Source: Sulfurimonas sp.
GTDB taxonomy: Bacteria > Campylobacterota > Campylobacteria > Campylobacterales > Sulfurimonadaceae
Length of the DNA: 64,000 bases
Direction: 5' to 3'
Assembly: GCA_034006465.1 (NCBI GenBank)
Contig: JAVEST010000001.1
Coordinates: 6,116 to 70,115 of the forward strand
Position 1 is the stretch's first letter, and each line of letters starts with the position of its first letter. The position numbers and the translations under genes are program-made. Shown piece after piece: positions 1 through 64,000 of the stretch. The notes beneath the pieces were generated by a model. It was given only the letters and a program-made list of their open reading frames with translations. It searched no databases and had not been told where the DNA came from.

Positions 1-2
1 AC

Positions 3-92
3 TATATTAGCGATTTGATTGATATTAGCGGTATGGAAATGGAAGAAGCGAGAACTATAATAAAAAAGGGGCTAGAAACTCATGAGATCTAG
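3..92 (+). CDS. 3' end of an upstream CDS entering the window (partial, unidentified)
   Basis: Open frame from base 3 reads YISDLIDISGMEMEEARTIIKKGLETHEI to TAG at 90-92 and overlaps the next ATG at 82. Confidence 0.5.
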   Translation, partial: YISDLIDISGMEMEEARTIIKKGLETHEI

Positions 93-537
93 AGTGTTGA
101 TTCCAATTGTAGCTTTTTTTCTAATCTTCCTTATGGCACTCTATTTTCTTATAAACCCATCCTATGAAAAATCCCTAAAAGCAAAATATTACTATGAGAT
201 AGGCGAGTATAAAGAGGCTCTTTTTTATGCAAAAGAGGCTTTTAGTATGGATATATATAACCGTATGGCATCTACAGTTATGGCTCAGTCTATCACCTCT
301 CTTAAGTATGTCTCTTATATAGAAGATGCAAGAGCCTATATGCAAGATATCAATAAAATTGCCACACATGAAGTAATCTCTAACGCTGATAGAGCAAAGA
401 TAAGAACCATTTGTGAGATAATGATAAGTTCATATAAAAAATTAGCACCAAGTGTTGTGACTGACGAGAACTTAGTAAATCAAGCGGCAACATATAATAA
501 AGATTTCGAGAAGTTACTTGAAAAAGTTAATAAGTAA
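82..537 (+). CDS. Membrane-anchored hypothetical protein with a TPR-like helical segment
   Basis: N-terminal hydrophobic helix (VLIPIVAFFLIFLMALYFLI) then AKYYYEIGEYKEALFYAKEA, a TPR-like pattern. Confidence 0.65.
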   Translation: MRSRVLIPIVAFFLIFLMALYFLINPSYEKSLKAKYYYEIGEYKEALFYAKEAFSMDIYNRMASTVMAQSITSLKYVSYIEDARAYMQDINKIATHEVISNADRAKIRTICEIMISSYKKLAPSVVTDENLVNQAATYNKDFEKLLEKVNK

Positions 538-1351
538 GAAAAGAGTAACCTTTTTAGAGCATCTTGAAAGCTTTAGGGGTTATTCGGATCTGACTATAAA
601 GAGTTATGACGAAGCTATACAAGAAGCGCTAGAGTATGTAGAAATTTACGAAGAAGATGAAAAAACCACTATCAACCTTATGCCATATCGCATAAAAATA
701 GCAAAATTAAATCCTAAGAGTATAAGTAAAAAACTAAGTGCTATAAGAGGCTTTGTAGAGTTTTTAAATGATAACGAAATGAGTGTTTTTCTAAAGGCAG
801 ATGATAGTATAAAAGTAGCAAAAACTCTACCAAAACCAATATCACATAAACATATAATAGAGGCGCTAGAATACGCAGATGAGTATGAGAGACTAATCGT
901 TGTTATGCTCTACACTTTAGGCCTTAGAATATCTGAACTTTGTGATTTAAAACTAAGTGATATATCTAGTGAGTGGATAAGAGTTTTAGGTAAAGGCGCT
1001 AAACATAGAGATGTACCACTTCTTAAATCAACCAAGAAACTCATAGATGAGTATTTGTCCAAAAACTCCCCAAAAGTATTTCTTTTTGAGGCAAATGATG
1101 AAAGATTAAGCCAAAACACTCTAAGATATAGGGTTAATAAAGTCTTTAAAAGGGTAGGATTAAAAGTGTCGCCACATCAACTCCGTCACTCTTATGCGAC
1201 AGAGTTACTAAATGGTAGTGCATCTATCGCTGATGTTAGTGAACTTTTAGGGCACTCTAGCATGGCTACAACTCAAATATATACAAAATTAGGCAGTGCA
1301 TTGAAACAACAAAACTATAACAAAGCACATCCTTTATGTGGAGATGAATAG
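518..1351 (+). CDS. Tyrosine recombinase/integrase, XerC/XerD-like, 277 aa
   Basis: All catalytic motifs present: GLRISEL (R), GKGAKHR (K), HQLRHSYA (HxxR), LLGHSS (H), TQIYT (Y). Confidence 0.93.
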   Translation: MKKLISKKRVTFLEHLESFRGYSDLTIKSYDEAIQEALEYVEIYEEDEKTTINLMPYRIKIAKLNPKSISKKLSAIRGFVEFLNDNEMSVFLKADDSIKVAKTLPKPISHKHIIEALEYADEYERLIVVMLYTLGLRISELCDLKLSDISSEWIRVLGKGAKHRDVPLLKSTKKLIDEYLSKNSPKVFLFEANDERLSQNTLRYRVNKVFKRVGLKVSPHQLRHSYATELLNGSASIADVSELLGHSSMATTQIYTKLGSALKQQNYNKAHPLCGDE

Positions 1352-2358
1352 TGCTTGGCAAACTTTTTGAATCCATCTATAGTAAGGTTTTCGTAGCTAT
1401 TGTTATTGAACGTTCAAAGAGTGTTGTATATATTCAAATAAGTAGTAAAAAACATACCCCTAAAAACTATCATAAAAGCTTTGAAGATACAGAGTTTACT
1501 ACAACTATGAGAGAGTATATTGACTCTTTTATAGGTGAATCACCTTTTTCTTATATCTGCGTTTTAGACTACTCAGAGGAACAAGGTGCTATCCCAACAT
1601 GTTCTACTAAAGATATGTCAGCCTTTGGCGACTTTAGTGCTTCAAAGATGATGTGCCATGAAAATGATTGGGCTTATTACACATCAGTATCAGGCATTGA
1701 GACAATCAAAAAAACCTATGCAGGCATAGGAGTTGATTTTATATTTTCCTCTTTTAGTATATTGTCTAGTTTTTTTAAAGATAAAATAGAGACACAGTTA
1801 GGACTCTTTGTTCTAGTAGAAGAAAACTACATTACAGTAGGTGTTTTTGATAAAATGAAGCTCCTATTTGGCGAGCATTTATATGTTGGACATGATAACA
1901 ATCAAGATGAGATGATGATGGATTCATCAGATTCTGAGATTGATTTGGATTTAGAATCTAGTATAGATTTAGATGATATTGACACTATGAGTGATATTGA
2001 TGGTTTGGATGATTTTGGAGATATTGAAGATCTTGATGCCATAGATGAGATAGATGAATTTTCACAATCTCAAGATGATGATTTTTTAGATGAAGAGGAT
2101 GATTTTTTAGTTCAAGGCCCAAGTAGTTTTAATGAGGATTATCAAAGATTTACAGCTATTCAAAATTCTGTAAATAGGTTTTATAAAGACTCTAAATATC
2201 AAAGTAAATTTATAGAGACTGTTTATATCGCTGATGCTATAGGGGTAAGTGCTGATCTTAAAACATACCTTGAAGAAGAGATGTTCTTTAGCGTTTTTGT
2301 TAGACATATAGATCTTGGTGGTGAGATGATTGACCTTGCAAAGGCAGAGTTAAAATGA
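1351..2358 (+). CDS. Hypothetical protein with a long Asp/Glu-rich tract; putative PilM-like
   Basis: GTG start overlaps the recombinase stop; no transmembrane helix; acidic low-complexity stretch; first gene of a trio with PilN/PilO-like genes. Confidence 0.5.
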   Translation: MLGKLFESIYSKVFVAIVIERSKSVVYIQISSKKHTPKNYHKSFEDTEFTTTMREYIDSFIGESPFSYICVLDYSEEQGAIPTCSTKDMSAFGDFSASKMMCHENDWAYYTSVSGIETIKKTYAGIGVDFIFSSFSILSSFFKDKIETQLGLFVLVEENYITVGVFDKMKLLFGEHLYVGHDNNQDEMMMDSSDSEIDLDLESSIDLDDIDTMSDIDGLDDFGDIEDLDAIDEIDEFSQSQDDDFLDEEDDFLVQGPSSFNEDYQRFTAIQNSVNRFYKDSKYQSKFIETVYIADAIGVSADLKTYLEEEMFFSVFVRHIDLGGEMIDLAKAELK

Positions 2359-2918
2359 AATATAGTTATATAAAACCACGTAAAAAAAGTGTGATATCTG
2401 CAGAGCTAAAGTTAATCTTTAGTTTTTTCAGCATTACACTTATTATGCTTTTTTTAACTTATTTCTTTTTATTTTTTAAAGATTATAGATTTACTCAAAA
2501 TATAGAAGATATAAAACAAAAGATGATTGAGTTAGAAGCAAGTGTGCAAAAGATGAACTCACAGATAACTTTTATAGAAAAAGAAGTCCAACTTAGTGAG
2601 AGAATAAGCACTAAAAATACAGTACTAAAAGACTCTATAGCAAATCTTTTTGATCTTGTTCCACAAAGAATAACTCTATCACAAGCTACACTCTTAAAAA
2701 ATGGGCTAATACTCCATGGAATAACACCCAACAAAGATGTCTATAATTTTATGCTCCAAGCACCTCTTCGCTCTATCTTCCACAGAACTTATAGCAGTTT
2801 TTATGAGAGCCAAAATGGCTGGCTTAAGTTTGTTTCTACAAACTATATAGATGAAGAAGAGTTATCGCTAGAGTCTCCTAGATATGAGGAAGAAAAAGAG
2901 GTTGATGATGAAGATTAA
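2355..2918 (+). CDS. PilN-like bitopic membrane protein
   Basis: Short basic N-terminus, one TM helix, coiled coil, then LFDLVPQRITLSQATLLKNGLILHG resembling the PilN periplasmic domain; ATGA overlap with the upstream gene. Confidence 0.65.
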   Translation: MKYSYIKPRKKSVISAELKLIFSFFSITLIMLFLTYFFLFFKDYRFTQNIEDIKQKMIELEASVQKMNSQITFIEKEVQLSERISTKNTVLKDSIANLFDLVPQRITLSQATLLKNGLILHGITPNKDVYNFMLQAPLRSIFHRTYSSFYESQNGWLKFVSTNYIDEEELSLESPRYEEEKEVDDED

Positions 2919-3438
2919 TATAACAAAACAGAGCCTATATCTTCTTTTTTTCTCGATAATATTACTACTATTTGTGCTAATTTTTTCCTTTTTAGTTCTT
3001 ATCCCTGAGGGAAAAAACTATAGAGAACAAAGAGGAGTCCTAAATAAAGAGGCTATGGAGCTTAGAAGATATGAAGAGTTTACAGATAAAACTTTAGATA
3101 AGCTAAAGCAGTTACAGTCTGATAATGCCCATATAATAACCTCTTTTGACAACTCTTTTAATCCTGCAAGATTCAAAAAACTATTTAGAAATTATTTTAT
3201 ATCCCTAGAGTTATTAGAACAAAAACAACTAGCCGATGAAGACGAGTTTAGTGTTTATGAGGTAAATACAACTTCATCTATAAACTCTCCACAAAGTTTT
3301 TATAACTTCTTAGATGCAATAAACAAGTCTGATTGGATTATAGGTGTAAACTTTCCTATAGAGTTTAAACGAGACCATGAACTTATAAGTTCATCTTTTA
3401 CTATGAGAGTCTATAGAAGCAAAAAAGTATCACAGTAG
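2908..3438 (+). CDS. PilO-like bitopic membrane protein
   Basis: TM helix, coiled coil, then FYNFLDAINKSDWIIGV and a terminal beta-strand resembling PilO; start placed at ATG 2908 after a GAGG RBS. Confidence 0.62.
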   Translation: MKINITKQSLYLLFFSIILLLFVLIFSFLVLIPEGKNYREQRGVLNKEAMELRRYEEFTDKTLDKLKQLQSDNAHIITSFDNSFNPARFKKLFRNYFISLELLEQKQLADEDEFSVYEVNTTSSINSPQSFYNFLDAINKSDWIIGVNFPIEFKRDHELISSSFTMRVYRSKKVSQ

Positions 3439-4425
3439 TAGTTCTTTTACCTTTGTAAAAGTTTCTCTGTTTGTGTAGAGAAATGGACGCATCTTAGGCT
3501 CTATTTTTAAAACTCTACACTCCTCTTTAAACTCTTTAGTCATGGAACTTTTTGCATCTAAATAGGGCAAGATAAAAACAAACCCTTTTGAGAAACTCAC
3601 CAAAAACTCTCTTCCTGCGACTAAGCTACTCTGTTTAAGAAGTAACTCTCTCTCACTAAAGCTAAGCATATAAGATTTTGTCTTTAGAATCTTATCTATT
3701 ATAAAGATATCTGAACGAATGTTCTTAGTGGATTTAAAATAGCTTAGCTCTTTTATATGAGCAATCTCAACTTGTGGGATAAGGCTTTCTCTATCAGCAT
3801 CTAGGTACTCAAAACTCTTTTTGATGCCATTTAAGTACTCATCTAGCAGAACATTTGTATGCTTATGTCTAAAAGAGTTTCGCTTTATATCTTTATCTCT
3901 GTTTGTTGCATCTTCAAAGTATTTTATAGAGTTGTTTTTGAGATAGATATATAGTTCACTCTTATCAAGATGCAGAAGTGGGCGGACTAGGGTGTAGCCA
4001 TCTCTCGTCTGCACTCTTTGCATCCCAGCCATCTCCGCACATCCAGCACCTCTACAAAACTGCATGAGCATCCACTCAAATCTATCGCCAAGATGATGAG
4101 CAGTTAAGAGATTTTCATAAAAGTGTTTTTTTATAAGAGATTCAAAAAAATCGTATCTTATCTCTCTAGCTTTTGCTTCAAAGTTAGACTCGATGCTAGG
4201 AGCATCTAGAGTGTGGCAGAGTAGATTGTGCTTTAGAGCTAACTCTTTAGCATAAGAGACTTCCAGCTCACTCTGTGCTCTTTGTTTGTAGTTTACTATA
4301 GCTATATCAAACTCTATACCTTCACCTAAAAGCAGGAAAAAAAGGGCTGAAGAGTCCACTCCACCTGAGAATGCTAAGAGGTTTTTTTTACCCCTTAGTT
4401 GGTGCAGAGTAGAGTGTTCAAGCAT
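3430..4425 (-). CDS. tilS: tRNA(Ile)-lysidine synthase
   Basis: PP-loop AFSGGVDS, AREIRY, TAHHLGD, LVRPLL and RNSFRH motifs. Confidence 0.93.
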   Translation of the reverse strand: MLEHSTLHQLRGKKNLLAFSGGVDSSALFFLLLGEGIEFDIAIVNYKQRAQSELEVSYAKELALKHNLLCHTLDAPSIESNFEAKAREIRYDFFESLIKKHFYENLLTAHHLGDRFEWMLMQFCRGAGCAEMAGMQRVQTRDGYTLVRPLLHLDKSELYIYLKNNSIKYFEDATNRDKDIKRNSFRHKHTNVLLDEYLNGIKKSFEYLDADRESLIPQVEIAHIKELSYFKSTKNIRSDIFIIDKILKTKSYMLSFSERELLLKQSSLVAGREFLVSFSKGFVFILPYLDAKSSMTKEFKEECRVLKIEPKMRPFLYTNRETFTKVKELLL

Positions 4426-4430
4426 AAACT

Positions 4431-5813
4431 TTAGTCTCTGTTATCAACTGTTAGAGTAAAAGTGTCACCTATAGGTTTCGAGACTGAAGTCCCACTTCCA
4501 AAAGAGTTATCAACTGTTGCAGTTAGAGTGTCGCCTATAAGCTCAGTGATTTTTGCTATATAAATCTTACCAAACTCCAGTTCTGTGTCTTCTTTTCTAT
4601 CATTTACATAGATTTCGCCATCAATCTCAGGCGCCCACATAAGCTCTTTTGCACTTAGAAGATACTCATGCTCATCACTCTCTTTATCGATGATGATTTT
4701 TGTATCCATTTGCACTCTTTTTTCTAAAGACTCACTTCTTACTTTTGAAGCTATATCTCCCAGTGTTTGAGCTCTTTTGGCTATGGTTTTTGCTGAGATT
4801 TTATCGCTCATATCGTAAGCTGGGGTTGTCTCCTCATCGGAGTATGAAAAGACATTTATCCTATCAAAACCAAACGAAGATGCAAACTCCGTCATCTCAA
4901 GAAACATCTCTTTTGTCTCTTTTGGATGCCCAACTATAAAGCTCGTTCTTATAAATGAGTTAGGCAGACTCTTCATAAAGTCTAAAAGCTCTAGCGTTTT
5001 ACTTTTGCCAAAACCTCTCTTCATGATGCCCAGCATCTCATCGTTAATATGCTGGATGGGCATATCAAAATAGTTATGAAAAATCTCACTCTTTGCAATG
5101 TTTTTTAAAAGAGAGATAGTTGTTGTTGATGGATATAAGTAGAGGATGCGAGCACTTTTTACGCCCTCGATAAGCTCTATGCGTTGTATAAGTAGGCTTA
5201 GCCCATCTTTGATGTTTTGGTCTCTTAAAAACGAAGAGCTATCTTGTGATACAAAGCTAAAATCATAGTAACCCTTAGCCACTAAAGACTCAACTTCTTT
5301 TGCGATAGAGTCAAGGTTACGAGAGTTTAGCTTACCTTTAAAAGAGGGAATAGCACAAAAACTACAAGTTTGGTTGCAACCTTCTGAGAGTTTGATGTAG
5401 GCGTGATAAGTTGAACCAGTTACTACTCTCTCGCTTCCATCTATAAGAAAAACTTCATCTGAGAAACGGCTCTTTTTCTCTTTTAGTAACTCATCAATGC
5501 GGTCATAATCGCCAACTCCAGTAAAGATATCTACCTCTGGCATCTGCGTTGCTAAGTCCTTTTTATATCTCTCACTAAGGCATCCTGCCATCACTAAAAC
5601 AGAGTCCTCTTTTCTTGCTTCATGAAGAGATAAAACGGTGTTTATAGACTCCTCTTTTGCAGCATCTATAAACCCACATGTATTTACGATGATAACATCA
5701 GCTTCATCTTGTCTATCAGTGAGTGTAAAGTTTTGAAGTTTGCCCATCATAACTTCAGTATCGACAAGATTTTTAGTGCATCCAAGAGAGACTATATGGA
5801 GTTTGTTGCTCAT
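4431..5813 (-). CDS. rimO: Ribosomal protein S12 methylthiotransferase (radical SAM)
   Basis: SLGCTKNLVDTE, NTCGFI, GCNQTCSFCAIP (CxxxCxxC), APEIDG and a C-terminal TRAM-like region. Confidence 0.95.
   Translation of the reverse strand: MSNKLHIVSLGCTKNLVDTEVMMGKLQNFTLTDRQDEADVIIVNTCGFIDAAKEESINTVLSLHEARKEDSVLVMAGCLSERYKKDLATQMPEVDIFTGVGDYDRIDELLKEKKSRFSDEVFLIDGSERVVTGSTYHAYIKLSEGCNQTCSFCAIPSFKGKLNSRNLDSIAKEVESLVAKGYYDFSFVSQDSSSFLRDQNIKDGLSLLIQRIELIEGVKSARILYLYPSTTTISLLKNIAKSEIFHNYFDMPIQHINDEMLGIMKRGFGKSKTLELLDFMKSLPNSFIRTSFIVGHPKETKEMFLEMTEFASSFGFDRINVFSYSDEETTPAYDMSDKISAKTIAKRAQTLGDIASKVRSESLEKRVQMDTKIIIDKESDEHEYLLSAKELMWAPEIDGEIYVNDRKEDTELEFGKIYIAKITELIGDTLTATVDNSFGSGTSVSKPIGDTFTLTVDNRD
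4440..4539. repeat. 34-bp imperfect direct repeat inside the 3' end of rimO
   Basis: gttatcaactgtt...agtgtc(a/g)cctata at 4440-4473 and 4506-4539, encoding IGDTLTATVDN and IGDTFTLTVDN. Confidence 0.85.
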
Positions 5814-5875
5814 TATTACTACTTTTGTAAAAATTTTCGTAATTATATCTAAGTTAGTGGTGTAACAAACTAAAA

Positions 5876-5884
5876 TGCTACAAT
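5876..5884 (+). promoter_or_regulatory. Extended -10 promoter (TGCTACAAT), probably giving a leaderless mRNA
   Basis: TGnTACAAT lies 6 nt before ATG 5891 and there is no Shine-Dalgarno sequence. Confidence 0.6.
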
Positions 5885-5890
5885 ACGCCC

Positions 5891-7045
5891 ATGAAAATAT
5901 ATGATGTTTTAATCCTCGGCGGAGGGGCTAGTTCTTTGATGTGTGGAGCTCATTTGAGCAAGAAGTTAAATGTTGGCATCATCGATGTTAACGCTAAGGT
6001 TGCACAAAAACTCAAAATCTCTGGTGGTGGAAAGTGTAATATTACAAATACCATAATGAGCGAGAAAAACTTTGACGCTGATGCGGAGCTTATAGATAGT
6101 GTTTTGAGTCGTTTTAGTAGAGATGATTTGCTAGAGTTTTTAAGGCAAAATGGACTTAGTCCAGTTGTGCGAAAAAGCCGTTACTATTTTTGCAAAGACT
6201 CATCTGAAGAGATTATAAATATCTTAAAAAAACTCACCTCAAAACACACTTTTATGCTAAATACGGAGATATTAGAAGTTAGTAAAAGAGATGAGATTTT
6301 TTGTGTTAAAACAAACAAGGGCGAGATTAAAGCCAAAAAAATTGTAGTAGCAACAGGGGCTAAGAGTTACAAAACCTTAGGAGCTAGTGAGATAGGGCTT
6401 GACATTGCTAAAAGCTTTGAAGTTGCAACAAAAGAGTTTACTCCTGCACTTGTGGGCTTAACTCTTCAAAAAGAGCAGTTTTGGATGAAAGAGCTAAGCG
6501 GACTTAGTTGTAATGTTCGCATAAAAGTAGAAGATAGAGTCTTGGAAGAGGATTTGCTTTTTGCGCACAAAGGCATTAGCGGACCTGTTATTCTTAGTGC
6601 ATCTCTATATTGGAAAAAGGGAAATATCTCTATAGATTTTTTACCAGATAGAGATATATCAGAACTTACAAGGGGAAGCAAGAAACTTATAAGTTCGGTT
6701 ATACCTTTGCCAAAAAGACTTAGTGTAGCGATACTTAAGGCCTTAGATGTTGTAGATGTAGAGTGCAAAAAAATCACAAAAGAGCAAAAAGAAAAACTTC
6801 AAAATATCCATAACTATGAATTCGCCCCAGCTGGAAACTTTGGCTTTACTAAGGCTGAGGTTTGCCGTGGTGGAGTCCTCTGCTCTGAGTTAGACTTTAA
6901 AACTCTAGAGTCAAAAAAGGTTAAAAACCTACACTTTATAGGTGAGGTCGTAGATGTGACGGGAGAACTTGGAGGTTACAACTTCCAGTGGGCTTTTAGT
7001 AGCGGCACTGTTTGTGCAAGAGAGATAAATAACTCTATCTCGTGA
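5891..7045 (+). CDS. HI0933/BaiN-family NAD(P)/FAD-dependent oxidoreductase
   Basis: GGGASS dinucleotide fold, KLKISGGGKCNITN, AEVCRGGV, GELGGYNFQWAFSSG. Confidence 0.93.
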   Translation: MKIYDVLILGGGASSLMCGAHLSKKLNVGIIDVNAKVAQKLKISGGGKCNITNTIMSEKNFDADAELIDSVLSRFSRDDLLEFLRQNGLSPVVRKSRYYFCKDSSEEIINILKKLTSKHTFMLNTEILEVSKRDEIFCVKTNKGEIKAKKIVVATGAKSYKTLGASEIGLDIAKSFEVATKEFTPALVGLTLQKEQFWMKELSGLSCNVRIKVEDRVLEEDLLFAHKGISGPVILSASLYWKKGNISIDFLPDRDISELTRGSKKLISSVIPLPKRLSVAILKALDVVDVECKKITKEQKEKLQNIHNYEFAPAGNFGFTKAEVCRGGVLCSELDFKTLESKKVKNLHFIGEVVDVTGELGGYNFQWAFSSGTVCAREINNSIS

Positions 7046-7070
7046 ACTTCTTGCAAGTAGTGTGACAAAA

Positions 7071-7198
7071 CTAGGAAGTGAGGCTTCTATGAATGCTAAC
7101 CAATGGCATCCTTTATGATGAGCCTTGCACAGTGTAGTTTTAAAATTAGAGCATAAATTTATAAGCCTTGTCTGCGAGGTTAAAACCTCGCTTCCTAG
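7071..7198. repeat. REP-like inverted pair with an internal palindrome
   Basis: ctaggaagtgagg (7071-7083) matches the reverse complement of 7186-7198 at 12/13; hairpin gcgaggt-taaa-acctcgc at 7174-7191. Confidence 0.5.
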
Positions 7199-7227
7199 AA
7201 GAGATAACAATAGATAAAATAAGCATT

Positions 7228-9135
7228 TTACTCAACCACAGTCCGCATAGAGACATTTAGTGCGACTTCATCATCTATGTGCTCAGATATTTTTTTCTTT
7301 AAACTTACCAAATCTTCTTTACTTAAAAGTGTATCGCTTCTTGTTTTTATGTAGAGGAGTGGAATCTTAGAACTTAGATCTACTTCTAAAACGCTAATAT
7401 CGATCTTTTTATTATCTATGATGTAGATTTTGTTGTTTAGTTTGCTTAGGATGCTGTTTTGCTTGATGAGTTTTGTAAAGGAGACTATCAAGGGGATTGC
7501 CACTAAAGCTAAAATTATAGAGGTATAAAGCAGTCCTTTTCTTGCTCTTTTTAGTGGTGAGTATCCTAAGACTAAAAATGTTAAAGATGCAGAGAGTGTG
7601 ATACCTACGAGGTTGGTGATAAAGAGTAAGAATGAGCCATAAATGATGTCTATATTGCCCCAACCTATACCGATTCCCGTTACACTTAGTGGCGGAATAA
7701 GAGCTACGGCTATTGCCACTCCTGCTAAACTCTTAGCGACTTCACTTTTTGAGCTTGCGTAAGCTCCAGCAATTCCTGAGATAATGGCTACCATAAGGTC
7801 GAGTACATTTGGATTTAGTCGCCCTCGCATCTCTGGTGTTAGCTCTGATAGAGGCATAGAATAGGTGTAGATGCAGGAGAAAAACAGAGCTGTAACTACA
7901 CCGTATGCCAATGTTTTAATACTGCTGCTAATGAGTTGATTTTCAGCTCTAACTACACCCATGGAGAGTGAGATTATAGGGCCCATAAGCGGTGCTAAAA
8001 TCATCGCACCAATGATAACTGGAGCTGAGTTTTGAAACAAACCTGTAGTTGAGAGGAGTGTACTTAGTACCATTAGCACTATAAAGATTGAGCTAAACTT
8101 TGAACTCTCTCTTAGTGAGAGAAATAGATCTTTAAAGTCATCTTCTTCTGCTCTTTTAAAGAAGGGAACAGTCTCACTCAAAAGAGAGCTTACCATCTCA
8201 CCTTTTGGCAAGTCGTTTGTTTTTATAGTATCTTTTTCATCTTCTGTTGTAAGTGTTTTTGGTAACTCTTTTATCTCTCTGCCTAAAGAGATACTAAGAG
8301 CCTCTTTTATAACCTCTAAATCAATAACTTTAGAGCTTACTAAACTCTCATCTATTTTAAAATCCATAGGCTTAGAACTTGTGATATTTAACTTTGAAGT
8401 TTTTATAACGCCTATACTTCTAGGAAGATTGCTTAGTGAAATTTTACTATAAAAAAATACCAAAAAGAGATAATAGATATAGGACAAGATGCTTGTAGGT
8501 GAGAGTATAAAAGCATTTAGTTTGCCATCTTGAAATGAAAAATCTTCATTATCTCTGTTGTTGCTGGCATATTTTACACTGTGCTTAAGTATCAAAATGC
8601 CAGTTGCTGCGGTATGGAGTTCATAATCTTTTATAGTTGTAAAGGTAAAATCTTTAAAGCTTAGATGTCTTATATGTATAAAAAAGTTTTTAACTTTTGC
8701 GAAGAAAAATCTCTTCTCTAAGCTGACATTGTTTAGCCCATGAACGTTTCCTATAATGATGCTTGTTAGAGCAGGTTCACCGTTACAAAGAAGTATATCT
8801 ACTTTTATGTATCTTGAACTCTTTAACGAATCTTCAAGAGCTTCATGGATGTCTTTTGAGACTCCATAGCTTGAGATGGTTTTAGGATTATTAGTAGTTG
8901 GAAGGATGGCTATATTTATATCACTATTTAAGTGATTTTTAAAAAAAACTTTTATTGTCTCATCACTAAGATATAACAAAGCAAATGCTTTTGATTCATT
9001 CGCATCAATAGTCTCATTATAGTATTTTAACTCTACCTCTAGCTCATAGTGAGTTTTTATAAGCAGGACCAAGTCACCAAAAGCAGTCGTTTGTTCTTCA
9101 TCTTTGCTTGTAACTAAAAAAACTTTTTTTATCAT
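7228..9135 (-). CDS. TIGR00341/DUF389 membrane protein with an N-terminal diacylglycerol-kinase-like region
   Basis: PVIIGAMILAPLMGPI and GVAIAVALIPPLSV DUF389 motifs, multiple TM helices, long soluble N-terminus. Confidence 0.85.
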   Translation of the reverse strand: MIKKVFLVTSKDEEQTTAFGDLVLLIKTHYELEVELKYYNETIDANESKAFALLYLSDETIKVFFKNHLNSDINIAILPTTNNPKTISSYGVSKDIHEALEDSLKSSRYIKVDILLCNGEPALTSIIIGNVHGLNNVSLEKRFFFAKVKNFFIHIRHLSFKDFTFTTIKDYELHTAATGILILKHSVKYASNNRDNEDFSFQDGKLNAFILSPTSILSYIYYLFLVFFYSKISLSNLPRSIGVIKTSKLNITSSKPMDFKIDESLVSSKVIDLEVIKEALSISLGREIKELPKTLTTEDEKDTIKTNDLPKGEMVSSLLSETVPFFKRAEEDDFKDLFLSLRESSKFSSIFIVLMVLSTLLSTTGLFQNSAPVIIGAMILAPLMGPIISLSMGVVRAENQLISSSIKTLAYGVVTALFFSCIYTYSMPLSELTPEMRGRLNPNVLDLMVAIISGIAGAYASSKSEVAKSLAGVAIAVALIPPLSVTGIGIGWGNIDIIYGSFLLFITNLVGITLSASLTFLVLGYSPLKRARKGLLYTSIILALVAIPLIVSFTKLIKQNSILSKLNNKIYIIDNKKIDISVLEVDLSSKIPLLYIKTRSDTLLSKEDLVSLKKKISEHIDDEVALNVSMRTVVE

Positions 9136-9226
9136 TAGATTTCTACTTTTAACTAGAGTTTGTTTAAACTTTGGATTATATCATTATTTATAAAGCCTAA
9201 TTGAATGCTTTATAGAATTAGTAAGA

Positions 9227-9289
9227 TAGATCCTGAATTAAGTTCAGGATGACGAGTGTCCCGTCATTTTGTGCTTGACACGGAATCTA
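9227..9289. repeat. Pair of divergent GTCA-hairpin-TCTA REP-like palindromes
   Basis: atcctgaa-ttaag-ttcaggat (9230-9250) and attttgtg-cttga-cacggaat (9266-9286); each is bounded by GTCA/TCTA, in opposite orientations. Confidence 0.6.
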
Positions 9290-9428
9290 GTTTATAGATG
9301 AATCAGAGGGTTTAATTAATAATGTAAAATTCATAGTCAAAAAAAAAGAGTACTTTTAATAACGAACTCTAAAACTAGAGGGTATAATCTTTTTTAGAAA
9401 AACATAACTCTTACTGTTGGATAATTTC

Positions 9429-9761
9429 ATGAAAAACATTTTAATATTAGCTCTTTTGTTAAGTTTAGCCCAAGGGGATGTTGTAAAAAAAAATACACTC
9501 GCTTGTCCTAGTGTTGAGGCACTAAGAGGTGCACCCCTTAGTAAAGATGATGATCCTATGAGTCTTAGTCTTTATAGCATTGCAAATAATTGCATCATCA
9601 TAAGTCATAAGGACAAGATTGAGGCGATTGGATATGATCCATCAAATACAAAAGAGATGTTTCAAAAAATCATCTATAAAAAAACAGGGGCGACTCTTTA
9701 TATCTTAAAGTCGAGCATAGATGTTGAGCAAAGTGGTAAGAAAAACACTATAAGATTTTAA
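9429..9761 (+). CDS. Hypothetical exported protein with two Cys
   Basis: Signal-peptide-like MKNILILALLLSLAQG; start set at ATG 9429; TATAAT at 9383-9388 upstream. Confidence 0.7.
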   Translation: MKNILILALLLSLAQGDVVKKNTLACPSVEALRGAPLSKDDDPMSLSLYSIANNCIIISHKDKIEAIGYDPSNTKEMFQKIIYKKTGATLYILKSSIDVEQSGKKNTIRF

Positions 9762-9833
9762 AGTGACAAAATAGAACTACGAAACCCTTTTAAAACAAGC
9801 TAAAATGTCATAAATACAAAGTGAGGTTTTAGC

Positions 9834-10613
9834 ATGAAAGTAGTACTAACAATAGCGGGATCTGACAGTAGCGGTGGCGCTGGGATTCAGGCTGATTTAA
9901 AAACCTTTGAAGCTTTTGGTGTTTTTGGCGCATCTGCTATAACTGTGCTTACTGCACAAAATACTATGGGCGTTAGTGACATCTATGAAGTAGAAGCTTC
10001 ATTTGTAAAAGAGCAGATAGAATCGGTCTTACAAGACTTTGATGTGGCAGCTATAAAGATTGGGATGCTCTACTCAAAAGAGATTATAGATGTAGTAAAA
10101 GAGATGATTAAACCTCTAAAAATTCCTATAGTTTTAGACCCAGTCTTTATCTCAAAAGCAAACTCTAAACTACTCAAGCAAGATGCTATAGATGCCATGA
10201 AAGAGCTGTTTGAGTATGTGAGCATTATCACCCCAAACACCTATGAGGCTGAGACGCTGTTTAACTACAAGTTTGGAGATACTCCATCACTTGAAAAAAT
10301 CTTCTGTCAAACTTGTAAAGTTCTTATAAAAAACCATATCTTAGAAGTAAAAGATAAAAAGATAAGCATAGACCAGCTCTTTTTTGGACATGAAAAAAGA
10401 GTTTTTCAAACCCTTTACATCGACTCTAGCAGTGTTCATGGAACAGGTTGTTCATACTCAAGTGCCATAGCTGCAAACTTAGCACTTGGAAAAAGTCTTG
10501 AAGAGTCTATAGAGATATCTAAAAAATTTATCCACGATGCTATACTAAACGCTCCTAAAATCGGACACTCAAGAGGACCAATAAATCATAAAATTGCAGG
10601 AGAGATGCAATGA
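9834..10613 (+). CDS. thiD: Hydroxymethylpyrimidine/phosphomethylpyrimidine kinase
   Basis: TIAGSDSSGGAGIQADLKTF, TAQNT, KIGML, HGTGCSYSSAIA. Confidence 0.95.
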   Translation: MKVVLTIAGSDSSGGAGIQADLKTFEAFGVFGASAITVLTAQNTMGVSDIYEVEASFVKEQIESVLQDFDVAAIKIGMLYSKEIIDVVKEMIKPLKIPIVLDPVFISKANSKLLKQDAIDAMKELFEYVSIITPNTYEAETLFNYKFGDTPSLEKIFCQTCKVLIKNHILEVKDKKISIDQLFFGHEKRVFQTLYIDSSSVHGTGCSYSSAIAANLALGKSLEESIEISKKFIHDAILNAPKIGHSRGPINHKIAGEMQ

Positions 10614-11560
10614 TAAAAATAGCAGTCTCAGCTTGTCTTTTAGGTGATAAGGTTCGTTTTGATGCTGGACATAAGAGAGACTCATTTGTAGTAGATGAGC
10701 TAGGAGCTTATGCTGAGTATGTCTCTTTCTGCCCTGAAAATATCGCTTTTGGCTCGCCACGGCCTTCCATCAGGATGGTAAGGGGCGAAGATGATTCACT
10801 TCATATCATCTCAAACAAAACAAAAGAAGATCTTACAGATGCCTTAAAAGAGCACTCAAAAATAGAGCTACAAAAGATAAAGTCGCAAAATATAAGGGGC
10901 ATCATCTTAAAGTCAAAATCCCCAACTTGTGGGCTTATGAGCTCTAAAGTTTACTTAGAAAATGGTTTTGCAGATAGCAAGGATGATGGAGTATTTGCAT
11001 CTATGTGCAAAGAGGAGTTTGGCTACTTTCCCATAGAAGAAGAGGGCAGACTCTGTGATGCTTGGCTTAGAGAAAACTTTGTGATGCAACTCTTTGCTTA
11101 TAATGATTTTGAAGAGTTTAAAGTAGATGCAACGATGGGTAAGTTAGTTGATTTTCACAAATCTTACAAGTTTTTACTCCAATCAAAAGATGAAAGCATC
11201 TACAGAGAATTAGGTCGCATAGTGGGAAATCACGAGCAAAAGAGTTTTGAGGCCACTTTAAGCGAGTATGAGTTGCTTTTTAAAAAGACTATCTCACAAA
11301 AAAGTAGTGTTGGCAAGACTAGAAATGTGCTTGAACATATGAGTGGATTTATAAAGAACTTTTTAGATAGTTCTGAGAAGCAGATGCTCCATGCTCAGAT
11401 AGATGATTATGTGGCTAAAATCATCCCGCTTGTAGTTCCTCTGAGCACGCTTAGACTCTATGCAACAAAGTATAAAGTGAACTATCTGCTAGAGCAGAGA
11501 TTTTTAGATCCGTATCCAAAAGAGTTAGCACTTCGCTCAGAGATTAAAAGCACAAAATGA
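10610..11560 (+). CDS. DUF523 (2-thiouracil desulfurase-like) + DUF1722 protein, YbgA family
   Basis: VSACLLG, FCPE and KSKSPTCG Cys motifs; C-terminal LVDFH..YKFLL and YLLEQRFLDPYP; directly upstream of the photolyase. Confidence 0.88.
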   Translation: MIKIAVSACLLGDKVRFDAGHKRDSFVVDELGAYAEYVSFCPENIAFGSPRPSIRMVRGEDDSLHIISNKTKEDLTDALKEHSKIELQKIKSQNIRGIILKSKSPTCGLMSSKVYLENGFADSKDDGVFASMCKEEFGYFPIEEEGRLCDAWLRENFVMQLFAYNDFEEFKVDATMGKLVDFHKSYKFLLQSKDESIYRELGRIVGNHEQKSFEATLSEYELLFKKTISQKSSVGKTRNVLEHMSGFIKNFLDSSEKQMLHAQIDDYVAKIIPLVVPLSTLRLYATKYKVNYLLEQRFLDPYPKELALRSEIKSTK

Positions 11561-12900
11561 GAAAAATTCTCTGGTTTAGGCGAGATTTAAGAGTAAATGA
11601 CAATCCACTTCTATCTTGTGAGGGGGAAGTTTTACCTATTTTTATCTTTGATAAAGAGATTTTAGATGCACTAGATGCAGATGATAAAAGAGTTAGTTTT
11701 ATATATGAGAGTGTTGTAAAACTAAAGGATGAACTTCGTCTGATCGGGCTTGAGCTTAGAGTTTTTTATGGAGATGTTCGAGATGTGTTTTCCTACCTTT
11801 GTAGTTTTGGCTTTGATGAGGTTGTGGCATCTGGAGACTACGATGAGTACGCAAAAGAGAGAGATTTAAGAGTCTCGCACAAACTTCACTTTAGATATAT
11901 ACAAGATACCTACATCTTCAGGCATAACGAGGTTTTAAAAGATGATGGAAGCGCTTATCTTGTTTTTACTCCCTTTTACAAAAGAGCAAAACCTATCTTA
12001 GAGAGTAAAAGCATAGATGAAGTAAAAAGAGCCAAGCAGACTCTCTTTAGCTTCGACTATGAGGGTTTAGCAAAAGTATATGCAGATAGAAATATCTCAA
12101 AAGTAGAGTTAAATATCCAAAATATTGGCTTCATAAATATAGAACTTGAAATAATCTGCCCCTATAAAAAGCTAGAAGATTTAGTAGAAAAACTTCCTAG
12201 ATATAAAGAAGATAGAGATTACTTAAGTCTTGACTCAAGCTCGCATCTAAGTGTTGATTTGAGGTTTGGGACTATTGGTATTAGAGAGATTTTAAGACGA
12301 GTTTTACCTCTACAAAACTCTGAAGCATTTGTAAGACAGCTTATTTTTAGAGACTTTTATGCTTACTTGCTTTTTCATCTGCCATATATCGAGCATAAAA
12401 ACTACAAACACAGCTTTAATGGCATAGAAGATGAGCAGAAGTTTAAGGCTTTTTGTGAGGCTAAAACTGGTGTACCCATAGTAGATGCAGGAGTGCGAGA
12501 GCTTATAAACACAGGTAAGATGCAAAACCGCGTTCGCATGGTTGTGGCATCTTTTTTTACAAAAGATTTACTTCTTCCATGGCAGTGGGGAGAGAGCTTT
12601 TTTGCAAAGCATCTCTTAGACTTTGACAAGGCTAGTAATGTTTTATCGTGGCAGTGGAGTGCTGGAACTGGGGTTGATCCGCAACCATATTTTAGAGTTT
12701 TTAACCCATATTTGCAAAGTAAAAAGTTTGACAAAGATGGCATCTATATAAAAAAACATCTAAAAGAGTTAAAAGATTTGGACTCAAAATATCTTCACAA
12801 TGAAGAGTATCTTTTAGCTAACTCTATACAAGGCTATCCAAAACCGATGCTAAAACACAAAGAAGCCGCAAAAAAAGCTATAGAGATTTTTAAAGCATAG
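11557..12900 (+). CDS. phrB: DNA photolyase/cryptochrome family protein (class I CPD-like)
   Basis: WFRRDLRVNDN, TGVPIVDAGVREL..TG.MQNRVRM, DFDKASNVLSWQWSAGTG, FRVFNP..QSKKFD. Confidence 0.9.
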   Translation: MRKILWFRRDLRVNDNPLLSCEGEVLPIFIFDKEILDALDADDKRVSFIYESVVKLKDELRLIGLELRVFYGDVRDVFSYLCSFGFDEVVASGDYDEYAKERDLRVSHKLHFRYIQDTYIFRHNEVLKDDGSAYLVFTPFYKRAKPILESKSIDEVKRAKQTLFSFDYEGLAKVYADRNISKVELNIQNIGFINIELEIICPYKKLEDLVEKLPRYKEDRDYLSLDSSSHLSVDLRFGTIGIREILRRVLPLQNSEAFVRQLIFRDFYAYLLFHLPYIEHKNYKHSFNGIEDEQKFKAFCEAKTGVPIVDAGVRELINTGKMQNRVRMVVASFFTKDLLLPWQWGESFFAKHLLDFDKASNVLSWQWSAGTGVDPQPYFRVFNPYLQSKKFDKDGIYIKKHLKELKDLDSKYLHNEEYLLANSIQGYPKPMLKHKEAAKKAIEIFKA

Positions 12901-12981
12901 ATAAAGTAGTTATCAACTAACATTTAAAACCTACCAAGTGTGTAAAAAAAAAGTTAAAATATTTAAAGATAAAGGGAGAGG

Positions 12982-13878
12982 ATGATGAAGATAAAAGTAG
13001 CGTTAGAGTGGTTTGTAAACCCCGACCATCTAGCTATGATAGCTGGAGTTCATAGTGGCAAGTATAAAGAAGCTGGGCTTGAGGTTGAGATAATCGAGCC
13101 TAAAGAGCACTATGATGGGTTTGAGGATTTAAAGAGTAGCAAGATAGATATACATTGTAATGAGCCTCTGCATCTATTTGAGCATTATTTTGATGGTATA
13201 AAATCTTTGGGATGTTTTTTTCAAACTAGAGGCGGGGTTATGATGCGAGCTTCAAGTGTGGCAAAACTGCGAGCAAATGAGAAGATAAAGATAACAACAC
13301 CAGCTTCAAATCCTACTACAAACAAGCTCGGTTTTGAGATTTTAAAAAGATATGCGAAGAAAAATCACTTTACAATAGATGTGAAAAATGTAGAATTTGT
13401 AGAGACAGACTTCTGGCATCTTAAAAATCTTACAGAGGATAAGAGCTTTGATGGAGCGTGGTTGTGTTTTTACAACTTTGAGGGCATTGAGGCTAGGGAA
13501 CTTGGCTTTGAGAATCTCTTTATAGATCAGTTTGAGTCTCCTTATCCAAACTTCTCAGCACTAGAATTTATGAGCACAGAGGAGATTTTAGAGCAAAAAG
13601 GTGAGGCGATTTGTGAGTTTTTAAGAGTGACAAGCGAGATGAGTAGTTATGTTAAGGCAAACCCACTTGAAGCAAAAACTATATATTATGACTACACAAA
13701 ACAGGAGAAAACAAAACTTATGGATGAGATTATCTCAGAGACACTCTCAAGACTAGAAACAGAGATTGTAAGTGACTCTAGGAAATGGAGAGATTTGTAT
13801 GAGTTTTTAGAGGAATTAGAACTTGTAAAATTAACAGATGATGAGTATGCTAAAATATGGCAGGTTAAAGGCCACTAA
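12982..13878 (+). CDS. NMT1/THI5-like (ThiY-type) substrate-binding-fold protein
   Basis: ALEWFVNPDHL N-terminal motif, YKEAGLEVEI; no signal peptide and no adjacent permease. Confidence 0.75.
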   Translation: MMKIKVALEWFVNPDHLAMIAGVHSGKYKEAGLEVEIIEPKEHYDGFEDLKSSKIDIHCNEPLHLFEHYFDGIKSLGCFFQTRGGVMMRASSVAKLRANEKIKITTPASNPTTNKLGFEILKRYAKKNHFTIDVKNVEFVETDFWHLKNLTEDKSFDGAWLCFYNFEGIEARELGFENLFIDQFESPYPNFSALEFMSTEEILEQKGEAICEFLRVTSEMSSYVKANPLEAKTIYYDYTKQEKTKLMDEIISETLSRLETEIVSDSRKWRDLYEFLEELELVKLTDDEYAKIWQVKGH

Positions 13879-13888
13879 GGAATTTAAG

Positions 13889-14344
13889 ATGAGGGTATTT
13901 GAGAAAGTCTCGGTTATTAAATGTAGTGTTGAAGATTTGTTTGACTTTCATCTTGATGTAAAAAACCTAGAAATTATAACTCCACCTGATATGAAAGTAG
14001 AACTCTTAAGTGAGCTAACTACTCCAAAGGTTGGAGATATATTGAGATTAAAAAGTACAAAAGGTTTTATAAGTAGTGTTTGGGAAGTTGAAGTAAAAGA
14101 GCTAGTTCGCCCAAACTTACTTCTTGATGAGGCATTAAAATCGCCTTTTAAGACATTTAGACACTCTCATATCTTTTTAGAAGTTGATGATGGATGTTGT
14201 GAGTTAAGGGATGTTATAGAGTATGAGCTCCCTTTTGGATTTGTTGGGAATCTTTTTGACTTTGTTATAAGATCTGAATTTAAAAAGATGTTTGAGCATC
14301 GCCATAGAGAGACTAAGAGAATTTTAGAATTAAATAAAGGATAA
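13889..14344 (+). CDS. SRPBCC-family ligand-binding protein
   Basis: VEDLFDFH.DVKNLEIITPP, SPFKTFRHSH.F, DVIEYELPFG, F.HRH; start set at ATG 13889. Confidence 0.85.
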   Translation: MRVFEKVSVIKCSVEDLFDFHLDVKNLEIITPPDMKVELLSELTTPKVGDILRLKSTKGFISSVWEVEVKELVRPNLLLDEALKSPFKTFRHSHIFLEVDDGCCELRDVIEYELPFGFVGNLFDFVIRSEFKKMFEHRHRETKRILELNKG

Positions 14345-14347
14345 AAA

Positions 14348-14611
14348 ATGTTAAAAGAATTATTACATACTGGTATCGGTGCGGCTGTTATTTTAAAGCA
14401 AAAAGTTGAAGATGAACTAAAAAAGCTTGAAGATGAGGGAAAGATAAAGACAAGAGATGCAAAGAGTTTTTTAGAGTCCATAGAGACTAAAGGCAAAGAG
14501 GAAGAGCAAAGAGTAAAAGAGCAGTTAAAGTCAACTCTAAAAGAAGTTATAGATGAGCTAGGCCTTGCTACAAAAGAGGACTTAGCTAAACTAAAAGAGG
14601 ATTTAAAATAG
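14348..14611 (+). CDS. Phasin-like/PhaI-like small coiled-coil protein
   Basis: LKELLHTGIGA...LGLATKEDLAKL pattern; precedes the AarF kinase. Confidence 0.65.
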   Translation: MLKELLHTGIGAAVILKQKVEDELKKLEDEGKIKTRDAKSFLESIETKGKEEEQRVKEQLKSTLKEVIDELGLATKEDLAKLKEDLK

Positions 14612-16152
14612 ACTCGCTTAAATACTACTCGCCTAGAAGAGTTTACAGAGTCTTTAGCTTTTTACTAACTATATATCTAGTTATAAAAAAGAGAGAGAGC
14701 TTTTTGGGGTTTAAGCCACTTAAACCAAAAGAGCTAAAAGAGACCATAGTTTTTTTAGGTGCGAGTTTTATAAAATTAGCACAAGTTTTAGCTACTCGCT
14801 CAGACTTTTTTGATAAAGAGTATCTTGATGAGTTAAAAGAGCTTCACGATTCACTTCCAGCTATGAGTGAGAGTGAGTTTGAAGAGGTTTATGCAAGAAG
14901 TTTTAAGCAAGACAGTTTTGCAAGTTTTGATAAAAAACCCATAGCATCTGCATCTATTGGACAAGTCCATGTCGCTTTTACACATGAGGGGCAAAAAGTA
15001 GCTGTAAAACTTCGCCGCATAAGTATCTACTCCCAAGTAATGGCGGATATAAAGATTATCAAGAGTTTTAATTCACTCTTTAGACCACTCTTTTCGCACC
15101 ACACAAAAAACTCCATTGAAGCTGTAATAGTTGAATTTTCAAAGATGATAAAAGAAGAGGTAAGCCTAAGTAAAGAGCTAAGTAACCTAGTGAAGTTTTC
15201 ATCAATGTACAAAGATGCAGGAGTTAGGTTTCCAGTCCCACTACCAAAGCTTTGCAGTGATGATGCTCTTGTTATGAGCTTTGAAGAGGGTTTTAGGTTT
15301 GATGATAAGAAGAGTATTTTAAGTCATAAGATAGACTTTAGAGCCATCATAGCAAAGCTAGTTGATTTTTATACAACTCAGATGCTCATAAACGGTTACT
15401 TTCACGCAGATCCGCATCCTGGAAATCTCTTAGTCTCAAAAGAGGGAGAGCTTATACTTCTTGACTTTGGGATGGTAAAGAGCGTTCCAAACTATGCAAG
15501 AGTTGCCATCATTGAACTTATAAAAGCTGCAAATGAGCAAGATTATGAACGCTATATTGCGGCAAATAAAAAGCTAGGAACCATCGCTTATGAAGCTCCA
15601 ACTGAGAGACTAGCTGAATTTAGTGCAAAAATGTTTGAGATATTCTCAAACGACAATCTTAGTAGCGAATCCATGCAAGAACTAGCTTTTGAAGTCTTAG
15701 AAACTACAAGGGATATGCCTTTTAAACTACCAAGTGATGCTATCTATATACTTAGAGTGAGTGCTATTATAGAAGGACTTGGGACTACTTATATAGAAAA
15801 CTTTAACGGTGTAAAAGACATACTTCCGATCTTGCAAAAAAACATCCCCAAGGCTTTGGGTGCGAAAGAGAGCATCTTAGAGACTCTTATAGATGAGATA
15901 AAAGATATTCCTTTTATAGTAAAAGATTTTAAAGGTGCTATAAAAAAGATAAGTTCAGATGAGCTTCAAGTAGAGATTTTAAGCGACCAACTAGAGTGGA
16001 TAAAAAGAGATGCAAAGAGTGAAGTAAAATCCTATGCTATCTCATTTACTCTTATGATAGGTTCTATCTTTATGTTGCTTTATGATAAGGAGCTCAAAGA
16101 GATGGCAGCCATTCTCTTTTTAGCTGGTGTAGCAAGAGTTATATATAGATAA
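14608..16152 (+). CDS. AarF/UbiB/ABC1-family atypical kinase (start uncertain: ATA 14608 or TTG 14704)
   Basis: FIKLAQVLATRSD, PIASASIGQVH, VAVK, FHADPHPGN, LLDFGMV; the frame is open back to 14590. Confidence 0.9.
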   Translation: MDSLKYYSPRRVYRVFSFLLTIYLVIKKRESFLGFKPLKPKELKETIVFLGASFIKLAQVLATRSDFFDKEYLDELKELHDSLPAMSESEFEEVYARSFKQDSFASFDKKPIASASIGQVHVAFTHEGQKVAVKLRRISIYSQVMADIKIIKSFNSLFRPLFSHHTKNSIEAVIVEFSKMIKEEVSLSKELSNLVKFSSMYKDAGVRFPVPLPKLCSDDALVMSFEEGFRFDDKKSILSHKIDFRAIIAKLVDFYTTQMLINGYFHADPHPGNLLVSKEGELILLDFGMVKSVPNYARVAIIELIKAANEQDYERYIAANKKLGTIAYEAPTERLAEFSAKMFEIFSNDNLSSESMQELAFEVLETTRDMPFKLPSDAIYILRVSAIIEGLGTTYIENFNGVKDILPILQKNIPKALGAKESILETLIDEIKDIPFIVKDFKGAIKKISSDELQVEILSDQLEWIKRDAKSEVKSYAISFTLMIGSIFMLLYDKELKEMAAILFLAGVARVIYR

Positions 16153-16231
16153 GTTTATGAACTAACAAAACTGAGCTACAAATAGTTCACAGTAGATGCT
16201 AAGATGTTCAAATATACCCAAAGAGGCGAAA

Positions 16232-16606
16232 ATGAGTAAAAAAATAGCAGTGATTTTAATAGCACACGGAAGTAAAAGGTCAGAATCAAATGAAGAGTTT
16301 AAAACACTTGTTAAAAAAGTAAAAGAAGAAAACACTCGTTTTGATGTAGTAGAGTTTGCTTTTTTAGAGTTAGCACAGCCGAGCATTGAAGATGTGATAG
16401 AGAAGATGCATGAGATGAAAATAGATGAAGTTTTTCTATATCCTTACTTTTTAAACAGCGGAAAACATGTAGCAGTTGATATTCTAAGCATAGCTCGTGA
16501 GATGCAACTAGGCATAAAAGATATGAAGATAGAGGTTTTAAAGCACTTTGGAGCATCTTCTAGTGTGAGTAAAATCATCTCAAATGATCTAAAAAATCTT
16601 ATATAG
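16232..16606 (+). CDS. CbiX/SirB-type small sirohydrochlorin chelatase
   Basis: LIAHGSKR, AFLELAQPSI and PYFLNSGKHV motifs; start at ATG 16232 after GAGG. Confidence 0.85.
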   Translation: MSKKIAVILIAHGSKRSESNEEFKTLVKKVKEENTRFDVVEFAFLELAQPSIEDVIEKMHEMKIDEVFLYPYFLNSGKHVAVDILSIAREMQLGIKDMKIEVLKHFGASSSVSKIISNDLKNLI

Positions 16607-16614
16607 GTTTTCTG

Positions 16615-18036
16615 ATGTTTGAATATGCAGTAGTTGGTTCTGGCATCGGTGGAAGCACAATGGCAGCACTTTTAAATGCAAAAGGAAAAAGTGTAGCCCT
16701 TTTTGAAAAAGAGCCATATCTTGGAGGCTGCAGCTCCACCTTTATGCATAAAAACAGGCTTTATAATAGTGGAGCTACTACCTTTGCAGGATACGAAGAG
16801 GGCTTTGTTGTTAAAGAGATCTTTGATGAGATAGGCTTTACTCCTGATATTTTGCCAACTGATCCCTCTATTGTAGTTATTCAAAACACAAAAATAACAC
16901 CTAGATATAGTGACTTTGACAAATTTTATGAAGTAGTTAGTAAAAACTATAAACATGAGAAAAATTTAGAGTTTTGGAGGCTTGTATATGAGATCAATAG
17001 TGAATTTTACAACTATAAAACTCACTACTACTCAAACTCAAATATCATCTCTAAAACTATATCACTACTAAGTTTTATACCTCTTTTTTTAAAGTTTTAC
17101 AAATACCTAAAAGTAAATGCGAAGAGCTTTATAGAAGATTTTTTTGATGGGATAGATGAAGAGTACATGCAGTTTTTAGAGTCTCAAATCCTTATAGTTG
17201 CTCAAGCTAAAACCTATAAGATAAACTTTTTCACAGCAGCTTTGGCTTTAGGATATACCTTTAACAAAAATTACTACGCAGTTGGCGGGTTCTCAAAGCT
17301 CTTTGATGGTTTAACTCAAAACTTAGAGCATATCTACAAAAATACAGAGATATTAAGTATAAAACGTTTACCTACTCATTTTGAGTTAGTTGCAAAAAAC
17401 AAAAGCTATAGTGCAAAAAAGATTATATTAAACTCTACCATATATGACAGTGCATCTCTCTTTAGCGACAAAGAGATAAGGGCTTACTATAAAAAGTATG
17501 AAAAATTAAACAATCATCAGAGCTCATTTATGCTCTATATGACAATAAAAAGTAAAAAAAAGTTTGAGCATCACTACCAGATTATAAAAGATGATATGTT
17601 TGTGCACACTATATCAAAGGCTGTTTTTGTCTCTTTTTGGGAGATAAATCATGATGAGTTAAGCCATGAGTGGGAGTATAGCATCACTATCTCTATTCAT
17701 ACAGATGAGAGATTTTGGGAAGATAAGACAAAGTATAAAAAAAGAAAAAATGAGTTACTAAATCAACTCTTAGAGACTATACTAGAGACACTTGATATCA
17801 CTATGCTTGAAGTAAAAGAGCACTTTGGTGCTACACCTAGGACTTTTAGACGCTATATAAACAGAAGTCAACTAGGGGGCAATGCTATAACTATGAAAAA
17901 TTTTTTACCATTTTTGCCATCAAATGACACTCCCATAGAGGGACTTTTTCATGTTGGTGATAGTGTTTATGCAGCTCAAGGCTGGCCTGGGGTGATGTTT
18001 GGTGTGAAAAATCTAAAGAGGCTTTTAGATGTATAA
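16615..18036 (+). CDS. Phytoene-desaturase-like FAD oxidoreductase
   Basis: VVGSGIGG, LFEKEPYLGGCSSTF, NSGATTFAG, GATPRTF..Y, LFHVGDSVYAAQGWPGV. Confidence 0.8.
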   Translation: MFEYAVVGSGIGGSTMAALLNAKGKSVALFEKEPYLGGCSSTFMHKNRLYNSGATTFAGYEEGFVVKEIFDEIGFTPDILPTDPSIVVIQNTKITPRYSDFDKFYEVVSKNYKHEKNLEFWRLVYEINSEFYNYKTHYYSNSNIISKTISLLSFIPLFLKFYKYLKVNAKSFIEDFFDGIDEEYMQFLESQILIVAQAKTYKINFFTAALALGYTFNKNYYAVGGFSKLFDGLTQNLEHIYKNTEILSIKRLPTHFELVAKNKSYSAKKIILNSTIYDSASLFSDKEIRAYYKKYEKLNNHQSSFMLYMTIKSKKKFEHHYQIIKDDMFVHTISKAVFVSFWEINHDELSHEWEYSITISIHTDERFWEDKTKYKKRKNELLNQLLETILETLDITMLEVKEHFGATPRTFRRYINRSQLGGNAITMKNFLPFLPSNDTPIEGLFHVGDSVYAAQGWPGVMFGVKNLKRLLDV

Positions 18037-19042
18037 CATCGCACTTGAAATAAAGTCTTATGATTGGATTTACATACTTATTATCGGTGTATTTTTTGGG
18101 CTTATTATGTCCTCTTTGGGTTATGTTTTACTAGAGTATCCACTCCTTGATGGGGCTATTTTTGGAGTTATCTTAGGTTTTAGCATCACTCTTTTTTCAC
18201 TTTTTTTTATCTCATATATGAACAAAAATATCTTGCCAAAACTCAAAGAAATTTACTGGTTGCCACTCTCTATAATATTCTCTTTTTTATGTGGTTTTTT
18301 GGGTACCATCATCGCTGTTTATCTAGCAAAAACACTTGGTTTAAAACTCATAGATGCGGTAGAAGATAACATCATAACTATAGCTGTGCTTATTGGGGCT
18401 TTGACCTATATAGTTGGAGCATTGCTTTATAGGTTTGTAAAGATGAGAAACCAAAAAGATGTTATAGATAAGCAGTTTGTAGAGAGTAGGCTTCGCTCAC
18501 TAGAGACTCAGTTAAATCCGCACTTTTTGTTTAACGCTCTAAACTCCATAGCAGAACTTATCCATCAAGACAAAGATAAGGCTGAGATGGCAATACTTCG
18601 AGTATCTTCTTTTTTAAGAAACACTATGAATGAAGAGGCTCTGATAGCTCTTGGTGATGAGATTAGATATGTTAAAGAGTATATAGAGCTTGAAAATATA
18701 AGGTTTTCACAAAAAATTCAACTGCATATCTTAGGAGTCATTCCAAAGTGCTATGTTCCAAAATTCTCCATCCAACTTATAGTGGAAAATGCCATAAAAC
18801 ACGGCTTTTTAAGTAATAAAGAGTTTTTAAATATAGAGATTGATTTTGATGAGAGTAACAAAACTATAAGCATCTCAAACGATGGAGAACCTATGCAAAA
18901 GAAGAGTTTTGGAGTAGGGCTTAGTAACCTAAATCAGCGCTTAGAACTTTTATGCAGAGGCTCACTAAAGATAGAGAGCTATGATAGAGTCTGTTTTACT
19001 GTATCTCTAGGAGAGTGCTGCGAGAGCCTTTATAGCAGATGA
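18029..19042 (+). CDS. LytS/YehU-type membrane sensor histidine kinase
   Basis: Four TM helices, LETQLNPHFLFNALNSI (His_kinase), VENAIKHG, NDG, GVGLSNL. Confidence 0.92.
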   Translation: MYNIALEIKSYDWIYILIIGVFFGLIMSSLGYVLLEYPLLDGAIFGVILGFSITLFSLFFISYMNKNILPKLKEIYWLPLSIIFSFLCGFLGTIIAVYLAKTLGLKLIDAVEDNIITIAVLIGALTYIVGALLYRFVKMRNQKDVIDKQFVESRLRSLETQLNPHFLFNALNSIAELIHQDKDKAEMAILRVSSFLRNTMNEEALIALGDEIRYVKEYIELENIRFSQKIQLHILGVIPKCYVPKFSIQLIVENAIKHGFLSNKEFLNIEIDFDESNKTISISNDGEPMQKKSFGVGLSNLNQRLELLCRGSLKIESYDRVCFTVSLGECCESLYSR

Positions 19043-19043
19043 T
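18973..19043 (+). repeat. Left copy of a 71-bp imperfect direct repeat (sensor/regulator junction)
   Basis: 60/71 identical to 21563-21633 by manual ungapped alignment. Confidence 0.9.
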
Positions 19044-19065
19044 ATAAGTGGATGCTAGAGATTTT

Positions 19066-19941
19066 TCAAAACTTGATTGAGAGGTAGTAGCTTATATCAA
19101 ATAAATCCTCATCATTAAGATAATTGTTCTTATGATAGATAATAAAAGATGGTTTTGTTGTTGTCTCATACTCACTACCAACTAGCCAATCATGATATAC
19201 CCATTGCATAAATCTTAGTATATCTTCACCACTACCTTGGAGATCAAACCTTGCATATACGCCATCAGAGATTTTAAATTTTGGCAATCTATTTGTAAAT
19301 ATCTCCTCTTGCTCATTTGTGATGATGCAAGCTATATATTGGCAACTATTGAGATCTGTGATGGTTGGATTGTCGTGTAAAAGCGCTACCATTTGATAGT
19401 TTTTTATATTATTGTCTAAAATCAGAGTATATAGCTTTTGCCAAGTCTCTTTGACATTGTTTATATATCCATTGTTACGAATATAGTAACTCTCTATTGA
19501 GGGCATCTTAACTATTGTTGCAGATAATTTTGAGTAATCTACATTAGAGTTTGTAGATATATTTGATGCTTGTAAAATGGAGTTTGAGTAGTTTTTATAT
19601 GCACCATTTCTCCAATCTTTTGGCGAGGCATCAAACTTCCCTCTAAAAGCTTTTATAAAAGAGGAGTGAGAGCTATATCCACATAGATTAGCCACTTCTG
19701 AAATGGTAGAGTATCTGTTAGTCAAAAGCAGACTGGCTGCTTTTTGTAGTCTTATGGACTTGATGCTCTCATAGATATTTTTGCCAAATGTATTTTTAAA
19801 TACTTTATGCATATGAAACTTGCTTATACCAAGATTGTGACTTAGTTCAATTAGGTCAATATTTACATCTATATGTGTATAAATATAATACATTATACTG
19901 TTTGATATTTTAGTGTTTTTTTGCAGAGTAATTTTATTCAT
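19066..19941 (-). CDS. AraC-family regulator with a C-terminal GyrI-like ligand-binding domain
   Basis: ISKFHMHKVFK and ISEVANLCGYSSHSSFIKAF double HTH; ALLHDNP.IT...CQYIAC and DGVYARF GyrI-like motifs. Confidence 0.92.
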   Translation of the reverse strand: MNKITLQKNTKISNSIMYYIYTHIDVNIDLIELSHNLGISKFHMHKVFKNTFGKNIYESIKSIRLQKAASLLLTNRYSTISEVANLCGYSSHSSFIKAFRGKFDASPKDWRNGAYKNYSNSILQASNISTNSNVDYSKLSATIVKMPSIESYYIRNNGYINNVKETWQKLYTLILDNNIKNYQMVALLHDNPTITDLNSCQYIACIITNEQEEIFTNRLPKFKISDGVYARFDLQGSGEDILRFMQWVYHDWLVGSEYETTTKPSFIIYHKNNYLNDEDLFDISYYLSIKF

Positions 19942-19946
19942 AAATA

Positions 19947-19955
19947 ATTATAGCA
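19947..19955 (-). promoter_or_regulatory. Extended -10 (TGCTATAAT) of the AraC gene, probably leaderless
   Basis: TGCTATAAT on the minus strand, 5 nt before ATG 19941, no SD. Confidence 0.55.
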
Positions 19956-20090
19956 CCAAAGGATAATAAAAATAACAATTTTAGACAACTTTAACCGTTT
20001 TACTAAACAAATAAATTGACAAAAAAGAAGAAGAATTTCCTTCTACTAATCTACTAAAATAACATCCAAATTTAATACTAGGATATATTT

Positions 20091-21560
20091 ATGCAAAAGA
20101 TAACTAAGATTTTAGTAGCTAATAGAGGGGAGATTGCCCTAAGAATCATAAGAGCTTGTAAAGAACTTGAGATTAAATCAGTAGTTGTTTTTTCAGAAGT
20201 TGATGTCAATGGAATCTGGGTTGCAAGAGCTGATGAGAGCTACCCAATAGTTGGAAATGCAATAGATGCATATCTCAAGTATGACAAAATAATTGATATA
20301 GCAAAAAGAACAAAGTGTGATGCCATCCATCCTGGTTATGGCTTTTTATCAGAAAATGCAGAGTTCGCTCAAGCGTGCGAAGATAATGGTTTGATTTTTA
20401 TAGGACCAAAGCCACATCATATAGAACTCTTTGGAGATAAAATGGCTTCAAAAGTTGCTATGAAAAAGATAGGAGTCCCTGTTTTAGAGGGAACGAGTTC
20501 TCCTATCATAGATGAAGAAGAAGGGAGAAGAATCGCCCTAGAGATAGGTTATCCCATCATAATAAAAGCAGCCTTTGGTGGTGGTGGAAGAGGTATGAGG
20601 ATTGTTCATTTTGCTGATGATTTTTCTAAAATGTTTGCTTCTGCTACAAATGAATCTATAAAGTATTTTGGCAAAGGAGATGTTTTTATAGAAAAATATA
20701 TAGAAAATCCTAGACATATTGAGATTCAAATCATTGCTGATAAATATGCAAATGTGCTCCATTTAGGTGAGCGAGATTGCTCAATTCAGAGGCGACATCA
20801 AAAAGTAATAGAGATAACCCCATCACCGCTTTTAAATGATGAAGTAAGACAAAAACTTTGCACTATCTCTGTAAAAGCTATGAAAAAGCTCGGATATGAG
20901 AGTGTTGGGACAGTTGAATTTTTAGTTGATGAGAAGGATAATATATACTTTATAGAGATGAATACCAGAGTTCAAGTAGAACACCCTGTAACTGAGGTAG
21001 TAACGGGGGTTGATATTATCCAAAGGATGATAGAGATAGCAGCTGGAGATATACTAAAATATAAACAAAGCGAGATACAATTTAGAGGATATGCTATAGA
21101 GTTTAGAATCAACTCAGAAGACCCGCAAAACAACTTTATGCCCACAGCTGGAGTAGTAAAAAAGTATCTTACACCTGGTGGACCTGGAGTAAGGCTTGAT
21201 AGTAGCCTATATAGCGGATATGAAACGCCAACTTGTTATGACTCTATGCTTGGGAAGTTGATTGTGTGGGCACTTGATTGGAATGGAGCAGTTGCTAAGG
21301 CTAGACGAGCATTGGATGAGTTTCATATAGAGGGATTTAAAACAAATATAGCACTTCATAGAGAGATAGTAAGGGATGAGGGTTTTAAAAAAGGAAAATT
21401 TGATACTGGATATCTAGATGCAAATATGACTAAGTTTAATCTAGATGCACAAAGTTCAATTGCTTATGAAGAAGAAAAGACTTTAAAATTAGCAGATAGT
21501 ATTAAGCAAATAAAAGGAAATATCTTAGTGAGACTTGAAAATGATTTTATACTTTACTAA
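20091..21560 (+). CDS. Biotin carboxylase subunit (AccC/PycA family; plausibly a pyruvate/2-oxoglutarate carboxylase A subunit)
   Basis: ANRGEIA, HPGYGFLSEN, GGGGRGMR, RDCSIQRRHQK, EMNTRVQVEH, YDSMLGKLI. Confidence 0.92.
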   Translation: MQKITKILVANRGEIALRIIRACKELEIKSVVVFSEVDVNGIWVARADESYPIVGNAIDAYLKYDKIIDIAKRTKCDAIHPGYGFLSENAEFAQACEDNGLIFIGPKPHHIELFGDKMASKVAMKKIGVPVLEGTSSPIIDEEEGRRIALEIGYPIIIKAAFGGGGRGMRIVHFADDFSKMFASATNESIKYFGKGDVFIEKYIENPRHIEIQIIADKYANVLHLGERDCSIQRRHQKVIEITPSPLLNDEVRQKLCTISVKAMKKLGYESVGTVEFLVDEKDNIYFIEMNTRVQVEHPVTEVVTGVDIIQRMIEIAAGDILKYKQSEIQFRGYAIEFRINSEDPQNNFMPTAGVVKKYLTPGGPGVRLDSSLYSGYETPTCYDSMLGKLIVWALDWNGAVAKARRALDEFHIEGFKTNIALHREIVRDEGFKKGKFDTGYLDANMTKFNLDAQSSIAYEEEKTLKLADSIKQIKGNILVRLENDFILY

Positions 21561-21562
21561 GA

Positions 21563-21633
21563 AGAGAGTTATGATAGAGTTTCATTTACTATATATCTAG
21601 GAGAGTGCTGTGAGAGTTTTAATAGTAGATGAT
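21563..21633 (+). repeat. Right copy of the 71-bp imperfect direct repeat
   Basis: Contains the RBS (GGAG) and GTG start of the LytTR regulator; the left copy has GCG at this codon. Confidence 0.9.
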
Positions 21634-22305
21634 GAAGAGTTAGCAAGACTTAGACTAAAGAGGATGCTTAGTACTTTAGAAGTCAGCCAAGTTGATGAAG
21701 CTTGTGATGCAGATGCTGCTATAGAGCTGATGAAAAGCTCAAAGTATGATGTAGTCTTTTTAGATATAAATATGCCACAAGTAAGCGGTTTAGAACTCGC
21801 TTATGAGATCCGCTATCTTGATGAAAATATCTCTATAATCTTTCAAACTGCTTATGAGCAACACGCTCTAAAAGCTTTTGATATAGGTGCAGTTGGCTAC
21901 CTTGTAAAGCCTTATAGCCTAGATCAGGTAAAAGAGTCTCTGGGTCGGGTTAAGATGCAAGATGCTACTAAGGGTGATATGAGAGTTTTAAGCAAAAATG
22001 CAGACACCTACCTACTTTTAAAACCAGAAGAGATTTTTTATGTAAAGGCTGATCTCTCAGAGGTTATGCTAAGGAGTGCAAAGGGTTTTTCATACTATGC
22101 TCAAAAGATTTCAGACTTAGAGTTAAAACTAAAAATGCACAATTTTGTACGCATCCACCGCTCTTATCTTATAAATATAGATGAGATAAAAGAGATACAA
22201 ACCATAGAGCAGAGCAAGCTAAGGTTTTCATTTAAAAACTGCTCTGACACCATAGACTCAAGTAAAGATGGAGCAAAAGCTTTTAGAGATAGATATAGCA
22301 ACTAG
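21610..22305 (+). CDS. LytTR-family response regulator
   Basis: IVDDEELA, FLDINMP (phospho-Asp), YLVKP, FVRIHRSYLIN LytTR motif. Confidence 0.95.
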   Translation: MRVLIVDDEELARLRLKRMLSTLEVSQVDEACDADAAIELMKSSKYDVVFLDINMPQVSGLELAYEIRYLDENISIIFQTAYEQHALKAFDIGAVGYLVKPYSLDQVKESLGRVKMQDATKGDMRVLSKNADTYLLLKPEEIFYVKADLSEVMLRSAKGFSYYAQKISDLELKLKMHNFVRIHRSYLINIDEIKEIQTIEQSKLRFSFKNCSDTIDSSKDGAKAFRDRYSN

Positions 22306-22352
22306 TGATTTATAAGGGGGTGACATTCAGTCGCTTATTAATCATTTTTTTG

Positions 22353-22358
22353 TATAAT
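22353..22358 (+). promoter_or_regulatory. -10 box of the yajC-secDF operon
   Basis: TATAAT after a T tract, about 30 nt upstream of yajC. Confidence 0.6.
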
Positions 22359-22389
22359 CGCCACAATTTAATAAAAGGACACCACACCC

Positions 22390-22656
22390 ATGGAAATTAT
22401 AGGTCAATTATTACCGTTTGCATTTTTAATCGCAATCATGTATTTTGTAATCATCCGCCCACAACAAAAAGAGGCAAAAGCTAGAAAAGAGATGATAGAA
22501 GCTCTACAAAAAGGCGATAAAGTCGTTACAAATGGTGGCTTCATTGTAGTTATTCATAAAGTTGAAGAGAAGTTTTTAAGTATAAAAATGAATGATGATG
22601 TAATAGCTAAAATATCAAGAGATGCAATCGCAAGAAAGTATGAGGATGAAGCTTAA
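22390..22656 (+). CDS. yajC: Preprotein translocase subunit YajC
   Basis: YFVIIRPQQK, LQKGDKVVTNGG; directly upstream of secD. Confidence 0.95.
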   Translation: MEIIGQLLPFAFLIAIMYFVIIRPQQKEAKARKEMIEALQKGDKVVTNGGFIVVIHKVEEKFLSIKMNDDVIAKISRDAIARKYEDEA

Positions 22657-24217
22657 TTACCGCACAGTAATCTTTGCTATTGCAATAGTATTTGGGCTCT
22701 TCTTCTCAGCTCCTTCACTCTTACAACTCAAAGATGGAAAAAAAATAACGCTAGGACTAGACTTACAAGGTGGCTTGCATCTTCTTTTGGGTGTTAAGAC
22801 CGAAGAGGCTACAAAGTCTCGTGTAAAATCCATAGCGGCTAGTATAAAACACTACACCGAAAGAGAAGATATCTTAGTTGATGCTCTTACTTTTGATGAG
22901 TCATCTATATCATTTTCACTTCTTGATCCTGATGATGTAAAGCGTGTGAAAAACTATTTAAAAGATACGATAGGGATTAGTATAGATGTAAATGGTGAAT
23001 CTTTTTTACTCGAACTTACTCCTGAAGAAGTCGTAAGGACGCAAAAGCAAGCAGTTGATCAAGCTATAGAGACTATAAGAAACAGACTAGACCAGTTTGG
23101 TTTGGCTGAGCCTGAAGTTGCTCGTCAAGGTGATGATAAAATCCTAGTCCAATTAGCTGGTATCAAAACGCAAGAGGATGAGCAAAGAGCAAGAGAGCTT
23201 ATCTCTCGTGCTGCGAAACTTGAACTTATGGCAGTTGATGAAGATAGAGCTGCTAGAGTTCAAAACATGAGTTACGCAGATGCAGCGGCTTATGGGGATA
23301 TCATTTTAGATGATGTTAAAAATCCTGCGATAAAGTATCTTGTTCGTGAGATTCCTATCCTTGATGGAGGGATGCTAACAGATGCTTCTATGGGGTTTGA
23401 TCAAAACAACAGACCACTTATAAACTTCAAGCTAAATGCTGAGGGTGCTGAGATATTTGGAGACTTTACTGGTAAAAATGTTGGAAAAAGACTAGCTGTA
23501 GTTTTAGATGGCAAGGTTTACTCTGCTCCAAACATAAATGAGCGTATCGGTGGAGGTTCAGGGCAGATTTCAGGAAGCTATACTGTTGAAGAGGCAAAAG
23601 ATTTGGCTATCGCTCTTCGCTCAGGTGCACTTTTAGCTCCTATATATGTAATGGAGAAACGCTCTGTTGGTCCTAGTTTGGGAGCTGATAGTATAAAAGC
23701 GAGTATGATAGCTCTTATAGGTGGTTTTGGCTTAGTCGTATTATTTATGATGTTTTATTACAGAGCTGCTGGTGTTGTTGCAAATATAGCGCTTGTTGCT
23801 AACTTGTTTATCATACTAGCTGTAATGAGTCTCTTTGGAGCAACTTTGACTCTTCCTGGGATGGCTGGAATCGTTCTAACTGTCGGTATGGCAGTTGATG
23901 CCAATGTTATCATCTCAGAGAGAATCAGAGAGCTTTTGCATGAGGGCAAATCTGTGCATAAAGCCATAGAAGAGGGTTACTCAAATGCCATCAGGGCTAT
24001 CCTTGATGCCAATATCACCACGCTTATTGCAGCAGTTGTTCTTTATGCTTATGGAACTGGTGCTATAAAAGGTTTTGCTGTAACTATTAGTATCGGAATT
24101 TTAGCATCTATGCTAACTGCAATTTTGGGTACTCATGGTATATACCAACTCTTAGAAGCTAGGATACAAAAAAGTAAAAACAACCTATTTTGGTTTGGAA
24201 TAAGGGAGTCAAAATGA
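22646..24217 (+). CDS. secD: Protein translocase subunit SecD
   Basis: LGLDLQGG, IRNRLDQFGLAEP, ALRSGAL.AP, GMAVDANV..ERIRE; start at ATG 22646 is my choice. Confidence 0.97.
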   Translation: MKLNYRTVIFAIAIVFGLFFSAPSLLQLKDGKKITLGLDLQGGLHLLLGVKTEEATKSRVKSIAASIKHYTEREDILVDALTFDESSISFSLLDPDDVKRVKNYLKDTIGISIDVNGESFLLELTPEEVVRTQKQAVDQAIETIRNRLDQFGLAEPEVARQGDDKILVQLAGIKTQEDEQRARELISRAAKLELMAVDEDRAARVQNMSYADAAAYGDIILDDVKNPAIKYLVREIPILDGGMLTDASMGFDQNNRPLINFKLNAEGAEIFGDFTGKNVGKRLAVVLDGKVYSAPNINERIGGGSGQISGSYTVEEAKDLAIALRSGALLAPIYVMEKRSVGPSLGADSIKASMIALIGGFGLVVLFMMFYYRAAGVVANIALVANLFIILAVMSLFGATLTLPGMAGIVLTVGMAVDANVIISERIRELLHEGKSVHKAIEEGYSNAIRAILDANITTLIAAVVLYAYGTGAIKGFAVTISIGILASMLTAILGTHGIYQLLEARIQKSKNNLFWFGIRESK

Positions 24218-24235
24218 CTCTAGTTAGGAAGATAT

Positions 24236-25207
24236 ATGGAATTTTTTAAATATACAAGACCCTTTAACTTTATGGGTAAGTCAAAGCTAGCTTTGGCTAT
24301 ATCTATCTTTATGCTCATAGCATCTATAGTAACTCTTTCGACAAAAGGGCTTAACTACGGTATTGACTTTGCTGGTGGAACTATAATTCAAGTAAAATAC
24401 AATGTAGATGCTCCCATAGATGAGATGCGAGAAAAACTAAAGTCAAATGAACTCTTCGATGGTGCATCTATAACAAAGTTTGGTACAGCAGATGAGGTAG
24501 TTATCCGCATGAAAACTGCAACAAGTAGCATCTCTGTAGATATTGGAGATGTGGCTCGTGAGGCTTTAGAGGGAACTGGTGAGTATGAGATAAGAAGAGT
24601 AGATATAGTTGGACCAAAAGTTGGTAACGAGCTAAAAGAAAAAGGAATAATGTCTTTAGTTCTTGCTACAATTGGGATATTAATCTATGTAGCTTTTAGA
24701 TTTGAGTGGCGTTTTGCTGTTGCATCTATTATTGCTCTTGTTCATGATATCACTATAGCAATGGGAGCTATCGCACTAGTAGGTTTAGATGTAAATCTTG
24801 ATGTATTAGCTGCACTTTTAACCATACTAGGTTACTCTCTAAACGATACCATCATTATCTTTGACCGTATTCGTGAAAATATAACAGATAGTAAAAACAC
24901 ACAACTAAGTGAAGTGATAGATGAGTCTATCACCAAAACGCTCTCAAGAACGACTCTGACATCGCTTACAACTTTCTTGGTGGTTTTTATGCTCTTTATG
25001 TTTGGTGGAGAGATTATTCACGCCTTTGCATTTACTCTTTTAGTGGGCATTATAGTTGGAACTTACTCTTCTATATTTATGGCATCACCTATGCTTTTAT
25101 GGTTTGGCTTTGATGTAAGAGCTTACCATGTAAAACTAGCAGATAAGGCAAAAAGAGAACTAGAAAAACAACAAATGCGTGATCAGTTTGAATCTGGAGT
25201 GATGTAA
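24236..25207 (+). CDS. secF: Protein translocase subunit SecF
   Basis: GIDFAGG, VGPKVG.EL, GYSLNDTIIIFDRIRE, GTYSSIF. Confidence 0.97.
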   Translation: MEFFKYTRPFNFMGKSKLALAISIFMLIASIVTLSTKGLNYGIDFAGGTIIQVKYNVDAPIDEMREKLKSNELFDGASITKFGTADEVVIRMKTATSSISVDIGDVAREALEGTGEYEIRRVDIVGPKVGNELKEKGIMSLVLATIGILIYVAFRFEWRFAVASIIALVHDITIAMGAIALVGLDVNLDVLAALLTILGYSLNDTIIIFDRIRENITDSKNTQLSEVIDESITKTLSRTTLTSLTTFLVVFMLFMFGGEIIHAFAFTLLVGIIVGTYSSIFMASPMLLWFGFDVRAYHVKLADKAKRELEKQQMRDQFESGVM

Positions 25208-25299
25208 AACTCTTTTTAAACTTTAGCTTGAGCCTATCTAACAAAGCTCAAGCAACCCTTCATCATCTACCATTCAGTAACCACTTAAGATTTTTTTTG

Positions 25300-25305
25300 T
25301 ATAAT
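25300..25305 (+). promoter_or_regulatory. -10 box upstream of the repeat-containing leader of DUF6394-leuS
   Basis: TATAAT after T8-G, similar in context to the yajC promoter. Confidence 0.55.
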
Positions 25306-25387
25306 CACTCAATTTTAGCTTTAAGAATTTAGGAACTAGACAAGTTTGTGGTTTAATCGCTTTAAAACCAAAAGAGGCACAAGTGCC

Positions 25388-25601
25388 GAGCAAAACTCAG
25401 CGTAGTAAAACGGACTTGTTCGTTTTGCGTGATAAAATAGATGAAGGGTTTCCTTCATTTTACAAAGTAAAATAAAAGAAGAGCAACAAGGTTGCGAGAG
25501 CCTTGCGCTGAGCAAAACTCAGCGTTAGCGTAGTAAAACGGACTTGTTCGTTTTGCGTGATAAAATAGATGAAGGGTTTCCTTCATTTTACAAAGTAAAA
25601 T
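25388..25601 (+). repeat. Tandem duplicated multi-hairpin intergenic element (75-bp identical core)
   Basis: 25399-25473 is identical to 25527-25601; both are preceded by gagcaaaactcagcg (25388, 25510), with a 6-nt insertion in copy 2. Confidence 0.95.
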
Positions 25602-25613
25602 TAAGGAGTATAT

Positions 25614-25952
25614 ATGGATTGGGGTAAAGTAATATATGTTTTTTTCTCGCTAATGAGTTTGACCTCTATAGCGGGTTTTTTATATGAACATAGTGCAGTT
25701 GCACTCTTTGTAGCGGCTAGTTTAAATCTAGTGTCAACTGTGCTTAAAATCGGTGTAAGAAATCTGCTCTCAGCAGAGCTTTTAGCATCTTCACTTGTGG
25801 CTGACTTGCATCTTATTCCAGCTTTTATATACTTAGAGATTGTTGGAAATTTAGAGTGGGCTATAGCACTAACTATTGGTGCACTAATTGCAAATTTATT
25901 TTCTGTTGGACTTGTTTATATCGAGAGTTCAAAGACGCACGAAGAATACTAG
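25614..25952 (+). CDS. DUF6394-like small membrane protein (the conserved gene between secF and leuS in Campylobacterota)
   Basis: MDWGKVIYVFF.LMSLTS, LKIGVRNLLSAELLASSLVADLHLIPAF; strong AAGGAG RBS. Confidence 0.8.
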   Translation: MDWGKVIYVFFSLMSLTSIAGFLYEHSAVALFVAASLNLVSTVLKIGVRNLLSAELLASSLVADLHLIPAFIYLEIVGNLEWAIALTIGALIANLFSVGLVYIESSKTHEEY

Positions 25953-25962
25953 TTTTTTTGCG

Positions 25963-26040
25963 TTAAGACCGCTAGCATCACTAATTGTGAGGATGCCACG
26001 GGTTAGCATTTCTAAAAGCTAGACTCTAATAGAGTCAGAA
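25963..26040. other. GC-enriched intergenic segment with hairpins between DUF6394 and leuS
   Basis: ttgtg-aggatgc-cacgg and gactct-aat-agagtc stems in an otherwise AT-rich spacer. Confidence 0.4.
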
Positions 26041-26065
26041 TTATTTTATAAAGTAGGAACTTTTT

Positions 26066-28516
26066 TTGGATTACAATTTTAAGATTATTGAGAAAAAATG
26101 GCAAGATTTTTGGGCTAAAAATAATAGTTTTGAGCCTAGTGAAGACTTCAGTAAAGAGAAAAAATATATACTAAGTATGTTTCCATTTCCAAGTGGAAGA
26201 CTGCATATGGGGCATGTTCGTAACTACTCTATTAGTGATGCTTTTGCTCGCTATTATCGTCAACAAAACTTCAATGTACTTCACCCCATAGGATTTGATA
26301 GTTTTGGGATGCCAGCTGAAAATGCAGCTATAAAAAATAATGCTGATCCAAAAGAGTGGACTTATGACAACATAGACTATATGAGAGGTGAGTTTAAATC
26401 TTTGGGATTTTCTTTTTCTAAAAAAAGAGAGTTTGCAACGAGTGATGAGCTATATACTAAGTTTGAGCAAGGCTTTATTATAGATATGTATGAAAAAGGC
26501 TTGATGTATAGTCAAAAAGGACTACTCAACTGGTGCCCTCATGATCAAACAGTTTTAGCAAATGAGCAGGTTATTGATGGATGTTGCTGGAGATGCGACA
26601 CTCCTATAGTTAAAAAAGATATGAATCAGTACTACTTTAAGATTAGTGAGTATGGAGATGAACTTTTAAGCTCACTTAAAAACCTAGAGGGTGGCTGGCC
26701 AAAACAAGTTTTAACTATGCAAGAAAACTGGATAGGAAAGTCAAATGGTTTGGCCTTTCATCTCTTTTTTGACTCGGCATCTAAAGATAGACTAAACAAC
26801 ATATTTGACTCTTTTGATGTCTTTACAACTCGTCCTGATACTATCTATGGTGTGACATACACAGCCTTAGCACCTGAACATAAAATCGTAACATATATGA
26901 TAGAAAATAAGTTACTAAGTGATGAAGTGGCATCTAAAATACAAGTGATGAAAAACACCTCTTCTATAGATAGACAAAAAGAGAAATCTGGTGTGCCTCT
27001 AGGTATTAGCGTGATTCATCCACTTACAAAAAAAGAAATCCCTGTGTGGGTAGCTAACTTTGTTTTGATGGACTATGGAAGCGGCGCTGTAATGGCAGTT
27101 CCAGCTCACGATGAGAGAGATTTTGAGTTTGCTAAAAAGTATAACTTGGAGATAAAATCAGTTATCAAACCATATGATAAAGAGCTAAATGAGCAAGCGG
27201 CTTTTACAGAAGTTGGAGAACTTTTTAACTCTGAGAGTTTTGATGGACAAAATTCGCTAGAGTCTCAAGCTGGCATCATAAAGCACTTTGAAGATGCAAA
27301 GATAGGTAAAAAAACAACCAACTATAAACTAAAAGACTGGGGAGTTAGTCGCCAGAGATATTGGGGCGCGCCTATCCCTTTTGTGCATTGTGACTCGTGT
27401 GGTTTGGTGATGGAGAAAAAAGAGAATCTCCCAATCGCACTTCCAGCAGATGCCAAGATAACAGGCGAGGGTAACCCACTTGAGAGGCATCCAACTTGGA
27501 AATATTGTAAATGTCCAAAATGTGGAGAAGATGCAATAAGAGAGACCGATACTATGGACACTTTCGTTGAGTCTTCATGGTACTTTTTACGTTTTTGTGC
27601 ATCAGAAAACAACTGGCAAGATGAGGCTTTTTCAAAAGAGCAGATAGCTTACTGGATGGGAGTTGATCAATATATCGGCGGGATAGAACACGCCATACTG
27701 CATCTTTTATATGCAAGATTTTTTACAAAAGTTTTTCGTGATTTGGGTTACTTAGACTTTGATGAGCCTTTTGATAATCTTCTTACTCAAGGAATGGTTC
27801 TAAAAGATGGTGCAAAAATGTCAAAATCTAAAGGCAACACAGTGGACCCTGATGCCATTATAGAAAAATATGGTGCAGATACAGCTAGGCTTTTTATACT
27901 TTTTGCGGCTCCTCCTACTCAAGAACTAGAGTGGAATGATAGCGCAGTTGAGGGTGCTTATAGGTTTATAAAAAGATTTTACGAGCGAAGCGTAAATGTA
28001 GATAAATCCAAATCTATTCCTAAGATAGACGACTCTACTCTTAGTAAAGAAGAAAAATTTGCAAGAGTAAAAGTTTATGAAGCGCTAGTTCGCTCAAATG
28101 ATGTTTATAATGAAAAATACACGTTTAACACTCTTATAGCTGGGGTTATGGAAGCTATGAATGCACTAAACCTACAGCATAACAGAGATGTTTGGAGTGA
28201 AGCTTACTGGATATTTTGTTCTATTATGGAGCCTATCATCCCTCATGTTTGTTATGATATAAGTAGTGAGAAATTTGGACTTGCTAACTTAGCGCCTCAA
28301 GTTGTTCTTGATGAAGTCTTTGTTCAAGATAGCGTTATGCTTGGTGTATCTATAAATGGTAAAAGAAGAACAGAGATAGAAGTTAGTGTAGATGCTAGTG
28401 ATGCAGATATCATAGAGCTTGCAAAAGAAGCAGCTTCAAAATGGCTTGAAGATAAGACAATCGTAAAAGAGATAGTAGTACCTAAAAAACTTGTAAATAT
28501 CGTAGTAAAAGGATAG
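26066..28516 (+). CDS. leuS: Leucine--tRNA ligase
   Basis: [13 protein letters not shown] (HIGH-type), [22 protein letters not shown]. Confidence 0.98.
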
Positions 28517-28518
28517 TT

Positions 28519-29040
28519 GTGAAAGCCTTTTTATCACTTGTCTTACTCTTAGCTCTAAGTGGATGTGGATATACTCCTAGTTCTAAGTTTGCTAGGGAAG
28601 TTATGGGTGAGAAGATAAGTACAAGCATTCGTATATCAGCACAAGATCCTGAAAACACTGTTATCATAAAAGATGCAGTTGATGAGGCTATTATAGAGGT
28701 TTTTCACGCTTCACTAAGAAGTAGAGATGAGTCAGATACTCATTTAGAAATCTCTATCTCAGACCCAACATACTCTCCTATAGTGTTTGATAAAGATGGT
28801 TTTATTATAGGCTATAAAATGAGTTTGAGCTTAAGTATATTAAGATATCACAGTGGTGTATCTAAACACTATCTTCTTAATGGAACTTATGATTTCTCAG
28901 TCTCACCTAATGCTGTTATAACAGACCAAGAGAGATTTGAGGCTATTAAATATAGTGCGGCTAAAGCTATTAACTCTTTTGTTGCTAAGGTATCCGCTGA
29001 GGGTGCAACTGCTAAGAGAAAGAGTGAATCTAAGGAGTAG
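28519..29040 (+). CDS. lptE: LPS assembly lipoprotein LptE-like
   Basis: Lipobox LSGC-GY; position directly after leuS. Confidence 0.75.
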   Translation: MKAFLSLVLLLALSGCGYTPSSKFAREVMGEKISTSIRISAQDPENTVIIKDAVDEAIIEVFHASLRSRDESDTHLEISISDPTYSPIVFDKDGFIIGYKMSLSLSILRYHSGVSKHYLLNGTYDFSVSPNAVITDQERFEAIKYSAAKAINSFVAKVSAEGATAKRKSESKE

Positions 29041-29043
29041 GTA

Positions 29044-30594
29044 GTGACAGTTAAGACGATTATACAAAAAGCTATTAAAAGACTTGATTTAGAAGGCAAA
29101 CTTCTTACTCCTGATTTTTATGCTGATGCTTTTTGCAAAGAGGCACAAAAAGCTGGGGTTGTGCATGAAGATTGCAGCCATGTAGATAGGTTTTCTAAAA
29201 CTCTAAATCAAGAGTTTCAAAAAGAGTTAACACAGTACAGAATAACTACTATGGGCGAATTAGCTAGGTTTTTGATATCGAGATTAAACAGAACAAAGCC
29301 TACTATTTGCACAGAGCTCTTAGAAGCACAAAACACTCTAATAAGAAGAATACTTCAAGTTGTAGAAGTTTTACACAATGCTGAGGCATCTGCACTTGCA
29401 AGAGAAGGCATTAAGCTTTTAAATTCAAATCCAAGTACAACAGAGTATGAGCACTATAGAGGGCAGTGGATAAATTTTATAACTACTTATGATGACTCTT
29501 TTTTAGAAAAACTAAAGCTATTTACCAATGTAGATAGCACAAATCTTAGAAAAACTATAGAGAGCATAGATATAACTAAGCTCCGCTCACAAGAGGGTTC
29601 TGAAAAAAAAGAGCTAGAAGGAGCAGTCTCACTTTTAGTTGCATCTTTTGTTCCCTCTATTGCATCTAGTGTAAATGAGAAGATCGCAGATTTAAGTGAA
29701 AGGTTAAACAATAATCCAGCATTAATAGATAATAAAAATATAGAAGAAGAGATAAAATCAACCATTATGCTTCGAATCACACTAGATAAGAGTAGTGTAA
29801 AAAAGATGCTAGAGTCTATAGATGGTGTTTTAGATAAGCTCTCTCTTAGACTTATAGAGATGATAGAACGTTCAGATGACTCGACGATAGAGATTCAAAA
29901 GATAAAAAAAGAGTTAGAATCTTACAATGAGGATGAGGATACAAGCTTTAGTTTAGCTCATAAAAAACTCTTTGTAATAGCTACAGCATTAGAAGAAAAT
30001 ACTCAAATCCTAAGCAAAGACCTTAAAAATCAAAATAACGAAGTCAAGACTCTTAGCGAAAGAATAAGCAAGCTTGAACTTGAACTACAAGAGGCAAGAG
30101 AAGCTTCAAAAGAGGATTTTTTAACGAAGCTCTTTAACAAACGAGCAATAGATGAGTTTTTAAAAGTAAAAGAGGCAGAGTTTGAGAGATATGGACATAA
30201 TTTTAGTATTATAATGTTTGACCTTGATCACTTTAAAGATGTTAATGATAACTATGGGCATGAAGCTGGAGATGCGGTTCTTGGCGCCTTTGCAAAGATA
30301 CTTAAAAAAGAAGCAAGAAGTGTTGATATCGTTGGAAGATTTGGTGGAGAAGAGTTTATAGCAATCTTAAGTGAGACTGACACAGCAGGTGGAGCTGCCT
30401 TTGCACAAAAAGTAAGAGGTCATGTAGAGAGGGCCCGTTTTATGTATAGGGGAAAAAGGATAGAGATAACAGTTAGCGCTGGAGTTAGTGAGAGAGTCCA
30501 GCATACATCTTTTCAAAATCTTATAAACTCTGCAGATGAGTATCTATATCAAGCTAAAAAAAATGGCCGTAATAGAGTTGAGTTTAAAAAATAA
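29044..30594 (+). CDS. Diguanylate cyclase (GGDEF domain) with a long coiled-coil N-terminus
   Basis: DFLTKLFNKR, DLDHFKDVNDNYGHEAGD, RSVD I-site, GRFGGEEF. Confidence 0.93.
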   Translation: MTVKTIIQKAIKRLDLEGKLLTPDFYADAFCKEAQKAGVVHEDCSHVDRFSKTLNQEFQKELTQYRITTMGELARFLISRLNRTKPTICTELLEAQNTLIRRILQVVEVLHNAEASALAREGIKLLNSNPSTTEYEHYRGQWINFITTYDDSFLEKLKLFTNVDSTNLRKTIESIDITKLRSQEGSEKKELEGAVSLLVASFVPSIASSVNEKIADLSERLNNNPALIDNKNIEEEIKSTIMLRITLDKSSVKKMLESIDGVLDKLSLRLIEMIERSDDSTIEIQKIKKELESYNEDEDTSFSLAHKKLFVIATALEENTQILSKDLKNQNNEVKTLSERISKLELELQEAREASKEDFLTKLFNKRAIDEFLKVKEAEFERYGHNFSIIMFDLDHFKDVNDNYGHEAGDAVLGAFAKILKKEARSVDIVGRFGGEEFIAILSETDTAGGAAFAQKVRGHVERARFMYRGKRIEITVSAGVSERVQHTSFQNLINSADEYLYQAKKNGRNRVEFKK

Positions 30595-31748
30595 TGCAAC
30601 TTCAAACATTTTTAGAGAAAAAACCGCTCTTTTATAGTGAGATAGATTATACGCGTATGCCTCGCATCTATGAGTCTATAAAAGACAAAGTAACAAATCC
30701 TAAAATCATTCATATTATTGGTACAAATGCCAAAGGTACAACGGGACGATTTTTGGCATCTGCACTTCATAAGTGCGGCTTTAGTGTAGGTCACTACACA
30801 TCACCACATATATTAAAGTTTAATGAACGAGTCTGGTTAGATGGATGTGATGCTAGTGATGAAGCTCTTGAAGATGCTCATATAAAACTACAAACTATTT
30901 TAAAAAAAGAAGACTCAGATGCACTCTCTTATTTTGAATATACAACTCTACTCTCACTCATAGTTTTTAGTGGTTGTGGGTTTGTCGTGATGGAGGCAGG
31001 GCTTGGTGGGGAGCACGATGCTACCGCTGTTTTTGATAAGGTGTTAACTCTAGTCACTCCTATTGCGTTTGACCATCAGGCATTTTTAGGCGAAACTATA
31101 GAAGAGATTGCAGCTACGAAACTCCGTGCTATACAAAACAATGCTATCTTGGCCAAGCAGAGTGATGAAGTTTACGGAGTTGCCCAAGAGTTAGCACTTA
31201 AAAACTCTTTGGATATTAAAAAATATGAAGAGTATCTGGAAGCTGCGGATAAGCAAAAGATACAAATAATAGCAGAGGAGTTAAAGCTTGTCTCATATCT
31301 TGTCGATAATCTTTCACTTAGCATTGCAGCTTTAAAATTTCTTGGCATAAATTATGCTACTGAGAGCTTTAGAGATGCTAGACTTTTTGGAAGACTAAGT
31401 AGTATAAGTGAAAACATCATAGTTGATGTTGGTCACAATCCTTTGGCGGCACAAGCTATAAAAAAAGCGCTTACTCCTAAGAAATATATCTTGGTTTATA
31501 ATTCTTACAAAGATAAAGACCATAGAGAGATACTTAGGATTTTAAAGCCGATTATACAAAGTGTAGAACTTATTGCCATAAATGATGAGAGAGCACAGAC
31601 ATTTGAGGTACTTAAAAGAACTTTAAATGAATTAGGGATAAAATATACTAAGTTTAAAAGAGTAAACAAGGAAGATTCTTATCTTGTTTTTGGCTCTTTT
31701 AGTGTTGTGGAAGCTTTTATGAAAAGTTACAAAAGAGTGGAAAAATGA
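30594..31748 (+). CDS. folC: Bifunctional folylpolyglutamate synthase/dihydrofolate synthase
   Basis: IIGTNAKGTTG, YTSPH, MEAGLGGEHDAT, DVGHNPLA. Confidence 0.92.
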   Translation: MQLQTFLEKKPLFYSEIDYTRMPRIYESIKDKVTNPKIIHIIGTNAKGTTGRFLASALHKCGFSVGHYTSPHILKFNERVWLDGCDASDEALEDAHIKLQTILKKEDSDALSYFEYTTLLSLIVFSGCGFVVMEAGLGGEHDATAVFDKVLTLVTPIAFDHQAFLGETIEEIAATKLRAIQNNAILAKQSDEVYGVAQELALKNSLDIKKYEEYLEAADKQKIQIIAEELKLVSYLVDNLSLSIAALKFLGINYATESFRDARLFGRLSSISENIIVDVGHNPLAAQAIKKALTPKKYILVYNSYKDKDHREILRILKPIIQSVELIAINDERAQTFEVLKRTLNELGIKYTKFKRVNKEDSYLVFGSFSVVEAFMKSYKRVEK

Positions 31749-31751
31749 AAT

Positions 31752-32708
31752 ATGAATAATCACTTTACGATTACTATCAATGATGACAATGGAGTTAAAC
31801 AGTTTAACTTGCATCAAATAGTAAAAAAATTTCTATGGTACATAGCTATGTTTATAGGCTTTGTAGCTCTAGTAGCTGTAGGGACTATCCTTTATCTTGA
31901 CTACTCTGTTGATCAGATTGAGTTAAAGCGACAAAGCACTCAAATAGCCTTTGAAGAGTTAAAAGATAAAAATATAGAACTTGATTTAAGTATGAAAGAT
32001 ACTCAAAAAAAGCTTCTTACTAAGAAAAAAGAGCTAACTGAGGTTTCAGACTCTCTTTCTGAGATAGAGACACTTATAGGCTTAGCACCAGTTGCAGAGA
32101 TGTCTTTAAAAGAGAGAGTAAGTTTAACAAAACTAAACTCCGAACACATGGCTACACTTTTGCAGTTTATCCCAAGTGGCTCGCCTATTGAATACAATGG
32201 TATTACAAGTAAATATGGTTATAGAGTCCATCCCACACTAAATAGAAAAGAATTTCACCGCGGTCTTGATATGAGGGCACCAATGAAAACACCTGTTTAT
32301 GCTACCGCAGATGGGATAGTTGAGTATGCTGGTTTTCATGAGAAGAGTGGTTTTGGAAATCTTGTAATAATTCAACATAACTATGGGTTTAAAGCTTATT
32401 TTGCTCACTTAAATAGTGTGGTGACAAAAGCAGGTAAATTTATAAAAAAAGGTGATCTAATCGCATATACTGGCAACTCAGGAATGAGTAGCGGACCTCA
32501 CTTACACTATGAGATAAGATTTGTTCAAAGAACAGTAGATCCTGTTTATTTTGTAGAGTGGAGTGTACAAAACTATAAAACCATATTTGAAAAGGAAAAC
32601 ACAGTACCATGGCAATCTTTAATAACAGCAACAGCGCACATAAAAATACCAAACCCGACGCAAACACCACCATCATCACAGCTGGCTCTACGATTAAAGG
32701 AGAGATGA
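31752..32708 (+). CDS. M23-family (LytM) peptidoglycan endopeptidase, Csd1-like
   Basis: TM plus coiled coil, FHRGLDMRA (HxxxD), FAHL, SGPHLHYE (HxH); adjacent to the bactofilin. Confidence 0.92.
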   Translation: MNNHFTITINDDNGVKQFNLHQIVKKFLWYIAMFIGFVALVAVGTILYLDYSVDQIELKRQSTQIAFEELKDKNIELDLSMKDTQKKLLTKKKELTEVSDSLSEIETLIGLAPVAEMSLKERVSLTKLNSEHMATLLQFIPSGSPIEYNGITSKYGYRVHPTLNRKEFHRGLDMRAPMKTPVYATADGIVEYAGFHEKSGFGNLVIIQHNYGFKAYFAHLNSVVTKAGKFIKKGDLIAYTGNSGMSSGPHLHYEIRFVQRTVDPVYFVEWSVQNYKTIFEKENTVPWQSLITATAHIKIPNPTQTPPSSQLALRLKER

Positions 32709-33028
32709 ATCTCTCTTGTAACTTATATGTAGATGGCGAATTTGAGGGTATTATACACTCTAAAAAAGAGGTAAATATCGGTAAAAATGGCCATATAAAA
32801 GGTGATGTAAACACTCAAAGACTAGTAGTCCAAGGCTATATAGAAGGAAGTGTAAACGCTCAAAGAGTAGAGATAAAAGCTGCTGGGAGAGTAAATGGAA
32901 CTATCAAATCGGCTGAGCTAGTTATTGAAGCAAAAGGTATATTTGAGGGAAGTAGTATTGTAAAAGATGCAACTCCAGCTCCAACCCCGCAAACACTAGA
33001 GATAAAAAAAGAAGAACAAATAGCCTAA
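32609..33028 (+). CDS. ccmA: Bactofilin (CcmA-like cell-shape protein)
   Basis: TTIITAGSTIKGEM, LYVDGEFEG.I and IEAKGIFEG beta-helix repeats. Confidence 0.9.
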   Translation: MAIFNNSNSAHKNTKPDANTTIITAGSTIKGEMNLSCNLYVDGEFEGIIHSKKEVNIGKNGHIKGDVNTQRLVVQGYIEGSVNAQRVEIKAAGRVNGTIKSAELVIEAKGIFEGSSIVKDATPAPTPQTLEIKKEEQIA

Positions 33029-33047
33029 GAGTTAGCTCTTAGGTTTT
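33024..33047 (+). terminator. Rho-independent terminator after the bactofilin gene
   Basis: cctaagag-ttag-ctcttagg 8-bp stem followed by TTTT. Confidence 0.7.
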
Positions 33048-33083
33048 AACCGCTTTATAAAAACAAAATCCACTAGGAAACTG

Positions 33084-36074
33084 ATGTCACAAAATAGACT
33101 CTTTGAATACTTCAAAACACAAAAAAAACAAGATTTAGAACTTTTAATATGTCAAGATGCTAAAGAAGCAGAAGCTCTTAGTAGCGTTGCGAAATTTTTC
33201 AACCGAGATGCTATAGTTTTTCCAGACTTTCGTGCTAGTTTTGGAGATGACTTAAGAGTCTATACAGAAGAGCTACATGAACTCTTTTTAGGACTTAAGA
33301 AGTATTATGAAAAGAAGCAAAAGCCTCTTGTTATATCTCCACTAAAGACTCTTTTGTTTCATCTCCCACACGCTTCGTTATTAGAAACTAAAACCATAGA
33401 GTTTGGCTCAACTATCAATCTTAGCAAATTTAAAGAGCAGATGCTATTTTGGGGATATAGTTTTGTTGATATGGTGCAAGTCCAAGGAGAAATCTCTTTT
33501 CGCGGAGATATTATAGATATCTATGCACCAGCATCATCGCTTCCTGTTCGCATATCTTTGTTTGATGATACTATAGAGCAGATAAAATACTTTGAACTAG
33601 AATCTCAAAGAACACAAAAAGAGGAACTAGAGCGTATTGAGATTAGTCCAGCTTTTTACTCTTTAGATGAGAAAGATTTTGATGCGCTCCAAGAGAGAGT
33701 AAAGCGAAGTGAGTTTGACTCTTTAGTTAAAGATATCTCATCTTTAGGCTTTTGGTATCTTGAGGACAAGGCTTCAAACTTTTTAACAAACAAAGTAGCA
33801 AAACTCTCAAAAAATTTAGATGCACTCTTAGTAGATGCCTATGCACTAAACAATCCAGTGGTTCCAAGAGAAGATTTTAATCTTGAAGCTCTAACATCAA
33901 GTGATGAGTTTAAAGAGGTGGTTGTCGCTGATTTGCACACACTTCTAAAGGTACATAAAGATAAAAAGATAACCATCATTGCTGCAAATGAAGCTATTAT
34001 GAAGCAAGCTGGGCTTTTTAACCTTGATGGCATTACAAAAATTTATGCACCATATATACTAAATATTGTCTCAAAAGATGAGCTTATCATCTCACTAAAT
34101 AAGCCAGAAAAGATCAGACGAAGAAGAAAAAGCTCAATTCTCTTAGATGACTTAAAAGCTGGTGACTATGTTGTTCATGAAGATTATGGTGTGGGGATTT
34201 TTGAGAAGATTGAGCAGACTGAGATTTTAGGTGGCATAAAAGATTTTATAGTTATCAAATATGTGGGTGATGACAAGATACTTTTGCCAGTTGAAAACTT
34301 AGACGCTATAGACCGCTACATCGCATCTGGTGGTTCTGTTCCTGTTCTTGATAGACTTGGAAAAGGTAGCTTTGGCAAGCTAAAAGAGAAAGTCAAAAAG
34401 CGACTTATGGAGATAGCAGGCCAAATTGTAAATACTGCAGCGGCAAGAGAGTTGATAAAAGCTCCTAAGATAAGCATAGATGAAGAGGATATAACCGAGT
34501 TTCAAAAGCTCTCAGGGTTTGATTATACAGATGATCAAAACAAAACGGTACAAGAGATACTCTCTCAGATGGAGTCAGGGCATATTATGGATAGGCTTCT
34601 TAGCGGAGATGTTGGCTTTGGAAAGACTGAAGTTGCACTAAACACCATCTATGCGGCCTATAAATCAGGCTTTCAATCAGCCTTTATCGTGCCTACAACT
34701 CTGCTCTCAGCTCAGCATTTTCGCTCACTAGATGAGAGGTTTAAATCTCTTGGGATTAAGTATGCAAAGTTAGATAGATTTGTAAGTACAAAAGATAAAA
34801 ACGCCATCATAAAAGGGCTTGCATCTGGAGAGATAGATGCTGTGGTTGGAACTCACGCACTCTTTGGTTTAGCTTTTAAAAACTTAGGTGTGGTTATCAT
34901 CGATGAAGAACATAAATTTGGAGTAAAGCAAAAAGAGAAGATAAAAGAGATTTATCACAATGTTCACCTTCTCTCAATGAGTGCTACGCCAATTCCTCGC
35001 TCACTAAACCAAGCGCTAAGTTCCATAAAAACTATGAGTCAGCTACTAACTCCACCAAGTGAGAGACAGGGAGTTAGAACCTTTGTTAAAGAGTATAATG
35101 AGAAGCTTATAAAAGAGGTCATTATGCGTGAACTTCGCCGTGGTGGGCAGGTTTTTTATGTGCATAATAGCATCGACCATATGCCTATAAAGTATGGGGA
35201 GTTAAAAGCTCTTATGCCAGAACTTAGAATGCTAATGCTTCACTCTAAAATCTCAGCAGCAGAGACTGAAAAAGAGCTTTTAAAGTTTGAAGCAAAAGAG
35301 TATGACCTAATGATTGCAACTTCCATCATAGAGTCAGGTATTCATATGCCAAATGTAAATACTATGATAGTTGATGGCGCAGATAGATTTGGAATAGCAG
35401 ACTTGCATCAGCTTCGTGGTCGAGTAGGAAGAGGTCATAACGAGGGTTTTGCTTACTTTATAGTTGGGGATAAAGAGAGGCTTACCGATGAGGCTAAAAA
35501 ACGACTTTTAGCACTAGAATCTAACTCATTTTTGGGAAGCGGTTCAGTCTTAGCTTATCATGATTTAGAGATAAGAGGCGGTGGTAACTTAGTCGGAGAT
35601 GCTCAGAGTGGTCACATCAAAAATATAGGCTACTCTTTGTATCTTCGCTTGCTCGAAGATGCTATCAAAATCCTAAGTAACACAGTGGAGAGCCAAAGAG
35701 CAAAGGTAGATATAAAACTCGCTATCTCAGCCTTTGTCTCAGACGAAGTTGTAAAAGAAGATAGACTTAGACTTGACCTATATAGAAGGCTCTCACAGTG
35801 TGAAGATGCAGTTGAAATCTATGAGATAGAAGAAGAGATGATAGATAGATTTGGAGAGTTAGACACTCCAACTAAGCAGTTTGTAGAGCTTATGGTTATA
35901 AAAGTACTTAGCTTAGACAAAAAGATAAAAAGCATTATGAACTATGGGCAAAACATAACTATAACTTATCAAAATGATGCAAAAGAGAGTATAAAGTCTG
36001 CTTCAAAAGATGATGATGATATTATCAAAGCGACACTTAGTTACTTAAGACAAAAAAAGGAAAGAGATATATGA
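33084..36074 (+). CDS. mfd: Transcription-repair coupling factor
   Basis: RGDIIDI, GDYVVHEDYGVG (RID), GDVGFGKTEVA, IIDEEHKFG, QLRGRVGR, DLEIRGGGN. Confidence 0.97.
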   Translation: MSQNRLFEYFKTQKKQDLELLICQDAKEAEALSSVAKFFNRDAIVFPDFRASFGDDLRVYTEELHELFLGLKKYYEKKQKPLVISPLKTLLFHLPHASLLETKTIEFGSTINLSKFKEQMLFWGYSFVDMVQVQGEISFRGDIIDIYAPASSLPVRISLFDDTIEQIKYFELESQRTQKEELERIEISPAFYSLDEKDFDALQERVKRSEFDSLVKDISSLGFWYLEDKASNFLTNKVAKLSKNLDALLVDAYALNNPVVPREDFNLEALTSSDEFKEVVVADLHTLLKVHKDKKITIIAANEAIMKQAGLFNLDGITKIYAPYILNIVSKDELIISLNKPEKIRRRRKSSILLDDLKAGDYVVHEDYGVGIFEKIEQTEILGGIKDFIVIKYVGDDKILLPVENLDAIDRYIASGGSVPVLDRLGKGSFGKLKEKVKKRLMEIAGQIVNTAAARELIKAPKISIDEEDITEFQKLSGFDYTDDQNKTVQEILSQMESGHIMDRLLSGDVGFGKTEVALNTIYAAYKSGFQSAFIVPTTLLSAQHFRSLDERFKSLGIKYAKLDRFVSTKDKNAIIKGLASGEIDAVVGTHALFGLAFKNLGVVIIDEEHKFGVKQKEKIKEIYHNVHLLSMSATPIPRSLNQALSSIKTMSQLLTPPSERQGVRTFVKEYNEKLIKEVIMRELRRGGQVFYVHNSIDHMPIKYGELKALMPELRMLMLHSKISAAETEKELLKFEAKEYDLMIATSIIESGIHMPNVNTMIVDGADRFGIADLHQLRGRVGRGHNEGFAYFIVGDKERLTDEAKKRLLALESNSFLGSGSVLAYHDLEIRGGGNLVGDAQSGHIKNIGYSLYLRLLEDAIKILSNTVESQRAKVDIKLAISAFVSDEVVKEDRLRLDLYRRLSQCEDAVEIYEIEEEMIDRFGELDTPTKQFVELMVIKVLSLDKKIKSIMNYGQNITITYQNDAKESIKSASKDDDDIIKATLSYLRQKKERDI

Positions 36075-36880
36075 GAATTGCTTTTATTGGCGACATAGTT
36101 GGGCGTCCTGGACGGGATATGATACAAAAATATCTAAAGGGTATTAGAGCTGAGTATGAAGTGGATTTTGTAATAGCTAACTATGAGAATGCATCTCATG
36201 GTTTTGGTTTGACACATAAGAATGCAGGTGAATTAGTCTCTTTTGGAGTTGACTGTATGACTGGCGGAAACCACACTTGGGATAAAAAAGAGATAATGTC
36301 TCTTTTTGAGACACATGAGATTTTGCGTCCTTATAACTACCCTGATGAAGTGGGTGGAACTGGCTGTAAGGTCTATGAAATAGCAGGTGAGAAGCTTGCT
36401 GTTTTAAACCTTATGGGTCACTTTTGTATGCCACAAGCTGACAATGTCTTTAGAGCGGCTAAGCAAAAAGTAGCAGAGTTAAAACAAGATGGCGTTAAAA
36501 ATATCTTTATAGATTTTCATGCAGAAGCAACAAGTGAAAAAAGGGCTATGCTTATGATGCTTGAAGGTGAGGTAAGTGCGATCATTGGCACTCACACTCA
36601 TGTTAGCACTGATGACTTCCAAATAGTAGAGGGTACTGCATATCTAAGTGATATAGGTCTTAGTGGGTGTAGAGATAATGTGATAGGAATGGATAAAACA
36701 GCACCGCTAAAGCAATTTTTAACAGGGTTAAAATCACACTTTGATATACCAAAAAAGTGTAAAAAGATACTTCAAATCGCCATTATGGACATAAGTGATG
36801 GTAAGTGTTCAAATGCTTTTAAGTTAAAATACTTTTGCGATGGACGAGTTGTAAAAACTGATGCTTGGTTAGAGTCTTAG
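36071..36880 (+). CDS. TIGR00282/YmdB-family metallophosphoesterase
   Basis: FIGDIVGRPG, ANYENASHG, TGGNHTWD, DFHAEATSEK, GTHTHV. Confidence 0.93.
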   Translation: MRIAFIGDIVGRPGRDMIQKYLKGIRAEYEVDFVIANYENASHGFGLTHKNAGELVSFGVDCMTGGNHTWDKKEIMSLFETHEILRPYNYPDEVGGTGCKVYEIAGEKLAVLNLMGHFCMPQADNVFRAAKQKVAELKQDGVKNIFIDFHAEATSEKRAMLMMLEGEVSAIIGTHTHVSTDDFQIVEGTAYLSDIGLSGCRDNVIGMDKTAPLKQFLTGLKSHFDIPKKCKKILQIAIMDISDGKCSNAFKLKYFCDGRVVKTDAWLES

Positions 36881-37332
36881 GCAGTTATTTTGTAATAATT
36901 ATCGTTTGCTAGGTAAGTATTTACCATAGTGTGACGAAGTTGCTTCTCTTGTGCAGATTGTAGCTCTGATGGTAGAGACTTATCTATCTGTGGAGTCTGA
37001 CTTTGAGTCAATTTTGGCTCAAGAAAGAGTGAAAACAGTTTTGAATTTTCTCCATAAGCATCTTTTGCACTGTTGAGTGTGTTTATTTTAGTAAACTTTT
37101 TAGTCTCTTTATCTTCAAAATCATCTTGCAGCTTTTGTTTGTTGCTAAAGGCCTTATAGTTTGAGATATAGTTTATAGGTAGGTTTTGAGTGCTGTTTGA
37201 CTCTAGCGGAGAGTACTCTTTTAGTCTTGATTCAAAGGACTCCCTAGAAGATGATTTACTCTCTAACCTTTGAGTTGAACTTTTATCAGAGGGATTTGTA
37301 GCAATATATGTGTTATATGATGAAACAAACAT
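36877..37332 (-). CDS. Hypothetical protein
   Basis: GGAGG RBS before ATG 37332; TATAAT at 37365-37360 on the minus strand; low-complexity Ser-rich N-terminus. Confidence 0.7.
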   Translation of the reverse strand: MFVSSYNTYIATNPSDKSSTQRLESKSSSRESFESRLKEYSPLESNSTQNLPINYISNYKAFSNKQKLQDDFEDKETKKFTKINTLNSAKDAYGENSKLFSLFLEPKLTQSQTPQIDKSLPSELQSAQEKQLRHTMVNTYLANDNYYKITA

Positions 37333-37472
37333 GACACCCTCCAATACGAAAATATCTCTATTATAAGCCATCTTAGCTTACTAAATTCTTTTGTTTTTTT
37401 ATTGCATAATTTATGGGCATTAAGGATGCCTTTGATGATAAAATAGAGATATCAGTCAAAAGCTCTTGATTT

Positions 37473-37489
37473 TGCTACAATGTTAAAAT
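37473..37489 (+). promoter_or_regulatory. Extended -10 candidates (TGCTACAAT / TGTTAAAAT)
   Basis: Two overlapping TGn-10 motifs 22-30 nt before GTG 37512. Confidence 0.5.
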
Positions 37490-37511
37490 ATTTTTTAAGG
37501 TAAGAAAAAGC

Positions 37512-38225
37512 GTGTTAAAAATCCATCAGATGATTATATTGAAGTTTTTACTCCTATTTGCTGGGACTCTCTTAGTAGCATCTATCATAGGTTTTGCTAT
37601 TTTAAAGTCAGTTACAATAGCGCAACATAAAAAATATCTTCAAAATTCAATATCATTGATAGAGTTAAAAAAAGTAGAAAATCTACAAGAATATACTAAA
37701 AAAGTGAGTCAAGCAACAGGACTAAGGGTAACTATAATAAGCGAAGATGGCAGCGTCTTAGCGGAGTCACTATCAGATGTTTCACATATGGATAACCATA
37801 GCTCAAGAAATGAGATATCCCAAGCTTCTAAAGGCTCTTTTGCCCATGCTAAAAGAGAGTCCAAAACACTAAATACTGACTTTTTATATGTAGCTAAAAA
37901 AGTGAGCTATAGAGATGACTCTATTTATATCAGGCTCTCTGTGAGTATAGAAGCTATTATGAGCGAGTTTAATTCTCTATTTTTTTTACTTTTTTTATCC
38001 TTTTTATTTATTTTTGCTTTAGCTTTTTATATCTCAAAGAAGATGAGTGAAAAAATATCTTATGATATTGAACAAATCACAAACTATCTAGATGAAATAA
38101 CTAAGAAAAACTATGGTGCCGTTATAAAAATAGAGTATTTTTATGAATTTTTACAGATTGCTTTGATAGTAAAAAATCTTGTTAAAAAACTGCACTCAAA
38201 AGATAAACTAAAAAGAAAAAAATAG
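37512..38225 (+). CDS. PhoR-like sensor input module (TM-Cache-TM-HAMP-like) without a kinase domain
   Basis: LRVTIISEDGSVLAES..MDNH..R.EI, LYVAK, second TM, HAMP-like helix, then stop. Confidence 0.7.
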   Translation: MLKIHQMIILKFLLLFAGTLLVASIIGFAILKSVTIAQHKKYLQNSISLIELKKVENLQEYTKKVSQATGLRVTIISEDGSVLAESLSDVSHMDNHSSRNEISQASKGSFAHAKRESKTLNTDFLYVAKKVSYRDDSIYIRLSVSIEAIMSEFNSLFFLLFLSFLFIFALAFYISKKMSEKISYDIEQITNYLDEITKKNYGAVIKIEYFYEFLQIALIVKNLVKKLHSKDKLKRKK

Positions 38226-38297
38226 CAAATTGTCATAAATACAAAGATTTGTTTTTTCTTTGGTTATATTTTTACTACTTATTTAGTAGGAGAATAT

Positions 38298-38519
38298 ATG
38301 CAAGACTTTCATGGAGTGATAGAAGCACTAAAGCTCTACCTAGCAAGAGAAAAAAAAGTAAAAATCTTAGATAAAGATGTGGCAGCTGCTCTAAAGATGA
38401 CTCAAGCAAATTTTGCGACTATTAAAAGAAGAAACTCAACTCCATATAAAAATATACTAGAGTTTTGCAAAGACAAAGATCTTTGTTGCAAAGAGATTTT
38501 CTTTAAAAAAATAGTGTAA
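38298..38519 (+). CDS. Small HTH protein resembling a phage CI-repressor N-terminal domain
   Basis: DKDVAAALKMTQANFATIKRRNS.PY HTH pattern; AGGAG RBS. Confidence 0.65.
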   Translation: MQDFHGVIEALKLYLAREKKVKILDKDVAAALKMTQANFATIKRRNSTPYKNILEFCKDKDLCCKEIFFKKIV

Positions 38520-38573
38520 ATACTTTGTAACTCTAAAAGTTATTTTTGTAGCTTTAGTGCATAACAATAGTAG

Positions 38574-40265
38574 CTAAATTTTAGATTGAATGGTTATTTT
38601 TGTAGCTTCAAAAAGTTCTATGGCTTTTTGTACCATTGGCTCATTTTGGATGTCTGAGCCATTTATCTCTCGTACATCTTGTTTAGATGAGGAACAAGAA
38701 GTTACACAACTAGAACTTCCACCAATCTCGGCATCTTCTATCATAGAAGTGCTCTGCTCATACTCTTTTGTATCGTTTATGGATTCATTTTTTTTTTGAA
38801 CTATCTCTTTTGAGCAAGGTTCGTGCTTTATTTTTGTCTCAAAACCAAAGATGTCACGAACAAGATGTTTTATAACTGAAAAACCATGAGTTAAGACCTT
38901 TTTGCACTCTTCGTTCGCACAACTCTCCCATGTCAGAGTCTCATCTACATAAGAGATAAAACTGATGGACTCTTCAAAGCAGACACCAAGGGGAGCATTT
39001 CTATCTTTTATGCTCTGTTTTAACTCATCAAACATCTCTAGTGAGAGGTTTGGTAGTTTTAGCTCTTCTTGTGGTTCTGAAGTCTCTTGCTTAGTTTCTG
39101 GTTGTATAGCATCTAACTGTATATCTTCTGGCTTATCAGTCTCTTCTAAAACACTCTCATATGGCTCTATTTTTACGCTTGAAATTTGAGGCCTTTGTAT
39201 CTCTTTTTGCAGGGATTCTATCATCTGATCAACCTCTTTTATGCGGAGGGCTTCGACCATCTTAAAAAAGATTAAAGATAGAACAAAAGAGCCATCAGCG
39301 TTGATGCTAAAGAGATATTTTGAGTCACTTAAGATCCTAAAAAATCTCTCTATTACTAGAGTAGAAAAGAGAGCATCTTGGTTATACATTCTCTCTTTTA
39401 AATAAACAATTAGTTCATCTACAACCATCTCGGCTTCATAATCTTCTAATATCTTAGTAAACTCAACAAGTTTTGCATAGTCTTTTGCAAAAACTGCACT
39501 AAAGAGATCCATAATAAACTTAGGGTCAACAAGCCCCAACATATCTGTAACAGTATTTACATCAACATGATTTTTAGAGTAGATTATGGCTTGATCGAGC
39601 AGAGTTAGAGTGTCTCTTAAACTGCCATTTCCACTTCTTGCAAGGATTTCTAGTGCATCACTCTCATACTCTATCTCTTCAAGGTTTAAGATGTGTGCTA
39701 TGTGGTCCACGATTTTTTTAGTGGCGATAGACTTAAATCTAAAGTGTTGAGTTCGGCTAAGTATGGTGGCTGGAAGTTTTAGAGGATCTGTTGTTGCTAA
39801 GATAAACTTAACATAACTCGGAGGCTCTTCTAGAGTCTTTAAAAGAGCGTTAAAAGCTTCTTTTGTGAGCATATGGACTTCATCTATGATAAATATTTTA
39901 AACCTTGCAGATGCGGGTTTATATTTAGTTTGTTCTATCAAATCTCTTATGTCATCAATCTTTCTTGAAGATGCAGCGTCCATCTCAACTATGTCCATAT
40001 GGCGGTTCTCTAGGGCTAAGATGCAGTTTTGACATACTCCACAGGGATTGTGAGAAACACCATTTTCACAGATGAGCGCTTTTGCAAAGATGCGAGCTGT
40101 TGAAGTCTTCCCACTTCCTCTTAGCCCTGAGAATAGGTAAGCGTGAGAGAGTCTTTTTGAATCAAGCGCTAATGAGAGAGTTTGAGAGATAGTCTCCTGA
40201 CCTATAAGCTCGTCAAAGTTTGATGGTCGATACTTTCTTGCTAATACTTCAGAAGATTCTTTCAC
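38574..40265 (-). CDS. dnaX: DNA polymerase III subunit gamma/tau
   Basis: LARKYRP, GLRGSGKTS, CGVCQNC, IIDEVHML, SRTQHF; start set at GTG 40265. Confidence 0.96.
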   Translation of the reverse strand: MKESSEVLARKYRPSNFDELIGQETISQTLSLALDSKRLSHAYLFSGLRGSGKTSTARIFAKALICENGVSHNPCGVCQNCILALENRHMDIVEMDAASSRKIDDIRDLIEQTKYKPASARFKIFIIDEVHMLTKEAFNALLKTLEEPPSYVKFILATTDPLKLPATILSRTQHFRFKSIATKKIVDHIAHILNLEEIEYESDALEILARSGNGSLRDTLTLLDQAIIYSKNHVDVNTVTDMLGLVDPKFIMDLFSAVFAKDYAKLVEFTKILEDYEAEMVVDELIVYLKERMYNQDALFSTLVIERFFRILSDSKYLFSINADGSFVLSLIFFKMVEALRIKEVDQMIESLQKEIQRPQISSVKIEPYESVLEETDKPEDIQLDAIQPETKQETSEPQEELKLPNLSLEMFDELKQSIKDRNAPLGVCFEESISFISYVDETLTWESCANEECKKVLTHGFSVIKHLVRDIFGFETKIKHEPCSKEIVQKKNESINDTKEYEQSTSMIEDAEIGGSSSCVTSCSSSKQDVREINGSDIQNEPMVQKAIELFEATKITIQSKI

Positions 40266-40394
40266 ATGCAACCCCAGATTTAATTTGGGTGATTTTAACA
40301 TCTAAAGGGTTAAAATATCATTTAAAATTCTCTTTTATAGGAGATTTTAATAGTATCGATGATAACATTTCACTATTAAATTTGAGAGTATGAT

Positions 40395-41438
40395 ATGAAT
40401 GTAAAGAGTAAAAATATTGCAGTTGTAAACTTTATAGGCGTTGTCGAAGAGCGTAACGCTAGGCTGATACAGAGCTTGATAATTTCCAAGCTAGAAATGT
40501 ATAAAGAACAAAAGATAAAAGCTGTTTTAATCTCTTTTAAGAGTGCTGTATATAAAGAAAACAACGAGGGCTTAGTTTCTTTAGTGAAAATTTTAGATGC
40601 GTTAGCTAAGAATACAGGGCTCGGATTTGCTATTGTTGACTATAGTGTTGAACTTTTTAAAATACTAAAAAGAGTCGCAAGAGGCTCAAAAGTAAAACTC
40701 TTTAAAAATGAAAATGTTGCGACTCTTTTTTTAGATCCAAAAGTATATAAAAAAGCGATTTGCGTTTTAGTCTATGATGATGATGAGCAAAACTCAAAAG
40801 ATTTGGCGACTGAGCTCTCAAAGTATGGTTACTCCGTTATTCGTGCAAAAGATGCAAAAGAGTTTCAAGATAAGATGCAAGACAAAGCACACGATATTAT
40901 TATCACTCAAAGTGCTTTAAATGAGAAAATAGCCAATGCAACAGAGTCAAAAAGTAAGCTACTCTTATCTAAAAAACTCATAGTAAATCTACCTGTTTTT
41001 ATGGACACAGCAGTTGAAACACTTGTCTCTTTCACAGGACTTCAAGCGCAAAAATCAGCCCATAGCATCAAAGGTTTTGACACAAGTATAGATGCTGATA
41101 ATATTTGTGCTGTTATGCATTTTAAAGGTGATTTGGAAGGTTTTTTCACACTTGTATTTCCTAAGACTCTAGCCGTTATAACATTAGAATCACTTCTAGG
41201 TGAAGAGATAAGTGATAACGATATGGACACTCTAAGAGATGGAGTAGGAGAGTTTTGTAACATTATAACGGGGTCTATAAAGACAGCATTTGACAGAAAA
41301 GACACTAAGCTTATGTTTGATCTTCCAAAGACTTATAACTCTCTAAAAGCGACTCAAGGGCATATTGGTGAAAACAACGGTGTTTGGATAGATATGCAAC
41401 TAGCCGATAAGCCTTTTTATATGTTTATAACAAAGTAA
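40395..41438 (+). CDS. CheX-domain protein with extended N-terminal domains
   Basis: C-terminal DGVGEFCNIITGS (E-x2-N phosphatase motif) and FDLP; central VLVYDDDEQ..GYSV receiver-like fragment. Confidence 0.75.
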   Translation: MNVKSKNIAVVNFIGVVEERNARLIQSLIISKLEMYKEQKIKAVLISFKSAVYKENNEGLVSLVKILDALAKNTGLGFAIVDYSVELFKILKRVARGSKVKLFKNENVATLFLDPKVYKKAICVLVYDDDEQNSKDLATELSKYGYSVIRAKDAKEFQDKMQDKAHDIIITQSALNEKIANATESKSKLLLSKKLIVNLPVFMDTAVETLVSFTGLQAQKSAHSIKGFDTSIDADNICAVMHFKGDLEGFFTLVFPKTLAVITLESLLGEEISDNDMDTLRDGVGEFCNIITGSIKTAFDRKDTKLMFDLPKTYNSLKATQGHIGENNGVWIDMQLADKPFYMFITK

Positions 41439-41549
41439 CTAAAGTCATTCTCTTCTTATTTATTATTTGCAAAAAGTGAAGATCTCTAAAAGCTAAAAAA
41501 TATTTAAGAACTTTCATAAAAGTTTCTAGCATCTTACTTTTAACCTCGC

Positions 41550-41568
41550 TCCCAAGTTTTACTTGGGA
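41550..41568. terminator. Palindrome between convergent genes (terminator or REP-like)
   Basis: tcccaagt-ttt-acttggga 8-bp stem. Confidence 0.5.
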
Positions 41569-41611
41569 ACTAGACAAAATTCAAGGTTCCGAAAAAGAGT
41601 TGCAAGGTTTT

Positions 41612-42355
41612 TTAAAGAGATAACCACTTAGTTGCAGTAGCCTTTAGTGCATCTGGGTTTTCTGATGCAAAGAATTTTAATGTAGGTTTTTTGTACTTGT
41701 GAGTAAATTCAAACTCTCTTTGCAAATACTCAACTATGGCATCCCCTGAGTGAATGATTGTGCAATCATTAGAGAAGTAGTTTTTTATGGAGCCTGATAT
41801 AAGTGGAAAATGGGTGCATCCAAGTATGATGGCATCTGGTTTTTGTATATCTTTAAAGTAGTGTTTTAGCGTTGCATCTAAAACCTCTCCGCTATATATC
41901 TCCTCTTCAACTATTGGCACAAAAAGCCCTGTAGCTTTTGCTTGAAGGTTTTTATAGCCTCTCTTGTTTAAACCTAGCTCATAAGCTTTAGAATTAATGG
42001 TAGCTTTTGTAGCAATTATTAGGATGTTTGAATCTTTCTTAGGAAGTGAGTTTACAGTAGCTAAGATGCCAGCCTCTACAACACCAATAACAGGGCAAGA
42101 AGCACTCTCTCTCATCTCATCAAGTGCGTAAGCACTCACAGTATTACAAGCTACAATAATGAGATCTAGTTCAAAGTTTTTAAAAAACTCAACTGCTTCT
42201 ATGGCGTAGCGAATAATAGTGTTTTTATCTTTGATGCCATAAGGGACGCGAGCTGTATCTCCAAAGTAGATAATCTCTTCAAAAAGATTATGCTCAAGAA
42301 GTGATTTTACAACTGTTAAACCACCAATCCCACTATCGAATACGCCTATTTTCAT
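41612..42355 (-). CDS. murI: Glutamate racemase
   Basis: FDSGIGGLTV, YFGDTARVPYG, VACNTVS, LGCTHFP. Confidence 0.97.
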   Translation of the reverse strand: MKIGVFDSGIGGLTVVKSLLEHNLFEEIIYFGDTARVPYGIKDKNTIIRYAIEAVEFFKNFELDLIIVACNTVSAYALDEMRESASCPVIGVVEAGILATVNSLPKKDSNILIIATKATINSKAYELGLNKRGYKNLQAKATGLFVPIVEEEIYSGEVLDATLKHYFKDIQKPDAIILGCTHFPLISGSIKNYFSNDCTIIHSGDAIVEYLQREFEFTHKYKKPTLKFFASENPDALKATATKWLSL

Positions 42356-42374
42356 CGTTATTTGTCTCCTTGAA

Positions 42375-42416
42375 GAGGAACAAGTCCCTCTACAATTCTT
42401 CTCACTAAAGCTACGC
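42375..42416 (-). other. GGA-CTTG-TTC hairpin in the murI leader, related to the 25.4-kb repeat
   Basis: Minus strand reads gcgtag...gaggga-cttg-ttcctc directly before the AAGGAG RBS. Confidence 0.45.
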
Positions 42417-42430
42417 CTATTGGCGAAAGT

Positions 42431-43771
42431 CTATTTTTCAGTATTCATGCTCTCTAAGAACTCAGCATTAGTCTCTTTTTTGCCCATGGTTGTGTAGATA
42501 AACTTTAGAGCTTCAATCTCGTTGTCTTGCTTGTGTAGCATTTGACGAAGGATAAATACTTTTTGAAGAGTATCAGGGCCGATAAGAAGTTCATCTTTTC
42601 TAGTTCCAGATTTTAGTATATCAATAGCTGGGAAGATTCTTCTCTCCGCTATCTTTCTATCTAGGACTACTTCAGAGTTTCCAGTACCTTTGAACTCCTC
42701 AAAAATAACTTCATCCATTCTGCTCCCAGTATCTACAAGCGCAGTGGCAATAATAGTTAAACTTCCACCTTTTTCAATATTTCTAGCTGCTCCAAAAAAT
42801 CTCTTTGGTTTATGTAGAGCATTAGCATCTACACCACCAGAGAGGACTTTACCGCTAGATGGCGTTACAGTATTATAAGCACGAGCAAGGCGGGTGATAG
42901 AGTCAAGAAGGATAACAACATCTTTACCTAACTCAACTCTTCTTTTTGCTTTTTCTATAACCATCTCAGCAACCTTAACATGGTTTTTTGCTGGCATATC
43001 AAAAGTAGAGCTATAAACCTCTCCTTTTACACTTCTTTCCATATCTGTAACCTCTTCAGGTCTCTCATCAACAAGAAGAACCATAAGGTCAATCTCTGGA
43101 TGATTTGCAGCGATACCGTGAGCTATCTCTTTTAAAAGCTCAGTTTTACCACTTCTTGGAGGTGCAACAATCAAGCCTCTTTGACCCTTACCAATAGGAG
43201 AAAAAAGGTCCATCATCCGACCTGTTAAACCTTTTTCTCTGTACTCTAACTTTATCTGGTCTAGTGCATAAATCGGAGTTAGATTTTCAAAGAGAGGTCT
43301 TTTTTTACTCTCTTCAGGAGGCAAGCCATTTACCGCTTCTATCTTTATAAGAGCATAGTAGCGTTCTTGATCTTTTGGAGGTCTTACTTGGCCAGTTACC
43401 ACATCCCCGTTTCTTAGAGCAAAACGGCGGATTTGAGTGTTTGATACATAAGCATCATTTATACTCTCATTAAAACTTTTATCTATGGAACGGATAAATC
43501 CATATCCATCTTGCATAATCTCTAAGATTCCACTAAAGAGGATAAAACCACCTTGTTCAGTCTGAGCTTTGAGTATTTCAAAGATAACATCTTGTCTTTT
43601 TAACTCATTTGGATGCTCTACATTTAACTCTGAGGCGATAGAAACAAGCTCTTCTATACTTTTAGTGCGTAATTCTTCTACGCTTGCGCCTTTAACTGGT
43701 TTGTGAGTTCTTGATTTGGAGTTGGTTTTTGTACTTGTCTTGCGGGGTGTTTGTGAATTGTTTTCACTCAT
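42431..43771 (-). CDS. rho: Transcription termination factor Rho
   Basis: [46 protein letters not shown]. Confidence 0.98.
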
Positions 43772-43837
43772 AAAATATTTACCTTAGTTTGGTTTTGGAT
43801 ATGTATTGAAGGGGATTATTATAGTTTTAATGACGAG

Positions 43838-43867
43838 ATTTTACAATAATAAACCCTCTAAAGTCAA
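43838..43867 (-). promoter_or_regulatory. Sigma70-type promoter of rho
   Basis: TTGACT-N18-TAAAAT on the minus strand; a second TATAAT at 43823-43818. Confidence 0.55.
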
Positions 43868-43881
43868 GTGTGTAGGCGATT

Positions 43882-44376
43882 TTACTCTTTTATCCCATCA
43901 AGAGTTTTAAAAAGTAACTCAGATAGTGTCGCTCTCTCTTTAGCATTGACATGACTAAACATCTTCTCTTCTAGCTCTATAACATCTCTAAGAGACTTCT
44001 CAACTATCTGCTTGCCACTCTTTGAAAGTCTCACAAGCTTACTTCTTTTGTCTTCTTTGTTATCAAGCCTCTTTATAAAGCCTTTTACTTCTAGTTTTTT
44101 TAAAACTTTTGTCATTCCACCAGAAGAGAAAAAGAGTCTTTCATATAACTTTGTAGGAGTTAATGTGTGCTTTTCATCTACAGATGAGTGAAGTGATGAG
44201 AGAACATCAAGCTCACTAGTTGAGATAGAGTATTTATCCTCCAAAAGAGTAGCGATGTGGGCTAAAATCTTTTCAGAGATGAGAATAAGAGGTAGAGTTA
44301 CATAGCCTATATTACTGCCGTTTGAGATATTTTTGTCTTTTTTGCTTAAGTGTAAGATTAGCTCATTTGAATTCAT
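43882..44376 (-). CDS. MarR-family transcriptional regulator
   Basis: ELDVLSSL, LTPTKL, SSGGMTKVLKKLE.KGFIKR, DKRSKLVRL winged helix; start set at the second ATG (44376). Confidence 0.92.
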   Translation of the reverse strand: MNSNELILHLSKKDKNISNGSNIGYVTLPLILISEKILAHIATLLEDKYSISTSELDVLSSLHSSVDEKHTLTPTKLYERLFFSSGGMTKVLKKLEVKGFIKRLDNKEDKRSKLVRLSKSGKQIVEKSLRDVIELEEKMFSHVNAKERATLSELLFKTLDGIKE

Positions 44377-44383
44377 AAAGTGC

Positions 44384-44418
44384 ATTATACTCAGATAAGA
44401 CTTTTAAGTAAATGCTTA
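44384..44418 (-). promoter_or_regulatory. marR promoter (-10 TATAAT) and palindromic operator candidate
   Basis: TATAAT at 44389-44384, 7 nt before ATG 44376; taagta-aa-tgctta near-palindrome at 44405-44418. Confidence 0.5.
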
Positions 44419-44432
44419 CGCAAATATCGGTA

Positions 44433-44855
44433 TTAATCGCTCTTTTGTGCTAGTTGTTTTACGACTGCATCTATAGAATTTTTATACCTTTTATTGTCTT
44501 TTATTTTATCAAAACTGCAGCTTAACATAGAGTAGATAAAAAACTTCGATTTTTTATCATATAGGCTTTTTAACATATAGATGATTGTTTTTGGCGAGAT
44601 ATGGTGGCTAAGGTTAAGATTGTCTTGCTCAGTTAAGGAGCAGGCTAGGGCGTAGTGGTTTTTTTCATCATAAGAAGCATCTATAAAGATTATTTCATTG
44701 GCATCTAAGAGTTGTAAAACTACTTCTGGAGTGAGTTGATGCAAAGATATGAGTTTTGTATTTTCCAAACCTAGCTTTTGGAGTTTTTTTATAGCATCAA
44801 CTCCAAAAGCATCTTCGCCTCTTAGCTCATTTCCATAGCCTATGATTACCCTCAT
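44433..44855 (-). CDS. hoxW: Hydrogenase maturation endopeptidase (HoxW-like)
   Basis: IGYGNELRGEDAFG, HQLTPE, FIDAS, SHH; directly after the large subunit gene. Confidence 0.88.
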   Translation of the reverse strand: MRVIIGYGNELRGEDAFGVDAIKKLQKLGLENTKLISLHQLTPEVVLQLLDANEIIFIDASYDEKNHYALACSLTEQDNLNLSHHISPKTIIYMLKSLYDKKSKFFIYSMLSCSFDKIKDNKRYKNSIDAVVKQLAQKSD

Positions 44856-46285
44856 TAGCTTCTCTCAAACACCTTTATTATCTTTTTATTATGGTCTCTT
44901 ACTTCTACTTTTGAAGATACAATCCCTAGTGCATGAGTAGAACAGCTAAGACAAGGGTCAAAACATCTAATCACTGCTTCAACTCTGTTTAGTGCACCAT
45001 CTGTTATGTTTTTTGGATCTACAAATCTTTGAGCAACTTGCTTAACCCCAGCGTTCATTGCTAAGTTGTTATTTCCAGTTGCAATTATAAGGTTAACTCC
45101 CGTGATGATGCCATCTTTTGTTACATGGTACTCATGAAAGAGAGTCCCTCTAGGAGCTTCTGAACACCCAACGCCTCTTTCATAACTGACTGTTGAAGTT
45201 GACCTTACATTATCACTCATCGTCTCATCACACTTTAAAAGTTCTTCTATCTTCTCGATAGCATAGATCATCTCGATAAGTCTTGCATAGTGGTAGTAAA
45301 AGGTGTTAAGAACAGGTTTTCCACCATTTAGAGCTTTGAACTTTATAAGTTCTTTGTCGGCTAAAGGAGTTCCACATGTTTTAGCGATGTTTACTCTAGC
45401 TAATGCACCTACACGGTACATCCCTTGTGGATATCCCATAGGTTTGTAGTATGGAGATTTTAGGTAGCTAAAATCTTCAACCGCTTCGCCTATAAACTCT
45501 TTATAGTCCCTAGGTTCAATCTTATCTTTTAAAATATTTCCTTCGCTGTCCATAAAACAAAGTTTTCCATTATAGTGCTCAAGCGTACCCTCATCATTTG
45601 ATATTGCCATAAAAAGTGATGGAAATGCACCTAAATAGTCTATCTCTTCTTGAAATTTATGTAGGTTTTCTCTAAAAAATTCTAAAGCACTCTGTGCTAT
45701 TTTTAACATATCTGGAACTTGTTCTAAGATAGCCTCTTTTGTGGACTCTTCTATCTTATGTGAGGCTCCGCCTGGGATGATTCCTGTAGGATGAATCCTT
45801 TTGCCTGCTAAATCTTCTATGATTTTTTGCCCAAACGCTCTTAGGTTTATACCATCTCTTGCCATTTGTGGATGTGTCTGCATCATCTTAAAGATATTTC
45901 TATCCTCTTTTGGAGCATCAAAGCCGTAGATAAAATCAGGGCTTGAGAGATGATAAAAGTTTAGTGTATGAGACTGAAGCATCTGAGCAAGATTTACGAT
46001 TTTTCTTATATTTACACCTGCTTTTGGAGGAGTGACGCCAAGTATCTCATCTATGGCTTTTGTAGCTGAGACCACATGACTCACTGGACAGATGCCACAT
46101 GTTCTAGCTGTTAGAGCTGGCATCTCTGTGTAGGGCCTACCCTCACAAAATTTCTCAAAACCACGGTACTGAGTCACATGAATCTTCGCATCTTCAACCT
46201 TACCGCTCTCATCTATATCTATAGTTATTTTTGCATGACCTTCAATTCTTGTTACTGGGTCTATGATTATTGTCTTTTTTTGCAT
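44855..46285 (-). CDS. hoxH: [NiFe]-hydrogenase large subunit, group 3d-type
   Basis: DPVTRIEGH, RGFEKF, RTCGICPVSH (L1), EAPRGTLFH, DPCLSCSTH (L2) plus a cleavable C-terminal tail. Confidence 0.95.
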   Translation of the reverse strand: MQKKTIIIDPVTRIEGHAKITIDIDESGKVEDAKIHVTQYRGFEKFCEGRPYTEMPALTARTCGICPVSHVVSATKAIDEILGVTPPKAGVNIRKIVNLAQMLQSHTLNFYHLSSPDFIYGFDAPKEDRNIFKMMQTHPQMARDGINLRAFGQKIIEDLAGKRIHPTGIIPGGASHKIEESTKEAILEQVPDMLKIAQSALEFFRENLHKFQEEIDYLGAFPSLFMAISNDEGTLEHYNGKLCFMDSEGNILKDKIEPRDYKEFIGEAVEDFSYLKSPYYKPMGYPQGMYRVGALARVNIAKTCGTPLADKELIKFKALNGGKPVLNTFYYHYARLIEMIYAIEKIEELLKCDETMSDNVRSTSTVSYERGVGCSEAPRGTLFHEYHVTKDGIITGVNLIIATGNNNLAMNAGVKQVAQRFVDPKNITDGALNRVEAVIRCFDPCLSCSTHALGIVSSKVEVRDHNKKIIKVFERS

Positions 46286-46287
46286 AA

Positions 46288-46821
46288 TTATTTTCCAAAC
46301 CTCGTTAGTTCATGTATTTTTATCTCTCTGCCTTCTATGAGAGCTTTAAGCATCTCATAGATTGCATCTGCTGGGGTAGGGCAACCTGGCAAAAAGTAGT
46401 CCACTTTTACAGCCTCATGTAGAGGTATAACCATGTCAAGGAGTGTTGGCACTACTTTTGATGGATACTCATGGTTTAAATCAGCAAGATCAAAATAGCC
46501 CTTTTGCAAAATCGCCTCACTACCATAGAGATTTTTCATAGCAGAAACATTTCCTGTAATCGCGCAATCCCCTAGAGCTAATATTAGCTTAGAGTTTTTT
46601 CTTATCTTTTTTATCATCTTTATGTCGTGGTCGGTGCTTAGAGCTCCTTCGACTATAGTTAAGTCAACATTCTCTGGAAACTCTTTCATATCAACATAGG
46701 GGCTGTAAACAACATCCACATACTCGGCTAACTCGATAAGTCTCTCATCCATATCTAAAAAAGACATATGACAACCAGAACAGCCATCAAGCCAGATGGT
46801 ACCTAGGCGTATTTTTTTCAT
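46288..46821 (-). CDS. hoxY: [NiFe]-hydrogenase small subunit
   Basis: WLDGCSGCHMSFLD, GDCAITGNV, LPGCPT; short single-cluster form. Confidence 0.93.
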   Translation of the reverse strand: MKKIRLGTIWLDGCSGCHMSFLDMDERLIELAEYVDVVYSPYVDMKEFPENVDLTIVEGALSTDHDIKMIKKIRKNSKLILALGDCAITGNVSAMKNLYGSEAILQKGYFDLADLNHEYPSKVVPTLLDMVIPLHEAVKVDYFLPGCPTPADAIYEMLKALIEGREIKIHELTRFGK

Positions 46822-47537
46822 TTTTGACCCCTGTTTTTAACAAGCTCTGTAACAATCTCTCGTTTTTTAATAATCTCTTCTTCACTTATATCTTTTTCAT
46901 AAAGCGCACCAGTAGGGCAGACATATACACACTTTCCACAACTCGTACAGCTTGTGGAATCAGCCCATGGTTCATCCATATCGTGGATTACTCTAGTGCC
47001 CAAACCTCTACCAAAAAGGTCAAGTGCGTGAGCTCCTTCTATCTCATCACAAACTCTGATACATCTCGTACACAAGATACATTTGTTTGGATCATTTACA
47101 AAGTTTTTATGTGAAGCATCTATCTCAAATCTTTGATTGAGATATGGGGTAAAACTGTGGCTAAGTTCAAGTTCTACGGATTTACTTTGAAGCTGGCAAT
47201 CCCCATTAACAACACAAGTACTACATGTATGATAACGCTCAGAAAACATCATGGAGAGAATCATCTCTCTTGCAGCTTTTATCTTAGGTGAGGAGGTGGT
47301 TACTTCCATTCCTTCTTTTATCTTTGCAGTACATGAGGGTATAGGTTCATGGCGTCCATCTATCTCGACTATGCACATTCTACATGAACCAACATCGCTA
47401 AGACCTCTTAAGTGACATAGTGTAGGAATATCGATACCGTTATCACGAGCGACCTCAAGTATGGTCTGGTTTGACTGCCCCGTGACGCAGATGCCGTCTA
47501 TCTTAAAATTTTTAACTCTTACTTTTGCTTTAATCAT
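46818..47537 (-). CDS. hoxU: Diaphorase Fe-S subunit
   Basis: IPTLCH..GSCRMC..C (2Fe-2S), HTCSTC...[26 protein letters not shown]. Confidence 0.93.
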
Positions 47538-48888
47538 TTTTTATCCCTGCTAGATATTCGTCTTCAAAGTATTTTATAGTGCTTAAAACTGGATTTGGGG
47601 CTGTTTGTCCAAGTCCACAAAGACTCGTACTCTTTACAACCTCACACATTTTTTTCAAAAGATCAAAATCTTGATGTGATGCCTCTTTTGCTATAAACTT
47701 ATCAAGTAGTCCTGTTAGCTGCGTAGTTCCAACGCGACACGGTGTACATTTCCCACATGATTCATTTGCACAAAAGTCCATAAAAAATCGTGCAATTTCT
47801 ACCATGTTAGAGCTATCGTCCATTACAATAAGACCACCACTTCCCATAATAGAATCTACCTCTTTTAATGATTCGTAATCTACTTTTAAGTCCAAGAGAT
47901 GCTCTGGAATACATCCTCCACTAGGGCCACCTGATTGGATGGCTTTAAATTTTCTTCCATCTTCAACCCCTCCGCCAATATCATAAACAAGCTCTCTTAG
48001 AGTCGTTCCCATCGGTACTTCAACAAGCCCAGTGTTTTTTATAAGTCCTGAGAGTGCAAAAACTTTTGTTCCACTTGAGTTTTCTGTTCCAATGGACTTA
48101 AACCACTCGCCGCCATTTTTGATGATTGGAGCTATATTTGCAAAGGTTTCAACATTGTTTAAAATAGTAGGCATTCCCCATAAACCATGATCACTTAGAT
48201 GCGGTGGCTTTTGTCTAGGATGTCCACGTCCACCTTCAATAGAAGCTATAAGTGCAGTTCCCTCTCCACACACAAATGCACCAGCACCTAGTCTTATCTC
48301 GATACTAAAGCCAAAGCCACTTTGAGCAATGTTTGCTCCTAAGATGCCAAGTCTAGTAGCCTGTTTTATTGCTCTTGTTAATCTTTTTACGGCTACTGGA
48401 TATTCGGCTCTAATATATATATAGCCTTTATCAGCACCACAAGCAAAACCTGCAATCGCCATCCCCTCTAGGACTCTGTGAGGATCACTCTCCATAACAG
48501 CTCTATCCATAAAAGCACCAGGATCGCCCTCATCGCCGTTACAGATGATGTATTTCTGCTCGCTTTGAACTTTTGAGACGCTCTCCCATTTTAGGCCCGC
48601 AGGATAGCCCCCGCCACCACGACCGCGAAGCCCACTTGTCTTTAACTCTTCAATGACATCTTTTGGACTCATTTCATCTAAGGCTTTAAAGAGTGACATA
48701 TAACCGCCATGTGCTATATAATCCTCAATATCTTCAGGATCGATGATTCCCTCATTTTCAAGAACAATTCTCTTTTGCTTTGTGTAAAAATCAGAGGTCA
48801 TATCGATAGTTATCTCTCTTGGATTAGTAGCGTTTTGAGCCTTTTTTTTATCTGCTAGCTCTTGAAGCTCTTCTATAGATGTAATCAT
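47530..48888 (-). CDS. hoxF: Diaphorase flavin subunit (NuoF/HoxF-like), short form
   Basis: [54 protein letters not shown]. Confidence 0.93.
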
Positions 48889-49400
48889 TTTATATCCTCC
48901 TCAATGCCGCAAAGCGGATTTTCAAGCGAAACATTTGCTTTTATATGCTCGTCGAAAACTATGACAGGAGCAATAGAACAGGTACCAACACATCTAGCAG
49001 TTAAGAGTGATAAAGCTTCATCTGAAGTTGTCTCTCCTGCTTTGATGCCATATCTCTGCTCAATTTTTTGAAGAATTTTTTCAGAGCCTTTTATATAACA
49101 GGCAGTCCCTGAGCAGACGACTATATTATGTCTGCCTTTTGGTTTTAATCTAAAGTTGCTGTAAAAAGTAGCAACTCCATAAACTTTAGAATAAGGCAAT
49201 TTTAGCCGTTTTGCAACGAACTTAAGAGTATCTATACCTAGATAGCCAAAAATTCCCTGAGCACTGTGGAGGACTTCTAGAAGAGAATCCTTTTCATAAC
49301 CGAGCTTTTTTATAGCTTTTTCAAGTGCACTGTATCTGTCGTCAGTAACTGTTGACATTCTAGACTCCGATTTAAATATATTTTTAGTATTATAAGTCAT
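48885..49400 (-). CDS. hoxE: [2Fe-2S] diaphorase subunit (NuoE/HoxE-like)
   Basis: [34 protein letters not shown]. Confidence 0.92.
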
Positions 49401-49577
49401 AATTGATTAAAATAGCATAATCTTTAAATTTAAGGTAACTAAAAAGAAGAGTTTACTAAAACCCCATTTTAGTTTGCTTTGTAGGTTGATATGAAATCAC
49501 TTTGACTGCATTAAAAAGGTAATTTAAGAGAGTATATGATATCTTTCGAGCAAGGTAAAAAGAAGGAAAAATAACAT

Positions 49578-50615
49578 ATGAAGTACCTATTATTATGCGT
49601 GATTTTATTTTTAAATATCCAAGCGGCAGATGAAAAACCACAAGCTTCTTTAGTTGTAACAAAGCTCGTAAAAGAGGGCTATGCATCTGCTCTACAAAAC
49701 TATGTAGGTTCGCTATATTACGACATCAACTCAAACCTAGCATCTCAGAGTGCAGGAGCTGTAAGTGCAATCTTTGTAAAAGAGTCTCAAGCAGTAAAAA
49801 AGGGTGAAGTTTTAGTAAAACTAGATAGCTCAATCCTTGAAGCAAACATAAAAGCAAAAAAGGCTATGTTAAACTCATATTTGGCTAACTTCACAAAGCA
49901 GCAAAAAGACCTCCAAAGAGCAGATGCACTACTAAAGAAAAACTCTATAGCTCAAAGCTCACATGACAATACTTTTTATACACTAGAAGCTCTAAGCGCT
50001 GAGATAGAGGCACAAGAAGCTGAGCTTTTATCTATGAATATACAGCTTGATAAGATGAGCATAAAAGCTCCATTTGATAGCGTTGTAGTAAAAAGAAATG
50101 TAGATGTTGGAGAGTGGGTAACAGAGGGAAGTAGTGTTTTAAATATAGTAGATCCAAAGAGTATAGAAGCTGTGGTAAATGTTCCAAGTCAATTGTTGAG
50201 CATATTAAAAGAGGGACAAAAACTCCAAGCAAAGATAGATGCAAGGGATATAGAAGTTAGCATCAAAAGTATAGTCCCTCTAGCAGATAAAGCAAGTAGA
50301 ACGCTCCCACTAAAACTCTCTTTTGCATCTGAGAATAACCTTATAGAAGGTATGCGAATAGATGTAGAGGTTCCAACTCTAAAACAACAAAAAGTCTTGC
50401 TAGTTCCCCGTGATGCAGTTATTAAAAGATTTGGCAGTTATGTAGTCTTTAGCGTTGTAGATGCTAAAGCTGTAATGCTAAATGTAAAAGTAATAAACTA
50501 TAGCCAAAATGAAGCTGCCATCCTTAGTGATGAACTTAGTGAGGGTCAAAGAGTTGTTACAAAAGGAAATGAGAGAATTTTCCCAAATATGAGTGTAGTT
50601 GAGAAGGGTGATTAA
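49578..50615 (+). CDS. RND efflux periplasmic adaptor (membrane fusion protein)
   Basis: Signal peptide, lipoyl half-motifs (VKKGEVLVKLD; IKAPFD.VV..VDVGEWV), hairpin coiled coil, LLVPRDAV. Confidence 0.92.
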   Translation: MKYLLLCVILFLNIQAADEKPQASLVVTKLVKEGYASALQNYVGSLYYDINSNLASQSAGAVSAIFVKESQAVKKGEVLVKLDSSILEANIKAKKAMLNSYLANFTKQQKDLQRADALLKKNSIAQSSHDNTFYTLEALSAEIEAQEAELLSMNIQLDKMSIKAPFDSVVVKRNVDVGEWVTEGSSVLNIVDPKSIEAVVNVPSQLLSILKEGQKLQAKIDARDIEVSIKSIVPLADKASRTLPLKLSFASENNLIEGMRIDVEVPTLKQQKVLLVPRDAVIKRFGSYVVFSVVDAKAVMLNVKVINYSQNEAAILSDELSEGQRVVTKGNERIFPNMSVVEKGD

Positions 50616-53600
50616 TGAACTTTATTGATTTCTCTATCAAAAAACCCGTAACTATTCTTGTTGGGGTTCTCTTAATCATAATGTTTGGTTTAGTGGCTCT
50701 TTCGCAGCTTCCATACAAACTTACACCAAATGTAGTTGAGCCTGAGATTGGAGTTATCACTGTGTGGCCAGGGGCTACTCCTAGTGAGATTGAGCGCGAT
50801 ATTGTTCAAAAGCAAGAAGACCAGTTAAAATCAACTCCAGGTTTAGTCCGTTATGAGGCTATGGCATCTGATAATATGTCTGAAATCACCCTTACTTTTG
50901 ATGTCTCAACTGATATGAACAAGGCTCTTCTTGAAGTCTCAAACAAGTTAAATCAAGTTGAAAACTATCCTGAAAACGTCGAAAAACCAATCATCCAATC
51001 AGCTGGTTCAACGGCATCTCCTACCATTTGGATGGGATTTATCGCAAATGATGATAATGACAGGGATATAGATACATATCTAACATATTTAGACAATGAC
51101 ATAAAAGAGCAGTTTGAGCGAATTCAAGGAGTAGCTGGCATCTTCGTCCCTGGTGGAACGCTAGATGAACTTCACATAAGACTCTCACCTGCGAAACTTG
51201 CGGCTCACGCTTTAACTATAGAAGAAGTTGCAAATGCCATAGTAAATGAGAACATCGATACAGCTGCTGGAACAGTAGATATAGACAGACGAACATATCG
51301 TGTTAGAACCTCTGCTAGATTTAAGTCCATAGAAGATTTAGAGCAGATGGTGCTCTTTAATGATGGAGTAAGGAGTATTCGCTTAGGTGAAGTAGCTACT
51401 ATCTCAAAGGGTCACGCAAAAGTAGTTGCTAATATCTTACAATCAAGCGGAGATAAACTAAATAAAGCACTTATTTATGGTGTTAGAATGGAGCCATCAG
51501 CCAATGTTGTAGAGACTACAAATAAGGTTGAAGAGGTATTTAATCATCTAAATGCAAATGTTCTGCCAGAGCATAAGATTCACCTTGATTGGTTCTTTGA
51601 CCAAAGAGACTATATACAAGGGGCTATTGAGCTAGTTCAGCAAAATATTGCACTTGGCGGGGTTTTAGCTATCGTTATCTTGCTACTTTTCTTGCGTTCA
51701 TTTTTGCCTACTGTGGTGGTTTCAGCCGCAATTCCTATAAGTGTAATCGCTACTTTTATAGTCCTTAGTGCGATGGATAGAAGTCTAAATACAATCTCGC
51801 TAGCTGGAATCTCTTTTGCAGTTGGAATGCTACTAGATAGTGCCATTGTTGTGTTAGAAAATATAGACAGGCATCTAAAGATGGGCAAAAAACCTTTTGA
51901 TGCAGCTCATGATGGAACTGTAGAAGTTTGGGGTGCTTTGGTTGCATCTGCGCTTACTACCATCGCAGTTTTCTTGCCTGTTATATTTTTGCAATCAGAA
52001 GCTGGACAACTCTTTAAAGATATAGCAATAGCGGTCACTGCATCTATAACCTTTTCCCTTTTTGTATCCATCTCTGTTATCCCAATGCTTTGGACACAGT
52101 TTTTAAAGATAAGTAAGAGTGACCATGAAAAAGAGCATGAAATAGCTACTAAACCAAGAGACTCTCTCTTAGTAGCAATGGCAAAAAAAGTTGGCGCTTT
52201 TTTCATGGGTGCAGTTGAGTGGAGTTTAAAAAGAAGAATCAACCAGTTTGTAACCATCATATCTATGGGAGCTCTCTCGGGATTTTTGATTTTTATCTTT
52301 TTTCCAAAGATGGAGTACTTACCTCAAGGTAATCAAAACCTAGTTATGAACATACTTATCCCACCTCCAGGGCTCTCAGAAGATGAGAAAAAAGATATAG
52401 GGAAAAAACTTCATGAACATATGAAGCCTCACTATAGTAAAGACGAGGGTGGCATCCCACCTATAAAACATACGTTTTTTGTCTCATATCAAGATCTAAT
52501 TATCCAAGGAATGATATCGACTGAGGAGAGTAGAGCAGCAGAGTATGTTCCTTTTATGATGCCTGCAGTAAACAGCTTTCCTGGCGTCTTTGGCATCTCA
52601 CTTCAAAGGGGCGTTTTTGAGCAAGGTATAGGTGAGGGTAGAAATATAGACATCGATATAAGCGGTGATGATATGGAAAAACTAACTCAGATAGGAGGGA
52701 TGCTCTTTGGTGCAATCTCGCAACAGATGAAAGGCGCTCAAACTCGCCCAGTTCCATCCATAGAGGTTCTTTTTCCAGAAGCACTTCTTCTTCCAGATAG
52801 AAATGCGCTTGCAAGTGTTGGGATGAGCAGCCGAAGTTTCGGTTTTGCAGCAGATGTTTTGCTTGATGGTAGAAAGATTAGTGAATATACAGCGGATGGT
52901 GCCAAGTCAATTGACTTGATACTAAAGTCAGATGATGAGCTTATTAACTCGCCAGAGGCACTATATTTGACTCAGATAGCAACACCAAATGCAGGGTTAG
53001 TTCCTATCTCTGAACTCTCGCATCTAATACATACTACTAGCATCACTAAGATTCGTCACGTTGAGGGTAAAAGGACTATCACGCTTCAAGTTACACCGCC
53101 AACTACTATGACGCTTGAAGAGAGTATTGAGCAGTTAAAGGTTATCATTGAAAAAACTGTGCCAGCAACAATGTTACAAGATTCTACTAAGGTAAAACTT
53201 GCAGGAAAAGCGGACAAACTAGCTCAAACTATAGAGTCCATGAAGTACAATCTGCTTTTTGCTCTAATCATTATCTATCTTTTGATGAGTGCACTCTTTG
53301 CTAACTTTTTGTATCCGCTAGTTATCATGTTTACAGTTCCTATGGCTACAGCTGGAGGTTTTATTGGGCTAAAGCTTACAAATATGTATGTAGCCCCACA
53401 ACCACTTGATGTTCTTACGATGCTAGGCTTTATCATACTCATAGGTATAGTTGTAAACAACGCTATTTTGATAGTCCATCAGTCACTAAACAACATCAAA
53501 CATAGTGCTATGGTATATAAAGAGGCAATAGTAGAAGCTACACGCTCAAGACTAAGACCTATCTTTATGAGCTCACTAACCTCTGTTTTTGGAATGCTGC

Positions 53601-53767
53601 CACTTGTATTAGTTCCAGGACCTGGAAGTGAGTTTTACAGAGGTTTAGGCTCAGTTATCACTGGTGGTTTGGCTCTTTCTATGGTTTTTACTATCTTAGT
53701 GACACCAGCACTTTTATATCTCTTTTTAAGTTTTAAAAAAGATGAAAACGCAAAGGAAATTTCATGA
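50615..53767 (+). CDS. RND efflux permease (AcrB/AcrD/AcrF family)
   Basis: 1050 aa with two halves; GMLLDSAIVVLEN, GIVVNNAILIV, RLRPIFMSSLT. Confidence 0.95.
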   Translation: MNFIDFSIKKPVTILVGVLLIIMFGLVALSQLPYKLTPNVVEPEIGVITVWPGATPSEIERDIVQKQEDQLKSTPGLVRYEAMASDNMSEITLTFDVSTDMNKALLEVSNKLNQVENYPENVEKPIIQSAGSTASPTIWMGFIANDDNDRDIDTYLTYLDNDIKEQFERIQGVAGIFVPGGTLDELHIRLSPAKLAAHALTIEEVANAIVNENIDTAAGTVDIDRRTYRVRTSARFKSIEDLEQMVLFNDGVRSIRLGEVATISKGHAKVVANILQSSGDKLNKALIYGVRMEPSANVVETTNKVEEVFNHLNANVLPEHKIHLDWFFDQRDYIQGAIELVQQNIALGGVLAIVILLLFLRSFLPTVVVSAAIPISVIATFIVLSAMDRSLNTISLAGISFAVGMLLDSAIVVLENIDRHLKMGKKPFDAAHDGTVEVWGALVASALTTIAVFLPVIFLQSEAGQLFKDIAIAVTASITFSLFVSISVIPMLWTQFLKISKSDHEKEHEIATKPRDSLLVAMAKKVGAFFMGAVEWSLKRRINQFVTIISMGALSGFLIFIFFPKMEYLPQGNQNLVMNILIPPPGLSEDEKKDIGKKLHEHMKPHYSKDEGGIPPIKHTFFVSYQDLIIQGMISTEESRAAEYVPFMMPAVNSFPGVFGISLQRGVFEQGIGEGRNIDIDISGDDMEKLTQIGGMLFGAISQQMKGAQTRPVPSIEVLFPEALLLPDRNALASVGMSSRSFGFAADVLLDGRKISEYTADGAKSIDLILKSDDELINSPEALYLTQIATPNAGLVPISELSHLIHTTSITKIRHVEGKRTITLQVTPPTTMTLEESIEQLKVIIEKTVPATMLQDSTKVKLAGKADKLAQTIESMKYNLLFALIIIYLLMSALFANFLYPLVIMFTVPMATAGGFIGLKLTNMYVAPQPLDVLTMLGFIILIGIVVNNAILIVHQSLNNIKHSAMVYKEAIVEATRSRLRPIFMSSLTSVFGMLPLVLVPGPGSEFYRGLGSVITGGLALSMVFTILVTPALLYLFLSFKKDENAKEIS

Positions 53768-55005
53768 AAATAGCACTAATATTTCTGCTTTTTTATAGCA
53801 CGCTTTTTGCCTTAACACTAGAGGAGTCTTTAGAATTAGCGCTACAAAACTCTCCAAAAACCAAGATTTCTATAAGCAATGTAAAATATAGTGAACTTAA
53901 AAAAGATGAAGCTATTGCGGCTTACCACCCAACTCTAGATGCAGGCTTTGAGTATAAAGAGCTACAAAATACTACAGCTTTTACTTTTAGTCCAACTCAC
54001 AACTACAATCTAAGTTTAAAGTACAACCTCTTTAGAGGTTTTAGTGACTCTTCAACCATAGACTCTAAAGATGCAGAGATGCTCTCAGCTAGGCTTGAAG
54101 CAAAGGCAGTAGTAGCAGACTTAAAGTTAGATGTGATAGTGGCATATACTAACTACTTAAAAGCGCAAAAACTTATAGTCTCGCAAGAAGCAGAGTTTGC
54201 ATCTCTTACAAAACAATTCGATGATACAAAAAACAGATATGAGCAGGGCATCATCGCAAAGAATGACCTGCTTATGATAGATGTAGAGAGACTAAGATCA
54301 GAGCAAGCTCTTATAAAAGCAAAGAGTGACTTTGTAGTTGCTAAGAGTACACTTGAAAATATCATCGCTACAAAAATAGCAAATAGTGAGACTATTTCAG
54401 ACTTTGATGCAAGTGTTGCTGAGGTTGCAAGTTTAGAAGCGCTGGAAGTGAAGATGCTGCAGAATCGTAGTGAGATAAAGGCAATGCTATTTAAAAGCAA
54501 GTCTTTAGTTGCTCAAAGAGATGCAGTAGAGGGTAAGTACTTACCAACAGTAGATTTGCTAGCAAGATATGACCTTAATGATAAAGAGAGAAGATCAGGA
54601 GCTAGTATCGTCCAGCCAAAAGATCAAACCACTTATGGGGTAAATGTCTCATGGAATATCTACTCTGGTGGCAAAGACTATGCAGCGCAAAAAGCCCTTT
54701 TAGAAAAAGATAACCAACAAAACTATGAGCTAAATCAACTAAAACTAGATTTGAGCACACAACTTACAAAGGCTTACCAAGATCTTATAGTAGCAAAGAG
54801 TGCTAAAGTCGTTGCAAGTAAGGCAAAAGAGAGCGCAGAGGAGAACTACCGCATCACTTCAGATAGATATAGTTATGGAGATGTAGATACACTTACACTT
54901 TTAGTCTCACAAACTAGCTTAACTCAAGCTACAAATGCACACAATGATGCTTACTATAATCTCTATGTAGCTTATAAAACTCTTCACAGAGTGGTGGGTG
55001 AATAA
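53764..55005 (+). CDS. TolC-family outer membrane efflux protein
   Basis: LTLEESLELALQNSP, YHPTLD, YLPTVDL, SWNIYSGG, duplicated OEP repeats. Confidence 0.92.
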   Translation: MKIALIFLLFYSTLFALTLEESLELALQNSPKTKISISNVKYSELKKDEAIAAYHPTLDAGFEYKELQNTTAFTFSPTHNYNLSLKYNLFRGFSDSSTIDSKDAEMLSARLEAKAVVADLKLDVIVAYTNYLKAQKLIVSQEAEFASLTKQFDDTKNRYEQGIIAKNDLLMIDVERLRSEQALIKAKSDFVVAKSTLENIIATKIANSETISDFDASVAEVASLEALEVKMLQNRSEIKAMLFKSKSLVAQRDAVEGKYLPTVDLLARYDLNDKERRSGASIVQPKDQTTYGVNVSWNIYSGGKDYAAQKALLEKDNQQNYELNQLKLDLSTQLTKAYQDLIVAKSAKVVASKAKESAEENYRITSDRYSYGDVDTLTLLVSQTSLTQATNAHNDAYYNLYVAYKTLHRVVGE

Positions 55006-55322
55006 TGGCATGGGTTTGGTTAGTAACAGCAGGTTTGTTTGAGATACTATTTGCATCATTTTTAAAGCTCTCAGATGGATTTTCTAAGCTTGGGTTTACT
55101 TTAGCTTTTGTAGTTTCAGCCGCTTTTTCTTTTTACTTTTTAACAAAAGCTATGCAAGAGATTCCAGTGGGCACTGCATACGCAGTATGGACTGGCATCG
55201 GAGCCGCTGGAGTTGCAATCTTTGGCATCATCTTTTTTGCAGAAGCATTAAGCTTTGCAAGACTCTTTTTTATCTCAACTCTTATACTCTCCATTATCGG
55301 GCTAAAAGTAGTCTCAAGCTAG
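55005..55322 (+). CDS. SMR-family transporter, SugE/Gdx-like
   Basis: Four TM helices, AGLFE (E13), LK.SDGF, IPVGTAYAVWTGIG. Confidence 0.9.
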   Translation: MAWVWLVTAGLFEILFASFLKLSDGFSKLGFTLAFVVSAAFSFYFLTKAMQEIPVGTAYAVWTGIGAAGVAIFGIIFFAEALSFARLFFISTLILSIIGLKVVSS

Positions 55323-55327
55323 CTTCT

Positions 55328-55382
55328 GTTAAGAGTTCGTTAAACTGCAATTAACATATCGTTAATGTGGTGAGTCTATACT
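55328..55382 (+). promoter_or_regulatory. Four (G/A)TTAA direct repeats at 11-bp period plus -10 TATACT; putative OmpR-family binding array
   Basis: GTTAA 55328, GTTAA 55339, ATTAA 55350, GTTAA 55361; TATACT 55377-55382. Confidence 0.7.
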
Positions 55383-55409
55383 TCTTCTATCAAAATAAAG
55401 GAGTTCGTT

Positions 55410-55886
55410 ATGAACAAGAAAATAATTTTAGGTTTAGCAACAGCGTTACTTTTAGCATCATCTGCAATGGCTTATGATGGAAGTAAAAATAAGCAGCAAA
55501 GAGGTGAAAACTTTAAGTCATGCAAGATGAAAAGTAATCACAAAGATTCTCATATGTTTGTAAAAATGGTAATGCAACTAGATTTGACTGAAAAACAAAG
55601 AGCTGAGGTTATCTCTATAGTTAAAGATAGCATGCAAAAGATGCCAAACCCTAGCAATGCATTTACAGAAACTTCTTTTGATAAAAAAGAGTTTATAAAG
55701 TTAGCAAAAGAAAAAAGAGATGCTAACTTAGAGCGTAAGGCAGATATGTTTGAGAGCATATATAAAGTTTTAAACTCTTCTCAAAAGAAGGACTTAAAAA
55801 CTATGCTTGATATGAAAGTGATTATGCAAAAAAATATGAACAAAGGCAAAAATTGTAATGCTAAAAATTGCAATGGTAGAAGATGA
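55410..55886 (+). CDS. Spy/CpxP-family periplasmic protein
   Basis: Signal peptide; LDLTEKQR and VLNSSQK (LTxxQ repeats); AAGGAG RBS. Confidence 0.88.
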   Translation: MNKKIILGLATALLLASSAMAYDGSKNKQQRGENFKSCKMKSNHKDSHMFVKMVMQLDLTEKQRAEVISIVKDSMQKMPNPSNAFTETSFDKKEFIKLAKEKRDANLERKADMFESIYKVLNSSQKKDLKTMLDMKVIMQKNMNKGKNCNAKNCNGRR

Positions 55887-56529
55887 TAGGGAACTAGCCC
55901 AAGTACTAACTCAGTACTTAGCGAAGTTTAACATCTTAGTTACAAACTATGAGGACCCTTTTATAGCTCTTAGCGCTATTGCTTTAGAAGAGTTTGATCT
56001 TATCATCTTAGATCTCACTCTTCCAGGCATGGACGGCTTAGAAGTGTGTAGAGAGTTAGTTACTAAGTATGATATTCCCATAATAATCTCAAGTGCGAGA
56101 AGCGATATAACAGATAAGGTTATAGCTCTTGAACTGGGTGCTGATGATTATCTTCCAAAACCTTATGACCCAAGAGAGTTAGAAGTTAGGATAAAGACAG
56201 TGTTAAGACGCCAAAACAAGTCGATGCCAGAAGAAGAAGTGCAAGAGATTTTTGTTTTAGATGAGCAAAAGCAAGAGATAAAAAAAGATGGAAAGTTTAT
56301 AAAATTTACTCCAGCAGAGTTTGGTGTAATGTCTTTAATGTGCAAAAGAAAAGGTTTTGTAGTTTCAAGATATGATATTTTAGATAGCTGTGATGTCTTT
56401 AGCGCTGATGAAGAGAGCGGCAGTATAGCTGTGATAGTAAATAGAATAAGAAGCAAAATAGAGCAAGACCCTAAAAATCCAAAACACTTCCTAACCATCA
56501 GAGGTATGGGATATAAGTTAGTAGAATGA
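55858..56529 (+). CDS. OmpR-family response regulator
   Basis: MVEDD, ILDLTLPGMDG, GADDYLPKP, winged helix ending TIRGMGYKL. Confidence 0.95.
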   Translation: MLKIAMVEDDRELAQVLTQYLAKFNILVTNYEDPFIALSAIALEEFDLIILDLTLPGMDGLEVCRELVTKYDIPIIISSARSDITDKVIALELGADDYLPKPYDPRELEVRIKTVLRRQNKSMPEEEVQEIFVLDEQKQEIKKDGKFIKFTPAEFGVMSLMCKRKGFVVSRYDILDSCDVFSADEESGSIAVIVNRIRSKIEQDPKNPKHFLTIRGMGYKLVE

Positions 56530-57755
56530 ACAGAGATTCCATAGCTTTTTCAATAAGCATAACTTTTTTTATAGCCCTGTTTTTAGTTTTACTTAGTTTT
56601 ACTTTTTTATATAAAGTTAGCGAACAAAGAGAAGAAAACTCTTGGCAAAAAAGAAATATGCAAGCCGCAAAGATGATATTTAGAGAGTTTCGTCATGATG
56701 GAGATATAGCAAGCATCCAAGAAGATTTGGAGCTTTTAGGCTACTCCATTATAAGAGATGATTTGCAACAAAAGATACTCCAAGATGCAGAGCTTATATC
56801 TCAAAAGAGAGATAAAAAACACAAGCATCAGATGCAAGAGTTAAGGCTTGATGCTAAGAACTTTATATATATAAAAACACCAAGAGCAGATGTGCTGATG
56901 CAAAATAACAATGAGATGCAGAGTTATACTCATCTTATCTTTGCTCTTTTTGTTTTTATCTTTTTTATCTTTTTGTTCCTTTATATAACAACTCTACAAA
57001 AATTAAAACCATTAAAGAGCCTAAAACAACAGGTCGAAGGTTTTGGGGATGAGGAGTTTGATATCTCTTGTGCGAGTGAGAAAAAAGATGAGATTTCACT
57101 TCTTGCAAATGAGTTTGATAAGTCTGCAAAAAAACTTAAAAAACTAAGAGACTCTAGAGATGTCTTTATCAGAAATATCATGCATGAGCTAAAGACTCCC
57201 ATCACAAAAGGAAAGTTTTTAACTGAGCTTGAATCTACAAAAGAGAACAACATCAAGATGCAAAAGGTTTTTTATAGACTAGAGTCACTTATAAATGAGT
57301 TTGCATCTATAGAAGAGTTGATTTCAACTAAAAAAAGACTTCAGTTGCGAAAGTATAACTTAGAAGATATCATAGACAATGCTGTAGATATTTTGATGTG
57401 TGATGAAAAAAACATAGTAAGAGAGTTTGGAGACATTCATATAAAAGTTGATTTTAAACTCTTTAGCATAGCTATAAAAAACCTTATAGACAATGCTATA
57501 AAATACTCGCCAGATAAAAAAGTAAGTATAAAAGCACAAGACTCAAAAATCATCTTTTTAAACAGAGGTAAAGCTCTAAAGTATGATCTTATGAGATATT
57601 ATGAGCCATTTTTCCCCCCTGATAAAACAGACCTAAATCAAGGTTTTGGACTAGGGCTCTATATAGTTGAAAATATCATTAGTGCAAATGGATATGAGTT
57701 AAAATATGAGTACAAAGATGAGCTAAATATTTTTACTTTAGAGCCTAAGAGTTAG
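56526..57755 (+). CDS. Sensor histidine kinase (ArsS/CpxA-like) with HAMP
   Basis: Two TM helices, DEISLLANEF (HAMP), IMHELKTPITKG, NLIDNAIKY, GFGLGLYIV. Confidence 0.93.
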   Translation: MNRDSIAFSISITFFIALFLVLLSFTFLYKVSEQREENSWQKRNMQAAKMIFREFRHDGDIASIQEDLELLGYSIIRDDLQQKILQDAELISQKRDKKHKHQMQELRLDAKNFIYIKTPRADVLMQNNNEMQSYTHLIFALFVFIFFIFLFLYITTLQKLKPLKSLKQQVEGFGDEEFDISCASEKKDEISLLANEFDKSAKKLKKLRDSRDVFIRNIMHELKTPITKGKFLTELESTKENNIKMQKVFYRLESLINEFASIEELISTKKRLQLRKYNLEDIIDNAVDILMCDEKNIVREFGDIHIKVDFKLFSIAIKNLIDNAIKYSPDKKVSIKAQDSKIIFLNRGKALKYDLMRYYEPFFPPDKTDLNQGFGLGLYIVENIISANGYELKYEYKDELNIFTLEPKS

Positions 57756-58624
57756 AGTAAAAACCTATCTTTAAAAGTGCATTTTTTGCACAACTCTTCT
57801 ACTGCAAAACCAGCTTTAAAGCCTTCTACTATATCTTTTGCTCTTTGTGAAGTAAGTATATCTTTTAAGCTCTTGTTATGAAGGTTTCCAAGATTTATCA
57901 CGCCATCTCCATCTAGGCAGCAGGGCACTACACTTCCATCAGCTAAAATCCCAAAATGTGAAGATAAACCATAGCAAGATGCGTGGCTATTATGCTCACT
58001 CTTTAGCGATGGCCACTCAAAATAGTTATCAAAGTTTAGTAGTATTTTTGGAGCTAAACGGAGAGATTTTACCGCTTCTGTGTCCGTCATAGTATCGATT
58101 GATATATCAAAAAAAGAGTTTAATCTCTCAAATATAAGTTGATTATATACTTCTTCAGTAGAGTCCACATCAAGGTTCCAAAGGCGAAGATTTATAAAAG
58201 GTTTTGGATAACTTGCTATCTTTTTAGAACAGATATCCAAAACACGACTTATATACTCATCGAAGCTAAGGTTTAGGCTGTTTTTATTAAAACTATTTAG
58301 TGAGATATTTAGCTGACGGACAGAGCCATGAAAAAGTGTAGAGGCATCATGATTTACTAAGAAGTAGCCACTTGTTGTAAGTTCCACTTCAAAGTTATGC
58401 TTCTTTGCTATATCTAAGTAAGAGATGAGATTTGAGAGAAGCAGAGGATCGCCCATCACATGAAAGGCAAGAGTTTTTGTGTAGTTTTTGAGTTGTACGA
58501 TGACTTTTTCAAAAAAATCTAAAGTCATGGACTTTGATGGATTTAACTTTGGAGGGCAAAAGCTACAAGCAAGGCCACAGATATTTGTCACTTCAATATG
58601 AACGCGATGAAACTTCATAAACAC
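57752..58624 (-). CDS. Radical SAM/SPASM(twitch)-domain protein
   Basis: NICGLACSFC (CxxxCxxC), HVMGDPL, C-terminal CYGL..VPCCLD..LCKKC. Confidence 0.9.
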   Translation of the reverse strand: MFMKFHRVHIEVTNICGLACSFCPPKLNPSKSMTLDFFEKVIVQLKNYTKTLAFHVMGDPLLLSNLISYLDIAKKHNFEVELTTSGYFLVNHDASTLFHGSVRQLNISLNSFNKNSLNLSFDEYISRVLDICSKKIASYPKPFINLRLWNLDVDSTEEVYNQLIFERLNSFFDISIDTMTDTEAVKSLRLAPKILLNFDNYFEWPSLKSEHNSHASCYGLSSHFGILADGSVVPCCLDGDGVINLGNLHNKSLKDILTSQRAKDIVEGFKAGFAVEELCKKCTFKDRFLL

Positions 58625-58712
58625 TCCTCAAATCAGTTCGCAACTCTATCATAAAATAGAGTGATTTTTTTTATATTCAAATCTTTTAGCAAGCCTAAAA
58701 TCTACAAATCTT

Positions 58713-58721
58713 TGCTATAAT
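58713..58721 (+). promoter_or_regulatory. Extended -10 of the greA-argC-lpxH-che transcript
   Basis: TGCTATAAT 32 nt before the greA ATG. Confidence 0.65.
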
Positions 58722-58753
58722 CATCCAAATAATAATAAAAAAAAGAAGAAATA

Positions 58754-59251
58754 ATGCAAAAAATTGAACCTATGACACTCTTTGGCTATGAGAAACTTCA
58801 AGCAGAGGTTAGAGACTTAAAAGAAGTAAAGCGACCTGCCGTAGTTAAGGCTATTGAAGAAGCACTAGAACATGGAGATTTAAAAGAAAACTCTGAGTAT
58901 CATGCTGCAAAAGAGGCTCAAAAAAACATAGACAACCGCCTAGGAGAACTCTCAAATCTACTAGCAAACTCTCGCATCGTAGATCCTGTTGAGCTTGATC
59001 ACTCAAGAGTTAGTTTTGGTTCAACCGTAGTTATGACTGATATGGAGAGTGATGAAGAGGTGACCTACACTATAGTTGGAGGTTGTGAGAGTAATCCTGA
59101 CATGGGACTTATCTCTTTTGGCTCGCCTCTTGCAAAACAACTCTTGGGAAAAAAAGAGGGCGATGAGGTAAAAGTGAAACTACCAAATGGCACAAAAGAG
59201 TATGAGATAGAAGAGGTTAGATATCAGGAGATTGTCTTTGAGTGCCATTAG
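58754..59251 (+). CDS. greA: Transcription elongation factor GreA
   Basis: HGDLKENSEYHAAKE, VSFGSTV, ISFGSPLAKQLLGK. Confidence 0.96.
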   Translation: MQKIEPMTLFGYEKLQAEVRDLKEVKRPAVVKAIEEALEHGDLKENSEYHAAKEAQKNIDNRLGELSNLLANSRIVDPVELDHSRVSFGSTVVMTDMESDEEVTYTIVGGCESNPDMGLISFGSPLAKQLLGKKEGDEVKVKLPNGTKEYEIEEVRYQEIVFECH

Positions 59252-60260
59252 AGTTGGCGTAATTGGCGCTAGTGGATACACTGGGCTTGAGCTTATAAAG
59301 ATTTTAGTTCAGCATCCACGTTTTAAACTTTCGTACCTTGCAAATACTGAGGGCAATATCTCTCTTGATGAGCTACATCCATCGTTTAAAAATGTTTGTG
59401 AGATGCAAGTTCAAAAAGTTGATATTGATGATGTTGCATCTTCGTGTGAACTTGTCTTTTTAGCACTTCCACACAAGACTGCTATGGAGTTTGTAAAGCC
59501 TCTTATAGCAAAGGGATTAAAAGTAGTTGACCTCTCGGCCGACTATAGACTCTCTTTAGAAGCTTATGAAGAGTTTTATACCTCTCATACCGATAAAGAA
59601 AATTTAAATAGAGCTGTTTATGGGCTTCCTGAGATGTTTAGAGAAAAAATCAAGGATGCAACTCTAGTTGCAAATCCTGGATGCTTTCCAACTTGCGCAC
59701 TTCTTGGACTTCTACCTTTTATGTCAAAGAGAGTAGCAGATACGCCTATCATAATAGATGCAAAAACGGGAGTTAGCGGAGCTGGCAAAAAGTTAAGTGA
59801 TGCAACTCACTTTGTAAATGTAAATGATAATCTATTTGCTTATAACCCTCTTATGCATAGACACGCTCCAGAGATAGCTCAAAAACTAGGAGTTAGTTTT
59901 GATGAAGTGAATTTTGTTCCGCATCTTGTGCCTGTTACTCGTGGTATGATATCTTCTATCTATATCCAAGTTCAAAAAGATATTGATGCTTTTAGCATCT
60001 TAGAAGAGTTTTATAAAGATGAGCCTTTTGTTCGTGTTTGCCAAAATCCTGTTGATATGAAAAATGTTGCTGGAACTAATTTTTGTGATATTTATGTAAA
60101 ACAAAACAAGGCTTCTTCAGAAAAAGGCAATATTCTTTTTATATCAAGTGCGATTGACAACCTCTTAAGGGGTGCTTCATCTCAAGCTGTTGTAAATGCA
60201 AATATTATGATGGGATTGTGCCAAAAAACTGGGATACCAACTATCGCTTATGTACCATAA
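59238..60260 (+). CDS. argC: N-acetyl-gamma-glutamyl-phosphate reductase
   Basis: IGASGYTG.EL, DLSADYRL, ANPGCFPT, SGAG, IDNLLRGASSQAV; TTG 59238 lies 7 nt after AGGAG. Confidence 0.96.
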   Translation: MSAIRVGVIGASGYTGLELIKILVQHPRFKLSYLANTEGNISLDELHPSFKNVCEMQVQKVDIDDVASSCELVFLALPHKTAMEFVKPLIAKGLKVVDLSADYRLSLEAYEEFYTSHTDKENLNRAVYGLPEMFREKIKDATLVANPGCFPTCALLGLLPFMSKRVADTPIIIDAKTGVSGAGKKLSDATHFVNVNDNLFAYNPLMHRHAPEIAQKLGVSFDEVNFVPHLVPVTRGMISSIYIQVQKDIDAFSILEEFYKDEPFVRVCQNPVDMKNVAGTNFCDIYVKQNKASSEKGNILFISSAIDNLLRGASSQAVVNANIMMGLCQKTGIPTIAYVP

Positions 60261-60987
60261 TTTAGAGTTAAAAGAGGGTGCATTTGTGGTCTCAGATGCA
60301 CACTACTCGCACAATAGAGTAGAGTTTTTAGACTTTTTAAAAGCCATAAAGACAAAAAAATTACATCCCACACAACTTATATTTTTAGGTGATATATTTG
60401 ACACCCTATTTGGGCAAGTAAGCTTTACTTTAGAGATAAATAAAGAGGCTATAGGCATCTTAAACGAGATCTCAAAAGAGATAGAAACTCTCTATCTTGA
60501 GGGGAATCATGACTATAATCTTAAGAAAATATTTCCATACATAAAAGTTTTTAGTATCAAAGTTCAACCTGTAGAGATGAGTTTTTTTAAACAAAAAGTT
60601 CTGTTTAGTCATGGAGATATAGAGAGTCCGCTCGGCTATAACATATACACTGCCATCATTAGAAATCCTTTTGTACTTAACATCTTAAATCTCTTTAACA
60701 ATATTTTTGATCACATCATTATCAAAAAACTCGATGAGTATTTAAGCAAAAAAGATGACTGTAAAGAGTTTGTGGGTTTTGAAAAATTCGTACAAAAGAG
60801 GCTTTTGGGTAAATATAGTTGTGACATCTTTATAGAGGGACATTTCCATCAAAACAGGAGTTTTAAATTAAAAGATTTTAGGTATATAAACCTAGCAGCT
60901 TTTGCTTGCAATCAAAGATACTTTATAGTAGAATCATCTAAAGATGTTGGACTTTTGCTGCAAGAGAGTAGTTTTACAAAGGTTTAA
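60250..60987 (+). CDS. lpxH: UDP-2,3-diacylglucosamine diphosphatase (LpxH-like metallophosphoesterase)
   Basis: SDAH, LGDIFD, EGNHD, HGD, GHFH calcineurin-like motifs. Confidence 0.78.
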   Translation: MYHNLELKEGAFVVSDAHYSHNRVEFLDFLKAIKTKKLHPTQLIFLGDIFDTLFGQVSFTLEINKEAIGILNEISKEIETLYLEGNHDYNLKKIFPYIKVFSIKVQPVEMSFFKQKVLFSHGDIESPLGYNIYTAIIRNPFVLNILNLFNNIFDHIIIKKLDEYLSKKDDCKEFVGFEKFVQKRLLGKYSCDIFIEGHFHQNRSFKLKDFRYINLAAFACNQRYFIVESSKDVGLLLQESSFTKV

Positions 60988-61008
60988 CAATATCAGGAGA
61001 TATAAAAT

Positions 61009-61950
61009 ATGCATATGGATAATTCGCTAAAAGTCGGTTCCAATGAGATGGAGCTTGTTGACTTTCGTATTTTAAAAGAAGAAAATGGCGAAGTATATGA
61101 GGGGATTTATGGCATCAATGTTTCAAAGGTTCGTGAAATAATTAAGATGCCAGCACTAACAGAACTTCCAGGGACACCTAACTATATAGAGGGTATTTTT
61201 GACTTAAGAAGTATAGTTATTCCTGTTGTAAACTTAGCTAAATGGATGGGAATAAGTGAACCTGAAAGTGCTCAAAAAAACTTAAGAGTTATCATAACAG
61301 AGTTTAACAATGTACTTATCGGTTTCGTAGTTCACGAAGCAAAAAGAATCAGAAGAATAAACTGGGCAGACATAGAGCCAGCTTCATTTGCAAGTGGTGG
61401 AGGCTCACTAGATGGTAGTAAAATTACAGGGGTAACTAAGATAGAGGGAGATAATGTACTTCTTATCTTAGACTTAGAGAGTGTAGTTCAAGACCTAGGG
61501 CTATATCAACCAAATATTGAACATGCTTCAGATGATATAGAGAGTTTTAGCGGGACTGCTCTTATCCTAGATGATAGTTCAACTGCTAGAAAAATAGTAA
61601 AAGATGCACTCCAAAAGATGGGATTTCATGTACTAGAAGCTGGTGATGGACAAGAGGGATTGGAAAAGTTAGATGAACTTTATAACATGTATGAAGAGGA
61701 TCTTTCAAAACAACTAAAAATTATCATTTCAGACGTAGAGATGCCAAGGATGGATGGTTTTCACTTTGCGGCAAATGTTAGAGAAGATGGTAGGTTTGAT
61801 AAAATTCCTATAGTTTTTAACTCTTCTATAAGTGATCATTTTAGCGAGAGTAGAGGCAAAGAGGCTGGAGCTGAGGCTTATCTTGTTAAGTTTGAAGCAA
61901 CAGCATTTTATGATGAAATAGCACGAATAGTTCGTGCTCATATGAAATAG
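61009..61950 (+). CDS. cheV: Chemotaxis protein CheV (CheW + receiver)
   Basis: YGINVSKVREI CheW domain; ILDDS and ISDVEMPRMDG receiver domain. Confidence 0.95.
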   Translation: MHMDNSLKVGSNEMELVDFRILKEENGEVYEGIYGINVSKVREIIKMPALTELPGTPNYIEGIFDLRSIVIPVVNLAKWMGISEPESAQKNLRVIITEFNNVLIGFVVHEAKRIRRINWADIEPASFASGGGSLDGSKITGVTKIEGDNVLLILDLESVVQDLGLYQPNIEHASDDIESFSGTALILDDSSTARKIVKDALQKMGFHVLEAGDGQEGLEKLDELYNMYEEDLSKQLKIIISDVEMPRMDGFHFAANVREDGRFDKIPIVFNSSISDHFSESRGKEAGAEAYLVKFEATAFYDEIARIVRAHMK

Positions 61951-61960
61951 GAGTGTAAAT

Positions 61961-64000
61961 ATGGATGAATTTCAAGAGATATTACAAGATTTTTTAGTTG
62001 AAGCTTTTGAGCTTGTTGAAAAACTAGATGAAGATTTAGTTGAGTTAGAAGCAACGCCAGAAGATTTAGAGCTTTTAAACGGAATTTTTCGTGTAGCACA
62101 CACTATAAAAGGAGCATCATCGTTTTTAAACTTTGATGTTCTAACGCATCTAACTCACCATATGGAAGATGTACTAAACAAGGCTAGACACGGCGAACTA
62201 ATCATTACTCCAGATGTAATGGATGTTGTCTTAGAGTCTATTGACCTTATGAAAACACTCTTAAATATTATTCGTGATACAAGTTCTGATGCAGGAGTTG
62301 ATGTCTCTGAGTGTGTAGCAAGGCTAGATAGAATTAGTGGTGGAGATGGAGATGTCCCTGCTCCAGTAGTAGCAGCTCCTGCTGTGGAAGTTGTAGTAGA
62401 TGAGCCAGTAGCAGAAGAAGCTGAACCAGATTACGACAATATGTCTGATGATGATGTTGAGGCTGAGATTCAGAGACTACTAGAACAAAGACAAACAGAA
62501 GACAAGGCTAAAAGAGCGGCTAAAGTAGCAGCGGGTGAAGAGGTTTTAGCTCCTCCTCCAGAGCCAGATGAAGAGACTTCGGCACAAAATGCAAAAGAGT
62601 CGGAGCCAGAAAAAAAACCTGAACCAAAAGCAGCGCCGATTAAAGCTCCAGTCCCAAGAGCCTCAACAAATGCAAGATCTATAAGTGATGATGAAGATTT
62701 AAGCAGTGATGCAAAAGCAGCAGCTCCAGCTAAGCGTTCTAACGCTTCAGTAGATCAAACTATTAGGGTTGATGTTAAGAGACTTGACCATCTTATGAAC
62801 CTAATAGGTGAGTTGGTTCTTGCTAAAAACAGACTTATTAAGATTAACGATGATGTTGAAGAGAGATATGAGGGTGAAGAGTTCCTAGAAGAACTAAACC
62901 AAGTTGTCTCTATAGTCTCACTTGTTACGACAGACTTGCAAATAGCAGTTATGAAGACAAGAATGTTACCAATAGGTAAAGTCTTTAACAAGTTTCCTAG
63001 AATGATTAGAGACTTAAGTAGAGAGCTAAACAAAAAAATAGAGCTAATAATAAAAGGTGAAGAAACAGAACTTGATAAATCTATAGTTGAAGAGATAGGC
63101 GATCCACTAGTTCACATTATTAGAAACTCTTGTGATCACGGTATAGAGACTCCTGAAGTAAGGCTTGCAAATGGCAAGACTGAAACAGGTACTATCTCCC
63201 TAACAGCTTACAATGAGGGTAACCAGATTGTTATCCAAATAGATGATGATGGTAAAGGGCTTGATGCAGATATACTAAAAAACAAAGCGCTTGAAAAAGG
63301 TATTATCAGCGAAAAAGAAGCTGATAATATGGGCGAAAAGGAAGCGTTTTTGCTTATTATGAAGCCAGGTTTTTCTACTGCAGCTTCTGTTACAAATGTC
63401 TCTGGTCGTGGCGTTGGTATGGATGTTGTAAAGACGAACATAGAAAAAGTAAATGGCATCATAGATATAGATAGTGAAACAGGAGTTGGAAGTAGCGTTA
63501 AGTTAAAGATTCCTCTAACTTTAGCTATTATCCAAGCTCTTTTAGTTGGTGTTCAAGAAGAAGCTTATGCAATTCCTCTCTCATCAGTTTTAGAAACAGT
63601 TAGAATCTCAAAAGATGAGATTTATACAGTTGAGAGCCGTTCGGTTATGAGACTTCGTGATGATGTTTTATCTCTAGTTCATATCGGAGATATTTTTGAA
63701 GTTGAGAGAATCTTAGACTCAAGTGAGCATGCTTATGTGGTTGTTCTAGGTCTTGGTGCCCAAAAACTAGGTCTTATAGTTGACTCACTTGTTGGTCAAG
63801 AAGAGATAGTTATTAAGTCTTTAGGTGAGTACTTAAAAGGCATAAAAGGAATCGCAGGGGCTACGATTCGTGGTGATGGCGGAGTTACACTTATCGTTGA
63901 TGTTGTAGCACTTATGGAGATAGCAAAAAATGTAAAAGCTACTTCTATGATATCTGATCAAAAATCAGAATCAGCACAATCTCGTGAGAAAACTAAGGCT
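61961..64000 (+). CDS. cheA: Chemotaxis histidine kinase CheA (3'-partial; missing from the ORF track because it runs off the window)
   Basis: MDEFQEILQDFLVEAFE..FRVAHTIKG (Hpt His), QTIRVDVKRLD.LMNL, HIIRNSCDHG, DDGKG, SGRGVGMDVV, CheW-like domain. Confidence 0.96.
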   Translation, partial: MDEFQEILQDFLVEAFELVEKLDEDLVELEATPEDLELLNGIFRVAHTIKGASSFLNFDVLTHLTHHMEDVLNKARHGELIITPDVMDVVLESIDLMKTLLNIIRDTSSDAGVDVSECVARLDRISGGDGDVPAPVVAAPAVEVVVDEPVAEEAEPDYDNMSDDDVEAEIQRLLEQRQTEDKAKRAAKVAAGEEVLAPPPEPDEETSAQNAKESEPEKKPEPKAAPIKAPVPRASTNARSISDDEDLSSDAKAAAPAKRSNASVDQTIRVDVKRLDHLMNLIGELVLAKNRLIKINDDVEERYEGEEFLEELNQVVSIVSLVTTDLQIAVMKTRMLPIGKVFNKFPRMIRDLSRELNKKIELIIKGEETELDKSIVEEIGDPLVHIIRNSCDHGIETPEVRLANGKTETGTISLTAYNEGNQIVIQIDDDGKGLDADILKNKALEKGIISEKEADNMGEKEAFLLIMKPGFSTAASVTNVSGRGVGMDVVKTNIEKVNGIIDIDSETGVGSSVKLKIPLTLAIIQALLVGVQEEAYAIPLSSVLETVRISKDEIYTVESRSVMRLRDDVLSLVHIGDIFEVERILDSSEHAYVVVLGLGAQKLGLIVDSLVGQEEIVIKSLGEYLKGIKGIAGATIRGDGGVTLIVDVVALMEIAKNVKATSMISDQKSESAQSREKTKA

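Follow-up and report, generated by a model that had tools for sequence, protein, structure and literature searches.

The HoxF subunit of a Sulfurimonas [NiFe] hydrogenase lacks the second Glu of the CGEET motif, the residue at the position discriminating between NAD and NADP, and its adenosine-binding pocket has probably been remodelled to an NADP type. As judged from the residues of the pocket, the enzyme would accept NADP(H), maybe both cofactors, with a probability of about 0.6. The gene is located in a stretch of DNA of 64,000 nucleotides, hereafter the window. The Glu is lost lineage-wide and two neighbouring positions have changed as in HydB of T. kivui, therefore the hydrogenase probably couples H2 to NADP(H). 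A preliminary description had proposed a candidate NADP(H)-linked Hox enzyme from residue 210 alone. The equivalence of the residue and the assignment to the operon stood and the proposal gained from independent evidence, while its caveat on the base call, a GAA to GGA step and the view of a single residue had to be abandoned.

With Gly210, an Ala in the rest of the clade, the pocket loses the carboxylate that forms a hydrogen bond with the 2'/3'-OH of the adenosine ribose in NADH and repels the 2'-phosphate of NADPH. His230 takes the place of the adenine-stacking aromatic residue 20 residues downstream, and Leu231 that of the next Pro. The remodelled pocket may thus offer space for the 2'-phosphate together with a basic ligand for it, and on this ground the reaction H2 + NADP+ <-> NADPH + H+ is proposed to take place at the FMN of HoxF. 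NADP(H) would be the preferred cofactor of the enzyme or a second one beside NAD(H). His is a weaker phosphate binder than Arg and may carry no charge at the pH of the cytoplasm. From the residues we infer both the cofactor preference and a physiological role: with NADP(H) as partner, H2 would directly supply these sulfur-oxidising autotrophs with reductant for biosynthesis. Today, H2-driven recycling of NADPH depends on the engineered C. necator variant E341A/S342R or on natural enzymes with a weak side activity. A Hox lineage in which an NADP-type pocket has evolved naturally would provide both enzymes and a design template, consisting of Ala or Gly, His at +20 and a residue other than Pro at +21. 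From the three positions, the preference for NAD or NADP may also be predicted by a simple sequence rule in HydB, HoxF, FdsB and NuoF modules.

The product of the operon in the window is a bidirectional [NiFe] hydrogenase of the HoxEFUYH type, located in the cytoplasm of a Sulfurimonas species (Table 1). The gene order hoxE-F-U-Y-H followed by hoxW, also present in 15 of the 21 Campylobacterota loci L001-L021, those covering the whole operon, confirmed that the gene is part of a hox operon. The stop codon of hoxE overlaps the start of hoxF. Against the NCBIfam models, HoxE reached 206 bits with the HoxE equivalog NF005747 (cutoff 224) and HoxU 309 bits with HoxU NF005745 (cutoff 333), both slightly short of the threshold. 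HoxH has the Ni-Fe ligand motifs RTCGICPVSH in its N-terminal and DPCLSCSTH in its C-terminal part, and matched the PDB chains 7t2r_D (1e-145) and 5xf9_D (4e-109). In the Campylobacterota loci whose sequence reaches that region, the hoxW-like gene directly follows hoxH. A gene for a MarR-family regulator is present in L001 as well; its membership in the operon is uncertain.

Table 1. Genes of the hox region and residues of the HoxF adenosine-binding pocket (positions in the window)
Feature	Position	Strand	Description
hoxE	48885..49400	minus	171-aa NuoE-like thioredoxin-type [2Fe-2S] subunit; Pfam PF01257, E=5.5e-43
hoxF	47530..48888	minus	452-aa FMN/[4Fe-4S] diaphorase subunit, NuoF family
hoxU	46818..47537	minus	239-aa [2Fe-2S] + [4Fe-4S] electron-transfer subunit; Pfam Fer2_4, NADH-G_4Fe-4S_3
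hoxY	46288..46821	minus	177-aa [NiFe]-hydrogenase small subunit; Pfam PF01058, 1e-28
hoxH	44855..46285	minus	476-aa [NiFe]-hydrogenase large subunit; Pfam PF00374
hoxW-like	44433..44855	minus	140-aa maturation endopeptidase; TIGR00072 44.6 bits, cutoff 47.45
MarR-family regulator	43882..44385	minus	just downstream; Pfam MarR 2.8e-10
Gly210	48259-48261	minus	codon GGA; NAD/NADP-discriminating Glu position
His230-Leu231	48196..48201	minus	codons CAT CTA; replace adenine-stacking Phe/Tyr and invariant Pro
Lys227	48208..48210	minus	conserved basic residue of adenosine-binding loop; equals Nqo1 K202 and FdsB K276
Tyr95	48604..48606	minus	in Gly-rich loop RGRGGGGYP; other face of adenine sandwich

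HoxF contains the Pfam domains PF01512 (Nuo51 FMN-binding, 2e-46), PF10531 (SLBB, 7e-08) and PF10589 (NADH_4Fe-4S, 2e-33). The Gly-rich nucleotide loop is located at residues 88-96, the [4Fe-4S] ligands in CGKCTPC at 378 and further on in SLCGLG. PDB matches were 7t2r_B (4e-177), 7q4v_B (1e-175) and 8a6t_B (7e-169). The protein has neither an N-terminal [2Fe-2S] domain nor a C-terminal 2x[4Fe-4S] domain; a Pfam scan found no Fer4 or PF01257 in it, and its start and its last residue 452 correspond to about residues 110 and 528 of HydB chains with 597-630 aa. Campylobacterota relatives of 535-543 aa do have the N-terminal [2Fe-2S] domain (F2).

The minus-strand read of positions 48200-48320 in hoxF is ...ggtgctggtgcatttgtgtgtggagagggaactgcactt..., and in the translation of the open reading frame 47530-48888 (minus strand) the motif region comprises residues 201-213, with Gly210 inside. 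An ungapped phmmer alignment (153-239 versus query 2-88) placed residue 183 of E. coli NuoF (7awt_F) opposite Gly210, and residue 185 of T. thermophilus Nqo1 was found at this place in the phmmer alignment. Because the ungapped alignment pairs Gly210 with NuoF E183, this is the position of the second Glu of CGEET, which the window HoxF lacks. The Glu is conserved in NAD-type family members but dispensable for the fold. Read, translation and alignment thus agreed with the early observation of a Gly at the position equivalent to NuoF E183. Further counterparts, according to PDB alignment coordinates, are FdsB E259 and T. kivui HydB S320. Residue 183 aligns with Gly210, but NuoF is part of the respiratory complex I and HoxF of a hydrogenase. 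Variants of E183 in NuoF of E. coli complex I were reportedly studied by Morina et al. in 2011 (J Biol Chem 286:34627). As summarised in PMC10671435, replacement of E183 by Gln or His led to a higher affinity for NADPH.

The caveat that Gly210 might be strain-specific or a sequencing error was resolved in favour of the residue. At base 48260, contigs of four independent metagenome runs were identical to the window, without a variant over positions 48100-48420. These Logan contigs came from four studies (two landfill, one unspecified, one manure) with assembler depths of about 80x, 6x, 6x and 27x; they show presence, and minor alleles are still possible because assemblies drop rare variants. 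Among the closest 120 homologues (72-100 % identity) the position was occupied by Ala in 113, by Gly in seven and by Glu in none, and 19 of the 21 Campylobacterota loci had Ala, two Gly and again none Glu. All these homologues and loci read E[AG]T and KPPHL[ST][DN]. Cultured carriers are S. hongkongensis for Gly, and Arcobacter anaerophilus and Halarcobacter ebronensis for Ala. The Glu is hence missing throughout the Campylobacterota Hox clade, whereas Gly itself is not fixed but a minority state beside the prevailing Ala. An error of sequencing or assembly, or a polymorphism private to the strain and without functional meaning, is practically negligible as an explanation: one base separates the Gly codon from the Ala codon of the clade, but the contigs from four independent studies were identical, GEGT occurred in two GTDB genomes (L001, L002) as well as in the seven homologue entries, and no relative with at least 72 % identity had a Glu.

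The relatives encode Ala by GCG, GCA, GCT or GCC, and the codons for both Ala and His vary synonymously across the 21 Campylobacterota loci. As reconstructed from this distribution, the ancestor of the clade had Ala, and Gly (GGA) appeared later, in the window HoxF and those nearest to it. A direct origin of Gly from Glu by the single-base step GAA to GGA, as first described, was ruled out by the GCN codons of the relatives.

Engineered enzymes indicate what a loss of the Glu may cause. According to PDB alignment coordinates, E259 and L279 of R. capsulatus FdsB map exactly onto Gly210 and His230. The R. capsulatus FDH variants E259G/R/H/Q/K, L279R and K276A all gain NADP+ activity, among them E259G with the best kcat/Km for NADP+; engineered Glu-to-Gly and Glu-to-Ala variants keep the NAD+ activity and show a millimolar Km for NADP+ (PMC10671435). 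These are engineered proteins with a Mo-FDH as partner and a retained NAD+ activity, whereas the window encodes a natural hydrogenase. The comparison suggests that the loss of Glu alone would relax, not switch, the specificity, and dual NAD(P) use is a live alternative because the engineered variants keep NAD activity.

For the soluble hydrogenase of C. necator, the accounts of Preissler et al. 2020 given in PMC10127272 and PMC12809855 report that HoxF E341A/S342R gains NADP+ reduction, with a kcat of about 6 s-1 and the NAD+ activity kept. The NADP+ gain assigned to E341A in the preliminary description is in line with these accounts, where the variant is the double E341A/S342R and not the single exchange. 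E341A is the same substitution as the natural Ala of the clade, the residue equivalence being taken from the literature. The C. necator variant has an Arg at the next residue, whereas the window HoxF keeps Thr211, and the enzyme is of the HoxFUYHI2 type without HoxE, in contrast to the window operon.

The retained NAD+ activity and the modest NADP+ kinetics of FdsB E259G-type variants and of C. necator E341A/S342R would also fit a relaxed enzyme that is still centred on NAD(H), in which the loss of Glu drops the discrimination, NADH/NAD+ stays the physiological partner in line with the current annotation, and NADP(H) is turned over to a minor extent only. The natural soluble hydrogenase of H. 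pseudoflava behaves in this way, with 0.8 U/mg for NADP+ versus about 34 U/mg for NAD+. We consider this reading rather unlikely for the Sulfurimonas enzyme: His230 and Leu231 are conserved in the clade and recur with non-Glu residues in about eight independent lineages, which is hard to explain as drift alone, and in T. kivui HydB the same pattern at the three positions goes with strict NADP+ specificity.

Residue 210 is, on the comparison of family members, one of three linked changes, and their pattern appears to matter more than the single residue. His230 (+20 from Gly210) has the counterparts F205 in Nqo1, Y312 in Synechocystis, L279 in FdsB and R340 in T. kivui, and Leu231 (+21) corresponds to T341 of T. 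kivui HydB. By a constant residue offset, Tyr95 corresponds to F205 in T. kivui and Y177 in Synechocystis; in Synechocystis, Tyr177 and Tyr312 stack on the adenine (bioRxiv 10.64898/2026.06.25.734504). Covariation was determined with the closest 115 representatives of 50%-identity clusters that have an intact CGE motif, 97 with Glu and 18 with another residue at the position of Gly210. His or Arg was present at 230 in 15 of 17 non-Glu versus two of 96 Glu representatives (Fisher p about 1e-14, a statistic that ignores phylogeny), and Pro at 231 in 95 of 97 with Glu versus one of 18 without. Parsimony on a rough neighbour-joining tree yielded 12 changes of the Glu/non-Glu state and about eleven non-Glu lineages, about eight of which combined the loss of Glu with His or Arg. 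When about 410 positions were scanned without bias, the top partners of 210 were 231, 228-230 and 227. Positions 210 and 231 divided the clade most sharply from the Glu-type relatives.

A loop reading GDEGDPG versus ADEGDPG has been proposed as NADP/NAD marker (PMC9431212). The window HoxF has the Gly form (G118). This form was present in 7 of 18 non-Glu and 28 of 97 Glu representatives, and the loop was left out of the evidence because of this weak association with the loss of Glu.

The NADP-type pocket has its closest experimental parallel in T. kivui, whose HydABC reduces NADP+, not NAD+ (PMC8578170). Its HydB (8a6t_B) reads CGESTAL...RPPR340TNE, and Arg340 was named as a contact of the bound NADP+ (PMC10021017). 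The NuoF core strongly matches the window HoxF (phmmer E=7e-169), and both proteins share a non-Glu residue (Ser320), a basic residue at +20 (Arg340) and a non-Pro residue at +21 (Thr341). The two differ in Ser/Arg versus Gly/His, in the partner, an [FeFe] versus a [NiFe] hydrogenase, and in the additional N- and C-terminal Fe-S domains of HydB, both absent from the window HoxF. CGEET...PP[FY]P is the sequence in the NAD-dependent HydB of A. woodii, T. maritima and A. mobile, as well as in NfnB and the 9bov_B chain. Among NADP+-specific relatives, only HydB of T. kivui has a solved structure, and it is the sole natural enzyme that anchors the signature, and with it the sequence rule, experimentally. 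HytB of C. autoethanogenum is an NADP-specific relative; the homologue search with P0150 matched Desulfobacterota proteins and did not find the clostridial HytB. The paper on the Stn transhydrogenase did not discuss nucleotide discrimination.

Hydrogenases of related architecture bring in a further reaction type, in which a bifurcating or confurcating enzyme couples H2 oxidation to the simultaneous reduction of ferredoxin and a pyridine nucleotide, as reported for Synechocystis HoxEFUYH; in the window enzyme the nucleotide would be NADP+. NADPH and reduced ferredoxin would be both reductants for CO2 fixation by the reverse TCA cycle. Both HoxF and HoxH find their best PDB matches among the subunits of bifurcating enzymes (7t2r_B/D, 7q4v_B, 8a6t_B), and HoxE is present. 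PDB 7t2r, the bifurcating NiFe-HydABCSL of Acetomicrobium mobile, is the best solved match to both HoxF and HoxH; the HydB of this enzyme reads CGEET/PPF and contains additional Fe-S domains that the window HoxF lacks. HoxF also contains AFM at 125, the single Phe F205 and GGPSG at 320, traits of bifurcating hydrogenases (bioRxiv 10.64898/2026.06.25.734504). Against bifurcation speaks that HoxF has neither the 2x[4Fe-4S] domain found at the C terminus of HydB-type subunits nor the N-terminal F2, one of two proposed ferredoxin-facing clusters (same preprint), so that the Sulfurimonas subclade would have to bifurcate without the HoxF [2Fe-2S] domain. According to PMC7311640, bifurcating and non-bifurcating hydrogenases have different beta subunits. 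Bifurcation is thus improbable for the window enzyme, and Campylobacterota HoxEFUYH could, at low odds, be natural NADP+- and ferredoxin-dependent bifurcating [NiFe] hydrogenases. To our knowledge, neither an NADP-specific bifurcating [NiFe] hydrogenase nor a group 3d enzyme of the NADP type has been described, and such an enzyme would be the first of both kinds.

The signature separates the Campylobacterota from other Hox systems. Among loci with adjacent hoxYH, the 14 of Campylobacterota had Ala or Gly with His, the 10 from other phyla Glu with Phe or Tyr. The retrieved cyanobacterial HoxF genes (L024, L045), with 61-64% identity to the window HoxF, encode Glu, Tyr and Pro at 210, 230 and 231, in contrast to Gly, His and Leu in the window. 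The group 3d HoxEFUYH of Synechocystis sp. PCC 6803 resembles the window enzyme in its five subunits with a separate HoxE and in the AFM, Phe and GGPSG motifs of HoxF, but its HoxF has the N-terminal F2 domain. It uses NAD(H), not NADPH (bioRxiv 10.64898/2026.06.25.734504). The enzyme of the Campylobacterota clade has been labelled NAD+-reducing in the literature without residue analysis or assay (PMC4584990). The hox genes of Sulfurimonas and Arcobacteraceae carry the annotations "NAD+-reducing hydrogenase" or "NuoF".

The minus-strand hoxF reading frame encodes a protein of 452 residues with three NuoF-family domains (Pfam), which matched solved NuoF-like subunits with E-values down to 4e-177. 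Its CGEGT motif lies within residues 201-213 (minus strand, 48200-48320: tgt gga gag gga act gca ctt). The preliminary description had equated G210 with E183 of E. coli NuoF, and correctly so, because ungapped phmmer alignments placed G210 opposite NuoF residue 183 and residue 185 of T. thermophilus Nqo1; H230 was opposite Nqo1 residue 205. A sequencing or assembly artefact was rejected as the source of Gly210: contigs of four runs from four different studies were identical to the window over 48100-48420. The 120 protein homologues nearest to HoxF, at 72-100 % identity and from Sulfurimonas, Arcobacteraceae and further Campylobacterota, had CGEAT (113), CGEGT (7) and never CGEET, and the 21 hox loci of Campylobacterota retrieved from GTDB genomes (L001-L021) all had the second Glu of CGEET replaced (non-Glu). 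With these results the initial caveat of an error or a strain-specific change was dropped. The absence of Glu is thus fixed in related genomes, Gly itself is not. GTDB homologues under ~67 % identity had CGEET almost always. Since the Ala codons at position 210 vary synonymously (GCG, GCA, GCT, GCC) and, among the codons of retrieved loci, GGA was confined to the window, L001 and L002, the sequences place the loss of Glu in the stem lineage of Campylobacterota Hox, with Gly as a later Ala-to-Gly change. The direct step from GAA to GGA assumed at the outset was rejected; relatives have GCN codons for Ala.

Residue 210 belongs to a signature of three linked changes, the others being at 230 and 231. 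They lie in a loop 17-21 residues past position 210, which reads K227-P-P-H230-L231 versus [KR]-P-P-[FY]-P in NAD-type proteins; KPPHL was present in 120/120 closest homologues. A comparison of every position with 97 Glu-type representatives as outgroup separated the clade most sharply at 210 and 231, the clade residue being found in 0 % and 1 % of outgroup sequences. The clade also differs at N361, K401 and G448, where 70 %, 88 % and 72 % of the outgroup have Cys, Gly and His, respectively; this Cys and His could be hinge metal-site ligands of HydB-type proteins bearing a C-terminal domain. In the family set, 50 %-identity cluster representatives from an exhaustive HMMER search, a basic residue at 230 was found in 2 of 96 Glu-type versus 15 of 17 non-Glu proteins (Fisher p ~1e-14, kinship ignored), and Pro231 in 95 of 97 versus 1 of 18. 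On a neighbour-joining tree built without the signature columns, parsimony counted 12 changes between Glu and non-Glu, and ~8 of 11 non-Glu lineages had His or Arg at 230. Among ~410 positions scanned, 231, 228-230 and 227 were most associated with 210. In the wider family, natural proteins without this Glu are not unusual: they make up 18 of the 115 nearest representatives whose CGE motif is intact, some of them encoded beside [FeFe] hydrogenase genes of Verrucomicrobia and Clostridia.

Enzymes of known cofactor use allow a reading of these positions. In the cryo-EM structure of Synechocystis HoxEFUYH, the NADH adenine is sandwiched by Tyr177 and Tyr312 (bioRxiv 10.64898/2026.06.25.734504), by a constant offset Y95 and H230 of the window. 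The purified enzyme uses NAD(H) and ferredoxin, and NADPH supports neither direction (same 2026 preprint); the cyanobacterial HoxF genes checked had Glu and Tyr. HydABC of T. kivui reduces NADP+ and not NAD+ (PMC8578170). Its HydB (8a6t_B) reads CGES320TAL...RPPR340T and was the only non-Glu/basic chain among the solved chains aligned, the others being NAD-type (CGEET...PP[FY]P). The authors named Arg340 as contact of the bound NADP+ (PMC10021017). HydB is the sole natural experimental anchor for the signature, with Arg340 there versus His230 in the window. For the R. capsulatus formate dehydrogenase, FdsB Glu259, Lys276 and Leu279 were chosen as specificity determinants from the NADH-bound structure; E259G/R/H/Q/K, L279R and K276A each yielded NADP+ activity, with the highest NADP+ catalytic efficiency for E259G (PMC10671435). 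In ungapped coordinates (6tg9_B), E259 is opposite G210 and L279 opposite H230. These engineered variants stay active with NAD+ and have a poor Km for NADP+ (PMC10671435), a point in favour of a less probable rival reading, in which the Hox enzyme has a relaxed specificity and is still centred on NAD. The C. necator soluble hydrogenase gains NADP+ reduction by E341A/S342R, a double variant still termed the best soluble hydrogenase engineered for NADP+ (PMC10127272, PMC12809855); E341 is likened to position 210 through the literature. Of the loci retrieved in which hoxF adjoins hoxY and hoxH, 14 from Campylobacterota combined Ala/Gly with His, and ten from elsewhere (Planctomycetota, Chloroflexota, Gammaproteobacteria, Bacteroidota, Heimdallarchaeota, Bipolaricaulota and others) Glu with Phe/Tyr. 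Searches of open-access text yielded no report of Glu loss in any Hox hydrogenase of the [NiFe] type, nor any description of the three-position signature. The one paper found on the clade's enzyme calls that of Arcobacter anaerophilus NAD+-reducing, on homology alone, and speculates that its NADH would need conversion to NADPH before use in CO2 fixation (PMC4584990).

Electrons from H2 would pass from the Ni-Fe site of HoxH via Fe-S clusters of HoxY and HoxU to the FMN of HoxF, and from there as hydride to the nicotinamide cofactor. Lacking a carboxylate at 210, the pocket would not repel the 2'-phosphate, which could be bound by His230, stacking on the adenine, and Lys227; Leu231 in place of Pro would alter the loop backbone. 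Acceptance of NADP(H) is predicted from these residues, probably at least as well as of NAD(H). The remodelled pocket is well supported by residues, conservation and equivalences, from which we infer the cofactor preference and the physiological role. NADP(H) as a physiologically relevant partner, as the preliminary description had proposed, has a probability of about 0.6; specificity for NADP is plausible, though less likely than not. Sulfurimonas fixes carbon by the reverse TCA cycle, and the hydrogenase may provide NADPH for this or for biosynthesis.

A bifurcating function of the Hox complex would agree with the similarity of HoxF and HoxH, highest to subunits of bifurcating enzymes, and with the AFM, Phe and GGPSG motifs kept in HoxF, but neither accessory Fe-S domain is present in HoxF, the N-terminal one with [2Fe-2S] being among those missing. 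HoxF of the Sulfurimonas subclade (443-452 aa, L001-L009) begins at the hoxE stop (window 48888) without the ~90-aa thioredoxin-like domain, whereas HoxF of Synechocystis, other cyanobacteria and the remaining Campylobacterota (535-543 aa, L010-L021; PF01257 match in some) has it. The loss of this Fe-S cluster, which was proposed to face ferredoxin (bioRxiv 10.64898/2026.06.25.734504), is lineage-specific.

Features of the hox region and its surroundings in the window
Feature	Position	Strand	Remark
hoxE	48885-49400	-	operon member
hoxF	47530-48888	-	operon member
G210 of HoxF	48259-48261	-	codon GGA
HoxF residue 361	~47806-47808	-	codon
HoxF residue 401	~47686-47688	-	codon
HoxF residue 448	~47545-47547	-	codon
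hoxU	46818-47537	-	operon member
hoxY	46288-46821	-	operon member
hoxH	44855-46285	-	operon member
hoxW-like protease gene	44433-44855	-	listed in operon
MarR regulator gene	43882-44385	-	listed with operon; membership uncertain
RND efflux operon	49578-55005		HlyD-family adaptor, AcrB-family pump, outer-membrane factor
Tyrosine recombinase	518-1351		phage-integrase family
Three ORFs	1351-3438		no Pfam match

The operon is flanked by the housekeeping genes rho, murI and dnaX on one side and by the divergent RND efflux operon on the other, 177 bp from hoxE; in L001, hoxE is likewise flanked by AcrB and HlyD homologues. A look for expression data on the hox operon gave none. NCBIfam equivalog scores were just under the curated cutoffs for HoxE (206 vs 224) and HoxU (309 vs 333), and HoxF also scored under the cutoff of NuoF models, consistent with generic NCBI names for the clade, e.g., 'NuoF family protein'. 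The recombinase and the three ORFs behind it (518-3438) may mark where a mobile element borders the region.

The nearest named relatives were Sulfurimonas sp., with 94 % identity, and S. hongkongensis, with 91 %; metagenomes from landfill, manure and biogas contain the window DNA as well. In L007 (metagenome chromosome OW818672.1), a 5.4 kb insert (10139-15359) between hoxU and hoxY splits the operon; it has four ORFs on the opposite strand, of 286, 411, 557 and 419 aa, of which the 557-aa ORF, with the P-loop GPPGTGKT, and the 411-aa ORF look by eye like a McrBC-type restriction pair, plus a further ATPase. L002 (Sulfurimonas MAG bin 12, GEGT type) has a single opposite-strand ORF of 334 aa with a signal-peptide-like N terminus at the same place (5350-6354). 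The hoxF homologue of Sulfurimonas sp. GWF2_37_8 (L029, 8001-9329; 64 % identity) is stored with N over the CGExT..PP loop region, residue 210 being unreadable. Two loci of Sulfurimonadaceae/Campylobacterales (L019, 7217-8488; L021, 13891-15147) have, ~1.5 kb downstream of hoxW, a further gene for a distant homologue of the [NiFe] large subunit, with 22 % identity to HoxH; the window has the MarR gene and rho there.

Follow-up and report, generated by a model that had tools for sequence, protein, structure and literature searches.

In the bidirectional hydrogenase of Synechocystis, the subunits HoxE, HoxF and HoxU of the HoxEFU diaphorase carry one [2Fe-2S] cluster each (PMC11647496), with midpoint potentials (Em) of -419 mV for F2, the cluster of HoxF, and below -525 mV for E1, the cluster of HoxE, in the complex (PMC11647496). 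Prior studies cited there suggest that HoxE is needed for ferredoxin reactivity (PMC11647496). The model in which Synechocystis HoxEFUYH bifurcates and confurcates electrons rests on a 2026 cryo-EM preprint (10.64898/2026.06.25.734504), which describes E1 and F2 as surface clusters in electropositive patches on a low-potential FMN-E1-F2 branch to ferredoxin, F2 being 19 Å from FMN and reached only via E1. In models of HydABC/Bfu enzymes the corresponding cluster B2 (= F2) sits between C1 (= E1) and the ferredoxin path (PMC9304861; also discussed in 10.64898/2026.06.25.734504), and characterized homologues without B2-B5 show no bifurcation and no reaction with ferredoxin (PMC9304861). The combination of NuoE, a short NuoF and a hydrogenase works ferredoxin-free in S. 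wolfei and S. aciditrophicus (PMC7311640) and in an anaerobic fungus (PMC13556243).

The window analyzed here, the whole 64,000-nucleotide stretch of DNA from Sulfurimonas sp., contains an intact operon of six abutting minus-strand genes, hoxE-F-U-Y-H-W, as identified by their ORFs and Pfam matches:

48885..49400, minus strand: hoxE, NuoE/HydC-like [2Fe-2S] subunit, longest ORF 171 aa (PF01257, 5.5e-43)
48885-49358, minus strand: hoxE from its likely true start at Met15, 157 aa, matching relatives
47530..48888, minus strand: hoxF, 452 aa, diaphorase subunit that binds FMN and NAD(P), in its short form lacking the N-terminal [2Fe-2S] domain (Pfam, AF2)
46818..47537, minus strand: hoxU, 239 aa, [2Fe-2S] and [4Fe-4S] clusters (Pfam Fer2_4, NADH-G_4Fe-4S_3, Fer4_Nqo3)
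46288..46821, minus strand: hoxY, hydrogenase small subunit, 177 aa (PF01058)
44855..46285, minus strand: hoxH, [NiFe] large subunit, 476 aa, with the Ni ligand motifs RTCGIC and DPCLSC (PF00374)
44433..44855, minus strand: hoxW-like maturation endopeptidase, 140 aa, in a conserved position

The order hoxE-F-U-Y-H, in which a NuoE/F/G-like diaphorase is joined to group-3 small and large subunits, recurs in at least 30 related loci. The HoxW-like protein gives no match in the Pfam search; its phmmer homologues occupy the same place in at least 30 Hox operons. HoxE has the four-Cys [2Fe-2S] ligand pattern CX4C...CX3C at residues 96-141. The gene set and order, the Ni-Fe motifs of HoxH, the cluster ligands of HoxE and the placement of HoxF in the tree described below are those of group 3d HoxEFUYH, and the feature that is absent is the N-terminal [2Fe-2S] cluster of HoxF. 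By descent and operon the predicted enzyme is thus a group 3d [NiFe] hydrogenase HoxEFUYH, in a variant without one of the features listed in the literature.

HoxF had been described in the earlier note as a protein of 452 residues with no Cys before residue 34, and the ORF, its translation and the Pfam search bear this out: there is no Cys in residues 1-40 and none before the VLEN motif, a 12-residue stretch comprising residues 34-45. The start ATG of hoxF shares the tetranucleotide ATGA at 48885-48888 with the hoxE stop codon, an overlap indicating that no coding sequence has been missed upstream of hoxF. The Pfam search identifies Complex1_51K, SLBB and NADH_4Fe-4S domains in HoxF and no match to 2Fe-2S_thioredx (PF01257). 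The protein ends after the NADH_4Fe-4S domain without a C-terminal 2x[4Fe-4S] ferredoxin domain, its PDB alignment stopping at residue 528 of the 597-aa 7t2r_B; absence of this C-terminal domain is normal for Hox-type HoxF. Its parts, as far as they matter here, are as follows:

48838..48888, minus strand: N-terminal helix, residues 1-17, still present and homologous to helix 1 in long HoxF and HydB (alignment, AF2)
48837..48838, minus strand: deletion junction between residues 17 and 18, placed by alignment to within a few residues; about 87 codons absent
48790..48837, minus strand: retained linker, residues 18-33, homologous to the linker that follows the cluster domain in long forms
48130..48642, minus strand: Complex1_51K FMN/NAD(P)H-binding domain, residues 83-253, including the AFM motif (GAFMDR) and GEGT (48256-48267)
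47548..47799, minus strand: NADH_4Fe-4S domain, residues 364-447, F1/N3-type [4Fe-4S] cluster (Pfam)

Compared with the HoxF of about 539 aa found in related Campylobacterota, the short HoxF has some 87 residues fewer, and the difference is confined to a gap at alignment columns 18-105. In the long forms the gapped stretch holds VCxGxxC and VGCNGLC, which together make up the CX4C...CX3C ligand pattern of NuoE-type thioredoxin-like ferredoxins; the missing segment is an entire thioredoxin-like fold, including the residues that ligate the F2 [2Fe-2S] cluster. Both flanks align with the long forms, namely residues 1-17 and the linker ...QN...D....F(F/Y)TKQK(K/R)IVLEN, in which a Cys conserved in most of the aligned long forms is replaced by Ile in the window's HoxF. 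Residues 18-104 of the long form P0013 are the counterpart of the missing stretch and have a strand-helix-strand-strand-strand-helix fold; Pfam detects PF01257 in P0013 at residues 25-97, below the curated cut-off.

The AF2 models of the window's HoxF (pLDDT 94, pTM 0.93) and of P0013 (pLDDT 92.8) agree except for the strand/helix fold at residues 24-106 of P0013. In the latter a helix at residues 5-20 is followed by a strand, helices, three strands and a helix, and in the window's HoxF a single helix at residues 5-21 (pLDDT 95) leads directly into the linker. Over 520-560 columns the P0013 model can be superposed on the B subunits of the bifurcating enzymes HydABC and NfnABC, the TM values being 0.92-0.96. 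When the short model is aligned with residues 1..559 of T. maritima HydB, all 452 of its residues align (rmsd 1.6), residue 1 falling on residue 1, which indicates that the first helix of HoxF occupies the position of the first helix of HydB, whereas complex I NuoF aligns with the short model only from residue 32-37. An in-frame deletion of about 87 codons has fused the first helix to the linker before the NuoF-like core, and the deleted domain is that which carries F2 in Synechocystis HoxF and B2 in HydB/Bfu. The earlier note had proposed that both flanks were kept and the cluster domain excised while HoxE was retained, and the alignment, the AF2 models, the structural alignment with HydB and the HoxE ligands all support it; the layout it gave for cyanobacterial HoxF, a first helix followed by a Cys-ligated domain and PFFxxQ, is found at cyanobacterial loci L039, L040, L042 and L049.

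The 120 best database matches to the window's HoxF fall into two length classes. The short class (23 of 120; 443-452 aa) comprises Sulfurimonas sp. and the cultured S. hongkongensis, at 91% identity, and the long class (97 of 120; 535-543 aa; 72-83% identity) comprises Sulfurimonas, Ca. S. baltica, Halarcobacter and Arcobacteraceae. Hox-type HoxF is encoded in 31 of 301 Sulfurimonadaceae species genomes, the short form in 13, all Sulfurimonas, and the long form in 18. The short HoxF is not unique to the window's genome; it is a trait of a clade and occurs in at least 13 species. Outside the Sulfurimonas clade, the HoxF ORF is 533 aa or longer, by longest-ORF estimate, in every HoxE-containing hoxEFUYH operon of a census of 80 species-representative loci drawn from Campylobacterota, Cyanobacteria, Chloroflexota, Acidobacteriota, Bacteroidota, Verrucomicrobiota and Desulfobacterota, and hoxE lies almost always directly upstream of hoxF. 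A regular expression for the N-terminal Cys pattern is positive in most census loci, the remaining rows being uninformative through mismatch of the anchor motif rather than negative. The best 150 cluster representatives, taken from 1.8 billion proteins, include relatives of more than 50% identity, of which nearly all begin 85-130 or more residues earlier than the window's HoxF; most of those that do not are short sequences or incomplete at the N-terminus, and the full-length proteins without an N-terminal extension are of NuoF type, at 42-47% identity. The possibility raised in the earlier note that the short form is the common one in HoxE-containing operons is thus contradicted by the census.

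A maximum likelihood tree of HoxF (FastTree) was computed from this single protein, restricted to the core that short and long forms have in common, which keeps the deletion from influencing the topology. As outgroups it includes twelve Hox-type sequences of other phyla; these are not monophyletic, and a single one of them was taken as the root. All 25 short forms fall into one clade (support 0.97) that lies ten nodes deep, each successive sister group being long-form, and this nesting among long forms shows that the deletion is a single derived event, which occurred in the ancestor of one Sulfurimonas sub-lineage and was inherited by at least 13 species. The forms of 443/444 aa have lost nine further linker residues in a secondary change, and the position of 444-aa forms within the 452-aa subclade may reflect recombination or tree error. 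Loss and gain of Fe-S domains are familiar in the superfamily, NuoF, FdsB and S. wolfei HydB being examples.

The earlier note suggested that the GEGT motif co-evolved with the domain loss, and the distribution of the motif does not support this: 6 of the 23 short forms, the window's immediate relatives, have GEGT, as has one long form, while the other 17 short forms and 96 of the 97 long forms have GEAT, and Hox-type HoxF of other phyla have GEET. Because GEAT is common to long and short Campylobacterota HoxF, the loss of the second Glu by change to Ala predates the deletion, and the change from Ala to Gly occurred later in a subclade; with the Glu lost before the deletion and Gly acquired after it, GEGT and the domain loss are not coupled. 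According to Losey et al. (PMC7311640), AFM, Trp or Phe in place of Tyr, and GGPSG separate bifurcating from non-bifurcating subunits; the 2026 preprint (10.64898/2026.06.25.734504) is a further source for these criteria. All three bifurcating-type signatures are present in the window's HoxF as GAFMDR, GLWG and GGPSGG, the Trp of GLWG being that of bifurcating A. mobile HydB (7t2r_B), although they may have been kept merely for want of counter-selection. Of the clusters that characterize Bfu/HydB-type subunits, the N-terminal [2Fe-2S] (B2) and the C-terminal 2x[4Fe-4S] are both absent. The window's HoxF is accordingly of mixed type, with a NuoF-like, non-bifurcating cluster complement and a bifurcating-type flavin site.

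HoxEFUYH of Synechocystis sp. PCC 6803 (group 3d bidirectional) resembles the window's enzyme in its five subunits, their order, HoxW and the [2Fe-2S] cluster of HoxE, and its HoxF shares with the window's HoxF the FMN, the C-terminal [4Fe-4S], the lack of a C-terminal ferredoxin domain, AFM and GGPSG; at about 60% identity, cyanobacterial HoxF differs in having the F2 domain (about 87 aa) and GEET where the window's HoxF lacks F2 and has GEGT. Long-form Campylobacterota HoxF (535-543 aa) is 74-83% identical to it over at least 435 shared residues, with the same operon, first helix and linker and a GEAT-type pocket that likewise lacks the second Glu, but its helix 1 is separated from the linker by the thioredoxin-like CX4C...CX3C domain. 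The best solved relatives are the HydB/BfuB subunits of the electron-bifurcating enzymes HydABC, HydABCSL and NfnABC (7t2r, 7q4v, 7p5h, 8a6t, 9bov; E 4e-177, about 57-60% identity, Z 51-57), which share the N-terminal helix and the flavin-site signatures and have an N-terminal [2Fe-2S] (B2) domain as well as a C-terminal 2x[4Fe-4S] domain, whereas the window's HoxF has neither. NuoF/Nqo1 with NuoE has the same Pfam architecture (Complex1_51K, SLBB, NADH_4Fe-4S) and the same cofactors as the window's HoxF with HoxE, but NuoF is only 40-47% identical, lacks the extra helix, has T/S-x-K instead of AFM and Tyr instead of Trp/Phe, and has no GGPSG; nor does the window's HoxF stand in a nuo context, its neighbors being hoxE and hoxU. 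The non-bifurcating hydrogenase flavoproteins (PMC7311640) provide a precedent for fewer Fe-S domains and no ferredoxin dependence, but they form a separate clade with non-bifurcating flavin residues, whereas the short Sulfurimonas HoxF derives from a bifurcating-type sequence and keeps its residues. The short HoxF converges on the NuoEF architecture yet retains a HydB-type first helix. No description of the short form was found in the literature on Sulfurimonas and Campylobacterota Hox, the HoxF N-terminal domain and Bfu variants, and NCBI labels the short-form proteins NuoF or hypothetical.

The window's genome assembly is fragmented (2.01 Mb, 185 contigs, 94% complete), and a few genomes, of short- and long-form species alike, have genes inserted between hoxEFU and hoxYH, as might be expected if short hoxF were a decaying or non-functional gene or an artefact of assembly or annotation. 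This explanation is effectively refuted. The frame is intact, the AF2 model is of high confidence, and independent assemblies encode 452-aa proteins that are the same or nearly so, the cultured S. hongkongensis (91% identity) among them, with the same architecture also in a closed chromosome; this recurrence across independent assemblies and 13 species genomes indicates that it is not a feature of chance or of one assembly. Complete hoxEFUYHW is present in 7 further short-form species, and hoxH is present in each split case. A stand-alone hoxEFU diaphorase without hoxYH, also considered, is ruled out, hoxH lying 7-52 kb away in all split genomes and the split occurring in a long-form genome as well. 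Between the window and 11 other short-form species, hoxF has dN/dS values of 0.036-0.060 (0.04-0.06 when rounded) with dS from 0.7 to more than 2 among short forms, near saturation, which indicates that the deletion is old and that the gene has been strongly constrained since; synonymous sites are likewise saturated between the short forms and their nearest long forms. Short hoxF has thus been under strong purifying selection since the deletion, and members of the short clade are on average, pair by pair, 70% identical in the helix, 40% in the linker and 89% in the core. That the short form is ancestral and NuoF-like, the domain having been gained later by the long form, might be argued from the lack of this domain in complex I NuoF, but the tree contradicts it and leaves it a negligible probability: the short clade lies ten nodes inside the long forms, every outgroup HoxF of the Hox type and almost all of the best 150 representatives start about 85-130 or more residues earlier, and the first helix is of the HydB type and absent from NuoF, with true NuoF only 40-47% identical. 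Supply of the missing [2Fe-2S] domain by another small protein acting in trans, whose gene lies elsewhere or has diverged beyond detection, is also very improbable. About 6% of the genome is unseen and small thioredoxin-like ferredoxins can escape detection; however, a PF01257 search of the 94% complete genome matches hoxE alone, a tblastn search of that genome with ten long-form N-domains returns only the hoxF remnant and weak similarity to HoxE, and none of 12 short-form loci has an added gene in the operon. The separate nearby gene that the earlier note allowed for is therefore not seen. Complex1_51K has one match in the whole genome, which is hoxF.

The short-form enzyme is probably still a working soluble H2:NAD(P)+ oxidoreductase, in which the main path would run from the NiFe site through HoxY, the HoxU clusters and the F1 [4Fe-4S] to FMN and NAD(P), unaffected by the deletion. 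The low-potential side branch, FMN-E1-F2-ferredoxin in Synechocystis, would now end at the HoxE cluster E1, and a change in ferredoxin coupling would fit the published work on F2 (PMC11647496; preprint 10.64898/2026.06.25.734504). In the mechanism that we prefer, with confidence at or slightly above even, E1 is exposed by loss of the F2 domain and would trade electrons directly with soluble ferredoxin or flavodoxin. Since E1 is of very low potential in Synechocystis (below -525 mV), the H2-oxidizing, ferredoxin-reducing direction would be favored: a cluster as low as that would be a poor acceptor from ferredoxin and a good donor, biasing the enzyme toward H2 oxidation. The ferredoxin-reducing direction would suit autotrophic CO2 fixation through the reductive TCA cycle, as known for Sulfurimonas in general.

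Loss of B2/F2 could instead cut ferredoxin off altogether. In that case the severed branch would leave a plain non-bifurcating NAD(P)(H)-linked hydrogenase, with HoxEF comparable to complex I NuoEF and the HoxE cluster acting as an N1a-like off-pathway buffer or structural element, an outcome that we consider a serious possibility, though one with the balance of probability against it. The cofactors of short HoxF, FMN and one [4Fe-4S], are those of NuoF/Nqo1 and of non-bifurcating B-subunit homologues (PMC9304861); the ferredoxin-free assemblies of NuoE, short NuoF and hydrogenase set a precedent (PMC7311640; PMC13556243); and the domain architecture is the same as that of NuoF, whose structures align at Z of about 49-50. 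Against this, the flavin pocket retains AFM, Trp/Phe rather than Tyr, and GGPSG despite saturation of synonymous sites since the deletion, and HoxE with its four Cys ligands is present in every short-form operon examined. Retention of HoxE is not in itself proof of a role with ferredoxin, because complex I keeps the off-pathway N1a cluster in NuoE. Within the short clade HoxE shows no clade-specific signal of relaxation, its identity being below that of the HoxF core in short-short and short-long comparisons alike. Clade-diagnostic substitutions affect 4 of 157 columns in HoxE versus 15 of 1323 in HoxF, U, Y and H, and three of the four in HoxE lie in the C-terminal third, with two at 6 and 12 residues past the second Cys pair, a pattern suggestive of compensatory change in HoxE, but the counts are too small to support such a claim and are confounded by shared ancestry. 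The most far-reaching reading, that F2-less HoxEFUYH is a true bifurcating or confurcating hydrogenase in which the HoxE cluster would serve as sole low-potential station and as direct docking site for ferredoxin or flavodoxin, appears rather unlikely. If true, no bifurcating NuoEF-type module smaller than this one (FMN, one [4Fe-4S], one [2Fe-2S]) would be known, and B2/F2, part of the ferredoxin path in current models, would be dispensable.

Annotation as NuoF, or the assumption that the cofactors of group 3d enzymes are uniform, hides the difference between short and long forms. The short clade amounts to a natural, long-maintained "delta-F2" deletion mutant, for which long forms of the same genus are available at about 82% identity and at least one member, S. 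hongkongensis, is cultured, and comparison of short with long forms would test the need for F2 in ferredoxin coupling and bifurcation. The finding bears on the ferredoxin docking site and on the roles of E1 and F2, a question raised by both the JBC study of 2024 and the cryo-EM preprint of 2026, and on the supply of low-potential reductant in H2-oxidizing, CO2-fixing Sulfurimonas.

Within the genome under study, a whole-genome search recovered HoxE and HoxF as the only NuoE-type and NuoF-type proteins, and two further [NiFe] large subunits are encoded on its contig C3. A separate NuoF-like gene (~40% identity) is present in about a dozen other genomes of the family sample, and several of these genes have an in-frame TAA within the matched stretch. 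The hox operon of the window is adjoined by a regulator gene that might act on it:

43882-44385, (-) strand: MarR-family regulator gene, directly downstream of hoxW and on the same strand

The layout of the operon varies among relatives. Genes have been inserted between hoxEFU and hoxYH at three related hox loci, and such splits are found in short-form genomes, in which HoxF has no N-terminal [2Fe-2S] domain, and in long-form genomes alike:

L004 (OW818672.1 chromosome, genome G136): split of about 5 kb, opposite-strand genes
L104 (genome G218): split of about 11 kb, inserted genes
L102 (genome G087): split of about 52 kb, with inversion

In all three genomes hoxH is retained. The short-form operon at a further locus, L101 of genome G132, is intact except that two genes, one for a ParE-family toxin and the other of Fic/DOC (SoFic-like) type, have been inserted between hoxU and hoxY (L101:3086-4956). 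Gaps of 1.2-3 kb separate hoxU from hoxY at loci L096 and L100.

Four substitutions set HoxE of the short-form clade apart from HoxE of the long-form clade, and three of them fall in the C-terminal third of the protein:

48885-49400: HoxE; short- versus long-clade substitutions at residues 129 (L to A), 147 (A to I) and 153 (P to I) of the 171-aa open reading frame

Two of these three lie 6 and 12 residues after the second Cys pair. The substitutions may reflect adaptation of HoxE to the loss of the neighbouring HoxF domain, but they are too few to support a conclusion. Within the short-form HoxF clade itself, the 444-aa forms (P0012, P0015 and P0016) have an N-terminus resembling that of the 443-aa clade, while their core groups with the 452-aa forms in the tree. 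This mixed affinity could be the product of recombination between short-form lineages, or it could be an artefact of the tree.

Residues 208-211 of the window HoxF (48256-48267), in the nucleotide pocket, read GEGT; other Hox-type HoxF proteins have GEET at the same site. In the motif census, GEAT was found in the other Campylobacterota HoxF proteins examined, in short and long forms, and Oscillospiraceae HydB-like proteins have GEGS at the corresponding motif. The change in the nucleotide pocket is lineage-wide and independent of the deletion in HoxF.
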